The position numbers were made by a program, and so were the translations under genes. This document shows positions 1-32,922 of a stretch of DNA of 32,922 nucleotides, piece after piece. The DNA is from Clostridiales bacterium (GTDB taxonomy: Bacteria; Bacillota; Clostridia; Christensenellales; UBA3700): positions 30,009-62,930 of the forward strand of contig JAAVHQ010000001.1 of NCBI GenBank assembly GCA_014799645.1, in the 5' to 3' direction. Under the pieces are notes generated by a model. That model had not been told where the DNA came from. It did not search any database and saw only the letters and a list, made by a program, of their open reading frames with translations. Each line of letters begins with the position of its first letter. Within the stretch, counting starts at the first letter, position 1.

Positions 1-423
1 CTTATTGTCTTTTAACGATTTTTACTGATTGTTACTAATTTTTATTTCAAGTCTCTCAATCAGTCTGATGCCTACCGATATTGGCTGATATATATTTATC
101 GTTATTGACATCTATTTTCCTAAAATCGAACACGAATTCGACACCAAACCCATTAATTCTTTTGTTTCAGTAACATCTATTTTTCGTTATTAATTTCTAT
201 TGATTTTTAGTGATTTTTAACAAATAAAAATTCACGATCGTCTTTTGTAGAGTATGTTGTAAAATTTTGGCAGTTGTTCTACAAGGTTGAATATTTTGTA
301 GAGAGCGGATTTTTTCGCAAAAAACCGCTTAATTGCAGAAGATTCATTTCCTTTATTTTACTTCCAATGATTTGCATTTGCAATTAAAATCAATATTTCC
401 ATATCAAACGGAACGCTTTTCTA

Positions 424-452
424 TTGACAAACGTGAAATATTGTATTATAAT
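424..452 (+). promoter_or_regulatory. Sigma-A type promoter for the BREX operon
   Basis: TTGACA (424-429), 17-nt spacer, TATAAT (447-452); GGAGG Shine-Dalgarno (SD) at 471-475 before the TTG at 484. Confidence 0.85.
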
Positions 453-483
453 TAGCATGTAATATTATCCGGAGGCGAGTGGG

Positions 484-1086
484 TTGAATAAAAAAGTATA
501 TTCATCTTCTATAAAAAAGACACCGTTCAAATATGCTACTTCAAAGAAGATTGCGAAATTAATATTAGATGGATGTGGAAGGCAGGAAGTCTTTGATAAA
601 TGTTATACAGAGAACTATATAGAGATTGAGTCATCGGACCGTCGTAAAGAAATAACAAATGTAGTGTATTCTAGGTTGATTCACATTGACGAATTTTTAT
701 TAAAGCAATTTTATGAAAGTGATGTAGAAACGTCAAAGTTTATTCTAGTATATGCAATAGCAAAGAGTGATGAATTATTCTTTGATTTTATGTTCGAGAT
801 TTATCGAGAAGCGTTATTGGGTAATAAAGATTATATTTCCATTGACGATTTTGATAATTTCTTTGCGGTTAAAAAGGAAACCGATTTAATTGTGGCAACA
901 TGGGGATATTTCACAATTGATCAGTTGGCAAAAGGTTATAGGAATATTCTGGTCGAGTCAGGAATGGGTGTGAGAGATAGGAGAAGTATAAAAGTAACTA
1001 AACTTATGGTACATCCATTAGTGCAAGATTATATTAAGCAAATCGGAGATTCAGAATATCTAAAAGCGTTGTTAGGAGAAAACTAA
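484..1086 (+). CDS. brxA: BREX protein BrxA (DUF1819-like)
   Basis: 200 aa, first gene before brxB and brxC; size, position and the LFFDFMFEIYRE / W...TIDQL...YRNILVESG segments fit BrxA. Confidence 0.85.
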   Translation: MNKKVYSSSIKKTPFKYATSKKIAKLILDGCGRQEVFDKCYTENYIEIESSDRRKEITNVVYSRLIHIDEFLLKQFYESDVETSKFILVYAIAKSDELFFDFMFEIYREALLGNKDYISIDDFDNFFAVKKETDLIVATWGYFTIDQLAKGYRNILVESGMGVRDRRSIKVTKLMVHPLVQDYIKQIGDSEYLKALLGEN

Positions 1087-1087
1087 A

Positions 1088-1693
1088 ATGGCGGAAAGAA
1101 GTTTAAATGATAGATTTGTTGAGCTTGAAGATAGAATGATAAGTGTAGAGGCTTTAACACGTTATGGCACGGCAAATGACTTGAAGTTTTACATATTTGA
1201 TTATAATCCAAAAGATGAGCTTGTAGTTCGAAAAGAGGTTAAGAAGTTAAAAGAGCGAAATCCTAACATAATAGAATTTGATCTTTATGATATGATGATG
1301 CAGATTATCGATGATGAAGGATATATGGAAGATATAATCCGCATGGAGCAAGAGTATGATAGAAAATTATTATTGTCTGAAATTTTTCAACCATTGTTAT
1401 CGGTAGAAGAGGCAGATAATCGATTATTGGAAATGTTTATTGATAGAGCCGAGGATAACGGAGATAAAATAGTTCTTATAACAGGTATTGGGAAATCCTA
1501 TCCCGTAATAAGAAGCCACACTATATTAAATAATTTGCAGAGCATATTTAGACGTAATCCTGTTGTGATGATGTATCCTGGCAGGTTCGAGATAAAGAAT
1601 TTAATGACATTGAGGCTGTTTGAACGGCTTGATGATGACAATTATTACAGAGCATTCCCACTAGTGGAAAGGAGGAAAGGAAATGATTATTAA
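1088..1693 (+). CDS. brxB: BREX protein BrxB (DUF1788)
   Basis: Motifs FYIFDYNPKDE, ITGIGKSYPVIRSHTILNNL, MMYPG and NYYRAF. Confidence 0.92.
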   Translation: MAERSLNDRFVELEDRMISVEALTRYGTANDLKFYIFDYNPKDELVVRKEVKKLKERNPNIIEFDLYDMMMQIIDDEGYMEDIIRMEQEYDRKLLLSEIFQPLLSVEEADNRLLEMFIDRAEDNGDKIVLITGIGKSYPVIRSHTILNNLQSIFRRNPVVMMYPGRFEIKNLMTLRLFERLDDDNYYRAFPLVERRKGNDY

Positions 1694-4600
1694 GGATTTA
1701 TTTAAGAAGGAGATCGATAGAAGCATTCAAGGTGTCGTTACCATTGGTAATGAGGATGAATGCCAAAAATTGCAGGAGCTTGAGGAGTATGTTTGCACCG
1801 ATGAGATAACGAAGTCTTTCCGTACTTTTTTCCGCAAATATAGGGAATCAATTTCTGTTCCAACGGAGAAAATAGGTGTTTGGATAACAGGCTTTTTTGG
1901 TTCTGGTAAGTCACACTTTTTGAAAATACTTGGATATATTCTTGAAAATGAGCTAGTTGTGGGTAATGAAGCGGTAAATTATTTTGAAGAAAAAATACAA
2001 GATCAAATGATTCTTGCCGACATAAAGCAATGTGCTAAAGCTAATAATAAAGTAGTTCTTTTTAATATCGATTCAAAGGCAAAATCAGATTCAAAGAATC
2101 GTTCGCAAGCTATTATGGATATTATGTTGCGCGCCTTTAATGAATCAGTTGGATACTGTGGATCTTCCCCGTGGGTTGCGGATATGGAAAGAACCTTAGA
2201 TAGTGAGAATTTACTGGAAGCGTTCATTAATAAATTTGAGGAATTGTCGGGCAGGAATTGGAGACAAACACGCGCCAAAGCTTTACTTAATCGGGATTAT
2301 ATCATCAAATCTCTTGTTGTGGCTCGTGGCATGAGCGAAGATAGTGCCAAAGATTTTGTTGACGATCAGATGAGACATTTTACAAACACAACAGAGGACT
2401 TTGCAAAAATAGTAAATGACTATTGCAAAAAGAACAAAAAGCGTGTTGTGTTTCTTATGGATGAGGTTGGGCAATTTATCGGAACAAATGGCGAACTTAT
2501 GCTTAACCTACAAACTTGTGTAGAAGATTTAGGCAAATATTGTCGTGGACAAGCATGGGTAGTCGTTACTTCTCAGCAAGAGCTGAAGGCAATGATTGAA
2601 AGTACAAAAGCAAAGCAAAACGATTTCTCGAAGATTCAAGGTCGTTTTGATATACGCCTTTTGTTAAGCGGATCAAATGCGGACGAAGTTATCAAGAAAA
2701 GAATACTAGAGAAAAAGGATATAGCAGTTACGCCTCTTAAGACACTATATGAAACTATCGGAAGCAAGATATCAAATCTTATTCTTTTTGATGGCAGACC
2801 GACTTGGAGTGGGTATGCAGATGCTGAGGAATTCAAGGACGTATATCCGTTTGTTTCGTATCAATTTGAATTATTGCAAAAAGTTTTCGAATCGATACGT
2901 GAGCACGGTATGAGTGAGGGAAAACATCTTTCACAAAATGAGCGTTCGCTTTTGAGTGCTTTTCAAGAATCAGCAAAGAAAATTGCAGATTATGAAACGG
3001 GGATATTAGTCCCATTTGACAGTTTCTATCAAACCATAGAACAGTTTATAGACTACGATATAAAAACAGTATTCTCCAATGCTGAGCGCCGTACAAGTCT
3101 TGATAAATTTGCTATTAGAGTTTTGCGTGTTCTTTTTATGATAAAGCACGTGAAAGAAATGCCGGCAACTATCAATAGACTTGCTACTTTAATGGTTGAA
3201 AGTGTAAACGAAGATAAGGCTGCATTAAAAAATCGTATTTATGAGGCGTTAAAGTTACTAGAAGAAGAAACATTAATACAACGCAATGGAGAAGTATACG
3301 ATTTCTTGACTAACGCAGAGCAGGACGTAAATAAGCAAATTAACAATATGCCCCATAATGAAGGAGATGTGCAAAGAAGCATTCTCGATATTGTATATGA
3401 TAGAGTGCTTGATAATAATAAACTGCGTTATGAAAACCGCTATGATTTTTCTTTGAATCGTATAGTAGATCAAGAGTCTAAAGGTTCATTCAGCCAAGAT
3501 AGTATCACTCTAAAAATCTTTACAAATTTTTCGGATCTGCATGATGAGGCTACTTTTGCAGCCGAATCAGCAAGAACAAATGCTGTGGTAGTTGATATGA
3601 CGGCAGGAACGTATATTGATGAATTGATTCGCGCTAATAAAATTAATATATTTAAACGTAATAATAGCGCATCAATGTCTGCTGCAATGACTGAGATAAT
3701 GAGCAAGAAATCCGCTGAGTATTCCGAGAGAATGAAACGCGCTGAAGATATAATCAGGCAAGTTCTTCGTACAGCTCCTATTTATTTGAATGGTAATAAA
3801 CTTGATATTAAAGAAAAAGATGGAAGAGATAGATTGACAGATGCATTGAAAGAAATGGTCAAGCAAGATTATTATAAGCTTGGACTTGTTTCTTATTTCT
3901 ATAACGATTCGAGAGCAGTATTTGAGGTTCTGGATGATAATATGGAAACAATGTTGGGTAGTGATTTTACGCATGACTCAAATGCTGCTGCATACTCTGA
4001 GATATTCGAGAAGATAAAAAATGATAAGTCCCTAGGTAGAAGAATTACAGTCAAGGGTTTGTTGGATTTCTTTTCTAAGAAGCCTTATGGATGGCGTGAA
4101 ATTGATGTTTTAGGTATGATTGCAACGCTTTGGAAAAAGAGCGCATTACAGATTGTAATACATGAAAATTTGGTTGACGCGAACAACCGTATGTTCAAGA
4201 ACGACTTCTCGCGTAAAAATGGCATTGATACTATGGTTATTAGAATTCAGGAAAAGATTGATGATAATATCCTTTATCAAGTCAAGAAGATAATGCTTGA
4301 TACATATGCCGAGAATTTGCCAATTGAAGAAAAGAAATTGAAAGAAGGTATTGTAAGTTTCTTTGAGCGTAAGCGTGATTTCCTATCTAATCTCAAGGTA
4401 AAGTATGGAGTTGAATATGCAGGCAGTAGAGTAGTTGCTGAAATATATCGAGATTTTGAATCTATTTTACGCTCGACAGACACAATTACGATATTCAACG
4501 AAATCATTTCTCGAAAAGATAGATTGTCTAATCACGCAGAAGAATTAGAGCAATTAGAGAGTTTCTATAAAGAAGGAAGCAATCAACAGCAAAATTATAA

Positions 4601-5219
4601 AGATGCAACATTGATTGCCGATTGGTATCGCGATAACTATATGCTGAATGATTTATCAAATTTATCCGAAGTTATTGATAAGATTAACGAGATACTAGCA
4701 CTCGAAATGCCATTTTCGAAGATGACCGAACTTGCGAATCTTGTTTTTAAGGCAAGAGAAATAAAAGAAACAATTCTTGCAGAAAAGTGTAAGCGAACTA
4801 AAAAGAGTTTGGAAACCGATAGAGATGCAGTCAACAAAGAGATGCGTGAGGCACTTGAACTCGAACTTACTGCTGAGCAAAAGAAAAGAATTGAAGATAA
4901 GGCAGAAGAATTGAATAAAACATATGACTCTTGGTTGGGGAATTTGCTTCCCAATACACCAAATATGGAGGCATACATCACATCTAGCCAGAATGCGCTT
5001 TCGAGATTTAAGGAATTTATTTCAATAATCATTACAGAAAAACGCGCTGGTGTGGAATCTACAAAATCTATTCGTAGCAAACGTGTAAAGGTAATTGAAT
5101 GTGTTCCTGTGGCTAATAAAAAAATAAAGACTAAAGATGACATAGAAAAGGTCGTAGCAACTATTAGGGAAATATTGCTTTCCGAACTCGTCGATAACGA
5201 TGAAATCAACCTTGACTGA
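1683..5219 (+). CDS. brxC: BREX P-loop ATPase BrxC
   Basis: 1178 aa; Walker A GFFGSGKSHFLK, Walker B FLMDEVGQF, FSKIQGRF. Confidence 0.95.
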   Translation: MIIKDLFKKEIDRSIQGVVTIGNEDECQKLQELEEYVCTDEITKSFRTFFRKYRESISVPTEKIGVWITGFFGSGKSHFLKILGYILENELVVGNEAVNYFEEKIQDQMILADIKQCAKANNKVVLFNIDSKAKSDSKNRSQAIMDIMLRAFNESVGYCGSSPWVADMERTLDSENLLEAFINKFEELSGRNWRQTRAKALLNRDYIIKSLVVARGMSEDSAKDFVDDQMRHFTNTTEDFAKIVNDYCKKNKKRVVFLMDEVGQFIGTNGELMLNLQTCVEDLGKYCRGQAWVVVTSQQELKAMIESTKAKQNDFSKIQGRFDIRLLLSGSNADEVIKKRILEKKDIAVTPLKTLYETIGSKISNLILFDGRPTWSGYADAEEFKDVYPFVSYQFELLQKVFESIREHGMSEGKHLSQNERSLLSAFQESAKKIADYETGILVPFDSFYQTIEQFIDYDIKTVFSNAERRTSLDKFAIRVLRVLFMIKHVKEMPATINRLATLMVESVNEDKAALKNRIYEALKLLEEETLIQRNGEVYDFLTNAEQDVNKQINNMPHNEGDVQRSILDIVYDRVLDNNKLRYENRYDFSLNRIVDQESKGSFSQDSITLKIFTNFSDLHDEATFAAESARTNAVVVDMTAGTYIDELIRANKINIFKRNNSASMSAAMTEIMSKKSAEYSERMKRAEDIIRQVLRTAPIYLNGNKLDIKEKDGRDRLTDALKEMVKQDYYKLGLVSYFYNDSRAVFEVLDDNMETMLGSDFTHDSNAAAYSEIFEKIKNDKSLGRRITVKGLLDFFSKKPYGWREIDVLGMIATLWKKSALQIVIHENLVDANNRMFKNDFSRKNGIDTMVIRIQEKIDDNILYQVKKIMLDTYAENLPIEEKKLKEGIVSFFERKRDFLSNLKVKYGVEYAGSRVVAEIYRDFESILRSTDTITIFNEIISRKDRLSNHAEELEQLESFYKEGSNQQQNYKDATLIADWYRDNYMLNDLSNLSEVIDKINEILALEMPFSKMTELANLVFKAREIKETILAEKCKRTKKSLETDRDAVNKEMREALELELTAEQKKRIEDKAEELNKTYDSWLGNLLPNTPNMEAYITSSQNALSRFKEFISIIITEKRAGVESTKSIRSKRVKVIECVPVANKKIKTKDDIEKVVATIREILLSELVDNDEINLD

Positions 5220-5230
5220 TAGGAGTATAT

Positions 5231-7120
5231 ATGGATAAAAGAGCATTACAACTTTATGCAATGTGGGCAAAGGATAATTTGGAAAAACAAGTAGAAGTTT
5301 CCTTAAAGATGATTGGTATCAATGGGGACACAGATATCAAAGAATCAAGAGTCATAGGAGATTATACTGTTATTGAGAATGATCCTATTTCATATCCTAA
5401 AGAATTGCATAGTAAGCGTCAAATGATAGTCGAACTTATTAAGAGTGATGGATATAAAACTACAATAGAGGAGTTTGCATATACGTGGTTTAATCGTTTT
5501 GTGTCTTTACGCTTTATGGAGGTACATGACTTTTTGCCGCATGGTTTCCGATTGCTTTCTTCACGAGAGGGTAGTATAGAGCCTGAAATATTAAAGAATC
5601 TTCCGTTTGTAAAAGACGACCTGGAACTTGATTTAACACAATGCGAGAAACTTAAAGCCACAGGAATTGAGGATCTATATAGATATGTGCTATTCCGTCA
5701 ATGCAAGGCATTATCGGGAATATTACCAATGTTATTCGAAGCAGATAATGATTGCTTAGAATTATTATTACCTAAGACGCTTTTACTTGGCGATACAGTG
5801 ATTACAAAACTTGTGGCACTTGGAGAAGATGTGTTCCTCGAAGATATAGAAGTAATTGGTTGGCTGTATCAATTTTATATATCTGCGAAAAAAGACGCTG
5901 TTTATAAAGAAAAGAAGACAATAACAAAAGATACGTTGCCAGCCGTTACGCAGTTGTTCACACCGGATTGGATTGTGCGTTATATGGCAGAAAACTCATT
6001 GGGGAGGCTCTGGTTAGAAAGTTATCCAGCATCCCCATTGCGCAATGAGATGAAGTATTTTGTTCCTGAGGCTGTTCAGCCAGAAGAGGTGCAGCGCAAA
6101 ATTGATTCAGTAAAATATACATCGGTAAATCCAGAAGATATCAAGATAATTGAGCCGTGTTGTGGCTCTGGGCATATCCTTGTATATGTATTTGATTTAT
6201 TATATAAAATTTATGAAGAGAAAGGTTATCAAAAGCGTGATATACCTACGTTAATATTATCCAAAAACATATGTGGTCTCGATGTTGATAAACGCGCATC
6301 GCAGCTTGCAGCATTTTCGCTTGTAATGAAGGCGAGAAGTGTTAATCCTCGGTTTTTTAACTCTAATTATTATGTAAAGCCACAAGTATACGAAATATGG
6401 GATTCTCGTGTACTACATAGAATGAGATATAAGAAATTATTAGAAGAGACAAATCTTCTTTCGGCTGAGCAGATAGAGGATATTGAGTATTTGGCAGAAC
6501 AATTCCGTTATGCTAAAACGATAGGCTCATTACTCAAGATAAAACAAATGAATTGGGACCGCATAGATAACACAATAAATATACTTGAGCAAAAAGTAGT
6601 TTACAACGTGTTTAATCTAGAATTGTTGAATATAGCAATTCCACTTATTAAAAGGCTTGTAGTGCAGGCAAAAATACTTGCAAATAAATATGACGTTATG
6701 ATTACGAACCCGCCATATATAGGTATATCATCAATGGAATCGCAAGTGAAAGACTATGCTGTAACGTTTTATCCAAACAGCAAAACTGATATGTTTGCTA
6801 TGTTTATGGAGACAGAGTTTGTAAAACCAAATGGGTTCTGCGCTATGATAAATATGCACAGCTGGATGTTCCTTTCAAGTTATGAGAATTTGCGCAAGTC
6901 AATTTTGATGACAAAAGAAATAGTAACTATGGCTCATCTGGGTGCAAGGGCGTTTGAGACAATAGGTGGCGAGGTTGTTCAAACGACAACATTTGTAATA
7001 CGCAATGGAAACTTTGGCGGTAACGGAGTTTATTTCAGACTAGTGGATAGCAGTGATAAGGAGAATGATTTCCTTAAAACCCTTAGAAATGCGGGGGGTG
7101 GGGGTACTCTACATAGTTAG
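5231..7120 (+). CDS. pglX: PglX (BrxX) adenine methyltransferase, N-terminal and catalytic part of a split gene
   Basis: AYTWFNR, TQLFTPDWIVRYM, motif I EPCCGSG, motif IV NPPY; stops five codons after the G-tract, at the start of the TRD. Confidence 0.92.
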   Translation: MDKRALQLYAMWAKDNLEKQVEVSLKMIGINGDTDIKESRVIGDYTVIENDPISYPKELHSKRQMIVELIKSDGYKTTIEEFAYTWFNRFVSLRFMEVHDFLPHGFRLLSSREGSIEPEILKNLPFVKDDLELDLTQCEKLKATGIEDLYRYVLFRQCKALSGILPMLFEADNDCLELLLPKTLLLGDTVITKLVALGEDVFLEDIEVIGWLYQFYISAKKDAVYKEKKTITKDTLPAVTQLFTPDWIVRYMAENSLGRLWLESYPASPLRNEMKYFVPEAVQPEEVQRKIDSVKYTSVNPEDIKIIEPCCGSGHILVYVFDLLYKIYEEKGYQKRDIPTLILSKNICGLDVDKRASQLAAFSLVMKARSVNPRFFNSNYYVKPQVYEIWDSRVLHRMRYKKLLEETNLLSAEQIEDIEYLAEQFRYAKTIGSLLKIKQMNWDRIDNTINILEQKVVYNVFNLELLNIAIPLIKRLVVQAKILANKYDVMITNPPYIGISSMESQVKDYAVTFYPNSKTDMFAMFMETEFVKPNGFCAMINMHSWMFLSSYENLRKSILMTKEIVTMAHLGARAFETIGGEVVQTTTFVIRNGNFGGNGVYFRLVDSSDKENDFLKTLRNAGGGGTLHS

Positions 7121-7823
7121 TGCAGAGGTATTCTTTTCTATTCCTAGTAACTTAATTATTTATTGGTTGAGCAATGCTATAATCGAAGTTTTTGGGAAGA
7201 GTAAAACATTGTCATCAATAGCAACTCCAAAACAGGGATTAGCTACTGGTAAAAATGATTTGTTTGTTAGATTATGGCATGAGGTCAAGACTGAAAAACT
7301 TTGCCTGGATGCAACGGACTCTATTCAAGCAGTATCTACTGGGAAGAAATGGTTTCCTTATAACAAGGGCGGGGCATATAGGAAATGGTATGGGAATAAT
7401 GATTGCATTATAAACTGGGAAGCAAATGGTCGAGCGATCAGTAATTATTCTGGATCAGTTATAAGAAATCCAAATTACTATTTCTTTGAGTCAATCTCAT
7501 GGTCCAAGATTGCAAGTGGTCCAATTGCATTTAGATATAAGCCTAATGGACACATATTTGATGTAGCAGGATGCAGTATATTTTGCGAACATTCTCAATT
7601 GGAGTATTTGTTAGGAGCAGTAAACTCTAATGTTATAATGAATATCATAAAATCAACTGCGCCTACACTTAATTATGAGGTTGGTCAAGTAGCAAATATC
7701 CCTATTATTTTCGAGAACGAAAATGCAGTTCGCGAAGTAGTGGACAAAAATATAAAAATAAGTAAAGCGGATTGGGATTCTTTTGAAGAGTCATGGGGCT
7801 TTGGAAAGCATCCACTAATATAA
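7053..7823 (+). CDS. pglX: PglX target-recognition cassette 1, in the +1 frame relative to the methyltransferase ORF (PglX homology begins near 7100)
   Basis: QGLATG..FVRLWHEV, KWFPYNKGGAYRKWYGN, DWDSFEESWGFGKHPLI*; no well-spaced SD for its candidate starts. Confidence 0.85.
   Translation: MIRRMISLKPLEMRGVGVLYIVSAEVFFSIPSNLIIYWLSNAIIEVFGKSKTLSSIATPKQGLATGKNDLFVRLWHEVKTEKLCLDATDSIQAVSTGKKWFPYNKGGAYRKWYGNNDCIINWEANGRAISNYSGSVIRNPNYYFFESISWSKIASGPIAFRYKPNGHIFDVAGCSIFCEHSQLEYLLGAVNSNVIMNIIKSTAPTLNYEVGQVANIPIIFENENAVREVVDKNIKISKADWDSFEESWGFGKHPLI
7093..7104 (+). repeat. Interrupted poly-G tract (G6-T-G5) at the PglX methyltransferase/TRD1 frame junction
   Basis: GGGGGGTGGGGG in AT-rich DNA; losing one base puts 5231 in frame with the ORF ending at 7823. 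Confidence 0.8.
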
Positions 7824-7826
7824 CAG

Positions 7827-7863
7827 CAGGAGGATTATTATTCTCCTGAAAACAGGAGAGAAT
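7827..7863 (+). promoter_or_regulatory. Two alternative hairpins controlling access to the SD of TRD cassette 2
   Basis: ATTCTCCTG (7840-7848) can pair with CAGGAGGAT (7827-7835) or with CAGGAGA (7853-7859), which contains the SD. Confidence 0.6.
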
Positions 7864-8592
7864 ATGCCAAATTTGAAATATGAAACAAAGATGGACACTT
7901 ATAGTAAATTACCGGGTAATCCTATAGCCTATTGGATTGGATTAGACCTAATTAAATGTTTTGAGGAAGGTAAGAGATTTGATTCGTTTGGAGAGCCTAA
8001 GTCTGGGGTTATGACAGGTGATGATAATAAGTTTATTCGCCTTTGGTTTGAACCAATTTCTAAAAAAATTGGGTTCGGTCTTAAGAATGCGATAGAAATG
8101 AAAGAATCTATGAAGAAATGGTTTCCAGTAACGCGTGGTGGATCATATAGGAAGTGGTTCGGTAATCTTGAAGAAATAGTAAATCTAGAAAATGGTGGTT
8201 ATGCTATAAAGAATAATGGCAAGAATTATCGTCTAAGAGATGAAAAGTATTATATGCAAGAAGGACTGACTTGGACAATGATTACGACTACCAATTTATC
8301 TGTACGTATAGCTGAAGCTGGCGTATTATTTGGTAATGGAGGCCCAACAACATTTGTTAAAGAAAAAGAGTATTATTTGCTAGGATTGTTAAATAGTAAA
8401 GTCGTTAATGCAATCGTAAGTGTACTTAATCCTACGATGAATATTGTCATTAGCGACATCTGTTCAATTCCCGTTATTTTTAACAGGGTTGAGCCAGTTG
8501 AAACTATAGTTGCTAATAATCTTGTAATATCAAAATACGATTGGAATGCTTTTGAGACCTCATGGGATTTTAAAAGGCATCCATTAATTTGA
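7864..8592 (+). CDS. pglX: PglX target-recognition cassette 2, a stand-alone ORF
   Basis: Own SD AGGAG and ATG; LPGNPIAYW, KWFPVTRGGSYRKWFGN, DWNAFETSWDFKRHPLI*. Confidence 0.88.
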   Translation: MPNLKYETKMDTYSKLPGNPIAYWIGLDLIKCFEEGKRFDSFGEPKSGVMTGDDNKFIRLWFEPISKKIGFGLKNAIEMKESMKKWFPVTRGGSYRKWFGNLEEIVNLENGGYAIKNNGKNYRLRDEKYYMQEGLTWTMITTTNLSVRIAEAGVLFGNGGPTTFVKEKEYYLLGLLNSKVVNAIVSVLNPTMNIVISDICSIPVIFNRVEPVETIVANNLVISKYDWNAFETSWDFKRHPLI

Positions 8593-8599
8593 GGTAATT

Positions 8600-8920
8600 A
8601 TGATAAGAGTTGTTTTAAAGAGTAAAAAAGAATTACACTATGCCGAGGCAATCATAGATGACAAAGAAACTTTAGTACTAAAAGGTGCAAAGATTAATTT
8701 AATTGAATCTTTTCCGCAAATGTCTCAAGCATTGATTCTATTGCGCAGAGATAGAATGTTAGTATCAGAGGATGGGGTATTGCTCAAAGATATAAAATTT
8801 ACTAGTCCAAGTACAGCTGCGCAGTTTGTTACTGGTAGAAGTGTAAACGGTTATATTGCTTGGCGCCCTAATGACGAAATAAGCCTTAAAGAATATCTTG
8901 GGAAAAGGAGAGAAATTTGA
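8600..8920 (+). CDS. DUF4357 / RAMA-like domain protein
   Basis: Signature DIKFTSPSTAAQFVTGRSVNGYIAW. Confidence 0.8.
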   Translation: MIRVVLKSKKELHYAEAIIDDKETLVLKGAKINLIESFPQMSQALILLRRDRMLVSEDGVLLKDIKFTSPSTAAQFVTGRSVNGYIAWRPNDEISLKEYLGKRREI

Positions 8921-10065
8921 TGAAAGAGACCCTTGTTGCACTTATAGACGATATTTCAAATATAGAAAAACATTTTTATATTCCCTCAATGCCAGCGGGG
9001 GCATTTGCCGTTCCAGTAGAGCAAATTAGCAATAGTCAGGAATTTCAATTATGGAGACAGAAAGTTTTACGTGAGTTGCATGAACTCTATTCTGTACATG
9101 ACAAAGACAAATTTCTAAAAGGGACAATTGAAGCTTTGACAAAAGATTTCAATACTTGGCAAGAACGAAAAGATTTTAATAATCTTAAAGCCAAATTGCT
9201 GGCGATACTAGATAATATCGATGTTTATTATGCGCCTGCAGTAGAAAAAGAGAATCTTGATAAACCTGCAATGATTTTTATCAGTCATTCAACAAAAGAT
9301 AAAGAATATGCGACAGCGTTAGTTAATTTGTTTGAGAGTATGGGATTAGATGAAGATACTGTTTTTTGTAGTTCAGTTCCAGGCTATGATGTAAAATTGG
9401 GAAATGACATATATGAACATCTAAGAAATTTATTTCAGACAAGAGATTTACATATTGTATATATGTTATCTAAGAACTTTTATAATAGTCCTGCAAGTTT
9501 AAATGAAATGGGGGCTGCATGGGTACTTAAAAATGAAGTTACATCTATATTGTTGCCTGGATTTAGTTTCGATGAAATGAAAGGAGTAGTGGATAATCGA
9601 GAAATAGCTATAAAACTAGATGTCGATGAAATAGAATTAAAGGACAAGCTTAATCAGTTATATGAAACAATAATTAACGAGTTTAAGTTGAAGAAAAAAA
9701 GTAGTACACTTTGGGAATGTAAACGTGATTCTTTCATAAAAAGAGTTGTAGGTATACATGGAAGCGTAGAATCCAAAGTGGCTAAGGCAGAGATATTAAG
9801 CAAAGAAGCAGAGGAGATTTTAAAGAATGCTATTCAGAGTTATGATGCACAAATTATTGTTGCTCATTATATAACTGGTGGGAAATGTATTCAAGTAGGC
9901 TGTAAAAGCTATTCGGAATCAATGGGAGCAAGGGAATTTAGTAAATGGGACGCGGCATTTGATGAATTGTTAAGAATCGGATATGTTAAGGCGATTGGAA
10001 CGAAGGGGTCTGTTTTCCAGGTTACAAATGCTGGGTTTAAATATATTGAGGAGAAAGTTAAATAG
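8920..10065 (+). CDS. TIR-domain protein with N- and C-terminal extensions
   Basis: IFISHSTKD, VFCSS.PGY, LSKNFYNSPASLNEMGAAW (catalytic-type Glu); start overlaps the upstream stop as TGATG. Confidence 0.85.
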   Translation: MKETLVALIDDISNIEKHFYIPSMPAGAFAVPVEQISNSQEFQLWRQKVLRELHELYSVHDKDKFLKGTIEALTKDFNTWQERKDFNNLKAKLLAILDNIDVYYAPAVEKENLDKPAMIFISHSTKDKEYATALVNLFESMGLDEDTVFCSSVPGYDVKLGNDIYEHLRNLFQTRDLHIVYMLSKNFYNSPASLNEMGAAWVLKNEVTSILLPGFSFDEMKGVVDNREIAIKLDVDEIELKDKLNQLYETIINEFKLKKKSSTLWECKRDSFIKRVVGIHGSVESKVAKAEILSKEAEEILKNAIQSYDAQIIVAHYITGGKCIQVGCKSYSESMGAREFSKWDAAFDELLRIGYVKAIGTKGSVFQVTNAGFKYIEEKVK

Positions 10066-10075
10066 GAGATTGATT

Positions 10076-11011
10076 ATGGGTAGATTAATTGAAGATAAGT
10101 ATAGAGCTTGGGAAGAAGAGTGCGAGCAACGATTTAATCAACTCAAGGCAAACGAGGAGGAACTCAACCGTATTTTCATTGAGATTTATGGTCTACAAGA
10201 TGAGCTTACTTCCGAAGTAGAAGATAAGGATATAACAGTGCGCAAAGCTGATTTGCAACGTGAGATTAAGTCACTAATCTCCTATCTTATAGGTGTTGAG
10301 TTTGGTAGGTATTCTCTTGATGTGGAAGGGCTTGTGTATGCGGGCGGAGAATGGGATAGTTCTAAGTACACTACATATATTCCTGATGAAGATGGAATTG
10401 TTATGGTGTATTCTAAACTTGGTATGCAAGATGGACTGGCAGCGCGTATTATTAAATTAATAAAGCATATCTATGGGGAAGATACATATCGTCAAAATAT
10501 AGATTTTATAGCAGAAGCGCTTGGTAAAAAACAGAATGAAGCATCCGAAGAGACATTAAATCGGTATATTTGTGATGATTTCTATACTGACCATTTAAAG
10601 ATTTACCAAAAGCGTCCTATCTATTGGATGTTTTCAAGTGGCAAAAATAGTGGTTTCAAATGTTTGATTTATATGCATAGGTACAATGAAGATACAGTTG
10701 CGAGAATCAATGCAAAGTATTTTCTTCCAGAATCCACTAGATTAAAGAATGAACTTGACGAAATTGAAATAGCGGTGGAAGGCAGTGAAGGACGAGATAA
10801 GATCCGATTGGATAAAGAGCGATCCAAGATAGCCGCTGCTTATAACGAAGCAATTGAATATGGTCAAATACTCGATAATATAGCAAATCAATATATTAAA
10901 ATTGATTTAGATGATGGAGTTAAAGTAAACTATGAAAAATTCCAAAATATAGAGATTGTAACTGACGGTGGAACGAAAGTTAAAAAGAACTTGCTAGTTC
11001 CTATTAAGTAA
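10076..11011 (+). CDS. pglX: PglX C-terminal part, translated separately
   Basis: SD AGGAG 10064-10068 and ATG 10076; RFNQLKANEEELNRIFIEIYGL, FGRYSLD, YQKRPIYW, IDLDDGVKVNY. Confidence 0.9.
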   Translation: MGRLIEDKYRAWEEECEQRFNQLKANEEELNRIFIEIYGLQDELTSEVEDKDITVRKADLQREIKSLISYLIGVEFGRYSLDVEGLVYAGGEWDSSKYTTYIPDEDGIVMVYSKLGMQDGLAARIIKLIKHIYGEDTYRQNIDFIAEALGKKQNEASEETLNRYICDDFYTDHLKIYQKRPIYWMFSSGKNSGFKCLIYMHRYNEDTVARINAKYFLPESTRLKNELDEIEIAVEGSEGRDKIRLDKERSKIAAAYNEAIEYGQILDNIANQYIKIDLDDGVKVNYEKFQNIEIVTDGGTKVKKNLLVPIK

Positions 11012-11021
11012 GAGGTGTATA

Positions 11022-13544
11022 ATGGCAAATATCGATTATCAAGAAGCGATAAAAGAGATAGAGAAGATTTTTCGCGCAGATATTTTAACGCGAAAGATAG
11101 TTTTTTGGTACGATGCTCCTGCTAATTTCAAGGATGATATTGAGACGGCATCGTTTGATTTCTGTAGGCTTTTGGTGTGTCAAAATAATGAATTCGCTAT
11201 AAAGAAAACTATAGAGAAAGATGACACCACAAGCAACATACTTGTCTATATTCCTTCTGAAAAACCGAAGGATACTGAAAATTGGCTTTTGGATATTTTG
11301 ATGTACAGCGAGGAATATTACGCAGATACTGTTGCGCTTACTATGCGCCATCTTGGACTTTCAAATCCAGACTTACGCAAAGTAATAGAAAAGCATACAA
11401 AGTTTTTTGATAGTTCACAAAGAAACAGAAAACTTGAGAATTATGTTTCATTAAATGATGGGATGACTACAAATAATTTTATGCTTGCTATGATATCGGT
11501 ATTAGTAAAATCATCTGTTCGTTCCATAGAGGCTATTTTGACAGAACTTGTTTTTGACAATAGTGATCATTCTAAGTATAAAGAACTTTGCAAGTTTGGT
11601 TTTGAGGATTATCTATGGGATGAAATTGCAAAAGAGTATGATTATTCCGGAGATCAAAAAATAGATAGTCTCATCAAGAAATTTTTGTTTACAGCTATGC
11701 TTGAACAAGATATGCAGCTTGGGACATTGCCGTCATTTTATAAGCAATTTATAATTGATGGAGAAGGAAAAAATGGCGCAAAGAGTTTTGTGCACCATAT
11801 TAAGCAAGATCCACGTTATAGAGAACTGCAACTCAACGTCGCAACAGATCTTAAAATTGATGGGCTTTTGGTGGCAAGAGATGCTAGTTGTATTGGGACG
11901 AGCGATATATTCGAGTGTATTGAGAGTTGCGTGATAAAGAAAGTGTCTGCGAGCTTGGTGAGTGGTAGCCTTGATTATGATGCGTTTGTTAAGATAATTA
12001 ATGATAGAAACAACTCTATGTGGCAAGCTGAACATAAGGATGAGTATTCTTTTTTACGATCGGCAATAGAGTTTTTGCGTTTAGTGGATGTTTCTATTCC
12101 GCATGATTTGTCAGCTGTAGAATATATTAAACTTTATACTAACATATTATATAAAGTCGATATGAATTATAGGCATCTTTGTATTAGCTATGACAAGATA
12201 GAAAATCCCATTTTTGAAATTGAAGAATTATGTTGTAGAATAGAGTCACATTATGAGCAGAATTATTTGGGAGAACTAGGAAGAGAATTCAGCGCAGCTG
12301 TTTCCAAACAAAATAAATGGGATTTCTCAGGTATTCAAAAAAGTTCGCAGTTCTATCAGCTTATTCAAAGGCAACAATATAAAAAGCAGTTTGTAATCAT
12401 TTCTGATGGATTAAGATATGAAGTTGGATATGAGATTTTCAATAGTATTAAGAATAATTCTGCACTGCGAGGCAAGGTCTCGATAGATTATGCAGTTTCA
12501 CCATTGCCGTCTGAAACAAGATTTGGTATGGCATCGCTACTTCCTCATAAAGAGCTTGCTTATATTGACGGATCCGTTTTAGTTGATGGAAAAGCATCAA
12601 ACTCTTTCGCTGCTCGGAATGAGATTCTAAAAGCGAAAAATGCAGGGCATGCTGCAATCGCATACGAAGAAATCAATCGTTTTACAAGAGACCAACTTCG
12701 TGTATACATGTCAGACAAGTCACTTGTGTATATTTATCATAATGTAATAGATAAAGCAGGAGAGCATAACGAAACAAAGGTGTTTGACGAAACGATAAAC
12801 GCAATTGAAGAAATTACATCACTGGTCAAGAAACTTTATAATAATCTACAGATATCTAATTTCTATATCACAGCAGACCATGGTTTCTTGTATAGACAGA
12901 ATGTAATAGGTGAATCTGAAAAATATAGTAATATAGTTTCGCAAAGTCCTATTGAGGCATCAAAAAGGTATGTGCTTACGGATGACGACAGTATTAGTAT
13001 TCCGTACACAACGGAATTTAGACTCGAAGAAATTCACGGAGATTTGCGAGTAATCAATCCGTATGGATATGACTTATTTAAAACACAAGGAGCAGGCTTA
13101 CAGTATGTTCATGGTGGAGCCTCTTTGCAAGAAACAATTATTCCTATTGTGCACATAAGCGAACTTAATGCGAAGAAAGGCGAAAAATTGTCACGCCCAG
13201 TTGGAGTTCGTTTAAAGAGCGTGACAAGAAAGATTACAAATAGGAGTTTCGCACTTGATTTTGAACAATATGAGAAAGTTGAAGATAAAGTACAAGCGAT
13301 TAATTGTGAAACATATTTCGTAGATGAAAATGGATATAAAGTTTCAGGGGAATATCGTTTTATTGCAAACTCTAGCAGTGATGATATCGCCACAAGGGTG
13401 ACTCGTATTAGGTTCACTCTTAAAAATATAGAATTTGATAGAAACAATCGTTACTATCTTATCTTGCGAAATGTAGAATCGGATAGCGAATATATTGAGA
13501 AAGAACAGTTCACGATTGATATTCTAGGATTTAGAACTTTTTAA
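11022..13544 (+). CDS. pglZ: BREX PglZ phosphatase/nuclease-fold protein
   Basis: IVFWYD, IISDGLRYE, LPSETRFGMASLLP, TADHGF, YVHGGASLQE. Confidence 0.95.
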   Translation: MANIDYQEAIKEIEKIFRADILTRKIVFWYDAPANFKDDIETASFDFCRLLVCQNNEFAIKKTIEKDDTTSNILVYIPSEKPKDTENWLLDILMYSEEYYADTVALTMRHLGLSNPDLRKVIEKHTKFFDSSQRNRKLENYVSLNDGMTTNNFMLAMISVLVKSSVRSIEAILTELVFDNSDHSKYKELCKFGFEDYLWDEIAKEYDYSGDQKIDSLIKKFLFTAMLEQDMQLGTLPSFYKQFIIDGEGKNGAKSFVHHIKQDPRYRELQLNVATDLKIDGLLVARDASCIGTSDIFECIESCVIKKVSASLVSGSLDYDAFVKIINDRNNSMWQAEHKDEYSFLRSAIEFLRLVDVSIPHDLSAVEYIKLYTNILYKVDMNYRHLCISYDKIENPIFEIEELCCRIESHYEQNYLGELGREFSAAVSKQNKWDFSGIQKSSQFYQLIQRQQYKKQFVIISDGLRYEVGYEIFNSIKNNSALRGKVSIDYAVSPLPSETRFGMASLLPHKELAYIDGSVLVDGKASNSFAARNEILKAKNAGHAAIAYEEINRFTRDQLRVYMSDKSLVYIYHNVIDKAGEHNETKVFDETINAIEEITSLVKKLYNNLQISNFYITADHGFLYRQNVIGESEKYSNIVSQSPIEASKRYVLTDDDSISIPYTTEFRLEEIHGDLRVINPYGYDLFKTQGAGLQYVHGGASLQETIIPIVHISELNAKKGEKLSRPVGVRLKSVTRKITNRSFALDFEQYEKVEDKVQAINCETYFVDENGYKVSGEYRFIANSSSDDIATRVTRIRFTLKNIEFDRNNRYYLILRNVESDSEYIEKEQFTIDILGFRTF

Positions 13545-13556
13545 TGGAGGAAGGTT

Positions 13557-15581
13557 ATGGACGCATTAGATAAAAAAGTATTTGAGATATTTTCTGGAAG
13601 AGTTGTGCCTAAAGGCGCAACGAAAAAGATTAAAAATAGCGCAAATGTGCCAACGTATGTTTTGGAATATTTGTTGGGTACATATTGTACTTCTGATGAT
13701 GAGGCAGAAATCGAGGAGGGAATAGAGCAAGTAAAACGCATTCTCTCTGATAATTACGTTCGTCCAGACGAAGCGGAGAAAATTAAGGCAAAAATCAAAG
13801 AAAAAGGTAATCATACAGTTATTGATAAATTGAGTGTAAAACTCAATGAAAGAAATGACACTTTTGAAGCCGATTTTATGTTTCTTGGCATTAATAAAAT
13901 TTATGTTCATCCTAAGTATGTTCGCCAATACGAAAAATTACTTGCGGGAGGCATTTGGTGTATTGTCGATATGTCATACTATTTTAATGAGGACGAAAAT
14001 GCTAGTCCATTTATTATAAATGATATTACGCCAATTCAAATGCCAAATCTTGATAAGAATGAAATTATAGAAGCGAGAAAGCAATTCTCAAAGGAAGAGT
14101 GGATTGATTTTATTTTGCGTTCTACTGGTATGGAACCTACTCAATTTGATTATAGAGTAAAATGGCATCTTCTTGCACGACTTGCTCCTCTAGTCGAAAA
14201 TAATGTCAATCTTTGTGAGTTAGGCCCACGTGGTACGGGGAAGTCACATATTTATAAGGAGCTCTCTCCTAATTCAATTTTGATTTCTGGTGGACAGACA
14301 ACAGTTGCAAATCTCTTTTATAATATGGGTAGAAGGCAAGTCGGACTTGTAGGCTTGTGGGATTGTGTCGCTTTCGATGAAGTTGCTGGTATCAATTTCA
14401 AAGATAAAGATGGCGTCCAAATTATGAAAGACTATATGGCCTCAGGTTCGTTTGCTCGCGGTAAGGATGAAATTCAGGCAAATGCTTCTATGGTTTTTGT
14501 GGGCAATATCAATCAAAGCGTTGATCTGCTTTTGAAAACGTCGCACTTATTCGAGCCGTTTCCAAGTGCTATGATAGATAGCGCTTTCCTTGATCGTATG
14601 CATTGCTATATTCCAGGTTGGGAAATCCCAAAGATGCGACCAGAATTCTTTACTGATAATTATGGATTTATATCAGATTATATCTCTGAATTTTTCCGAG
14701 AAATGAGAAAAGTACCGCAAACCGATGCTTTCGACAAGTATTTTAGGCTTGGCAGATGTTTGAATCAAAGAGATACCATTGCAGTAAGGAAAATGGTGTC
14801 AGGATTGACAAAAATTATTTATCCTGACGGAGTTGTCACGGAGGAAGAAATAGAGGAAATTCTGAAATATGCCATTGAAGGACGAAGACGTGTAAAAGAG
14901 CAACTTAAGAAGATTGGAGGAATGGAATTTTATGATGTCCAATTCTCATATATTCGCAATGCTAATATGGAGGAGTATTTTGTACCTGTCTTAGAGCAAG
15001 GCGGTGGTAAATTGATTTCTGAGGGCGTAGGCAAGCCAGGACATATCTACACGGTTGCAAATGGAAGTAATGGAATGAAAGGACTATTTAAGTTCGAGAC
15101 CACGATAGCAGAAGGTAGCGGTAAATTTGAGGTGACAGGATTGACTAGTTCGCAGGTTGTTAAGGAATCTGTCAAAATTGCTCAAAACTATTTTAAGGCC
15201 AATGCAAAACAAATAAGTCGACTCATATCGTTAGATTCCAAAAACTATGTTATGCAAGTACAGGATTGCCAAGGTGTAGGGCTTGATAGCAACGTCTCAC
15301 TTGCCGTCCTTGTAGCATATTGCAGTTGTGCGTTGAATAAATCTGTGTTGCCGCAGCTTTGTGTTTTGGGTGCTATGAGCATAGGCGGAACAATTAATAA
15401 AGTTGAAGAATTAGCATCTACGTTGCAAGTTTGCTTTGATGCAGGAGCGAAAAAAGTACTGTTGCCAATGAGTAGTGCTATTGATATAGCTACGGTACCG
15501 AGTGATTTATTTGCTAAATTCCAAATATCATTTTATAGTAGTCCCGAAGATGCGGTAATAAAGGCTTTGGGGATAGAATGA
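13557..15581 (+). CDS. brxL: BREX BrxL (AAA+ and Lon-like C-terminal domain)
   Basis: NVPTYVLEYLLG, Walker A GPRGTGKS, AFDEVAG, Lon-like C-terminus. Confidence 0.95.
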   Translation: MDALDKKVFEIFSGRVVPKGATKKIKNSANVPTYVLEYLLGTYCTSDDEAEIEEGIEQVKRILSDNYVRPDEAEKIKAKIKEKGNHTVIDKLSVKLNERNDTFEADFMFLGINKIYVHPKYVRQYEKLLAGGIWCIVDMSYYFNEDENASPFIINDITPIQMPNLDKNEIIEARKQFSKEEWIDFILRSTGMEPTQFDYRVKWHLLARLAPLVENNVNLCELGPRGTGKSHIYKELSPNSILISGGQTTVANLFYNMGRRQVGLVGLWDCVAFDEVAGINFKDKDGVQIMKDYMASGSFARGKDEIQANASMVFVGNINQSVDLLLKTSHLFEPFPSAMIDSAFLDRMHCYIPGWEIPKMRPEFFTDNYGFISDYISEFFREMRKVPQTDAFDKYFRLGRCLNQRDTIAVRKMVSGLTKIIYPDGVVTEEEIEEILKYAIEGRRRVKEQLKKIGGMEFYDVQFSYIRNANMEEYFVPVLEQGGGKLISEGVGKPGHIYTVANGSNGMKGLFKFETTIAEGSGKFEVTGLTSSQVVKESVKIAQNYFKANAKQISRLISLDSKNYVMQVQDCQGVGLDSNVSLAVLVAYCSCALNKSVLPQLCVLGAMSIGGTINKVEELASTLQVCFDAGAKKVLLPMSSAIDIATVPSDLFAKFQISFYSSPEDAVIKALGIE

Positions 15582-15634
15582 TGATTTAATCTAGGGAAGG
15601 TTAAGGAAGAACAAAAGAGGATTAAGGCTGAGGT

Positions 15635-16363
15635 ATGTATAATTTTAAGAATTCAAAATCAAATATAATCAACATATTAAAATCAAAGACTCCAATAGAA
15701 GATAAAGAAAAAATTCCAGCTAATCAAGAATTTACTTATGCCAATGCTGTCAGAACATGGGTAAGTGCAATATTTGTTGATATAAAAAGTTCAAGCGAAT
15801 TATTTAAGAATAGGGATGAGAAATTAGCAAGATTGTTAAGAGCATTTACATCTGAAATTATTACGATTTTTCAAGACTCCAATAACTATAATCAAATAGG
15901 AATTAGAGGCGACTGTGTATATGCAATTTACTCTACTCCCCAAAAGGATGATATTAAAGATGTATTTGATATTGCTGTAAAAACAAATACATTTATGAAA
16001 ATGTTTAACAAATTATTAACAGAGCAAGGTTATAGCAATATTGGAGTTGGCATAGGATTGGGAACTGATAAGCAATTAATTATAAAGGCAGGAAGATCAG
16101 GAACTGGAATAAATGATAAGATTTGGATAGGAGATGCTGTTGTTGATGCCTCGAATTTATCTTCTATAGCAAATAGATACGGCTATAAAAAAATTGCAAT
16201 GAATAGCTGCTTTTACAATAATATTAAAAAGTATTATGAGAAAAAGCCTTGGTTTAATTATATTTCGAATTCAACTTATTATAACGATGGATTTTACGAA
16301 TGCGATATAGTTAACACTGAATTTGATAACTGGATAAAAGGTGGAATGAAAGACAATGTCTAA
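15635..16363 (+). CDS. pycC: Class III nucleotide cyclase, Pycsar PycC-like
   Basis: AIFVDIKSSS, RGDCV, IGVGIG, IWIGDAVVDASNL; overlaps a transmembrane effector gene. Confidence 0.8.
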   Translation: MYNFKNSKSNIINILKSKTPIEDKEKIPANQEFTYANAVRTWVSAIFVDIKSSSELFKNRDEKLARLLRAFTSEIITIFQDSNNYNQIGIRGDCVYAIYSTPQKDDIKDVFDIAVKTNTFMKMFNKLLTEQGYSNIGVGIGLGTDKQLIIKAGRSGTGINDKIWIGDAVVDASNLSSIANRYGYKKIAMNSCFYNNIKKYYEKKPWFNYISNSTYYNDGFYECDIVNTEFDNWIKGGMKDNV

Positions 16364-16859
16364 TGAAAAATTAAATGAAAGTTTGCAAGTAATACAAGGT
16401 CAAATTGAGAAATTTGATAATAAAGCGAGCATTTTAATTGCGATTGTGAGCATAGTATTTGCTATCAGTTTAGAGACGTTAAATGTATTTCAGCAAATAT
16501 TTGTACAAGATATGACACAGAAGATTTTCATTAAATACATATTGGCAATAGTGTTTTTATGTTTTTATTTTACATCTTTTATTCTAGAGATGTTTTTCTT
16601 AATCTTAGTTATTTTTCCTAGGAAAAAGAAAAAGAGTGAGTGTCAGTCACTTTCATATTATTTGGATGTTTCCAAGATGACGAAAGAAGAAATTGAAAAG
16701 CAAGCCAGCGTTATGAATGAATCCGCAATTATAGTGGATCAATTGAGCGTTAATGCAAAAATATGCGCTAAGAAGCACAAGAATTTTGTAATCGCTATAT
16801 GGTTAATGATTCCACTAGTGTTATTTATGATAGCATTAACCTTTTTATCAATAATATAG
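16356..16859 (+). CDS. pycTM: Pycsar transmembrane effector
   Basis: DNKASIL, hydrophobic helices, FPR, ICAKKH and a terminal hydrophobic helix; coupled to the cyclase gene. Confidence 0.8.
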   Translation: MSNEKLNESLQVIQGQIEKFDNKASILIAIVSIVFAISLETLNVFQQIFVQDMTQKIFIKYILAIVFLCFYFTSFILEMFFLILVIFPRKKKKSECQSLSYYLDVSKMTKEEIEKQASVMNESAIIVDQLSVNAKICAKKHKNFVIAIWLMIPLVLFMIALTFLSII

Positions 16860-16874
16860 AATAGGAGAACAATT

Positions 16875-18884
16875 ATGCACATAAGTAAAATAAAAGCGAA
16901 TAACTTTAGAAATTTTTACAACCTAGAAATTGATTTGCATGATGGCTTGAATGTTATTGTAGGACCAAATAATGTGGGAAAAACAAATATTATGAGGATA
17001 ATTAGTTTTTTAGGTTCTGATCCCAATAGTGGCTCTAGCATTGAGGATTTTAATAAATATATATTGTTGCAAGAATTAGAAAGTATTAAAGAGAAGCCAC
17101 CTATCATTGAAATTGAATATACTATAGAACATGATTTGAATTTTGCGGAAGAGGATTCTGCGTTTTCAAAGTTATCAAACATTCTGGTTTTTGATCCAAT
17201 TACAGGAGGACTTGAATACAAAATCGGAGATGAATCAGCTCATTTAGTGGCAAAGGTAGAATTGCGATATGAATATGATTATAAAGAAATTGAAATTTAT
17301 AAGCAGGAAATGAGAAATGCAAATGAATTTAAGGATGTTTATAATGCGCTAAATAAATTGCAGCAAAATTTTAAATGGAATTTTTATAATGTAACATCCA
17401 AGGAGATAATCGATAAAAAATTTATAAATAATATATTTGAAATAGATACAATTGATGCGACAAGAACTATTGATAGATTAACTGATAATTCGAGAAAATA
17501 TATTAATGATAAAGTAAAAGATAAAAAAATAGATGTGTTTTCAATAAAGCAGAAAATTACTGAAACAATTCAAGGCGGATTAGGTGAGGTAAAGAAAGAA
17601 ATAGATAATGATATAAATGAAGATCAGAATCAAATAGGCATTACAAATGGTAAAAATAAATTCGTTTCCAACTTTTTCTTTGAGGGAGAATTGTCAGATT
17701 TTTTCAAATACGAACTAGAGGATGATACGTTTGGATTTTCTTTACCACTAGATCATAATGGGCTTGGATATAATAATTTGATCTATATGAGAAATTTATT
17801 AAAGCAAAAGAGCAAGAATGATTATAATATTATTCTTTTAGAGGAACCAGAAGCTCATTTGCATCCAAATATGCAATATAAATTATTAAAGTATATTGAG
17901 GACTTAAAGGAGCAGGAAACTGAAGAGACTAAAATTAAAAATCAAATTTTTATTACAACCCATTCTTCAAATATTACAGCTACGCTGAATACTAGTAGTA
18001 TTATTCTACTAACAATTGATAGAAGATGCAATCCTCCAATTACTAGATCAACAATTTTATCAAACAACTATAATTATGAAAAAGTAAAAACAAATTTTGA
18101 TGAGAATTTGGATAAAAAAGAAGAAAGAATCAAATTGTTGAAACGTGGTGAAGAACATATTTCTAAGTTTTTAGATGTAACAAGGAGTGATATTTTATTT
18201 TCTGATAAAATCATATTAGTCGAGGGAATTGCTGAGAAATTACTGCTTCCTAAATTTTTTAATACGCTTGTAAATGATCATATTTCTGTAATAGAGCTAG
18301 GAGGAATAAACTTTAATTATTTTTTACCACTAGTATTTAATACTAATAAAAAAATACTATGTATTACTGATAAAGATATAGAAATTATAAATGAGACAGA
18401 TGAAGGGCTAGAGCTTAACGTGGATGATTATAATAATAAGCGGCCGCAAATAGATGAAATGTTTTTGCATCTAGCAGATAAAGTAAAAGTTAATCAACAG
18501 ACGAAGTTTGGTTCTACTTTTGAGAAAGAAATCTTTATTGAGAATTATGATAATGGATTTGAACTATTATTAGGCCTTGTATTGCCAGCTGGATATAATG
18601 AGTTAATAAAACATAAGAGCCTAGTCTACTGGGATATTAACATTGATAAAGAAATTGCTAATGGTCGACAAAAGAAGTTCTTAAAAGATATGATTAATAA
18701 ATATATAAAACTATATGGACAAGTAAGCGATAAATCTTTAGTTGAGAAAATGTTCTTTACAAATTTATTTTATCATTATGTGAAAGACAAAAAGGGAAGT
18801 TTTGCTTTAGACTTGTTTAACAATGTCGATAGAATTAATATTCCAACATATATTAAGGAGGGAATAGAATGGTTGAATTCATAG
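16875..18884 (+). CDS. gajA: OLD-family ATPase-TOPRIM endonuclease, Gabija GajA-like
   Basis: GPNNVGKT, GLGYNN, LLEEPEAHLHP, ITTHS, TOPRIM ILVEGIAE and ITDKD. Confidence 0.85.
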   Translation: MHISKIKANNFRNFYNLEIDLHDGLNVIVGPNNVGKTNIMRIISFLGSDPNSGSSIEDFNKYILLQELESIKEKPPIIEIEYTIEHDLNFAEEDSAFSKLSNILVFDPITGGLEYKIGDESAHLVAKVELRYEYDYKEIEIYKQEMRNANEFKDVYNALNKLQQNFKWNFYNVTSKEIIDKKFINNIFEIDTIDATRTIDRLTDNSRKYINDKVKDKKIDVFSIKQKITETIQGGLGEVKKEIDNDINEDQNQIGITNGKNKFVSNFFFEGELSDFFKYELEDDTFGFSLPLDHNGLGYNNLIYMRNLLKQKSKNDYNIILLEEPEAHLHPNMQYKLLKYIEDLKEQETEETKIKNQIFITTHSSNITATLNTSSIILLTIDRRCNPPITRSTILSNNYNYEKVKTNFDENLDKKEERIKLLKRGEEHISKFLDVTRSDILFSDKIILVEGIAEKLLLPKFFNTLVNDHISVIELGGINFNYFLPLVFNTNKKILCITDKDIEIINETDEGLELNVDDYNNKRPQIDEMFLHLADKVKVNQQTKFGSTFEKEIFIENYDNGFELLLGLVLPAGYNELIKHKSLVYWDINIDKEIANGRQKKFLKDMINKYIKLYGQVSDKSLVEKMFFTNLFYHYVKDKKGSFALDLFNNVDRINIPTYIKEGIEWLNS

Positions 18885-20785
18885 AATCTTCTCAGTTAAT
18901 TGATATTTATAAAGACGACTTTAACTTTAAAGTGTATGCTGGTCCGGGTGCGGGAAAAACATATTTCTTAATTGAAAATATTAAAGACACAATTGAAAAT
19001 AGCCAGAAATTAAAATTAGATGCAAATAGAAAAATATTGTGCATCACGTACACGAACGTGGCTGTAAATGAGATTAAGAGTAGATTAGGTCAGTATAATA
19101 AAAATGTAGTTGTAAAAACAATACATTCATTTCTGTATGAATATGTTATCAAACCATATCAACAGCAATTGAAAATTTTAATAAATGAAACATTTAATAT
19201 TCATATAGATGATAAAGTTAGGATGTATCCAAGATTAGAGGGATTTGGTTTGTTGTCGAAACTGAAAGTTTCAGACTTTATCGGAGTTCTGCAAGAAAAA
19301 TATGAGCTCTTAGTTGCTAGTGAATTATCGAAAAAGAAAATTAGTGAATGCGTGTTAGATATTTCAAGTATTAATCATTACCCTTTTTGTGAAACAGATA
19401 TTCCGTCTATTAAGAGAATATTAGGTATGACTGATGCAGATTTATTAAAATTGAAAACTGCTTTATGGGAGCAAGAAGGAGTATTAGATTTTGATGAGAT
19501 ATTGTATTTTAGTTACATCCTTTTAAAAAGATATAAGTTTATTGGATATGATGTTCAGTATGTATTTCCATATATCTTAATGGATGAGTATCAAGATACT
19601 AATCCTATACAAAATAAGATACTACAATTACTGTGTAGCAAAAATGTTTCGGTTGGGGTGGTTGGTGATAAAGCTCAATCAATCTATGGATTCGTTAATT
19701 CTACTTATAAAGAGTTTGACGATTTCCATCCTAACATTAAAGATTTCAAAACATTTGTCATAGATGGTAATAGGCGCTCAAATCAGAATATAATTTATTT
19801 TTTAAACTATATCAGACAAGTAGATAAGACATTAAATGAACAGAAGTGCTTAATTAATAATAATTCATCAAAAGTTAAGTTCGTTTTATGTAAAGATAGA
19901 AATGCGGATTTGCTTAAAAAATTAGATGTAAAAGATATAAGGGTATTATGTAGAAGGTGGGCCGATGCGTTTGAGTATATAACCGATATAGAAGTTGAGC
20001 AGAGAAAATATCTAAAAGAGGTTCATGATTATTATAGATATGTTTTAGATAGAGATCTCACAAAAGATTTCGAAAATTCAAATATTAATTGGATTAATAA
20101 TGTCAATATCATAATTTCGATTTATAAAGCAATAAGATTGGGTAATTTTGCGAGTATTCTAAAAGAGTTGGCCAAGATATTTGATATAGATATACTTAAG
20201 TTAAATAATAGAAGCAAAGGGCAAGAATTTAAAGAAATTGTAAGATTCGTTAATTTGTTTAGGAAATTTAATGAGGATACTATTTATTACGACATAATAA
20301 ATAGTATCAATCAATTCATAGATCAGACTAGCTTGAAAGCGTTTGAGAAATTGGAACTAATATCTGATGATAATGAATTGTTCAGAGATGAATTCCATCC
20401 ATTTTTACATAGTTTAAACATTAGAACATTGAAAGTAATGTTTGATGACGTTTTTTCAGAAGATAGTAAATATGTTACCGTTCATAAAACAAAAGGAAAA
20501 GAATATGATAGTGTATTAGTAAATCTTACTCCTGTAAAAGATGAGTGGTTGTTAGGTGGAATTCTAAAAGTTTTAGAGAACCCAGTTTTATTTAATAGCG
20601 AATTTGATAATGTTATGGAATTTGCAAGAATTGCATACGTTGCATTTAGTAGAGCACGGAATAACTTGTTTATTCATTTAAAAAATACAAAGGCAGAGTT
20701 GGGTACATTGATAGCAAATCTACAAGACTATTGCTTCAAACATAATATAAAAGAAGCATTTTATGAAATCATCGATTTAAATTAA
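18869..20785 (+). CDS. gajB: UvrD-like SF1 helicase, Gabija GajB-like
   Basis: AGPGAGKT, ITYTNVA, MDEYQDT, VGDKAQSIY, TVHKTKGKEY, YVAFSRA; overlaps the OLD nuclease gene. Confidence 0.85.
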   Translation: MVEFIESSQLIDIYKDDFNFKVYAGPGAGKTYFLIENIKDTIENSQKLKLDANRKILCITYTNVAVNEIKSRLGQYNKNVVVKTIHSFLYEYVIKPYQQQLKILINETFNIHIDDKVRMYPRLEGFGLLSKLKVSDFIGVLQEKYELLVASELSKKKISECVLDISSINHYPFCETDIPSIKRILGMTDADLLKLKTALWEQEGVLDFDEILYFSYILLKRYKFIGYDVQYVFPYILMDEYQDTNPIQNKILQLLCSKNVSVGVVGDKAQSIYGFVNSTYKEFDDFHPNIKDFKTFVIDGNRRSNQNIIYFLNYIRQVDKTLNEQKCLINNNSSKVKFVLCKDRNADLLKKLDVKDIRVLCRRWADAFEYITDIEVEQRKYLKEVHDYYRYVLDRDLTKDFENSNINWINNVNIIISIYKAIRLGNFASILKELAKIFDIDILKLNNRSKGQEFKEIVRFVNLFRKFNEDTIYYDIINSINQFIDQTSLKAFEKLELISDDNELFRDEFHPFLHSLNIRTLKVMFDDVFSEDSKYVTVHKTKGKEYDSVLVNLTPVKDEWLLGGILKVLENPVLFNSEFDNVMEFARIAYVAFSRARNNLFIHLKNTKAELGTLIANLQDYCFKHNIKEAFYEIIDLN

Positions 20786-20862
20786 AGTCGTTTGGGTAAT
20801 TGATTTTCAAGTGTGAAGATGGCATGCAGTAAGATGTGTGTCATTTTCATATATTTTTGCAA

Positions 20863-21437
20863 CATTGTGAAAAAATTTACAAAGATAGTCTTAACTTTTG
20901 GCTGATTATGGACTTTTATAGCATGGAATCGTTGGAATTTTCAAAAATGTCAAAAAACTTATTTAAAAATACCCTAACAAAATGCCGATTTTTCTCTAAT
21001 AAGTGGAAGGGATATTTTCAGTAGTAAAATATGTTGAGTAAAACTTTCATTTTAGACCGTCAAGTACCACCTAAATTTTCTCTAATAAGTGAGGGGATTA
21101 TGTTAACTAGAAAATTAAAACATTGTGAAAAAATTTTCAAAGTTAACCTTAACTTTTGGCTGTTTTGAACTTTTATAGTGGGGAAAAGTAAAATTTTTCA
21201 AAAATTGCAAAAAAGTTTTAAAAAAACAGGGTGAGAAAGTGCCGATTTTTCTCTAATAGGTGGGAGGTGTTTTAGATTGAGAAAAATTATCTAAAAATTT
21301 TGGAAAAAGACCGTGGACTAAGTGCCTGATTATCTCTAATAAGTGAAGGGCGAAATATAATGCTTTCAAAAAATGTTAAACGAATTTCATTTATGCACCC
21401 CGAAAAATCAACAGGAAGTGTCCATTAATAGTGAGGG
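20863..21437 (+). repeat. Array of about seven degenerate ~85-bp units, with a higher-order ~257-bp duplication
   Basis: TCTCTAATA(A/G)GTG plus a G-run at 20993, 21079, 21250 and 21333; variants near 20914, 21171 and 21421; CATTGTGAAAAAATTT..CTTAACTTTTGGCTG at 20863 and 21121. Confidence 0.8.
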
Positions 21438-21760
21438 ACAAAGTAATTGGGTTAATTAGTGAATAAGGTATGTAGGGAAATAGATGAATAATGAACTAAT
21501 TGTACGTTCCTAAGATTTACCTAAAATGTCCATAAAAAAGAGACAGCAAAAGACCCCCAAAAAGAAGAAAATGAAGAGAATAGAGGAGGAGTGAAATGTA
21601 GAATATATAAGGCTAAAATACCCCAAAAGGGAAGCAGGATAAGGAGTAGACTCAATTTGCCGTCACAAGACGATTTCGTCTACTCAAAAAACTACGGAAG
21701 CGGGATACCCGCCTTCGTTCTGGGAGAACCAAAAAAGACATAAAAAATGGAGGAAAATAA

Positions 21761-21946
21761 ATGGAATTATTTAAAGACTATCCCGACGTTGTAAGTGTTG
21801 AACAAGTGTCGGAGATGTTGCACATTGGACAAGTGCTTGCATATAGACTTGTCCGCAGCGGTGAGATTAAATCACGCAAAGTAGGACGCAGATATATCAT
21901 CGCAAAGCGAAACGTAATCGAATTTATAAATGAGGAGGCAGCATAA
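21761..21946 (+). CDS. Excisionase-like helix-turn-helix protein (HTH_17)
   Basis: 61 aa, YPDVVSVEQVSEMLHIG...YRLVRSGEI..RKVGRRYII; SD GGAGG; coupled to the integrase gene. Confidence 0.88.
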   Translation: MELFKDYPDVVSVEQVSEMLHIGQVLAYRLVRSGEIKSRKVGRRYIIAKRNVIEFINEEAA

Positions 21947-23598
21947 TGACTGGGAGATTAGTAGTTAAGAATGGAAGATATTACGTAGTCATATCATATC
22001 AAGATTCACAAGGAAAGAATAAACAAAAATGGAAGGCAACGGGTTTGCCTGTGAAAAATAATAAGAGAATAGCCGAAGAGTTGATGCGTGATATTGTTGC
22101 GAACTTTGATCCGCAAGTAGAAGAACTTGTCAAGAAGAATGGTATGCGTAAGATTAAAATGCCTAAATCTCGAAAGCCGCAGACTATGTGGCAACCGCAA
22201 CCTACATACATGATGCAAGGACAACCTATGATGCAATCTGGTTATATGTATCAAGCGAGACAATATATGGGCGAAGATATGTTGTTTGGCGATTATCTAG
22301 CGCAGTGGATTGAGATGGCGAAAACTAATTTGCAGATTAGTACATATTCATCATACAAGGCCAAGATAAAACAAATTGCTCCGTATTTTAATGACAGAGG
22401 AATAACTTTGCAAAGCATAAGTCCGATGGACATACAAACATATTATGCATGGCTGATAGATAATGGCAAGAGTGTTCAGTCTTGTACGCACGCTCACGTT
22501 ATTATCCGTAGAGCGTTGGAGATTGCATATAGAACGGACAGAATCCCAGTGAATCCAGCGTCAAAAGTAGAGAAACCTAAAAGTCCGAAATATGAAGCGA
22601 AGTATTATGACTTAAAGCAGTTGAAAGTTTTGTTTGAAAAATTGAAAGGAGATAAGTATGAATTGATGTATAAGATGACTGCGTTCTACGGCTTGCGCCG
22701 CAGTGAGCTTTGCGGTATGAGATGGAGTTCAATAGACTTTGATAACAACAAACTTACGCTCAATTCATCAATAGTGCAAGCAAGTGTAAACAACAAAACG
22801 ATACTTGTAAAGAAGGACGTGATGAAAAATGCGGCAAGCAAGAGAACTATGCCGTTGATACCCGAAATAAAAGAAGCCTTGTTGAAATTAAAAGCAGAAC
22901 AAGACAAGAATAAGGCTGAGTTCGGCAAGTATTATAATCAAGAATATATTGACTATGTTTGGGTTGATGAGATAGGAATGATAGTAAATCCTAATACGCT
23001 CACTTGTCATTTCCAAAATTTCCTTACGCAGAACGAGTTGCCGAAAATAAGATTTCATGAACTTAGACACAGTTGCGCAAGTCTCTTGCTTGCGTGCGGT
23101 GTGAGTATGAAAGAAATCCAAGAGTGGTTAGGTCATTCGGCTATAAGTACAACGGCAGACATATATAGTCACTTGAACTATTCGTCGAAATTGAACGTAG
23201 CGAATACGCTTACCAATGCGTTCGGTGGTGAAATGATGGAGCCTGACGAACAAGACCAATATGAAACGAAAGCATTGCTGTCGAATCTATTTAGAGGTGC
23301 TGAACACGAACAAGCGCAAGGAAAAGTGCCTGTGCAATCACAGATACAAGTACAAGCCAAGCCAGAGTCCGTAGAGACGAATGTGGGCGAGATTAAACCT
23401 AACGTGAAGGAAATAGTCGATAAGGCTAGTAAAATGAATCAAGCCGAACTTTTAGAAGATGTAGACAATTCTATTGAAGAATATAAGAAAGCCAAAAAAG
23501 AAATGGCGAAACTCGGTTTTGATGATTATGACGAGTATCTTGATTATTTGGAATATATGGAAAGGAGGGCAGCAAGGAAAAAGGATTTAGAAATGTAA
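21946..23598 (+). CDS. Tyrosine integrase with a long C-terminal extension
   Basis: GLRRSEL, RFHELRHS, LGHS...TADIY catalytic motifs; N-terminal arm-binding-like domain. Confidence 0.93.
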   Translation: MTGRLVVKNGRYYVVISYQDSQGKNKQKWKATGLPVKNNKRIAEELMRDIVANFDPQVEELVKKNGMRKIKMPKSRKPQTMWQPQPTYMMQGQPMMQSGYMYQARQYMGEDMLFGDYLAQWIEMAKTNLQISTYSSYKAKIKQIAPYFNDRGITLQSISPMDIQTYYAWLIDNGKSVQSCTHAHVIIRRALEIAYRTDRIPVNPASKVEKPKSPKYEAKYYDLKQLKVLFEKLKGDKYELMYKMTAFYGLRRSELCGMRWSSIDFDNNKLTLNSSIVQASVNNKTILVKKDVMKNAASKRTMPLIPEIKEALLKLKAEQDKNKAEFGKYYNQEYIDYVWVDEIGMIVNPNTLTCHFQNFLTQNELPKIRFHELRHSCASLLLACGVSMKEIQEWLGHSAISTTADIYSHLNYSSKLNVANTLTNAFGGEMMEPDEQDQYETKALLSNLFRGAEHEQAQGKVPVQSQIQVQAKPESVETNVGEIKPNVKEIVDKASKMNQAELLEDVDNSIEEYKKAKKEMAKLGFDDYDEYLDYLEYMERRAARKKDLEM

Positions 23599-23636
23599 AT
23601 AATTTAGAAAAAGTAATTGCCCTTTCTTTTAGATTA

Positions 23637-23668
23637 CTCTTGATATTTTTGTCAAGAGGTGCTAAAAT
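23637..23668 (+). promoter_or_regulatory. Promoter overlapped by an inverted repeat
   Basis: TTGATA (23640-23645), 17 nt, TAAAAT (23663-23668) with upstream TG; CTCTTGA-N8-TCAAGAG at 23637-23658. Confidence 0.6.
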
Positions 23669-23672
23669 AATC

Positions 23673-23868
23673 TTGCGACGTCAAATTAAATAAACCTTTT
23701 GTAATTCCCAGATTAATGGGAGTCCAGACTTTGTTTGCGTGAAAGGTAGGATGAAAATTGGTAGTAATACCTGTTCCGACCTGCTTTCCACGGAAAAAGG
23801 TTTATTTGGCGTCGCAACCAAAGGGACGGTATTCTACGGTGCCGTTCCGCAAGGGGCGGCATCTTTTT
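23673..23868 (+). ncRNA. Unassigned structured RNA (multi-stem leader with terminator/antiterminator)
   Basis: Long closing stem 23673-23700 with 23795-23817, internal hairpins with a GNRA loop, and alternative 3' hairpins followed by a T-run. Confidence 0.6.
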
Positions 23869-24378
23869 ATGTTAAAGTTAGTTAGATCGAAAAGTGTTTG
23901 TTTTACAGGTCATAGGAATCAGAAACTTATTTGGGGATTCAATGAGGGTGATGAGCGGTGCCTAAAAATGAAGGATAATTTGCGTATTGAAATCGAAAAA
24001 GCAATCAATAATGGATACGAAACTTTTTATAGTGGAATGGCACTTGGGTTTGATTTGATTTGTGTTGAAACGATATTAGAGTTAAAAAAGAAATATAATC
24101 ATATTAAGATTGTTGGGGTATTGCCTTGTAGGACGCAAGATATAAAGTGGCAAACGCAAGATAGAGAGCGTTATAGAAAGTTGTTGTGGCAATTAGATGC
24201 TGTTCGTTGTATTTATGATAACTATGTCGGAGCAGAGTGTATGCTTGAACGAAACAGGTTTATGGTAGATAATTCTTCTATGATGATGGCATTATATGGC
24301 GGGGCAGTAGGCGGAACGAAATCGACAATAGATTACGCTCGAAGTAAAGGATTGAAGATAACCATTATTGAGCCATAA
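23869..24378 (+). CDS. SLOG-family protein (YspA/DUF1273-like)
   Basis: VCFTGHR, SGMALGFD, RNRFMVDNS, GGTKSTIDYA; the ATG at 23869 is preferred to the TTG at 23758. Confidence 0.85.
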   Translation: MLKLVRSKSVCFTGHRNQKLIWGFNEGDERCLKMKDNLRIEIEKAINNGYETFYSGMALGFDLICVETILELKKKYNHIKIVGVLPCRTQDIKWQTQDRERYRKLLWQLDAVRCIYDNYVGAECMLERNRFMVDNSSMMMALYGGAVGGTKSTIDYARSKGLKITIIEP

Positions 24379-24469
24379 AACAAGACGAACTATAATAATT
24401 GGGGCAATTTAATTGCGTAAACTGTTTGCTAATCATGTCGAACTTATGTTTATATCTATCCGATAAATA

Positions 24470-24498
24470 TTGACAAAATATGGGTTATTAATTATAAT
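24470..24498 (+). promoter_or_regulatory. Sigma-A type promoter for the AbiH-family gene
   Basis: TTGACA (24470-24475), 17 nt, TATAAT (24493-24498); AAGGAG SD before 24528. Confidence 0.85.
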
Positions 24499-24527
24499 TA
24501 TTTTGACAATAGAAAGGAGAAGAATTA

Positions 24528-25793
24528 ATGGCATCCAAGCAACTACTTATTTTAGGAAACGGATTTGATTTGCAGTGCGGACTAAGATCGAGTTATGAAG
24601 ATTTTTTTAATAGTGAAATTATCGACGATATCAGTAAAAATTTTCACTTGCAGAAAATGAAGCCAGGGTGTGTAGGATTTTGGGAAACGTTATTGTTTTA
24701 TTATTATAAACAGATTGGCAATAGTAAATATGATTGGTGTGATATAGAAACTATAATTAAAGACACGCTTTGGATCATATATTATGGGGATAAAAACAAA
24801 CTGAATAATCATAACAAAAGTTTGTGGCACGATGTGATAATATGCGCCAAGACTAAGGAAATTCCCGAGAGATATGCATGTTATATTATTAATGGAAATG
24901 AAGAGCAAATAAAATATTTGTTTTGTTATTGTGTAAAATTTATTTTAAAATTGGATAAGAGAGATGATTATACGGATGATGAAAAATTACATATGTTAAC
25001 AAAACACCTTCAGGATGAGTTAAATAATTTTGAAAAACGTTTTTGTAAATATATAAAAAATAAAACCATAAATCCACAAGATAAGAAGGGCTTGAATCGA
25101 AATTATGTTATTAATGCAGTTAATTTGTTGGCGCTATTGACAAAATTTACAGATTTCACATTTGGCTATTTGGAAGAGTTTGTCAATTCAAAAGTGGAAT
25201 TAGATGCTTATAATAGGCCTGTTATGAAAAATATACTATCTAACGAGTTTCTGACGCTAAAGGATACAAATATTATCAATTTTAATTATACTGCACTTTT
25301 TGATATTTTGCGAGTAGAGAGCCCATGTGCATATAGCAATGTTCATGGGAAATTATGCAATATTAGTTGTGTAGGAGATTGTAATTCATCAAATATAATT
25401 TTTGGTATAGATGACACGCTCATCAAAGCAGTAGATGTTGATTCTAATTTGCATATATTTAGTAAGACATATAGGAAAATGCGTGATGATAGTGCACCTA
25501 TAACTATTTTACCGCCGAGGGATGACAACAATATTGAGATTATATTTTATGGCCACTCGCTTAGTAAAGCTGATTATTCGTATTTCCAAAGCATATTTGA
25601 CTATTATAATATTTATAGCAACGATAAAGTATGTTTAATATTTTATTATTCAAAAGGACATGAACAATATGAGGCAATTTATAAACTTATAAATGAATAT
25701 GGTTTGACGCTAGCAAATGAAAATCAAGGCAAAAATTTGATCCACAAATTACTTCTAGAGAATAGACTTAAAATTGAAGAGAAGTCTCTTTAG
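24528..25793 (+). CDS. AbiH-family abortive infection protein
   Basis: LLILGNGFDL..GL.SSYEDF, NFNYT, NVHG, IIFGID, FSKTY, FYGHSL...DYSYF. Confidence 0.88.
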   Translation: MASKQLLILGNGFDLQCGLRSSYEDFFNSEIIDDISKNFHLQKMKPGCVGFWETLLFYYYKQIGNSKYDWCDIETIIKDTLWIIYYGDKNKLNNHNKSLWHDVIICAKTKEIPERYACYIINGNEEQIKYLFCYCVKFILKLDKRDDYTDDEKLHMLTKHLQDELNNFEKRFCKYIKNKTINPQDKKGLNRNYVINAVNLLALLTKFTDFTFGYLEEFVNSKVELDAYNRPVMKNILSNEFLTLKDTNIINFNYTALFDILRVESPCAYSNVHGKLCNISCVGDCNSSNIIFGIDDTLIKAVDVDSNLHIFSKTYRKMRDDSAPITILPPRDDNNIEIIFYGHSLSKADYSYFQSIFDYYNIYSNDKVCLIFYYSKGHEQYEAIYKLINEYGLTLANENQGKNLIHKLLLENRLKIEEKSL

Positions 25794-25884
25794 AGTAAAG
25801 AATTACATAATTAAAGATATTATCGAAACTATATCGAAGATATTGGTGATAAAAGATTAGCTGTGAGAATTTGAAGGATAGATT

Positions 25885-26343
25885 ATGTTAGAAAAGTTAT
25901 GGCGCAAAATTAAGAGATTCTTTAAGTGGTTATTTTTTGCTGACCATCAAATATTTTTCGGACGTATTCCTATAACATTAAAAGGATACAAGTGGGAGCT
26001 CCATATAACAGATGAAGACCCTAATCCATCGGTTCCACATCTTCATTGTATAGAAAATAGCAAATTGAAAATTGATGTCTACACAGGGGAAGTCTACGAT
26101 GATGGCATCAATACTGGTAAATTAAAGGATAAAGAGTTTAATGCATTGTGGCATGATAAAAAGTTTTTCGATTTAGTCAAAAGGTCTAGAGATTATTATC
26201 TAGAAAAACATCCAGGTTATCAACTTGTACATATTCCATTTAGTTCAGGTGACATTGATGAAAATGTTATAATTAGTCGTGGAGAATTAAAGAATCAACT
26301 AATAATTGAATATAAGAAAGATAAAGAGCATAAAAGGTCATGA
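25885..26343 (+). CDS. Hypothetical protein with a PHxH motif (DUF4160-like)
   Basis: 152-aa ORF with DEDPNPSVPHLHC..KIDVYTG; family assignment tentative. Confidence 0.5.
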   Translation: MLEKLWRKIKRFFKWLFFADHQIFFGRIPITLKGYKWELHITDEDPNPSVPHLHCIENSKLKIDVYTGEVYDDGINTGKLKDKEFNALWHDKKFFDLVKRSRDYYLEKHPGYQLVHIPFSSGDIDENVIISRGELKNQLIIEYKKDKEHKRS

Positions 26344-26457
26344 ATAAAATTAAGTGTTAGCAAAAATCAAAGTTTTGTTCATCGTGGAATCTATAAGGGT
26401 TTTTACTAATATGTTAGAGTAATATCTAGCGAAGAATAAGATAAAATCCATAAGTTA

Positions 26458-28941
26458 TCACAATATATAAGGAGATTTAATATCATCTTCATATAGAACA
26501 TACAAATGTTGTTTGGCGCGAGTAAGTGCGACATAGTAAAGACGTTGCTCATCTTCAATAGCATCGAGCATGGTTTGTCCAAATATTTCAAACAAATCAT
26601 TGTTTGGATTAAACACGGGGAAGACTCCTTTATTGATGTCTAATAGAATAACAACATCAGATTCTTCGCCTTTTGCAGTATGCACAGTTTTCATAGTTAC
26701 TCGGCTATTGTATTCTTCTTCAGACAAGAATTCAGCGCATACATTTTTTAGTGTATCATTGAAGTCTTTCAAATCTATGCTTTTAATTGTGTTGCTCCTA
26801 TTAAGGATCATTATTTTTTTATTAGGATGGGTCTGTATAATATCGGCGCACTGTTTGAGATATTTTGCCTTGTCAATTCGTTTGCGTTCATTTTCATCTA
26901 GGTATTTAAGGTATACATTGTTTTCGTCTTGAAAATCGCCTATGTATACTTTTGATACGTCAATTTCTTCTATGATGCCGTTTTTAACGTTGCTATGTGG
27001 GTGGCTTCCAGACATGCCGAACTTATCCATAAATCTATTGGCAAACTCAACAATATTGTGTCCGCTTCTATAATTAGTGTGAATATTTAAGAGTTTGGAA
27101 TCGTCATATCGTGAAGCAAAAGTCTTGAAGTATCGCAAATCAGAGCCAGCATATCTATTGATAGCTTGCCAATCATCTCCAACACAAAATACTCTTATTG
27201 ATTCATTTCGGCTTATAATTGCAGCAATAAGGTAGTCAAACAATTTGCTGAAATCTTGATATTCATCAATTAAAATCCATTTGATATTATTGATTTCTTC
27301 ATCTAATTCACCATTTAGAATGTGTTTGCTTGCTTCATATATTGTTTGATTGAAATCGTAATCATAATGATTGTATTTTGCTAATTCTCCAACATTGTTA
27401 TCACTGGATAATACTGAAAAATATTTGAGGTATACTTGATAGCCTAGTCGATAGAATATCTTAGTTTTTTCATCTTGTATATATTTTGCATGCTCAATAA
27501 ATTGATTGAGGTTGGTGTCATCAAAATAATTTTGTTGGAGTTTATTTATGAATTGCTCTATAAGTTTTGTGAAACCATCCAAGCATCTTTTCCAAGCTTT
27601 TTCGTGCAACACCTCATCTGGCAATTTTTTAGGGGATATACCATGAGAAAGCATAATTTTATATAACTCACGTTCAACATCTTCACGTTCTAATGAATTG
27701 AATTGTTTATGAGTTGTTTCGATAAATTTAGCAATTGATTTTACACTTTGATTGTATTTTCCAATATTAGATATTCTTTGGCGCCAATTACCGCCCCAAA
27801 ATCTCTGTTTCCAATTTTTATTAGAAATATAATCAGAATAGTTACCAACAGTTTTTTCAAAATTATCAACTTCGTCTTTTGCTTCGTTGCCCGTCACTGC
27901 CCAATGTTCCCAGATAATATTATATTTTGGCAAATAGAAATCGGGGACAATTTCCTTTTTCTCTTGAAGAAATGCACTTAAATCTTTAATTTCCGCGCTA
28001 GTTAATTTAGCATTTTCCAAAGATATTTTATATGGGTAGTAACTTCTTTCGTATATATAATCGATGCCGTGCTCAAAGAAAAAGTCGGCAATATATTTTT
28101 CAAGTCGTGATTTAACCGTTTCGTTATTTAGGGTAGTGTATTGACTATTCTTTAAATACTTATAGTAAGATTCAAGACTATTAAAACTTTTTCGATCAAT
28201 TCGCAAAGTATCTTTTCTAAAGAAGTCGTATACAGATTGTGAAAAGCTCTGTTTAGTGGCTTTTAATTCATTAATAATCTCTTTTATTAATCTAGTTTTT
28301 TCTTCTAATATTTTAGGGCGTTGAAGCGTGCGTAAGGCATAGGAGTGGAATGTGCTTGCTACTTCACAAATTTCATATTTAGCAATATTATCAATTTTGC
28401 ATTGTGTTGCTAATCTGTTATTAATTTCTTCGCTAGCATCTTTATTAAAGCAAAAAGCCAAAACATTGTCAGCGTCCATGTTTTGTTTTTCAAATAAATA
28501 TATTAATTTGCCAATTAGAACTCTTGTTTTACCAGAACCGGCGCGTGCAGTAACAAGGGTATTATGCTCAGATAAAATGGCGTTTAGTTGGTCAATGTCA
28601 AGATTGAAAGCTGCGTCATTGAATTTCACATGTCCCACAAAATACTTTTTCAGTTCGTCTCTTTGTTGCCTTAATGAATTGATTTGTGCAGTAGGGGATT
28701 TTGAAGAAGATTCGGCATATTCGGGATTATCAACCGTCATTTCGCCTGTCTCGAATGCACATCTAGCAATCCACCTTTTAGGTTTGCCATCAAAATTTAC
28801 TATCATTGCATTGTTAGATTGTTTACGTGCGCTAAATACTATTTCATATGGTTCATATATGACATTGCAAAATATAATGGGAATACCTTGATATGTTCCA
28901 GTCATTCCATCTCTAATAATTATCTTCTTCTCTTGTGGCAT
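26458..28941 (-). CDS. UvrD / helicase-IV-like SF1 helicase with an inserted PD-(D/E)XK-like nuclease domain
   Basis: ARAGSGKT, IDEYQD, VGDDWQAI, TVHTAKGEE, YVALTRA; insert KSRLEKYIADFF..YE..PDFYL..IWEHW. Confidence 0.85.
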   Translation of the reverse strand: MPQEKKIIIRDGMTGTYQGIPIIFCNVIYEPYEIVFSARKQSNNAMIVNFDGKPKRWIARCAFETGEMTVDNPEYAESSSKSPTAQINSLRQQRDELKKYFVGHVKFNDAAFNLDIDQLNAILSEHNTLVTARAGSGKTRVLIGKLIYLFEKQNMDADNVLAFCFNKDASEEINNRLATQCKIDNIAKYEICEVASTFHSYALRTLQRPKILEEKTRLIKEIINELKATKQSFSQSVYDFFRKDTLRIDRKSFNSLESYYKYLKNSQYTTLNNETVKSRLEKYIADFFFEHGIDYIYERSYYPYKISLENAKLTSAEIKDLSAFLQEKKEIVPDFYLPKYNIIWEHWAVTGNEAKDEVDNFEKTVGNYSDYISNKNWKQRFWGGNWRQRISNIGKYNQSVKSIAKFIETTHKQFNSLEREDVERELYKIMLSHGISPKKLPDEVLHEKAWKRCLDGFTKLIEQFINKLQQNYFDDTNLNQFIEHAKYIQDEKTKIFYRLGYQVYLKYFSVLSSDNNVGELAKYNHYDYDFNQTIYEASKHILNGELDEEINNIKWILIDEYQDFSKLFDYLIAAIISRNESIRVFCVGDDWQAINRYAGSDLRYFKTFASRYDDSKLLNIHTNYRSGHNIVEFANRFMDKFGMSGSHPHSNVKNGIIEEIDVSKVYIGDFQDENNVYLKYLDENERKRIDKAKYLKQCADIIQTHPNKKIMILNRSNTIKSIDLKDFNDTLKNVCAEFLSEEEYNSRVTMKTVHTAKGEESDVVILLDINKGVFPVFNPNNDLFEIFGQTMLDAIEDEQRLYYVALTRAKQHLYVLYEDDIKSPYIL

Positions 28942-29040
28942 ACATTCCTCATTTATATTATTATAACATTTATACTAATAAAAAGCAATGATGAATCGTA
29001 TTGAGTTTTACAATGGGGAGGGTTAATATTGAGAAACAAC

Positions 29041-29071
29041 AAAAAGTGAGATGATTTCCATCTCACTTTTT
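29041..29071. terminator. Intrinsic (bidirectional-type) terminator downstream of the tRNA
   Basis: AAAAAGTGAGATG-ATTTC-CATCTCACTTTTT perfect inverted repeat. Confidence 0.8.
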
Positions 29072-29103
29072 ATATTTGCCGACCAGACACATATCGGCTA
29101 AAA

Positions 29104-29192
29104 TGGCGGAAGCGGAGGGATTCGAACCCCCGTGGGCTTGCACCCAAATGGTTTTCAAGACCACCTCGTTATGACCACTTCGATACGCTTCC
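29104..29192 (-). tRNA. tRNA-Ser, anticodon UGA, intact with encoded CCA
   Basis: GGAAGCG...GTGGT-CTTGAAA-ACCAT, long variable arm, GGTTCGAATCC, CGCTTCC-GCCA. Confidence 0.95.
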
Positions 29193-29420
29193 AGATTGAT
29201 TATTAAGTTTTTTTGAAAAAAATATTTTGTAGATTTTTTTGTGGAATCCTACGTCTTGGCAGTTGCCGTGTAGAATTCTTTGACCTACTTTGGTTTGCCG
29301 ATATAGTGCTAAGGGCGGTTTGCCCATCGGCACGAGTCGGATGTTTTGGGGAAGTTCATAAGTGGTAGGGCAGGACTTGTGGATTGATTTTGTAGGTTTG
29401 TCCCTTTGATATCAATTTCC

Positions 29421-29460
29421 TTTCAAGACCGCCTCGTTATGACCGCTTCGATACACTTCC
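29421..29460 (-). pseudogene. 5' half of a second tRNA-Ser(UGA), truncated at the anticodon loop; probable attachment junction
   Basis: GGAAGTGTATCGAAGCGGTCATAACGAGGCGGTCTTGAAA matches the intact tRNA at 37 of 40 positions, then diverges. Confidence 0.85.
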
Positions 29461-29516
29461 ATATTAGTGGGATAGGGCGTTTGGGGACGCCGTATCCGCA
29501 TTTGTTTGTATTTGAT

Positions 29517-29545
29517 ATTATAGCAGACAGAGGAGTTGCTGTCAA
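29517..29545 (-). promoter_or_regulatory. Consensus sigma-A promoter upstream of the tRNA half
   Basis: On the minus strand: TTGACA (29545-29540), 17 nt, TATAAT (29522-29517) with an extended -10 TG. Confidence 0.85.
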
Positions 29546-29566
29546 ATGATTTTGGGTTGAGGGGGA

Positions 29567-30088
29567 TTAGATATCGTCGTCCTCGTCTTCTTCCTCTTCA
29601 TCGTCGAGGTCGGACGTGTCGACGCCGTCGATGTCGTAGTTGAAATCGTCTTCGAAGTCGTCGTCTTCGGAAACGGACTCTTCTTCCTCTTCATCCTCTT
29701 CTTCGTCCTCGCCGCTGACAAATTCGCTGTCGGCAAAGCCGTCGGGGTCGTCGAAAGAGTCGTCGTAGATATCGAATTTGTCTTCGGATTCTTCTTGTTC
29801 GAGTTCGTCAAAAGAGATAACTTCGACTTCGCTTTGTTCTTCCTCGCGAGCATTGGAATCGCTCTCGAAAGTAGCGTCGTCTTTTTGCTTGCTTCTGCAT
29901 TCGGCGCACATTCTCTCGCCGTGTTCAATATAATTGACGCCGCAGACAGGGCAGAGCATATCCTCGTCTTCGTCTTCAAGCAAAGTAAAGCCTTCGACGC
30001 CGAGTTCCGCCTTGCATACGTCGCAATATTCGTCTTCTTCGAGAATCCAGTTGAGTTCGCATCTAGGACACTTAATATATTTTCCCAT
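29567..30088 (-). CDS. Hypothetical protein with four CxxC pairs and a very acidic C-terminal tail
   Basis: CPRC, CDVC, CPVC, CAEC, then a D/E-rich tail; SD AGGAGG. Confidence 0.85.
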   Translation of the reverse strand: MGKYIKCPRCELNWILEEDEYCDVCKAELGVEGFTLLEDEDEDMLCPVCGVNYIEHGERMCAECRSKQKDDATFESDSNAREEEQSEVEVISFDELEQEESEDKFDIYDDSFDDPDGFADSEFVSGEDEEEDEEEEESVSEDDDFEDDFNYDIDGVDTSDLDDEEEEDEDDDI

Positions 30089-30203
30089 AATCCCTCCTAG
30101 TCGATAGAAAAAGTTATGTATTCAATGTTTAGTATTATATGCATAAAAATAAGATTTGTAAACACTTTTTCTAAAAAAAATTCAAAAAAATTTCAACTGC
30201 GAA

Positions 30204-30239
30204 AAAATCGACAAATCCCTCGCGAGATTTGCCGATTTT
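30204..30239 (-). terminator. Probable terminator after spo0A
   Basis: AAAATCGACAAATC..GATTTGCCGATTTT imperfect inverted repeat, followed by a T-run on the minus strand. Confidence 0.55.
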
Positions 30240-30274
30240 CAGGGTGTATTGGGGTTGTAAAAGTCTAAATAGTA

Positions 30275-31063
30275 TTAAGCGCCTTCCATAATCATTTTGT
30301 CAGCGAGAAGTGCAATGAATTCGCCGTTGGTAGGTTTGTCGTTGGCGGTATAGATTTTAATGCCGAAAATAGTGTTGATGTTTTCTATTTTACCTCTATT
30401 CCAAGCGACTTCGATAGCGTGTCTAATCGCTCTTTCGACTTTGGAAGGGGAAGTATCGAACTTGTCCGCGATTGACGGATAGAGTTTCTTGGTGATACTG
30501 TTGATAATTTCAGGGCTGTCGATTGCCATTTTGATTGCTTCTCTCAAAAACTGATAGCCCTTTATATGCGCAGGAATTCCAACGGAAATAAATATATTGG
30601 CAAGTTTTTCGTCAAGATTGCGTTGAGAGCGTTTGACCGCTTGTTGGATAAGACGGTCGTCGAGTTCGGCAGGTTTATTGGCTACCGGAAGTCCGCCGAA
30701 TTCCTTGACGCGGTCTTTGAGTACTTGCATATTTACAGGTTTGACGAGATAGTAACTTGCGCCGAGCATAATTGCTTTGTTTATAAAGTTTTCGCCGATA
30801 AGTTGCGATGCGATAATAAAGTTGGGTTTCTTTGTCATTTTGCTGTAATCTATATTTGAGAGTACGCCGAAGCCGTCGACCTCGGGCATAATCAAATCAA
30901 GAATGACGACGTCGGGATTATAGGTTTCGATTTTATGTATAGCGTCCAAGCCGTCGCGCGCCGACGCTACCACTTCAACTTCTTCGTCCTCAAAATAACT
31001 TTCTTTCACGTTGGCGATAAACTCTTCGCTGTCGTCAATGACCATGAGTTTAATCTTTTTCAT
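30275..31063 (-). CDS. spo0A: Sporulation master regulator Spo0A
   Basis: Receiver domain (LDLIMP) plus GIPAHIKGYQFLREAI, ITKKLYP, SKVERAIRHAIEVAW, KPTNGEFIA; SD GGAGG before the ATG at 31063. Confidence 0.97.
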   Translation of the reverse strand: MKKIKLMVIDDSEEFIANVKESYFEDEEVEVVASARDGLDAIHKIETYNPDVVILDLIMPEVDGFGVLSNIDYSKMTKKPNFIIASQLIGENFINKAIMLGASYYLVKPVNMQVLKDRVKEFGGLPVANKPAELDDRLIQQAVKRSQRNLDEKLANIFISVGIPAHIKGYQFLREAIKMAIDSPEIINSITKKLYPSIADKFDTSPSKVERAIRHAIEVAWNRGKIENINTIFGIKIYTANDKPTNGEFIALLADKMIMEGA

Positions 31064-31245
31064 ATTGTTCCTCCACAAATTTTTTTAAGTATCTACATTT
31101 TATTATGTCGCAAATATTCTTTCAATGTAACGGACAATCGAAAATTGCCGTTTTTGAGAAAAAATTGCGAAAATTATTGCAAAGACGATAAAAAATTTGT
31201 AGAAAATCGTTTTTATAATTTTTTTAGGCGTGTTATAATGGATTT

Positions 31246-31563
31246 ATGGAAATTAAGGACATACTCAAAAGTATCAGAAAAGCAAGCAAAATCAGTCAAA
31301 GCGAGTTGGCGAAACAACTCGGCATAGGTCAAGCGACGATATGTCAGTGGGAAAGAGGAGTTGCAAAACCCACTTGCGACGGCATAATTGCGCTCAGCAA
31401 GTACTATATGGTGTCGGCAGATTTTCTTTTGGGCATCAATGAAGAGATGCACGGTTCGGAAATCGGCGAGGAGTATTCCGAGCTTATCGGCAGATACGAC
31501 AACTTAACGCACGAGCAAAAGCGACTTATAATAGATATAATGAAACAAATGAAAGATTTATAA
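31246..31563 (+). CDS. XRE-family HTH transcriptional regulator
   Basis: LKSIRK...SQSELAKQLGIGQATICQWERG..KP...VSADFLLG. Confidence 0.9.
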   Translation: MEIKDILKSIRKASKISQSELAKQLGIGQATICQWERGVAKPTCDGIIALSKYYMVSADFLLGINEEMHGSEIGEEYSELIGRYDNLTHEQKRLIIDIMKQMKDL

Positions 31564-31571
31564 TAATTTTG

Positions 31572-31599
31572 TTGACTTTTGCGGAAGAAGTTGTATAAT
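31572..31599 (+). promoter_or_regulatory. Sigma-A type promoter for the transporter
   Basis: TTGACT, 16 nt, TATAAT. Confidence 0.6.
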
Positions 31600-31616
31600 C
31601 TTAGGCGGAGATTAAG

Positions 31617-32570
31617 ATGCAGGAATTCAAGACTACTTTGATAATGGTGGGTATAATGTTGGCTTACGCCGTACCCGGATATATTTTGGTGAAAGTGAAG
31701 TTTGTCAAATCGGACAATATCTCGGCTTTTTCCAAAGTACTAATGTTCGTATGTCAGCCAGCGCTCACTTTGTATTCGTTCAACAAAGCGGAATTTTCCA
31801 AAGAGTTGGGCATAAACCTTCTTATATTTTTGGCTATAATAACAATCGCGCAGTTGATATTTATAGGTATATTTTATCTTATATTTCGAAAGAAACAAAG
31901 CGACATAAGATACCGTATCGCGACGATAGCGACCACGTTGTCCAACTGCTCGTTTTTGGGCGTACCGCTCTTGGAAGCAATCTTTCCGGATTCTCCCAAC
32001 GTGGCGGCATATTCAATGATGTATTTTCTCTCAATGAGTTTGCTCGGCTGGACGTTGGTATCTACAATCATAACACGCGACAAGAAGTATATAAATATAA
32101 AAAAGATTCTTATCAATCCCGCGACGATTTCAATCGCGATTTCATTGCCGTTTTTCTTAACGGGCTTCAAGATAGGTAGCGAGAACGGAGAAGTGTTGGG
32201 ACAAATCGGCAATATGATTTCCGTGCTTGGCAAAATGACGACGCCTCTTTGTATGTTGGTAATGGGTATGCGACTTGCGACGATTAAAGTCAAAAGTCTG
32301 TTTACCAACTGGTTGCAATACGTTTCGGTTGTGATAAATCAATTCATATTCCCGCTTTTCGTATTGGCGATTTTATCAATTTTCAAAGTGGATACGGAAC
32401 TTAAATGCTGTATGTATATTATGTGTTCGTGTCCGGTCGCATCTGTGGTTCAAAATTATGCCGAACTTCTCGGCGAAGGTCAGGACGTCGCCGCAAATAC
32501 GGTGCTACTCGGCACAATGTCGTCGATTGCGACTTTGCCGATAATGGCGCTTATGTTAAACGTGATTTAA
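31617..32570 (+). CDS. AEC (auxin efflux carrier) family permease
   Basis: About ten hydrophobic segments; QPAL, SN.SFLGVP, NPATI, TTPLCM..MG, CPVA. Confidence 0.88.
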   Translation: MQEFKTTLIMVGIMLAYAVPGYILVKVKFVKSDNISAFSKVLMFVCQPALTLYSFNKAEFSKELGINLLIFLAIITIAQLIFIGIFYLIFRKKQSDIRYRIATIATTLSNCSFLGVPLLEAIFPDSPNVAAYSMMYFLSMSLLGWTLVSTIITRDKKYINIKKILINPATISIAISLPFFLTGFKIGSENGEVLGQIGNMISVLGKMTTPLCMLVMGMRLATIKVKSLFTNWLQYVSVVINQFIFPLFVLAILSIFKVDTELKCCMYIMCSCPVASVVQNYAELLGEGQDVAANTVLLGTMSSIATLPIMALMLNVI

Positions 32571-32591
32571 GTGATTTAGGAAAAATCGTTT

Positions 32592-32922
32592 TTAGAACAA
32601 TTCCTTTTTGAATTTTACCGAATCTTGCGGAGTAAGTTTTCTTATTACTCGGCAGGGAACGCCTGCGGCGATTACGCCTTCGGGAATATCTCTCGTGACT
32701 ACGCTGCCGCTTGCGATAACTGAATTTTTGCCTATCGTAACTCCGCCGTTGACAATAACTCCGCTTGCAAGCCAGACGCCGTCGCCGATAGTGATTGGCT
32801 TTGCATATTCGAGGTCGTAAACGCCGTCGGGGTATTGCTGAATGGCTCTCTCGCTCGCAAGTAGCGGATGAACGGGAGTTGCTATCGTGACGTTTGCGCC
32901 GAACATTACGTTGTCGCCGATA
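32592..32922 (-). CDS. Sugar O-acetyltransferase (maltose/galactoside type), 5' part outside the window
   Basis: HP..LEYAKPITIGDGVWL..GVTIGKNSVIASGSVVTRDIP..AAGVPCRVIR hexapeptide repeats. Confidence 0.9.
   Translation of the reverse strand, partial: IGDNVMFGANVTIATPVHPLLASERAIQQYPDGVYDLEYAKPITIGDGVWLASGVIVNGGVTIGKNSVIASGSVVTRDIPEGVIAAGVPCRVIRKLTPQDSVKFKKELF

Follow-up and report, generated by a model that had tools for sequence, protein, structure and literature searches.

The window, as we call the whole 32.9-kb stretch of DNA analysed here, comes from a draft genome of 34 contigs and contains a complete type 1 BREX operon (484-15581), in which brxA, brxB, brxC, pglX, pglZ and brxL all lie on the + strand (Pfam; NCBIfam BREX_1_MTaseX). 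The genes brxA (484-1086; Pfam BrxA, 5.7e-38), brxB (1088-1693; Pfam BrxB, 5.7e-36), brxC (1683-5219; Pfam BrxC domains), pglZ (11022-13544; Pfam PglZ, 4.7e-46) and brxL (13557-15581; BrxL_ATPase, 1.8e-144, with BrxL_N and Lon_C) were all intact by domain search, in agreement with an earlier sequence-only reading of this DNA that had described them as full length. A promoter-like site upstream of brxA (TTGACA-17-TATAAT, 12/12, 424-452, + strand) is a consensus match only, and promoter-like sites in total were no more numerous than in shuffled sequences. No terminator-like site was found on the + strand between 884 and 14256. The nearest integrase gene (21946-23598) is about 11 kb away, and the earlier statement that no recombinase adjoins the locus is correct.

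Between brxC and pglZ, the window does not encode the single PglX chain of ~1200 aa with an integral TRD. The protein is distributed, at the coordinates first reported, over a core (5231-7120, 629 aa), a TRD1 cassette (7105-7823, within an open frame of 7053-7823, with 233 codons open), a stand-alone TRD2 gene (7864-8592, 242 aa) and a C-terminal gene, hereafter the tail (10076-11011, 311 aa), all on the + strand. Together they tile NCBIfam NF033452 (BREX-1 PglX, 1210 positions), the core covering positions 1-636, TRD1 662-899, TRD2 655-899 and the tail 906-1209; the core alone scores 661 bits against a curated cut-off of 500 bits. The chain is interrupted by a frameshift at 7093-7104 that leaves TRD1 unjoined to the core, by stops after HPLI at 7821-7823 and 8590-8592, and by the start of a separate tail gene at 10076. 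Core residues 6-615 align to residues 6-635 of E. coli BrxX (9EWZ), TRD2 residues 8-242 to 644-870 and tail residues 57-292 to 946-1190. The core comprises an N-terminal bundle and an N6-adenine methyltransferase domain, whose motifs CCGSGH (310-315) and NPPY (493-496) are intact, as had been noted, and occupy columns that are invariant in 54 aligned cores. With its SAM-binding GxG and catalytic NPPY, it is a gamma-class N6-adenine DNA methyltransferase.

TRD1 and TRD2 had been described as divergent paralogues, and the comparison bears this out: they share ~36% identity over their full length, start at corresponding positions and have the ending HPLI* in common. TRD2 and the tail also have their own translation signals, AGGAGA 5 nt before the ATG and AGGAG 7 nt before the ATG, respectively. 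In AlphaFold models, TRD2 (pLDDT 90.3) forms one TRD fold with one terminal helix (209-232) and the tail (pLDDT 92.7) a long first helix (5-38) with a C-terminal domain; the second break lies between these two helices. By structural alignment the first break falls in residues 638-675 of BrxX, flexible loops that form the hinge between methyltransferase and TRD, and the portion of the structure report drawn on here describes this hinge as the main connection between the two 'jaws' of the protein (PMC11842806). The PglX modules are cut at two flexible loops, and the second cut, after HPLI, is a genuine boundary between genes.

Two genes on the + strand, missed in the sequence-only reading, lie in the 1.5 kb that separates TRD2 from the tail gene. 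The first (8600-8920) encodes a DUF4357/RAMA-like protein of 106 aa (Pfam DUF4357, 1.4e-12; C-terminal part of PADLOC PDC-S14, 4.1e-17), a homologue of which occupies the same slot in the related locus L085. The second (8920-10065), with a start codon (ATG, 8920) that overlaps the DUF4357 stop, encodes a TIR-domain SpbK-like defence protein (Pfam TIR_2, 3.4e-6; PADLOC spbK, 7.9e-62) that is 64% identical to the same-slot gene of L005, from Pumilibacter muris.

The proposal of an enzyme designed in four pieces fails at the core/TRD1 joint. There, an interrupted G tract that had been overlooked (G6TG5, 7093-7104, + strand), GGGGGGTGGGGG, holds the frame change from core to TRD1; it is the sole site with a G-run of at least 6 in the whole window. 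The core frame terminates at 7118-7120, 5 codons past the tract. The tract is out of frame, and removal of one base or addition of two would fuse core to TRD1. The apparent break is thus a frameshift in a hypermutable G tract, and a fused protein of 860 aa is encoded in 12 of 20 tract-bearing related loci, the other 8 being out of frame. Because this break is a slipping tract, the design is a phase-variable core-TRD1 fusion followed by TRD2, the cargo and the C-terminal gene. As at a simple-sequence contingency locus with slipped-strand phase variation, a homopolymer tract whose length sets the frame lies within the coding sequence; it is interrupted in the window and unbroken (G7-G13) in relatives.

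We surveyed 135 loci, 118 of them with a visible TRD, for the same breakpoints and variable TRD numbers; 23 of the 118 carry two or three tandem direct TRD genes, a frequency biased by the use of a split-type tail as the query. All of these genes end in HPL[ILV]*, except one cassette that is fused to the tail in L071. Behind TRD1, the loci carry one or two more TRD genes, each served by a ribosome-binding site of its own, a slot of varied defence genes and the tail gene. Identical breakpoints were seen in dozens of independent contigs, and the breaks are common to the closest relatives, L005 and 22 other multi-TRD loci, which upholds the earlier argument against random decay. Among 108 loci placed in a tree, 49 are split and 57 are continuous single chains, including L010, whose tail is 76% identical.

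All pieces are under purifying selection. Against L005, core, tail, BrxC and PglZ gave dN values of 0.065-0.13 with saturated dS; the tail is 90% identical (dN 0.065, dS saturated) and BrxC residues 1-1178 are 86% identical. TRD2 compared with the slot-2 cassette of L092 gave a dN of 0.21, again with saturated dS. Spare cassettes are intact, with a dN/dS of ~0.2 in pooled close pairs (Sd 19, Nd 16). Among the 120 matches listed for TRD2, 64 are 228-272 aa long and 57 of these end in an HPL-type motif. The tail is exactly 311 aa long in 109 of 120 protein clusters among the matches listed; this constant length and the 49 of 108 split forms strongly imply that the C-terminal subunit would associate non-covalently. 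Of the sequence-only interpretation, the non-random breaks and the separate start signals stand, as do its proposed signs of function, variable TRD number and selection on the pieces, and the design in four pieces does not. The recurrence of this layout across many gut bacteria looks like built-in variation of recognition, not gene decay.

The G tract accompanies the extra cassettes. Among 98 loci with core and complete tail both visible (21 multi-TRD and 77 single-TRD), and with a threshold G-run of at least 7, a tract of G7-G13 occupies the joint in 19 of the 21 multi-TRD loci whose core junction is visible (the window included, its longest run being G6) and in none of the 77 single-TRD loci; this association is phylogenetically non-independent, and of only three independent contrasts on supported branches two point the same way, none the opposite way and the third neither way (sign test, p 0.5). 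The block of polyG tract, TRD1, spacer and leader also appears to be horizontally shared between clades. Between identical flanks, tract length is polymorphic in one lineage (G7, G7, G9, G10 five times and G13), in a second (G9/G10/G10/G11/G11) and in a third (G11/G11/G12), as read from short-read assemblies, in which homopolymers are error-prone. The in-frame series of 7, 10 and 13 argues for real variation under selection over random read error. In 26 of 26 cases, representing 13 distinct sequences, either wrong frame runs into a stop after 0-5 codons; for randomly chosen positions of these genes the median is 7 codons, and 41% meet a stop within 5 codons.

Two rival readings concern the window's own copy. 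That it is a homopolymer error, with core and TRD1 really continuous at 7093-7104, would fit a 34-contig draft and the error-prone nature of homopolymers, and public contigs from four runs all terminate at the window's tract, leaving its length unconfirmed. We nevertheless consider an artefact highly improbable: runs of 6 and 5 bases are short for homopolymer errors, and such an error would touch the first joint only, leaving TRD2, both cargo genes and the stand-alone tail gene as they are. The tract, broken by a T, may instead be a decaying, locked-off switch. In the full form of this account the family architecture is functional, and a G-to-T change locked the switch off in the window, where pglX is becoming a pseudogene. 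The window's tract is indeed the only interrupted one among the 20, TRD1 is not in frame with the core, and an ATG in the TRD1 frame before the tract (7089) is without a Shine-Dalgarno (SD) sequence. However, the open TRD1 frame, TRD2, both cargo genes, the tail and the other BREX genes are all intact, the G6 and G5 runs can still slip, and seven other loci with uninterrupted tracts are likewise out of frame, so that out of frame is a normal state. Incipient pseudogene formation is, on balance, distinctly improbable.

The main rival to a multi-subunit enzyme is a plain ON/OFF switch with a spare TRD stock, an account that we find conceivable though rather doubtful. The G tract would then only toggle PglX, and hence BREX, which would now be off in the window; the extra TRDs would not work in trans and would be a stock from which TRD1 is now and then replaced, through recombination at the conserved ends of the cassettes, with a change of specificity over evolutionary time. 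It has an established precedent in the G-tract ON/OFF variation of Streptomyces coelicolor pglX, as summarised in a passage of PMC4365076 that cites Sumby and Smith (2003). Cassettes are also reassorted between close loci: in L084-L094, slot-1 alleles X or W are paired with slot-2 alleles Y or Z, and L060 carries cassettes A, B and C where its relative L061 carries A and D. L085 and L091 have slot-1 TRDs that are 68% identical to TRD1, beside cores that reach only 43% identity, and TRD2 is 72% identical to the slot-2 cassettes of L092 and L098. Moreover, the conserved 3' ends of cassettes match exactly over as many as 43-44 nt in L008 and L068. The structure also lends weight to an ON/OFF effect: with the jaws of BrxX joined mainly through the hinge, in the part of PMC11842806 cited above, a core cut from its TRD may need help to assemble.

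Other observations count against a silent stock. Within one locus, identity on the 5' sides of the cassettes is at most 17 nt, and exact repeats between cassettes measure 11-28 nt in most loci. In the window, the longest exact match between TRD1 and TRD2 is 15 nt and relevant inverted repeats are missing, as expected from the earlier remark that no long identical repeats were to be seen. No minus-strand TRD was found in 135 loci; with all cassettes direct, simple recombination would delete, not exchange. With short repeats, no adjacent recombinase and only direct TRDs, cassette exchange by recombination appears unlikely. In what is a small sample, slot 1 and the spare slots of the multi-TRD loci were not seen to share any allele at 60% identity or more. 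A silent store needs neither starts nor ribosome-binding sites, yet an ATG stands at the equivalent position in 27 of 27 spare cassettes, most of them with a strong SD, and in slot 2 the leader is conserved and its SD looks regulated. The 57 stand-alone TRD clusters of 228-272 aa with an HPL-type end, among the matches listed, also speak against it. Finally, in L071 the hinge is cut constitutively: the core ends at a stop codon of its own, the TRD that follows starts from its own SD and ATG, and a G tract is absent.

The leader of slot 2 has a distinctive structure. The TRD1-TRD2 spacer (7824-7863, + strand) contains a pseudo-SD (7827-7835), an anti-SD (7840-7848) and the true TRD2 SD (7853-7858), and these segments are predicted to fold as two alternative hairpins, the first with the second (-12.5 kcal/mol) or the second with the third (-11.6 kcal/mol). 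An SD-pairing hairpin was found in all eight distinct long slot-1-to-slot-2 spacers, which cover 21 loci, and its flanks vary between lineages yet remain complementary. It is missing from the three distinct slot-2-to-slot-3 spacers and from the multi-TRD loci L068 and L071. When the footprint of a ribosome on the TRD1 stop was masked, the folding calculation demonstrated no change in SD accessibility; in longer contexts the TRD2 SD was mostly paired with or without the mask.

We favour, tentatively and at not quite even weight, a phase-variable, multi-subunit PglX, in which a tract in frame would fuse core and TRD1 and a tract out of frame would leave a core that lacks a TRD and, next to it, a TRD2 translated on its own. 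In frame, the tract would supply a short glycine linker. Out of frame, the state of the window, the core would stop within 0-5 codons and TRD1 would not be made; the TRD-less core, free TRD2 and the tail might then assemble within the BrxBCXZ complex. Slippage by one base would then alter the recognition motif, beyond merely turning defence off, and the SD/anti-SD element directly behind TRD1 may promote translation of TRD2 whenever TRD1 is not being read by a ribosome. The 311-aa tail would in either state be a separate protein that must re-associate non-covalently. Use of TRD2 in trans with the core, in the manner of HsdS, is plausible. Against it, 12 of 20 tracts are in frame, where a free TRD2 seems redundant.

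A stronger version, which we hold to be unlikely on the present genomic data, makes the hinge G tract a one-base specificity switch: the fused TRD1 would be used in frame, and out of frame the core would recruit free TRD2, or TRD2 and TRD3, with ribosome-sensing gating by the pseudo-SD, anti-SD and SD. If this were so, a BREX system would flip its recognition motifs without a recombinase, through a specificity subunit that is separate, as in Type I systems, and zipped to a tail protein that is itself separate, and the nested defence genes, translationally chained behind TRD2, would be co-regulated with the switch.

In Type I systems, HsdS is a separate, exchangeable specificity protein, and orphan or plasmid-borne hsdS genes work with the resident HsdM/HsdR. 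HsdS is one chain with two TRDs and two conserved helical regions, and the helical spacers adjoining a TRD mediate assembly. TRD2 and the spare cassettes resemble it in being separate specificity genes with their own translation starts. Unlike HsdS, each cassette of the window has one TRD and one terminal helix, with the partner helix on the separate tail protein, and the TRD2 model lacks two TRDs split by conserved helical regions in one subunit. The spacer helices of PglX mimic those of HsdS, according to the extract of Went et al. used here.

The canonical single-chain BrxX (E. coli HS, PDB 9EWZ; Salmonella PglX, PDB 8C45) shares with the window its domains, their order, the catalytic motifs and the operon brxABC-pglX-pglZ-brxL, whereas in the window a cut behind the TRD divides the chain between two genes, a slippery G tract lies in the hinge, and stand-alone TRD genes and nested defence genes are added. 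In the Streptomyces coelicolor Pgl system (BREX type 2), as far as the cited passage goes (PMC4365076), a G-run inside pglX likewise changes length and switches the reading frame, but as a simple ON/OFF of a single-chain enzyme; the window's tract sits at the methyltransferase/TRD hinge, encodes a glycine linker and co-occurs with spare TRDs. PglX of the Brevibacterium casei BREX-1 system is split into a CDS for the N-terminal and middle parts and a CDS for the C-terminal part, and its authors proposed, in the section consulted, that the split is a means of varying the PglX middle (Milman et al. 2023, PMC9881135). Variation there is described as programmed inversion with a recombinase; the window has direct cassettes, no recombinase, no inverted repeat and a G tract before the TRD. 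The Lacticaseibacillus rhamnosus pglX shufflon, in the same excerpted source (PMC9881135), also has several alternative TRD segments per locus with constant N- and C-terminal parts, but its cassettes are inverted, promoterless and without start codons, next to a recombinase, none of which applies to the window. The window has none of the marks of a recombinase-driven shufflon, be it an adjacent recombinase, inverted cassettes or inverted repeats.

The BREX operon of the window lies on the plus strand. A promoter-like site at 424-452 (a 12/12 consensus match) is found upstream of brxA (484-1086), which is followed by brxB (1088-1693), brxC (1683-5219), the pglX region, pglZ (11022-13544) and brxL (13557-15581). 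A sequence-only reading of this DNA had described pglX as a gene in four pieces, and an ORF check found each of them in place: a methyltransferase core (5231-7120, 629 aa), a target-recognition cassette, TRD1 (frame open from 7053 to 7823), a second cassette, TRD2 (7864-8592, 242 aa), and a C-terminal tail gene (ATG at 10076, to 11011; 311 aa). No terminator-like site was found on the plus strand between 884 and 14256 in a consensus-match scan, which is compatible with a single long transcription unit.

On the NCBIfam BREX-1 PglX profile (1210 positions) the core covers 1-636, TRD1 662-899, TRD2 655-899 and the tail 906-1209. On the solved E. coli BrxX, core residues 6-615 correspond to 6-635, TRD2 residues 8-242 to 644-870 and tail residues 57-292 to 946-1190. 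Further details of the sequence-only reading were borne out: the two TRDs are paralogues (~36% identity) that begin at the equivalent position and both stop at HPLI, TRD2 and the tail each have a good Shine-Dalgarno sequence (SD) and ATG, and the NPPY and GSG motifs of the core are undamaged. There is no recombinase next to pglX, and the longest exact repeat between TRD1 and TRD2 is 15 nt.

A search with the tail protein returned at least 8000 matches. Among the 120 listed, identity was 72-100%, and 109 were exactly 311 aa long and started with MGRLI or MGKLI. A scan of viral contigs with the tail protein found no relatives. We assembled 135 loci (54 from species genomes, 80 from metagenomes, and the window) with a split-type query, so that proportions among them are not population frequencies; in 118 of the 135, window included, at least one TRD lies upstream of the tail. 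A tail tree of 108 rows holds 59 continuous single-chain PglX proteins, 26 split forms with one TRD and 23 with two or three, so the same breakpoints recur elsewhere with varying TRD number. Continuous forms read SWDFKxHPLI, with one to three residues before LIADxFxxWE. Where PglX is split, HPL[IV] is directly followed by the stop of the TRD gene, and MG[RK]LI[AS]DK opens the tail gene, which has an SD ahead of it.

The closest relative, Pumilibacter muris CLA-AA-M08 (locus L005; tail 90% and BrxC 86% identical to the window), also has separate pieces, in the order core, TRD, TRD, a 254-aa gene, an SpbK-like TIR gene and tail; the breaks are therefore not peculiar to the window. Relaxed selection, which would have spoken for decay, was not seen: against L005, dN is 0.065 for the tail, 0.13 for the core, 0.08 for BrxC and 0.105 for PglZ, with synonymous sites saturated. 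The pieces are intact and under selection, and it is strongly implied that the tail acts as a separate subunit.

In the complete record of an actinobacterial isolate, Collinsella aerofaciens NZ_OY725717.1 (locus L141, 5620-9969), the split form is annotated by PGAP as ordinary genes. The pieces are a pglX of 836 aa, a gene of 199 aa and a tail gene of 322 aa, the last annotated "hypothetical protein" and given no pseudogene flag by the pipeline; the split form thus extends beyond Bacillota. Insertion of an IS was rejected as the cause of the split, as it applies to a single locus, L053. There (7969-10675) the tail is disrupted by two opposite-strand genes of 224 and 324 aa, IS-like by layout, that separate tail residues 4-80 from 67-292. 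In some loci with a continuous pglX (L015, 10899-13493; L035, 13540-16155; L029, 13357-14064) another match to core plus TRD follows downstream of the first pglX, probably as a further PglX-like methyltransferase of that cluster.

Other multi-TRD relatives carry two or three TRDs, one adjoining the core (slot 1) and spare cassettes behind it (slots 2 and 3). No opposite-strand TRD was found in the 135 loci, every cassette being direct, and a shufflon was rejected for want of a recombinase, of inverted cassettes and of inverted repeats. The spare cassettes are built as genes: in 27 of 27 (duplicates included) an ATG lies 15-25 codons ahead of the IPGxPIAYW motif. A search with the TRD2 protein gave 139 relatives; among the 120 listed, 64 were 228-272 aa long, and 57 of these 64 ended in an HPL-type motif.

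Cassettes are reassorted between near-identical loci. In the group L084-L094 slot-1 allele X or W is paired with slot-2 allele Y or Z, and the sets of three further loci are A, B, C (L060), A, D (L061) and an unassigned cassette with B and C (L006). The window TRD1 is 68% identical to the slot-1 cassettes of L085 and L091, although the cores there are only 43% identical, and its TRD2 is 72% identical to the slot-2 cassettes of L092 and L098. L006 is labelled as an Odoribacter MAG. With TRDs 98-99% identical, its BREX genes are nearly the same as in L060 and in other Bacillota-like loci from the gut; this is at odds with the Bacteroidota label and may reflect a binning error or recent transfer.

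The change of frame from core to TRD1 lies inside GGGGGGTGGGGG (7093-7104), which holds the only G-run of at least 6 in the window; fusion of core and TRD1 would need -1 or +2 bases in the tract. Among the 21 multi-TRD loci whose core junction is visible, 20 have a G-run of at least 6 at this joint and 19 one of at least 7; a run of at least 7 was seen in none of 77 single-TRD loci. The contrast of 19/21 with 0/77 is not readable as a statistical association, since related loci are not independent and the phylogenetic test left only three independent pairs on supported branches (two agreeing, none disagreeing, one without difference; p 0.5). The block of tract, TRD1, spacer and leader appears common to different clades, so that a single origin followed by transfer is possible.

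The tract varies in length on identical flanks. One lineage has G7 (twice), G9, G10 (five times) and G13, a second G9, G10 (twice) and G11 (twice), and a third G11 (twice) and G12. The tract of L005 is a G9 that leaves core and TRD1 out of frame. Core and TRD1 are in one frame in 12 tracts, giving proteins of ~860 aa, and out of frame in 8. The in-frame series 7/10/13 is what would be expected of selection on real length variation, and random read errors would not leave it. In all 26 cases (13 distinct sequences) either wrong frame runs into a stop within 0-5 codons; for random positions in these genes the corresponding figures are a median of 7 codons and 41% stopping within 5. An in-frame tract codes for two to four glycines, and its position maps to residues 638-675 of BrxX, the "flexible hinge loops" that connect its two jaws (PMC11842806).

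We infer that TRD2 is translated and, with the tract out of frame, works together with a core lacking a TRD, which would make the tract a specificity switch. In the main rival, which is also plausible, the tract is an ON/OFF switch, with the spare TRDs kept as stock for recombination. What weakens this rival is that the spare cassettes have start codons, ribosome-binding sites and a conserved leader, that the repeats are short and that the cassettes are all direct. Close pairs of spare cassettes, pooled, gave Sd 19, Nd 16 and dN/dS ~0.2, and slot-1 pairs Sd 19, Nd 7 and dN/dS ~0.09, both from small counts; for the window TRD2 against L092, dN is 0.21 with dS saturated. Under the specificity-switch reading the window, whose tract is interrupted and out of frame, would be set on TRD2, but the same state would also fit a locus that is off or starting to decay.

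L071 (1-2927) lacks a G tract. Its core ORF ends at a stop of its own, and the next TRD, which stands alone, begins while still within the end of the core gene, at an ATG preceded by GGAGG. A second TRD is fused to the tail as a 550-aa protein. This makes L071 a locus, intact in other respects, whose cut at the hinge is hard-wired.

Parts of the window are matched by only four public gut-metagenome runs, all from one study and all as assembled contigs; gaps in their coverage carry no meaning. Two of these contigs end at or beside the G tract and two begin there (at 7080, 7104 and 7106); none bridges it, and they are uninformative on length heterogeneity. A contig of 1535 bases from run X3 spans window 7104-8620, from TRD1 through TRD2 into the start of the DUF4357 gene, at ~90-95% identity, and has 78 other bases in place of 60 at 7405-7466. 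It thus stems from a related strain whose array has the same two cassettes and an indel in TRD1.

The long spacers between slots 1 and 2 (8 of 8 distinct sequences, 21 loci) have three elements in common: a segment resembling an SD, 4-14 nt past the stop of TRD1 (7827-7835 in the window), an anti-SD (7840-7848) and the true SD of TRD2. The element is absent from three distinct slot-2/slot-3 spacers and from the slot-1/slot-2 spacers of L068 and L071, all short. At minimum energy the true SD is paired in 5 of the 8 and the upstream segment in 3, and the window spacer has two alternative folds (-12.5 and -11.6 kcal/mol). Sequences flanking the SD/anti-SD core vary by lineage yet remain complementary; in a MAFFT alignment the lineages fall in different registers, with no single consensus structure. 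As an idea only, the first segment would be hidden under a ribosome halted at the stop of TRD1, leaving the anti-SD free to block TRD2. Masking such a footprint left SD accessibility in the long spacers unchanged in the fold calculation (window 0.23 vs 0.23), so what speaks for ribosome gating is the near-isoenergetic hairpins and their conservation.

Both breaks in pglX fall at flexible loops. For the second, after HPLI, AlphaFold models were built from our own alignments (pLDDT 90.3 for TRD2, 92.7 for the tail). TRD2 is modelled with a 24-residue terminal helix (209-232) and a disordered WDFKRHPLI, and the tail with four loose residues and then a 34-residue helix (5-38), which places the cut in a loop between two long helices. 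According to Went et al. [quoted passage not shown] A predicted complex of core 226-629, tail and TRD2, each supplied with a separate alignment, scored 0.87 and a control with an unrelated protein replacing the core 0.89, so the score is not core-specific and speaks neither for nor against binding.

Parts of this architecture have precedent, namely pglX with a G tract, an N/C split reported once, and separate specificity subunits in the manner of Type I systems. G-tract phase variation is known from Streptomyces (PMC4365076), with the tract inside pglX as in the family of the window. The nearest published likeness to the window's layout is the pglX split of Brevibacterium casei, described once (PMC9881135). 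Current reviews place the TRD within a single PglX chain, and one of 2025 (PMC12707154) regards it as integral to the BREX methyltransferase. Our literature search, covering main texts, found no description of tandem stand-alone BREX TRD genes, of a G tract at the BREX-1 hinge or of a defence-gene slot inside pglX.

If PglX, the sole specificity factor of BREX, has a widespread natural form in which TRDs are genes of their own and the tail is separate, it would be clear that the enzyme can assemble from parts. This would aid structural and engineering work, for example TRD swaps without rebuilding a 1200-aa protein, and would disclose a recombinase-free way to vary defence specificity in gut Bacillota. 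Annotation pipelines tend to label such loci as broken pglX; in our data most are not broken. As a cultured carrier exists, P. muris CLA-AA-M08, the model is directly testable.

The joint after the TRD is also a previously unremarked intragenic hotspot, through which known defence genes ride inside the BREX operon. In the window the 1.5 kb between TRD2 and tail is occupied by a DUF4357/RAMA-like gene (8600-8920, plus strand) and a TIR gene (8920-10065, plus strand) that matches the PADLOC SpbK model strongly (7.9e-62). The two are translationally chained: the SD of the DUF4357/RAMA-like gene overlaps the TRD2 stop, and the two genes overlap at TGATG. In 50 split loci this slot holds 39 ORF families in varying combinations (for example L060, 8091-9988; L056, 5793-9860; L126, 7382-8221). 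They include SpbK-like TIR, DUF4357, Shedu SduA, PD-Lambda-3_B/Hypoth_Ymh, AbiJ-like, Schlafen AlbA_2 with HATPase_c_4, RiboL-PSP HEPN, RhuM and DUF2971 families, and there is a weak HipA-like match. The slot behaves like a defence-gene hotspot nested within a gene.

The window as a whole is a defence island. Directly after brxL lies a Pycsar-like pair, a cyclase-like gene (15635-16363, weak Guanylate_cyc match) and a PycTM effector (16356-16859), followed by a Gabija-like pair of an OLD-family ATPase/TOPRIM gene (16875-18884) and a UvrD-like helicase (18869-20785). GC content falls to ~0.27-0.29 over 16-21 kb. Further on are a 550-aa tyrosine integrase (21946-23598), a YpsA/SLOG gene (23758-24378), AbiH (24528-25793) and, on the minus strand, a large UvrD-type helicase (26458-28941); together with BREX, the genes from 21946 to 28941 look like an integrated defence island.

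Follow-up and report, generated by a model that had tools for sequence, protein, structure and literature searches.

A BREX Type 1 Locus with pglX in Pieces

The window (the whole stretch of 32,922 nucleotides considered here) carries on its forward strand a BREX type 1 phage-defense system, brxA-brxB-brxC-pglX-pglZ-brxL, with all six genes in order between positions 484 and 15581, as recognized by Pfam and PADLOC. Upstream of pglX lie brxA (484–1086; Pfam BrxA, E 5.7e-38; PADLOC BrxA), brxB (1088–1693; Pfam BrxB, E 5.7e-36), and brxC, encoding a P-loop ATPase (1683–5219; PADLOC BrxC over its full length, 1105 bits). Downstream lie pglZ (11022–13544; Pfam PglZ, E 4.7e-46; PADLOC PglZ, 670 bits) and the Lon-like brxL (13557–15581; Pfam BrxL_ATPase, E 1.8e-144, and BrxL_N).

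The pglX region between them is divided, its parts following one another, also on the forward strand, in the order core, TRD1, TRD2, a DUF4357 gene, a TIR gene, and a separate gene for the C-terminal domain. The core (5231–7120, 629 aa) consists of an N-terminal helical bundle and an N6-adenine methyltransferase, matches Pfam Eco57I, N6_Mtase, and MmeI_Mtase, and carries the motif NPPY; it covers positions 1–618 of the PADLOC PglX profile (PDLC02521) and aligns with residues 6–634 of the solved PglX 8c45. TRD1 (7105–7823) is an intact cassette in the +1 frame, matching profile positions 627–869. TRD2 (7864–8592) is a free-standing gene that matches positions 626–869 and aligns with residues 649–885 of 8c45. 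The two TRDs are 36% identical, conserved at their ends and variable in the middle. The C-terminal domain, found neither in the 629-aa core nor in a core fused to TRD1, is encoded by a gene with its own Shine-Dalgarno sequence (SD) and ATG (10076–11011, 311 aa; profile positions 876–1166; residues 972–1210 of 8c45). The PglX profile is thus spread over four separate frames. A methyltransferase core with NPPY, followed by a TRD and then by the C-terminal domain, collinear with 8c45, identifies the whole as PglX, its parts lying on separate genes and frames. Between TRD2 and the C-domain gene are two inserted genes, one for a DUF4357 protein of 106 aa (8600–8920; Pfam DUF4357, E 1.4e-12; PADLOC PDC-S14) and one for an SpbK-like TIR-domain protein (8920–10065; PADLOC spbK, E 7.9e-62; Pfam TIR_2). 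Prediction of a complex from core residues 200–629, the C-domain protein, and TRD2 gave a score of 0.87, and 0.86 with the core replaced, and counts neither way on binding.

Switching of pglX by inversion, in the manner of a shufflon, would call for inverted repeats between an expressed and a silent TRD copy, and for a recombinase close by. No inverted repeat linking the TRDs was found in the window, where the longest repeat arms, 21 nt, are located elsewhere, and none of 128 related loci showed a copy of a TRD on the minus strand. The only integrase gene (21946–23598) is 11 kb off, outside the operon, so that neither the repeats nor a nearby recombinase required by an inversion is at hand. 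Recombination between TRD1 and TRD2 was rejected as the switch as well, as the longest DNA they share amounts to 15 exact bases and to 35 bases at 74% identity.

An Interrupted G Tract at the Hinge

Core and TRD1 meet at a tract of six G (7093–7098), one T (7099), and five G (7100–7104), read directly from the window and coding for a glycine linker. The initial annotation had placed it exactly at this junction, and that is where it lies. The core frame ends in ...RNAGGGGTLHS*, five codons past the tract, while the TRD1 frame, open from 7044 to 7823, reads ...MRGVGVLYIVSAEVFFSIPSNLIIYW and is +1 relative to the core. Deletion of one G from either run would therefore fuse the two, as had been proposed, and the product is calculated to be 863 aa in length.

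The claim that TRD1 has no well-spaced SD also holds: TAAGGAG ends 1 nt 5' of the ATG at 7065 and 25 nt 5' of the ATG at 7089, hence TRD1 has no usable ribosome-binding site. Independent translation of TRD1 from the ATG at 7089 was considered and rejected, since this ATG lacks an SD and no start is conserved among six related loci where the first TRD is likewise out of frame.

The tract is not a product of chance, to judge from the scarcity of long G or C runs in the genome (1.68 Mb, 42.4% G+C). Only 16 runs of at least six G or C are present, against about 240 expected from composition, and G6-T-G5 is the genome's only 12-mer with at least 11 G or C. Contingency loci characteristically present, within the reading frame, an uninterrupted homopolymer of about seven to eight bases or more. 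The window has no such run at this position, but 12 related loci do, and the tract is best described as an interrupted copy of their hinge repeat of 9 to 11 G. The T is absent from all 12 of these relatives, the ones known at the level of DNA.

Reads were approached through assembled Logan contigs from four gut metagenome runs of one study. Among the contigs listed for these runs, none crosses 7081–7103: they end at 7080 and 7104 or start at 7104 and 7106, with depths of 1 to 9 in that bin. Since the tract is not bridged by any of them, the T, the frame as assembled, or both may be assembly errors.

The Same Junction in Related Loci

The initial annotation had suggested checking related genomes for the length of the tract, and among them it does vary. 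An uninterrupted run of 9 to 11 G stands at the core/TRD junction of 12 of the 128 related loci, six of them in frame and six out of frame, and in each it is the sole run of at least seven G or C within the pglX region. The position is therefore that of a hypermutable poly-G repeat. The 12 cores are 43–79% identical to the core in the window. One of these loci, L007, comes from an isolate assembly (364x coverage, according to the contig name). Another related contig, L057, from a metagenome, terminates within its G run.

Protein sequences tell a similar story. The core and its 119 closest relatives make up a set of 120 proteins, 71 of them short (615–651 aa) and 49 long (838–874 aa), and 65 of the 71 short forms stop just past three or more glycines. 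When proteins were grouped by cores at least 95% identical, short and fused forms occurred together in seven of nine groups, with two to six glycines at the hinge. Close relatives thus differ in repeat length, as expected of a contingency locus, though metagenome assemblies are subject to errors at homopolymers, which may make the spread look wider than it is.

The core in the window has no close kin of this sort. No relative exceeds 81.5% identity, and it stands alone in its protein cluster. A search of 41 genomes from the same genus, family, or order gave three matches: the window's own genome, a genuine PglX with 46% identity (G025), and a weak match (G004). A 401-base piece of the window found no match in the genome of L007, from which it is too diverged, and a search of metagenome contigs for the exact flanks of the tract separated by a variable gap gave none. 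TRD1 can be compared with residues 615–863 of an in-frame relative of 863 aa (P0162), to which it is 74% identical without gaps.

The repeat goes with the number of TRDs. All 12 poly-G loci have two or three in tandem, compared to 2 of the 115 loci without the run, and none of the 108 single-TRD loci has the repeat. (In these counts, L063, L094, and L131, with two matches or cut by a contig end, were each taken to have one TRD, and L016 to have one full TRD and one that is cut.) The two exceptions, L010 and L020, have two TRDs, no G run, and a layout otherwise the same as that of the poly-G loci. On a tree of 94 cores the poly-G trait requires at least six changes, and in six independent pairs the number of TRDs shifts in the same direction (sign test, p 0.031). 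Part of the association is linkage, because the repeat and the TRD array are adjacent and can move as one block; L055 and L070 have near-identical starts downstream despite differing cores.

Start Signals and the Spacer between TRD1 and TRD2

TRD2 has a start signal of its own, AGGAGA, 5 nt upstream of its ATG, and the difference between the two cassettes recurs in the relatives. The first TRD of the poly-G loci is without start or SD, while a strong SD and ATG are found on nearly all later TRDs (in L055 the third TRD shows no more than a weak candidate) and on every C-domain gene seen. The frame of the first TRD is intact in all six out-of-frame loci, as it is in the window. In L010 and L020, the same junction is naturally split: a stop codon closes the core, and the first TRD is equipped with an SD and an ATG.

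The spacer between TRD1 and TRD2 (7821–7866) can form two mutually exclusive hairpins, one pairing a pseudo-SD with an anti-SD and the other pairing that anti-SD with the SD of TRD2. Their calculated energies are -12.5 and -11.6 kcal/mol; none of 500 shuffled sequences reached the 5' hairpin, and the minimum-energy fold sequesters the SD of TRD2. As a working hypothesis, the pair may tie translation of TRD2 to TRD1 being untranslated. In four poly-G loci, the SD of the second TRD lies directly at the stop codon of the first.

A Possible Choice between Fused and Free TRDs

The reading we consider best supported, at a probability of about 0.5, is that the locus encodes a modular type 1 BREX PglX in which a repeat at the hinge chooses between a fused TRD1 and a free TRD2. 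PglX would be produced as a catalytic core, alternative TRDs, and a separate C-terminal domain, with the tract as the glycine hinge joining the core to TRD1. In the relatives, slipped-strand mispairing at replication alters the length of the run, and by comparison the core is either joined to the first TRD or stops a few codons later. TRD1 has no start signal, so its production depends on fusion to the core. If the tract is in frame, the TRD1 linked in cis would set the motif that is methylated and defended by BREX. If it is out of frame, as assembled here, a bare core would pair with free TRD2 and the C-domain protein, and the outcome would be another motif rather than a dead system.

The G tract in the window is, by comparison with its relatives, the descendant of a genuine phase-variable repeat. 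With a T dividing the run into G6 and G5, the tract is expected to switch far less often than in the relatives. It is probable that this copy is slow, locked, or misassembled, and that the locus remains in the TRD2 state.

That the tract switches specificity instead of turning the system on and off had been proposed from the window alone, and the proposal has since gained some support. The repeat is limited to loci where extra TRD genes with their own starts follow, which favors a switch of specificity. As for the accompanying suggestion, that TRD2 could fill the empty slot of the truncated core, the natural splits in L010 and L020 hint that a free TRD may work with the core. The fit is imperfect: loci with three TRDs, and the four in which the SD of the second TRD coincides with the stop of the first, are poorly accommodated by a simple two-state choice.

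Perhaps the tract acts merely as an on/off switch, with methylation and defense by BREX on in the fusion and off with the truncated core, and with the downstream TRDs as spare or silent cassettes, or relics, unable to work with a bare core. This is what has been published for the G tract of Streptomyces coelicolor pglX (PMC4365076) and for Cj0031 (PMC4889913), so far as those accounts go. The function of a free TRD is putative, and the SD of TRD2 is sequestered in the most stable fold. On the other hand, an on/off switch would have no need to be confined to loci with several TRDs (12 of 12, against 0 of 108 with one), nor would one expect intact frames and a strong SD and ATG on nearly all later TRDs, nor a first TRD that is free-standing at the same junction in L010 and L020. 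We regard it as doubtful. It is less probable still that the assembled allele is an artefact of assembly or sequencing, i.e., that the true allele is uninterrupted or in frame and that short-read errors in a low-coverage metagenome bin produced what is seen. All the Logan contigs listed stop at the tract, at depths of 1 to 9, the contig of L057 ends inside its run, and the interruption is shared by 0 of 12 relatives. However, there is no sign that the T is wrong, and because out-of-frame alleles are common across independent assemblies, one of them a high-coverage isolate, the frameshift in the window is not suspicious in itself.

Decay of the BREX locus is improbable. One could suppose pglX to be a pseudogene broken by insertions and a frameshift, its pieces mere remnants, given that it comes in five parts, that two unrelated genes have been inserted to separate TRD2 from the C-domain, and that the repeat in the window is degenerate. 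Yet all of the pieces are open frames of full length that match their profiles throughout, good start signals precede both TRD2 and the C-domain, and the layout recurs in the 12 poly-G loci, at 43–79% core identity, as well as in L010 and L020. Furthermore, identity to L007 is higher for the C-domain, at 90%, than for the core. Least probable is recoding without mutation, by which transcriptional slippage or +1 ribosomal frameshifting would give both products from one allele. RNA polymerase can slip at long homopolymers, and the runs of 9 to 11 G in the relatives are long enough to bring this to mind, but differences in length at the level of DNA already account for both forms, and the runs in the window are just 6 and 5.

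Relation to Known Switches

Both elements of the preferred reading, switching by poly-G and a change of specificity by frameshift, are already in print, the former for pglX and the latter for Type IIG enzymes, as the sources cited below relate. The Pgl system of S. coelicolor (BREX type 2) switches its phage-defense phenotype at high frequency as a pglX tract changes in length, reportedly from 8 to 7 G (Sumby and Smith 2003, cited in PMC4365076). The likeness lies in a poly-G of changing length inside pglX that switches a phage-defense phenotype, but that account describes an on/off effect on a single-piece pglX, with no mention of tandem TRD genes or a split C-domain. Also, S. coelicolor is a high G+C organism, unlike the 42.4% G+C genome of the window. 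In the Helicobacter pylori Type IIG systems JHP1272 and HP1353-HP1354, homopolymers frameshift a methyltransferase resembling MmeI and Eco57I (Krebes et al. 2014, PMC3936762), one tract acting on/off and a second altering the motif by adding a recognition element. As presented there, this is experimental proof that enzymes of this class can have their specificity switched by a frameshift. In that case a small extra TRD-like piece is appended at the C-terminus within one gene of a restriction enzyme, whereas in the window a whole TRD would be coupled or uncoupled at the core hinge, the alternatives being self-starting genes, in BREX. The Type IIG enzyme Cj0031 of Campylobacter jejuni has a mid-gene run of G9 that splits a fused methyltransferase into two frames, and its TRD varies between strains; the account (PMC4889913) describes on/off behavior and no alternative TRD genes downstream. 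Programmed inversions exchange the variable middle of BREX type 1 pglX in Lacticaseibacillus rhamnosus and Brevibacterium casei, leaving the two terminal parts unchanged, and in B. casei pglX is split before its C-terminal part, a documented case of a separate C-terminal gene (PMC9881135). Those systems, as described, use inverted repeats and a recombinase, whereas all cassettes in the window are on one strand and no long inverted repeat links them.

In the hinge repeat, length would alter specificity without abolishing activity. The same is true of NgoAV of Neisseria gonorrhoeae, where poly-G in a Type I hsdS leads to a truncated specificity subunit and altered specificity. The enzyme is of a different type, however, and truncation occurs within one S subunit with no choice among TRD genes.

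No description of a hinge poly-G alongside tandem, stand-alone TRD genes in BREX turned up in the literature searched, though such loci might appear in supplementary files of PMC9881135 and of BREX surveys. PglX sets the specificity of BREX, and the published routes by which it varies are on/off repeats and inversions driven by recombinases. If the preferred reading is right, then choosing between fused and free modules by a hinge repeat would be a third route to a new motif, and a very cheap one. It would also explain why annotations of gut Firmicutes show many pglX genes as fragments (among the 119 closest protein relatives, "truncated" forms make up about 60%), and such split genes should not be taken for pseudogenes by default. 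The arrangement suggests that core, TRD, and C-domain can assemble into PglX from separate polypeptides, which could be useful in engineering BREX specificity. The isolate that carries L007 is a cultured relative in which the switch can be tested directly.

A more elaborate scheme is possible, and we offer it tentatively: a switch in two layers that needs no recombinase, in a locus where the gap separating the TRD and C-domain genes also serves other small defense genes as a landing pad. By slipping, the hinge poly-G would determine whether core and first recognition module are joined. Ribosomes that finish translating this module would then mask the decoy SD in the spacer, and with the decoy masked, the anti-SD would shut the start of the free-standing module that follows. 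A cell would express a single recognition module at a time, and the population would hedge across DNA motifs. At the place in L007 corresponding to that of the TIR gene in the window, there is a copy with 64% identity.

The split pglX gene of the BREX system

The window carries a type 1 BREX system (brxA, brxB, brxC, pglX, pglZ, and brxL by Pfam and PADLOC) in which pglX is split rather than a single gene. Four pieces cover the PADLOC PglX profile (1174 positions): the methyltransferase core (5231-7120; profile positions 1-618), a first target recognition module, TRD1, in a frame running to 7823 (627-869), a second module, TRD2 (7864-8592; 626-869), and a gene for the C-terminal domain (10076-11011; 876-1166). 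The pieces match the solved Salmonella PglX (8c45) at 6-634, 649-885, and 972-1210; the G-rich tract at the core/TRD1 junction therefore codes for the hinge that links the methyltransferase half to the recognition half. The second split lies immediately ahead of the long spacer helices that a passage of PMC11341690 describes.

TRD1 and TRD2 are 36% identical. The modules have conserved ends (beginning KIPG.PIAYW and ending DWDSFETSWDFKKHPLI) and a variable middle, which is how exchangeable modules docking on constant partners would be expected to look. No further TRD copy was found in the source genome. A DUF4357 gene and a TIR, SpbK-like gene lie between TRD2 and the C-domain gene, and each of these four genes has a good Shine-Dalgarno sequence (SD) and ATG. 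A contig from a related strain (another sample of the same study), about 93% identical, spans 7104-8620, so the order TRD1, TRD2, DUF4357 is common to both.

Among relatives, one repeatedly finds forms of about 850-870 aa whose C-domain lies in a gene of its own. Of the best 150 matches in a search of 1.84 billion representatives, about 94 are at least 1000 aa long, 38 are 747-990 aa, and 18 are below 700 aa; the TRD/C-domain split is thus widespread beyond these loci. A comparable split is described in a passage on Brevibacterium casei (PMC9881135). In L010, a related locus without poly-G (10648-12354), the first TRD is encoded apart from the core, and the second forms a single 569-aa product with the C-domain. 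Evidently, then, fusions and splits can be combined differently at these same three joints.

The tract at the hinge

The tract consists of G at 7093-7098, T at 7099, and G at 7100-7104, and the core ORF ends just beyond it in ...RNAGGGGTLHS*. The TRD1 frame, one base on from that of the core, is open over 7044-7823 and reads ...GVGVLYIVSAEVFFSIPSNLIIYW...; one G fewer in either run would join the two frames into a fusion of 863 aa by arithmetic. Upstream, the sole SD-like sequence is TAAGGAG, whose end is 1 nt from ATG 7065 and 25 nt from ATG 7089. The initial annotation had described a G6-T-G5 tract at this junction, fusion by a one-base deletion, and a TRD1 with no well-spaced SD, and bases and frames agree with it on all three.

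The tract is very unlikely to be due to chance: the source genome (1.68 Mb, 42.4% G+C) has 16 G or C runs of at least 6, with about 240 expected from composition alone, and no other 12-mer in it has 11 or more G or C. The only other long G/C homopolymer in the genome, a C9 run (contig C9 of the source assembly G000, 38195-38203; 1696-1704 in the piece L135), lies either in the 5' end of an ORF of the DUF421/YetF family or shortly before it and is a candidate for a second contingency locus.

Poly-G runs and protein lengths among relatives

The DNA comparison covered 128 loci (48 from species-representative genomes and 80 from metagenomes), one of them without the core end. Uninterrupted runs of G9-G11 occupy exactly the same junction in 12 of them (L007, L009, L011, L016, L018, L021, L022, L049, L055, L059, L068, and L070), six in frame and six out; L007 is an isolate assembly, with 364x coverage according to its contig name. 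A thirteenth contig, L057, ends inside the run (8673-8679). The hinge run is the only G/C homopolymer of at least 7 in the pglX region of each poly-G locus. Frame changes without any homopolymer occur at core residue 458 in L004/L006 (contig C5 of the related genome G025, 301272-301275) and in mid-TRD in L094 (9229-9277); these are probably ordinary mutations or assembly errors.

A search with the core against a collection of 5.8 billion proteins returned 120 proteins, the query and 119 relatives with 69-81% identity; 71 of them are 615-651 aa long and 49 are 838-874 aa, and 65 of the 71 short forms end a few residues after a run of at least three Gly. When cores at least 95% identical across their first 600 residues were grouped, seven of the nine groups larger than one member held short as well as fused forms; the number of Gly ranged from 2 to 6, and both alternative frames were represented among the tails. 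Such mixing is the mark of a repeat whose length changes frequently within lineages; some noise may come from homopolymer errors in metagenome assemblies. The variation in tract length among related genomes that the initial annotation had raised is thus present, and these comparisons mark the hinge tract as descended from a genuine switch element. No close relative of the window's lineage turned up (best core match 81.5%; a protein cluster of one member). TRD1 is an intact cassette, because the module of P0162, an in-frame relative of 863 aa, matches it without gaps at 74% identity over 249 residues.

State of the window's copy

In the window, T splits G6 from G5 and the frames are out of register. 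Slippage in such an interrupted run should be orders of magnitude lower than in G9-G11, and most likely the locus is kept as core plus free TRD2 plus C-domain. Alternatively, the T at 7099 may be a short-read error: none of the relatives' runs has an interruption like it, and Logan contigs from all four metagenome runs (X1-X4) break off at the tract (the ends lie at 7080 and 7104, the starts at 7104 and 7106), and depth is 1-9 in that bin. Short-read assemblies tend to break at this poly-G, as in L057 and at the Logan ends at 7080-7106, and poly-G loci will often be missing from metagenome bins or fragmented in them.

Change of specificity or on/off switching

Passages of earlier work describe poly-G phase variation of Streptomyces coelicolor pglX as on/off (PMC4365076), a Type IIG gene, cj0031, split by a G9 run (PMC4889913), Type IIG enzymes of H. 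pylori in which a second homopolymer alters the motif by adding a small extra recognition piece (PMC3936762), and exchange of the middle parts of pglX by recombinase-driven inversion (PMC9881135). Inversion fails here, there being no inverted TRD copies and no recombinase in the operon. The passages found in a 2026 survey of BREX diversity (PMC12839542) mention neither "split" nor "frameshift" nor tandem TRDs. In our literature search we came across no account of a hinge repeat together with same-strand, free-standing TRD genes; on that basis the combination appears new, though it is no new category.

Plain on/off switching by the hinge tract, for which the Streptomyces gene is a precedent, is less likely than a switch of specificity. 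Each of the 12 poly-G loci contains two or three TRD genes in tandem (three in L009 and L055; the second of L016 is cut by the contig end), but only 2 of the 115 loci without the run have two; 108 have one, and five have no detected TRD (four of these contigs end within 63 bases of the core; the fifth is L034). The poly-G trait changed at least six times on a tree of 94 cores, and TRD number goes the same way in six independent pairs (mean 5.9 of 6; sign test p 0.031), an association subject to linkage, as the repeat adjoins the cassette array. The first TRD in poly-G loci has no SD, and in two of the six out-of-frame loci no candidate start codon at all. A strong SD with an ATG is present at almost every later TRD and at all C-domain genes seen, the third TRD of L055 being an exception with a weak candidate only. 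In L010 and L020, the two multi-TRD loci without the run, the core ends with a stop codon and the first TRD has its own SD and ATG at the same junction, which suggests that a non-covalent core and TRD is a viable design.

Taken together, the comparison makes a switch between recognition modules more likely than simple loss of function. The proposal of the initial annotation, that the tract switches specificity and that TRD2 fills the empty slot of the short core, is supported in part: by ancestry the tract is a switch element, but the copy in the window is interrupted, and that free TRD2 functions is something we infer.

Near-identical sequence precedes the second-TRD start and the AbiJ-like gene in L055 (9602-12063) and L070 (5806-7509), whose cores share 71% and 43% identity with that of the window. 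The two loci appear to share a cassette array despite differing cores, and the array may move between pglX cores as a block.

A candidate second layer in the TRD1-TRD2 spacer

The spacer from TRD1 stop to TRD2 start (7821-7866) can form two mutually exclusive hairpins, in which an anti-SD pairs with either a decoy SD or the true SD. In 9 of 13 poly-G loci (the window counted), the 33-45 nt between first TRD stop and second TRD ATG hold, in order, the decoy SD (within about 15 nt of the stop), the anti-SD, and the true SD; the other four, with gaps of 9-18 nt, lack this module. The hairpin closing the true SD is the consensus fold of the nine, with compensatory changes at six of seven pairs. 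Decoy and SD-closing hairpins are nearly equal in the window (-12.5 and -11.6 kcal/mol) and L007 (-11.9 and -12.4); the values for L021 are -11.1 and -8.2, and the decoy hairpin is weaker in six other loci. When the 13 nt after the first-TRD stop were shuffled 500 times, the decoy hairpin was reached by 0, 0, and 14 shuffles in the window, L007, and L021, by 42-54 in three further loci, and by 140-288 in the last three. Perhaps a ribosome halted at the TRD1 stop codon would cover the decoy SD, freeing the anti-SD to close the TRD2 start, so that TRD2 would be translated mainly when TRD1 is not. By this hypothesis, the hairpins would make translation of TRD2 depend on TRD1 being left untranslated.

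Accessory genes

In many loci unrelated small genes, none of them a TRD, occupy the gap that parts the C-domain gene from the last TRD gene (window 8600-10065; L007 11516-13525; L021 11356-13085; L022 11354-13752; L055 11161-12914; L070 6610-7509; L075 9588-10346; L081 9593-10999; L129 9580-10422). They include DUF4357 and TIR/SpbK-like genes (window; TIR also in L007), DUF6414, AbiJ-like genes, and PDC-S31/DUF2971, PDC-S60, and PDC-S21 candidates. The gap looks like an insertion hotspot for accessory defense genes inside a split gene.

Defense-like genes also lie downstream of BREX (15635-20785 and 21946-28941) and together make up a defense island, probably a mobile one. Among them are a cyclase-like gene with a PycTM effector (Pycsar-like), an OLD-family ATPase with a UvrD helicase (by domains what we take to be a Gabija-like pair), a tyrosine integrase, a YpsA/SLOG protein, AbiH, and, on the minus strand, a second UvrD-like helicase.

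What the first reader, a model, noticed from the sequence alone, without database searches (positions are those of the whole stretch)
7821..7866. Mutually exclusive hairpins that could make TRD1 and TRD2 expression either/or
Seen: in the 40-nt spacer, ATTCTCCTG (7840-7848) can form a 9-bp stem with CAGGAGGAT (7827-7835, one G-U pair), leaving the TRD2 SD free. Alternatively it can form TCTCCTG-AAAA-CAGGAGA (7842-7859), which buries the SD. The upstream arm starts 3 nt after the TRD1 stop (7821-7823). Established: ribosome position selects alternative folds in translational attenuators. Inference: ribosomes terminating on TRD1 cover the upstream arm, favour the SD-hiding fold and silence TRD2. 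When the G-tract leaves TRD1 untranslated, TRD2 is switched on. This would be an inverse translational coupling toggle linked to the frameshift.
Basis: partly seen in the sequence, partly recalled or inferred. Interest (0 to 1): 0.85.

Follow-up and report, generated by a model that had tools for sequence, protein, structure and literature searches.

The report
RNA switch between BREX specificity genes
A 40-base gap between two alternative DNA-recognition modules of a phage-defence methyltransferase holds a conserved three-part RNA element that can hide or expose the second module's ribosome-binding site, possibly so that only one module is made at a time.

Summary
Hairpin A (7827-35 with 7840-48, 9 bp, one G-U) scores -12.5 kcal/mol. 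B extends further and also takes in the A of the TRD2 AUG. This extended B is the ground state (-16.4; z -3.5; 0 of 200 shuffles).

The locus is a type 1 BREX system with a modular PglX: MTase core, G tract, TRD1, then a free-standing TRD2 ORF, then a separate C-domain ORF.

The same three arms recur in three other loci: an SD-like arm 2-4 nt after the TRD1 stop, an anti-SD arm, and the real SD. All 28 of 28 core cells pair in each helix, and each helix has one compensatory double change. Synonymous sites in the flanks are saturated. The arrangement is unique in the 1.68-Mb genome. One related lineage (L010, L014, L015) has a plain 14-nt spacer instead.

Masking arm 1, as a ribosome terminating on TRD1 would, raises the predicted cost of opening the SD from 4.6-8.5 to 9.9-14.8 kcal/mol.

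The element is real and looks selected. The inverse-coupling reading fits the geometry but is untested. At equilibrium B dominates in three of the four loci even without a ribosome. I rate it a new variant of translational attenuation.

The parts
5231..7120 (+). PglX N-terminal and methyltransferase core ORF (629 aa). In this sequence it ends 14 nt after the G tract.
   Evidence: Pfam Eco57I, N6_Mtase and MmeI_Mtase; ORF list; the N frame reads AGGGGTLHS then a stop.
7093..7104 (+). G6TG5 tract at the MTase/TRD1 junction. Here it is out of frame; one G fewer would fuse TRD1.
   Evidence: At the same position L010, L014 and L015, which are 100% identical in translation across the 243-aa TRD1 match and identical in the junction stretches printed, carry G9, G10 and G12; L011 carries G11 and G651 G9. 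3 of 6 contigs are in frame.
7110..7823 (+). TRD1 (target recognition domain) in the +1 frame relative to PglX-N; stop TAA at 7821-7823.
   Evidence: 36% identical to TRD2 over 238 aa, E 2e-57; tblastn map.
7827..7835 (+). Arm 1: SD-like competitor arm (anti-anti-SD), 3 nt after the TRD1 stop.
   Evidence: 6-7 of its 9 nt lie within the mRNA stretch covered by a ribosome with the stop in its A site (footprint recalled; geometry).
7840..7848 (+). Arm 2: anti-SD arm that pairs with either arm 1 or arm 3.
   Evidence: P(A)+P(B) is about 1 in contexts of up to +/-250 nt.
7853..7860 (+). Arm 3: the Shine-Dalgarno sequence of TRD2.
7832..7868 (+). Full extent of the SD- and AUG-hiding conformer (extended B).
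   Evidence: MFE -16.4 kcal/mol, z -3.52.
7864..8592 (+). TRD2, a free-standing 242-aa ORF that begins at the position homologous to the residue just after the G tract.
   Evidence: Orthologues are under purifying selection, dN/dS 0.07-0.26 with dS from 1.5 to saturated. 127 proteins of 133-424 aa match at E<=1e-20.
10076..11011 (+). PglX C-terminal domain as a separate ORF (start read as the MGRLIEDKY methionine).
   Evidence: It matches the part that follows the TRD in fused PglX. L010 and L011 have the same separate ORF.

Best explanation
The TRD1-TRD2 spacer encodes a three-arm mRNA switch that sets how accessible the TRD2 ribosome-binding site is. Arm 2 (anti-SD) pairs either with arm 3, the SD (state B, which hides SD and AUG), or with arm 1 (state A, SD free). 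Arm 1 begins 2-4 nt after the TRD1 stop codon. A ribosome finishing TRD1 therefore covers it, removes the only cheap route to an open SD, and leaves the mRNA in B. When the G tract is out of frame, ribosomes stop about 700 nt upstream. A then folds first on the nascent transcript and TRD2 can be initiated. The likely purpose: when TRD1 is fused in cis to the methyltransferase core, free TRD2 has no partner and is damped. When the core is made alone (629 aa), TRD2 is made and can join it and the shared C-domain protein. Shown: both helices, their conservation and compensatory changes, the geometry, and the predicted energies. Inferred: ribosome masking, the sign of the coupling, and assembly in trans.
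For: Structure: A scores -12.5; B without arm 1 scores -11.6; full B scores -16.4. The nascent RNA 7815-7852 folds as A (90% of the ensemble, z -4.9). Conservation: the same arms occur in L011, L012=L013 and G651. 28 of 28 cells pair in each core helix. One double compensatory pair occurs per helix, between the window and the other three. All 6 non-Watson-Crick cells are G-U on the sense strand. Neutral sites are saturated: TRD2 dS runs from 1.5 to saturated, and the last 40 TRD1 codons are only 62-75 of 120 nt identical. z-scores are -3.7, -3.1 and -4.8 for the three homologues. Energetics: A and B (without arm 1) lie within 2.3 kcal/mol of each other in all four loci. SD-opening cost with arm 1 free is 4.6, 5.2, 5.7 and 8.5 kcal/mol (58th-91st percentile of 1211 crude gene starts). 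With arm 1 masked it is 9.9-14.8 kcal/mol (95th-99.5th percentile). Uniqueness: 1 site among 845 SD-plus-start candidates in the genome. This is the only junction in the operon longer than 12 nt. No + strand promoter or terminator was found in 6900-8800. Context: G tract lengths of 9, 10 and 12 occur in loci that are 100% identical in translation across the TRD1 match. The N frame always stops 5-9 codons after the tract.
Against: At equilibrium B dominates without any ribosome in the window (P(A) 0.04-0.09), L011 (0.03-0.05) and G651 (<=0.004). Only L013 favours or balances A. The L010, L014 and L015 lineage has both TRDs and the G tract but a 14-nt unstructured spacer (z +0.6). Relatives L075 and L066 encode two TRD modules with tight junctions and no switch. 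Only 3-4 independent spacers exist, and L013 and G651 share the spacer and the first TRD2 codons, probably through recombination. A ribosome sits on a stop codon only briefly, so the effect needs B to persist (predicted barriers 9-15 kcal/mol, a findpath upper bound). There are no expression data: no RNA run was listed.
Confidence: 0.45

Rival explanations
1. An SD-hiding hairpin with a built-in relief arm that works independently of TRD1 translation. B keeps TRD2 output low. Arm 1 merely tunes the opening cost to an ordinary level, or serves as a single-stranded SD-like standby site for 30S subunits.
For: B is the ground state in 3 of 4 loci. With arm 1 free the opening cost is near the genome median. 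Arm 1 is SD-like in all four loci.
Against: It does not explain why arm 1 sits at a fixed 2-4 nt from the TRD1 stop in all four loci. It also does not explain why the element occurs only at this junction.
Confidence: 0.22
2. Positive coupling. B silences de novo initiation, and ribosomes that finish TRD1 stay on the mRNA (arm 1 acts as an SD-like capture site) and re-initiate at TRD2. The two TRDs would then be made together and act together.
For: Downstream genes of coupled pairs are often silenced by structure, and coupling still occurs at about +40 nt spacing with reduced efficiency (passages of the review PMC12548453). Relatives co-express two TRD modules.
Against: The terminating ribosome reaches about 7833, while the core of B is 7841-7860, so unfolding is not expected. 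Structure just after the stop correlated negatively with coupling (passage in PMC12548453). In the in-frame state every core already carries TRD1, which leaves TRD2 without a free partner (inference).
Confidence: 0.12
3. No RNA function. The arms are a duplicated SD segment, or a conserved DNA handle at the cassette boundary used when TRD modules are exchanged by recombination.
For: Arms 1 and 3 are near-identical direct repeats. The L010-type spacer looks like the product of a deletion between them. TRD bodies are mosaic: window and G651 are 80% identical in PglX-N but 39% in TRD2, and L013 and G651 share the spacer and the first TRD2 codons.
Against: Loops vary while stems are kept. Compensatory changes occur in both helices. 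All mismatches are G-U on the sense strand only (they would be A-C on the other strand). A handle for recombination needs no hairpin.
Confidence: 0.12
4. A recoding signal: the hairpin after the stop drives frameshifting or read-through that fuses TRD1 to TRD2.
For: In the window the TRD2 frame is open from 7819 (read).
Against: The frame offset between TRD1 and TRD2 is +1, +1, +1, 0 and +2 (equivalently -1) in the window, L011, L013, G651 and L010. The one in-frame case, G651, has a second in-frame stop inside the spacer (coordinates).
Confidence: 0.01

Closest known systems
Translational attenuation by ribosome position on an upstream ORF (erm leader peptides; mycobacterial polycysteine short ORFs, bioRxiv 10.1101/834739, abstract read; trp attenuator logic, recalled)
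   Same: There are mutually exclusive helices, one of which sequesters the downstream ribosome-binding site. The position of a ribosome on the upstream ORF decides which helix forms.
   Different: Here the upstream ORF is a 240-aa functional domain, not a leader peptide. The signal would be whether a DNA slippage tract lets ribosomes arrive at all, not stalling by a drug or amino-acid shortage. A terminating ribosome would turn the downstream gene off.
Translational coupling by RNA unfolding (rpmI-rplT, MS2 coat-lysis; review PMC12548453, passages read)
   Same: The downstream RBS is buried in structure. The upstream ORF ends within tens of nucleotides.
   Different: The expected sign is opposite. 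The ribosome covers the competitor arm, not the inhibitory helix. A term search of that review found 'inverse' 0 times and 'negative' 4 times; none of the passages shown describes negative coupling.
Phase variation of pglX/brxX through a homopolymeric tract (mentioned in the Discussion of PMC6326788, passage read)
   Same: A G tract lies inside the BREX methyltransferase gene. Its length differs between loci that are 100% identical in translation across the TRD1 match.
   Different: The known case is described as on/off. Here the tract sits exactly at the MTase/TRD boundary and is followed by a second, free-standing TRD.
PglX shufflons and split PglX (Milman et al., NAR 2023, PMC9881135, passages read)
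   Same: The variable middle part of PglX is exchanged while the N and C parts stay constant. PglX is split where the variable region ends (Brevibacterium casei).
   Different: Those loci use invertases and inverted cassettes. This one uses tandem same-strand TRDs, a slippage tract and an RNA element.
NgoAV type I hsdS poly-G tract (PMC9577141, search listing only; the specificity change is recalled)
   Same: Slippage in a homopolymer changes which recognition module is made, and so changes specificity rather than switching it off.
   Different: It belongs to a different enzyme family. As far as I recall, it has no second free module and no RNA switch.

Membership tests
Type 1 BREX | BrxA, BrxB, BrxC, PglX, PglZ and BrxL in one operon | tested here: met
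   Pfam BrxA, BrxB, BrxC domains, Eco57I/N6_Mtase and PglZ; BrxL_N, BrxL_ATPase and Lon_C.
Ribosome-dependent translational attenuator | Two mutually exclusive helices, one burying SD and start codon | tested here: met
   P(A)+P(B) is about 1.
Ribosome-dependent translational attenuator | The competitor arm lies within the footprint of a ribosome on the upstream ORF | tested here: met
   Arm 1 starts 2-4 nt after the stop in 4 of 4 loci. The footprint size is recalled, not measured.
Ribosome-dependent translational attenuator | Helices conserved with covariation | tested here: inconclusive
   28 of 28 cells pair in each helix and there is one double change per helix, but only 3-4 independent sequences exist.
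Ribosome-dependent translational attenuator | Downstream output changes with ribosome occupancy upstream | not testable with these tools
   No RNA run was listed. Reporter assays or toeprinting are needed.
Positive translational coupling by unfolding | The upstream ribosome reaches and melts the inhibitory helix | tested here: not met
   With RNA masked to +12 to +16 from the stop, B persists and the SD stays paired (P unpaired 0.001-0.006).
Intrinsic terminator | GC-rich stem followed by a U run | tested here: not met
   0 terminator-like sites in 6900-8800.
Any Rfam family | Score at or above the gathering threshold | tested here: not met
   The best matches score 18 and 17.7 bits against thresholds of 100 and 50.
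Simple-sequence-repeat phase variation | Tract length differs among otherwise near-identical loci and switches the frame | tested here: met
   L010, L014 and L015 carry G9 (in frame), G10 (out) and G12. They are 100% identical in translation across the TRD1 match. Logan contigs of 3 runs break at the tract (weak).

The most novel reading that the evidence does not exclude
The G tract is a one-base specificity switch, not an on/off switch. In frame, the methyltransferase core carries TRD1 in cis and the RNA switch silences TRD2. Out of frame, the 629-aa core is made alone and the RNA switch lets TRD2 be made. Core, TRD2 and the shared C-domain protein then assemble in trans. BREX would flip between two methylation and defence motifs, and the mRNA element would enforce exclusivity: a natural inverse translational coupling device.
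Probability: 0.3. Interest if true: 0.9.

Novelty: new variant of a known kind. Interest (0 to 1): 0.7.

Why it matters
If the reading holds, it shows how a single slippage event in DNA can be turned, through mRNA refolding, into a clean choice between two recognition modules of a defence system. It would add a negative form of translational coupling to a field that mostly describes positive coupling. It would also show that PglX can be assembled from separately encoded core, TRD and C-domain proteins. That gives a natural template for re-targeting BREX by swapping a 240-aa module. The searches, and the passages read in PMC12839542, PMC9881135 and PMC6326788, describe tract-based on/off variation, shufflons and a two-part split. 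I found no description of tandem free-standing TRDs or of an RNA element between them. The papers' supplements could not be seen.

Tried and rejected
Complex prediction: PglX-N residues 250-620, TRD2 and the C domain were submitted with alignments. The alignments held 46 rows (45 of 48 N hits), 47 rows (46 of the 120 listed proteins, chosen by length and coverage) and 46 rows (45 of 81 C hits). The verdict was 'no answer', because a control with chain 1 replaced scored as high. It is not used as evidence either way.

Sequencing runs: no RNA holder was listed. Four DNA runs from one study were laid. An X2 contig is identical across the spacer. X3 and X4 contigs from related strains cover the spacer, but 65 difference rows were not shown, so I could not see variants inside the spacer. 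Contig breaks at the G tract are only a weak hint.

Viral contigs: a protein-pattern scan and a DNA-pattern scan found nothing.

More genomes: 401 (phylum), 401 (order), 151 (relatives of G651) and 400 scored of 401 (class) genomes added only G651 as a second tandem-TRD genome.

MAFFT alignments A2 and A3 misplace arm 1. I therefore made an anchored pair table by script. I did not use the count of structure pairs or build a covariance model.

My first control ranked the TRD2 opening cost as ordinary: 504th of 1211. This led to the point that arm 1 is what makes it ordinary. The gene starts used in that control are crude ORF calls.

In the strict same-register scan, L013's real sequence counts as having the anti-SD hairpin but not three arms. 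Its two helices use arm-2 registers offset by 1-2 nt. They still overlap and exclude each other.

Rejected: a recoding signal, an intrinsic terminator, an internal promoter and any Rfam family.

Full report
WHAT IS THERE.

The window opens with a type 1 BREX operon. BrxA is at 484-1086, BrxB at 1088-1693, BrxC at 1683-5219, PglZ at 11022-13544 and BrxL at 13557-15581 (Pfam; ORFs).

The methyltransferase PglX is not one gene here.
- ORF 5231-7120 (629 aa; Eco57I, N6_Mtase and MmeI_Mtase domains) ends 14 nt after a G6TG5 tract at 7093-7104.
- The +1 frame then carries a 237-aa target recognition domain, TRD1, up to TAA at 7821-7823.
- A 40-nt spacer follows.
- A free-standing ORF, TRD2 (7864-8592, 242 aa), comes next. 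It is 36% identical to TRD1 (E 2e-57) and starts at the position homologous to the first residues after the tract.
- After two inserted genes (DUF4357 at 8600-8920 and a TIR-domain protein at 8917-10065), the PglX C-terminal domain is encoded as its own ORF. I read its start as the methionine at 10076; it ends at 11011.

In ordinary relatives the TRD and this C domain are fused in proteins of about 1150-1250 aa (open frames; 'after ~300 aa').

THE OBSERVATION.

Hairpin A (7827-35 with 7840-48) has 9 bp with one G-U and scores -12.5 kcal/mol.

B is in fact longer. The minimum-energy fold pairs 7841-48 with 7853-60, 7836-39 with 7861-64 (so the A of the AUG is included) and 7832-33 with 7867-68. 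It scores -16.4 kcal/mol, z -3.52, with 0 of 200 shuffles as stable.

In a 66-nt context A has probability 0.002 and B 0.99. In contexts of +/-60 to +/-250 nt, P(A) is 0.04-0.09 and P(B) is 0.91-0.96, and they always sum to about 1. The nascent transcript up to 7852 folds as A (90% of the ensemble, z -4.9).

IS IT MORE THAN CHANCE, AND IS IT CONSERVED?

I looked for homologous loci with TRD2 as the query.
- One scan of genome contigs gave L010, a MAG contig.
- One scan of metagenome contigs gave 210 relatives, of which the best 80 were kept.
- Four whole-genome searches were run (the counts are in Tried and rejected).

The architecture 'core, G tract, TRD1, then TRD2, then C domain' occurs in six further contigs and one genome:
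- L010, L014 and L015, which are 100% identical in translation across the 243-aa TRD1 match and identical in the junction stretches printed, apart from one base in the spacer and one before the tract;
- L011;
- L012 and L013, which share an identical spacer, and both contigs start near it;
- genome G651 (loci L121 and L127).

By the PglX core these form one clade (100/100 support), separate from three other PglX used as outgroup (two fused, one split before the C domain). Within it the window and G651 are closest, at 80% aa identity.

In L011, L012=L013 and G651 the spacer is 34-37 nt long and has the same three arms:
- arm 1 (CAGGGAG or CAGGAAG) starts 2-4 nt after the TRD1 stop;
- arm 2 is CTTCCTG;
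- arm 3 is the SD (CAGGAGG or TAGGAGG).

In an anchored pair table of the four distinct spacers, 28 of 28 cells pair in the 7-bp core of helix A and 28 of 28 in helix B. The window differs from the other three by two adjacent changes in arm 2. These are matched by an A-to-G change in arm 1 (A-U becomes G-C in helix A) and a G-to-A change in the SD itself (G-C becomes A-U in helix B). That gives one double compensatory change in each helix.

All six non-Watson-Crick cells are G-U on the sense strand. On the other strand they would be A-C mismatches, which points to an RNA structure on the sense strand. The loops differ in sequence and length. Helix B is extended in every locus by pairs between the loop of A and the SD-to-AUG spacer, with different sequences in different loci.

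Neutral sites between these loci are saturated. TRD2 dS runs from 1.5 to saturated, with dN/dS of 0.07-0.26. The last 40 codons of TRD1 are only 62-75 of 120 nt identical.

The homologous spacers fold with z -3.7, -3.1 and -4.8 (0, 1 and 0 of 200 shuffles). Shuffling the part 5' of the SD gives three arms in 2-6 of 20000 trials per locus. Under that strict same-register criterion L013's real sequence scores only as a two-arm site. In the 1.68-Mb genome this is the only three-arm site among 845 SD-plus-start candidates.

Three caveats apply.
- There are only four distinct spacers.
- L013 and G651 share the spacer and the first TRD2 codons although their TRD2 bodies are only 45% identical. They are probably one allele moved by recombination, which leaves about three independent samples.
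- The L010, L014 and L015 lineage has a 14-nt unstructured spacer with the SD directly after the stop (z +0.6).

HOW IT MOST LIKELY WORKS.

Without arm 1, B scores -10.1 to -13.9 kcal/mol. A scores -11.9 to -13.2. The two states are therefore within 2.3 kcal/mol of each other in all four loci. Direct-path barriers between them are 9-16 kcal/mol, which is a findpath upper bound.

The cost of opening the SD-to-AUG stretch is 4.6, 5.2, 5.7 and 8.5 kcal/mol when arm 1 is free, because A forms in compensation. That places it at the 58th-91st percentile of 1211 crude gene starts in this genome. When the RNA is masked to +12 or +14 nt from the first base of the stop, the cost is 9.9-14.8 kcal/mol, the 95th-99.5th percentile.

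That mask corresponds to a ribosome with the stop codon in its A site. The footprint size is established knowledge that I recall; it was not measured here. Such a ribosome covers 6-8 nt of arm 1 but does not reach the core of B (7841-7860). It should therefore not melt B. It should only remove A.

B, not A, is the ground state in three of the four loci. The switch would therefore act in one of two ways. It could act kinetically: A folds first on the nascent RNA, and a passing ribosome converts it to the more stable B. Or it could act through a roughly 10-40-fold change in a minor open state: in the window, SD unpaired is 0.014-0.076 when free and 0.001-0.006 when masked.

No + strand promoter or terminator lies between 6900 and 8800, so TRD2 is probably co-transcribed. 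All eight other junctions of the operon are 12 nt or shorter, or overlap.

WHY AN EITHER/OR CHOICE WOULD MAKE SENSE (INFERENCE).

The tract is hypermutable. L010, L014 and L015 carry G9, G10 and G12 (in, out and in frame). L011 has G11 (in frame), G651 has G9 (out of frame) and the window has G6TG5 (out of frame). In every out-of-frame state the core ends 5-9 codons after the tract.

When the tract is in frame, every core carries TRD1 in cis, and free TRD2 has no free core to join. When it is out of frame, the 629-aa core could take TRD2 and the shared C-domain protein in trans.

Three points suggest that separately encoded PglX pieces are used.
- TRD2 is under purifying selection.
- 127 proteins of 133-424 aa match TRD2. 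Some of these may be frameshifted TRD1-type ORFs.
- Relatives have other modular layouts: L075 has core, TRD, then TRD-C; L066 has core, TRD-C, then TRD-C.

Those relatives, and the L010 lineage, lack the RNA element. It is therefore at most a refinement, not a requirement.

COMPARISON WITH WHAT IS KNOWN.

On/off phase variation of brxX/pglX through a homopolymeric tract is in print (Discussion passage of PMC6326788). Also in print are PglX shufflons and a PglX split at the end of the variable region (passages of PMC9881135). A 2026 survey of BREX diversity gave no hit for 'split', and the passages shown do not mention tandem TRDs (PMC12839542).

The review of translational coupling describes positive coupling. 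It also notes that structure just after the upstream stop correlates negatively with coupling. 'Inverse' occurs 0 times in it (PMC12548453).

Ribosome-position-dependent sequestration of a downstream RBS is known from attenuators (abstract of 10.1101/834739).

No Rfam family matches the spacer.

I therefore file this as a new variant of translational attenuation, set in a new modular form of phase-variable PglX. Supplements of the cited papers could not be read.

VERDICT.

The element is real, unique in the genome, and conserved with compensatory changes. It is also not universal in the clade.

Confidence in inverse coupling is 0.45. Interest is 0.7.

Noticed in passing
window 8600-10065: A DUF4357 protein (106 aa) and a TIR-domain protein (382 aa) are inserted between TRD2 and the PglX C-domain ORF. 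L010 and L011 have no such insert. L012 and L013 have other DNA of about 0.8-1 kb there.
   Followed up: partly
window 15635-25793: There is a defence island downstream of BREX. It holds a weak cyclase-like protein plus a PycTM effector (Pycsar-like pair) at 15635-16859, an OLD-family ATPase/TOPRIM plus a UvrD-like helicase (Gabija-like pair) at 16875-20785, a tyrosine integrase at 21946-23598 and AbiH at 24528-25793.
   Followed up: partly
L017, L026, L036, L051, L052, L053: These metagenome loci carry additional TRD copies on the opposite strand next to PglX. This is the shufflon-type arrangement known for PglX.
   Followed up: no
L075 2385-6677; L066 3029-8350: Other modular PglX layouts exist without a G tract. 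L075 has core, free TRD, then TRD fused to C. L066 has core, TRD-C, then TRD-C. Junctions are short.
   Followed up: partly
L013 307-350; L127 2242-2290: The TRD2 ORFs of L013 and G651 share a similar N-terminal extension (MNTAT...) and a similar spacer, although their TRD bodies are only 45% identical. The window and G651 are 80% identical in the core but 39% in TRD2. TRD cassettes appear to be exchanged by recombination.
   Followed up: partly
window 7080-7106: Logan contigs of three runs from one study end or start at the G tract (X2 ends at 7080, X3 starts at 7104, X1 starts at 7106). This fits length heterogeneity or poor assembly of the homopolymer.
   Followed up: no
window 7343-7357 and 8112-8126: A 15-nt exact direct repeat is shared by TRD1 and TRD2 at homologous positions (the KKWFP motif), 769 nt apart. 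It is the longest identical stretch between the two cassettes.
   Followed up: no
L008 10472-12305; L009 1-2778 (genome G059): G059 also has a short PglX that stops right after its TRD, and a separate C-domain ORF. Two contigs end inside this region, and one of them starts within another TRD copy.
   Followed up: partly
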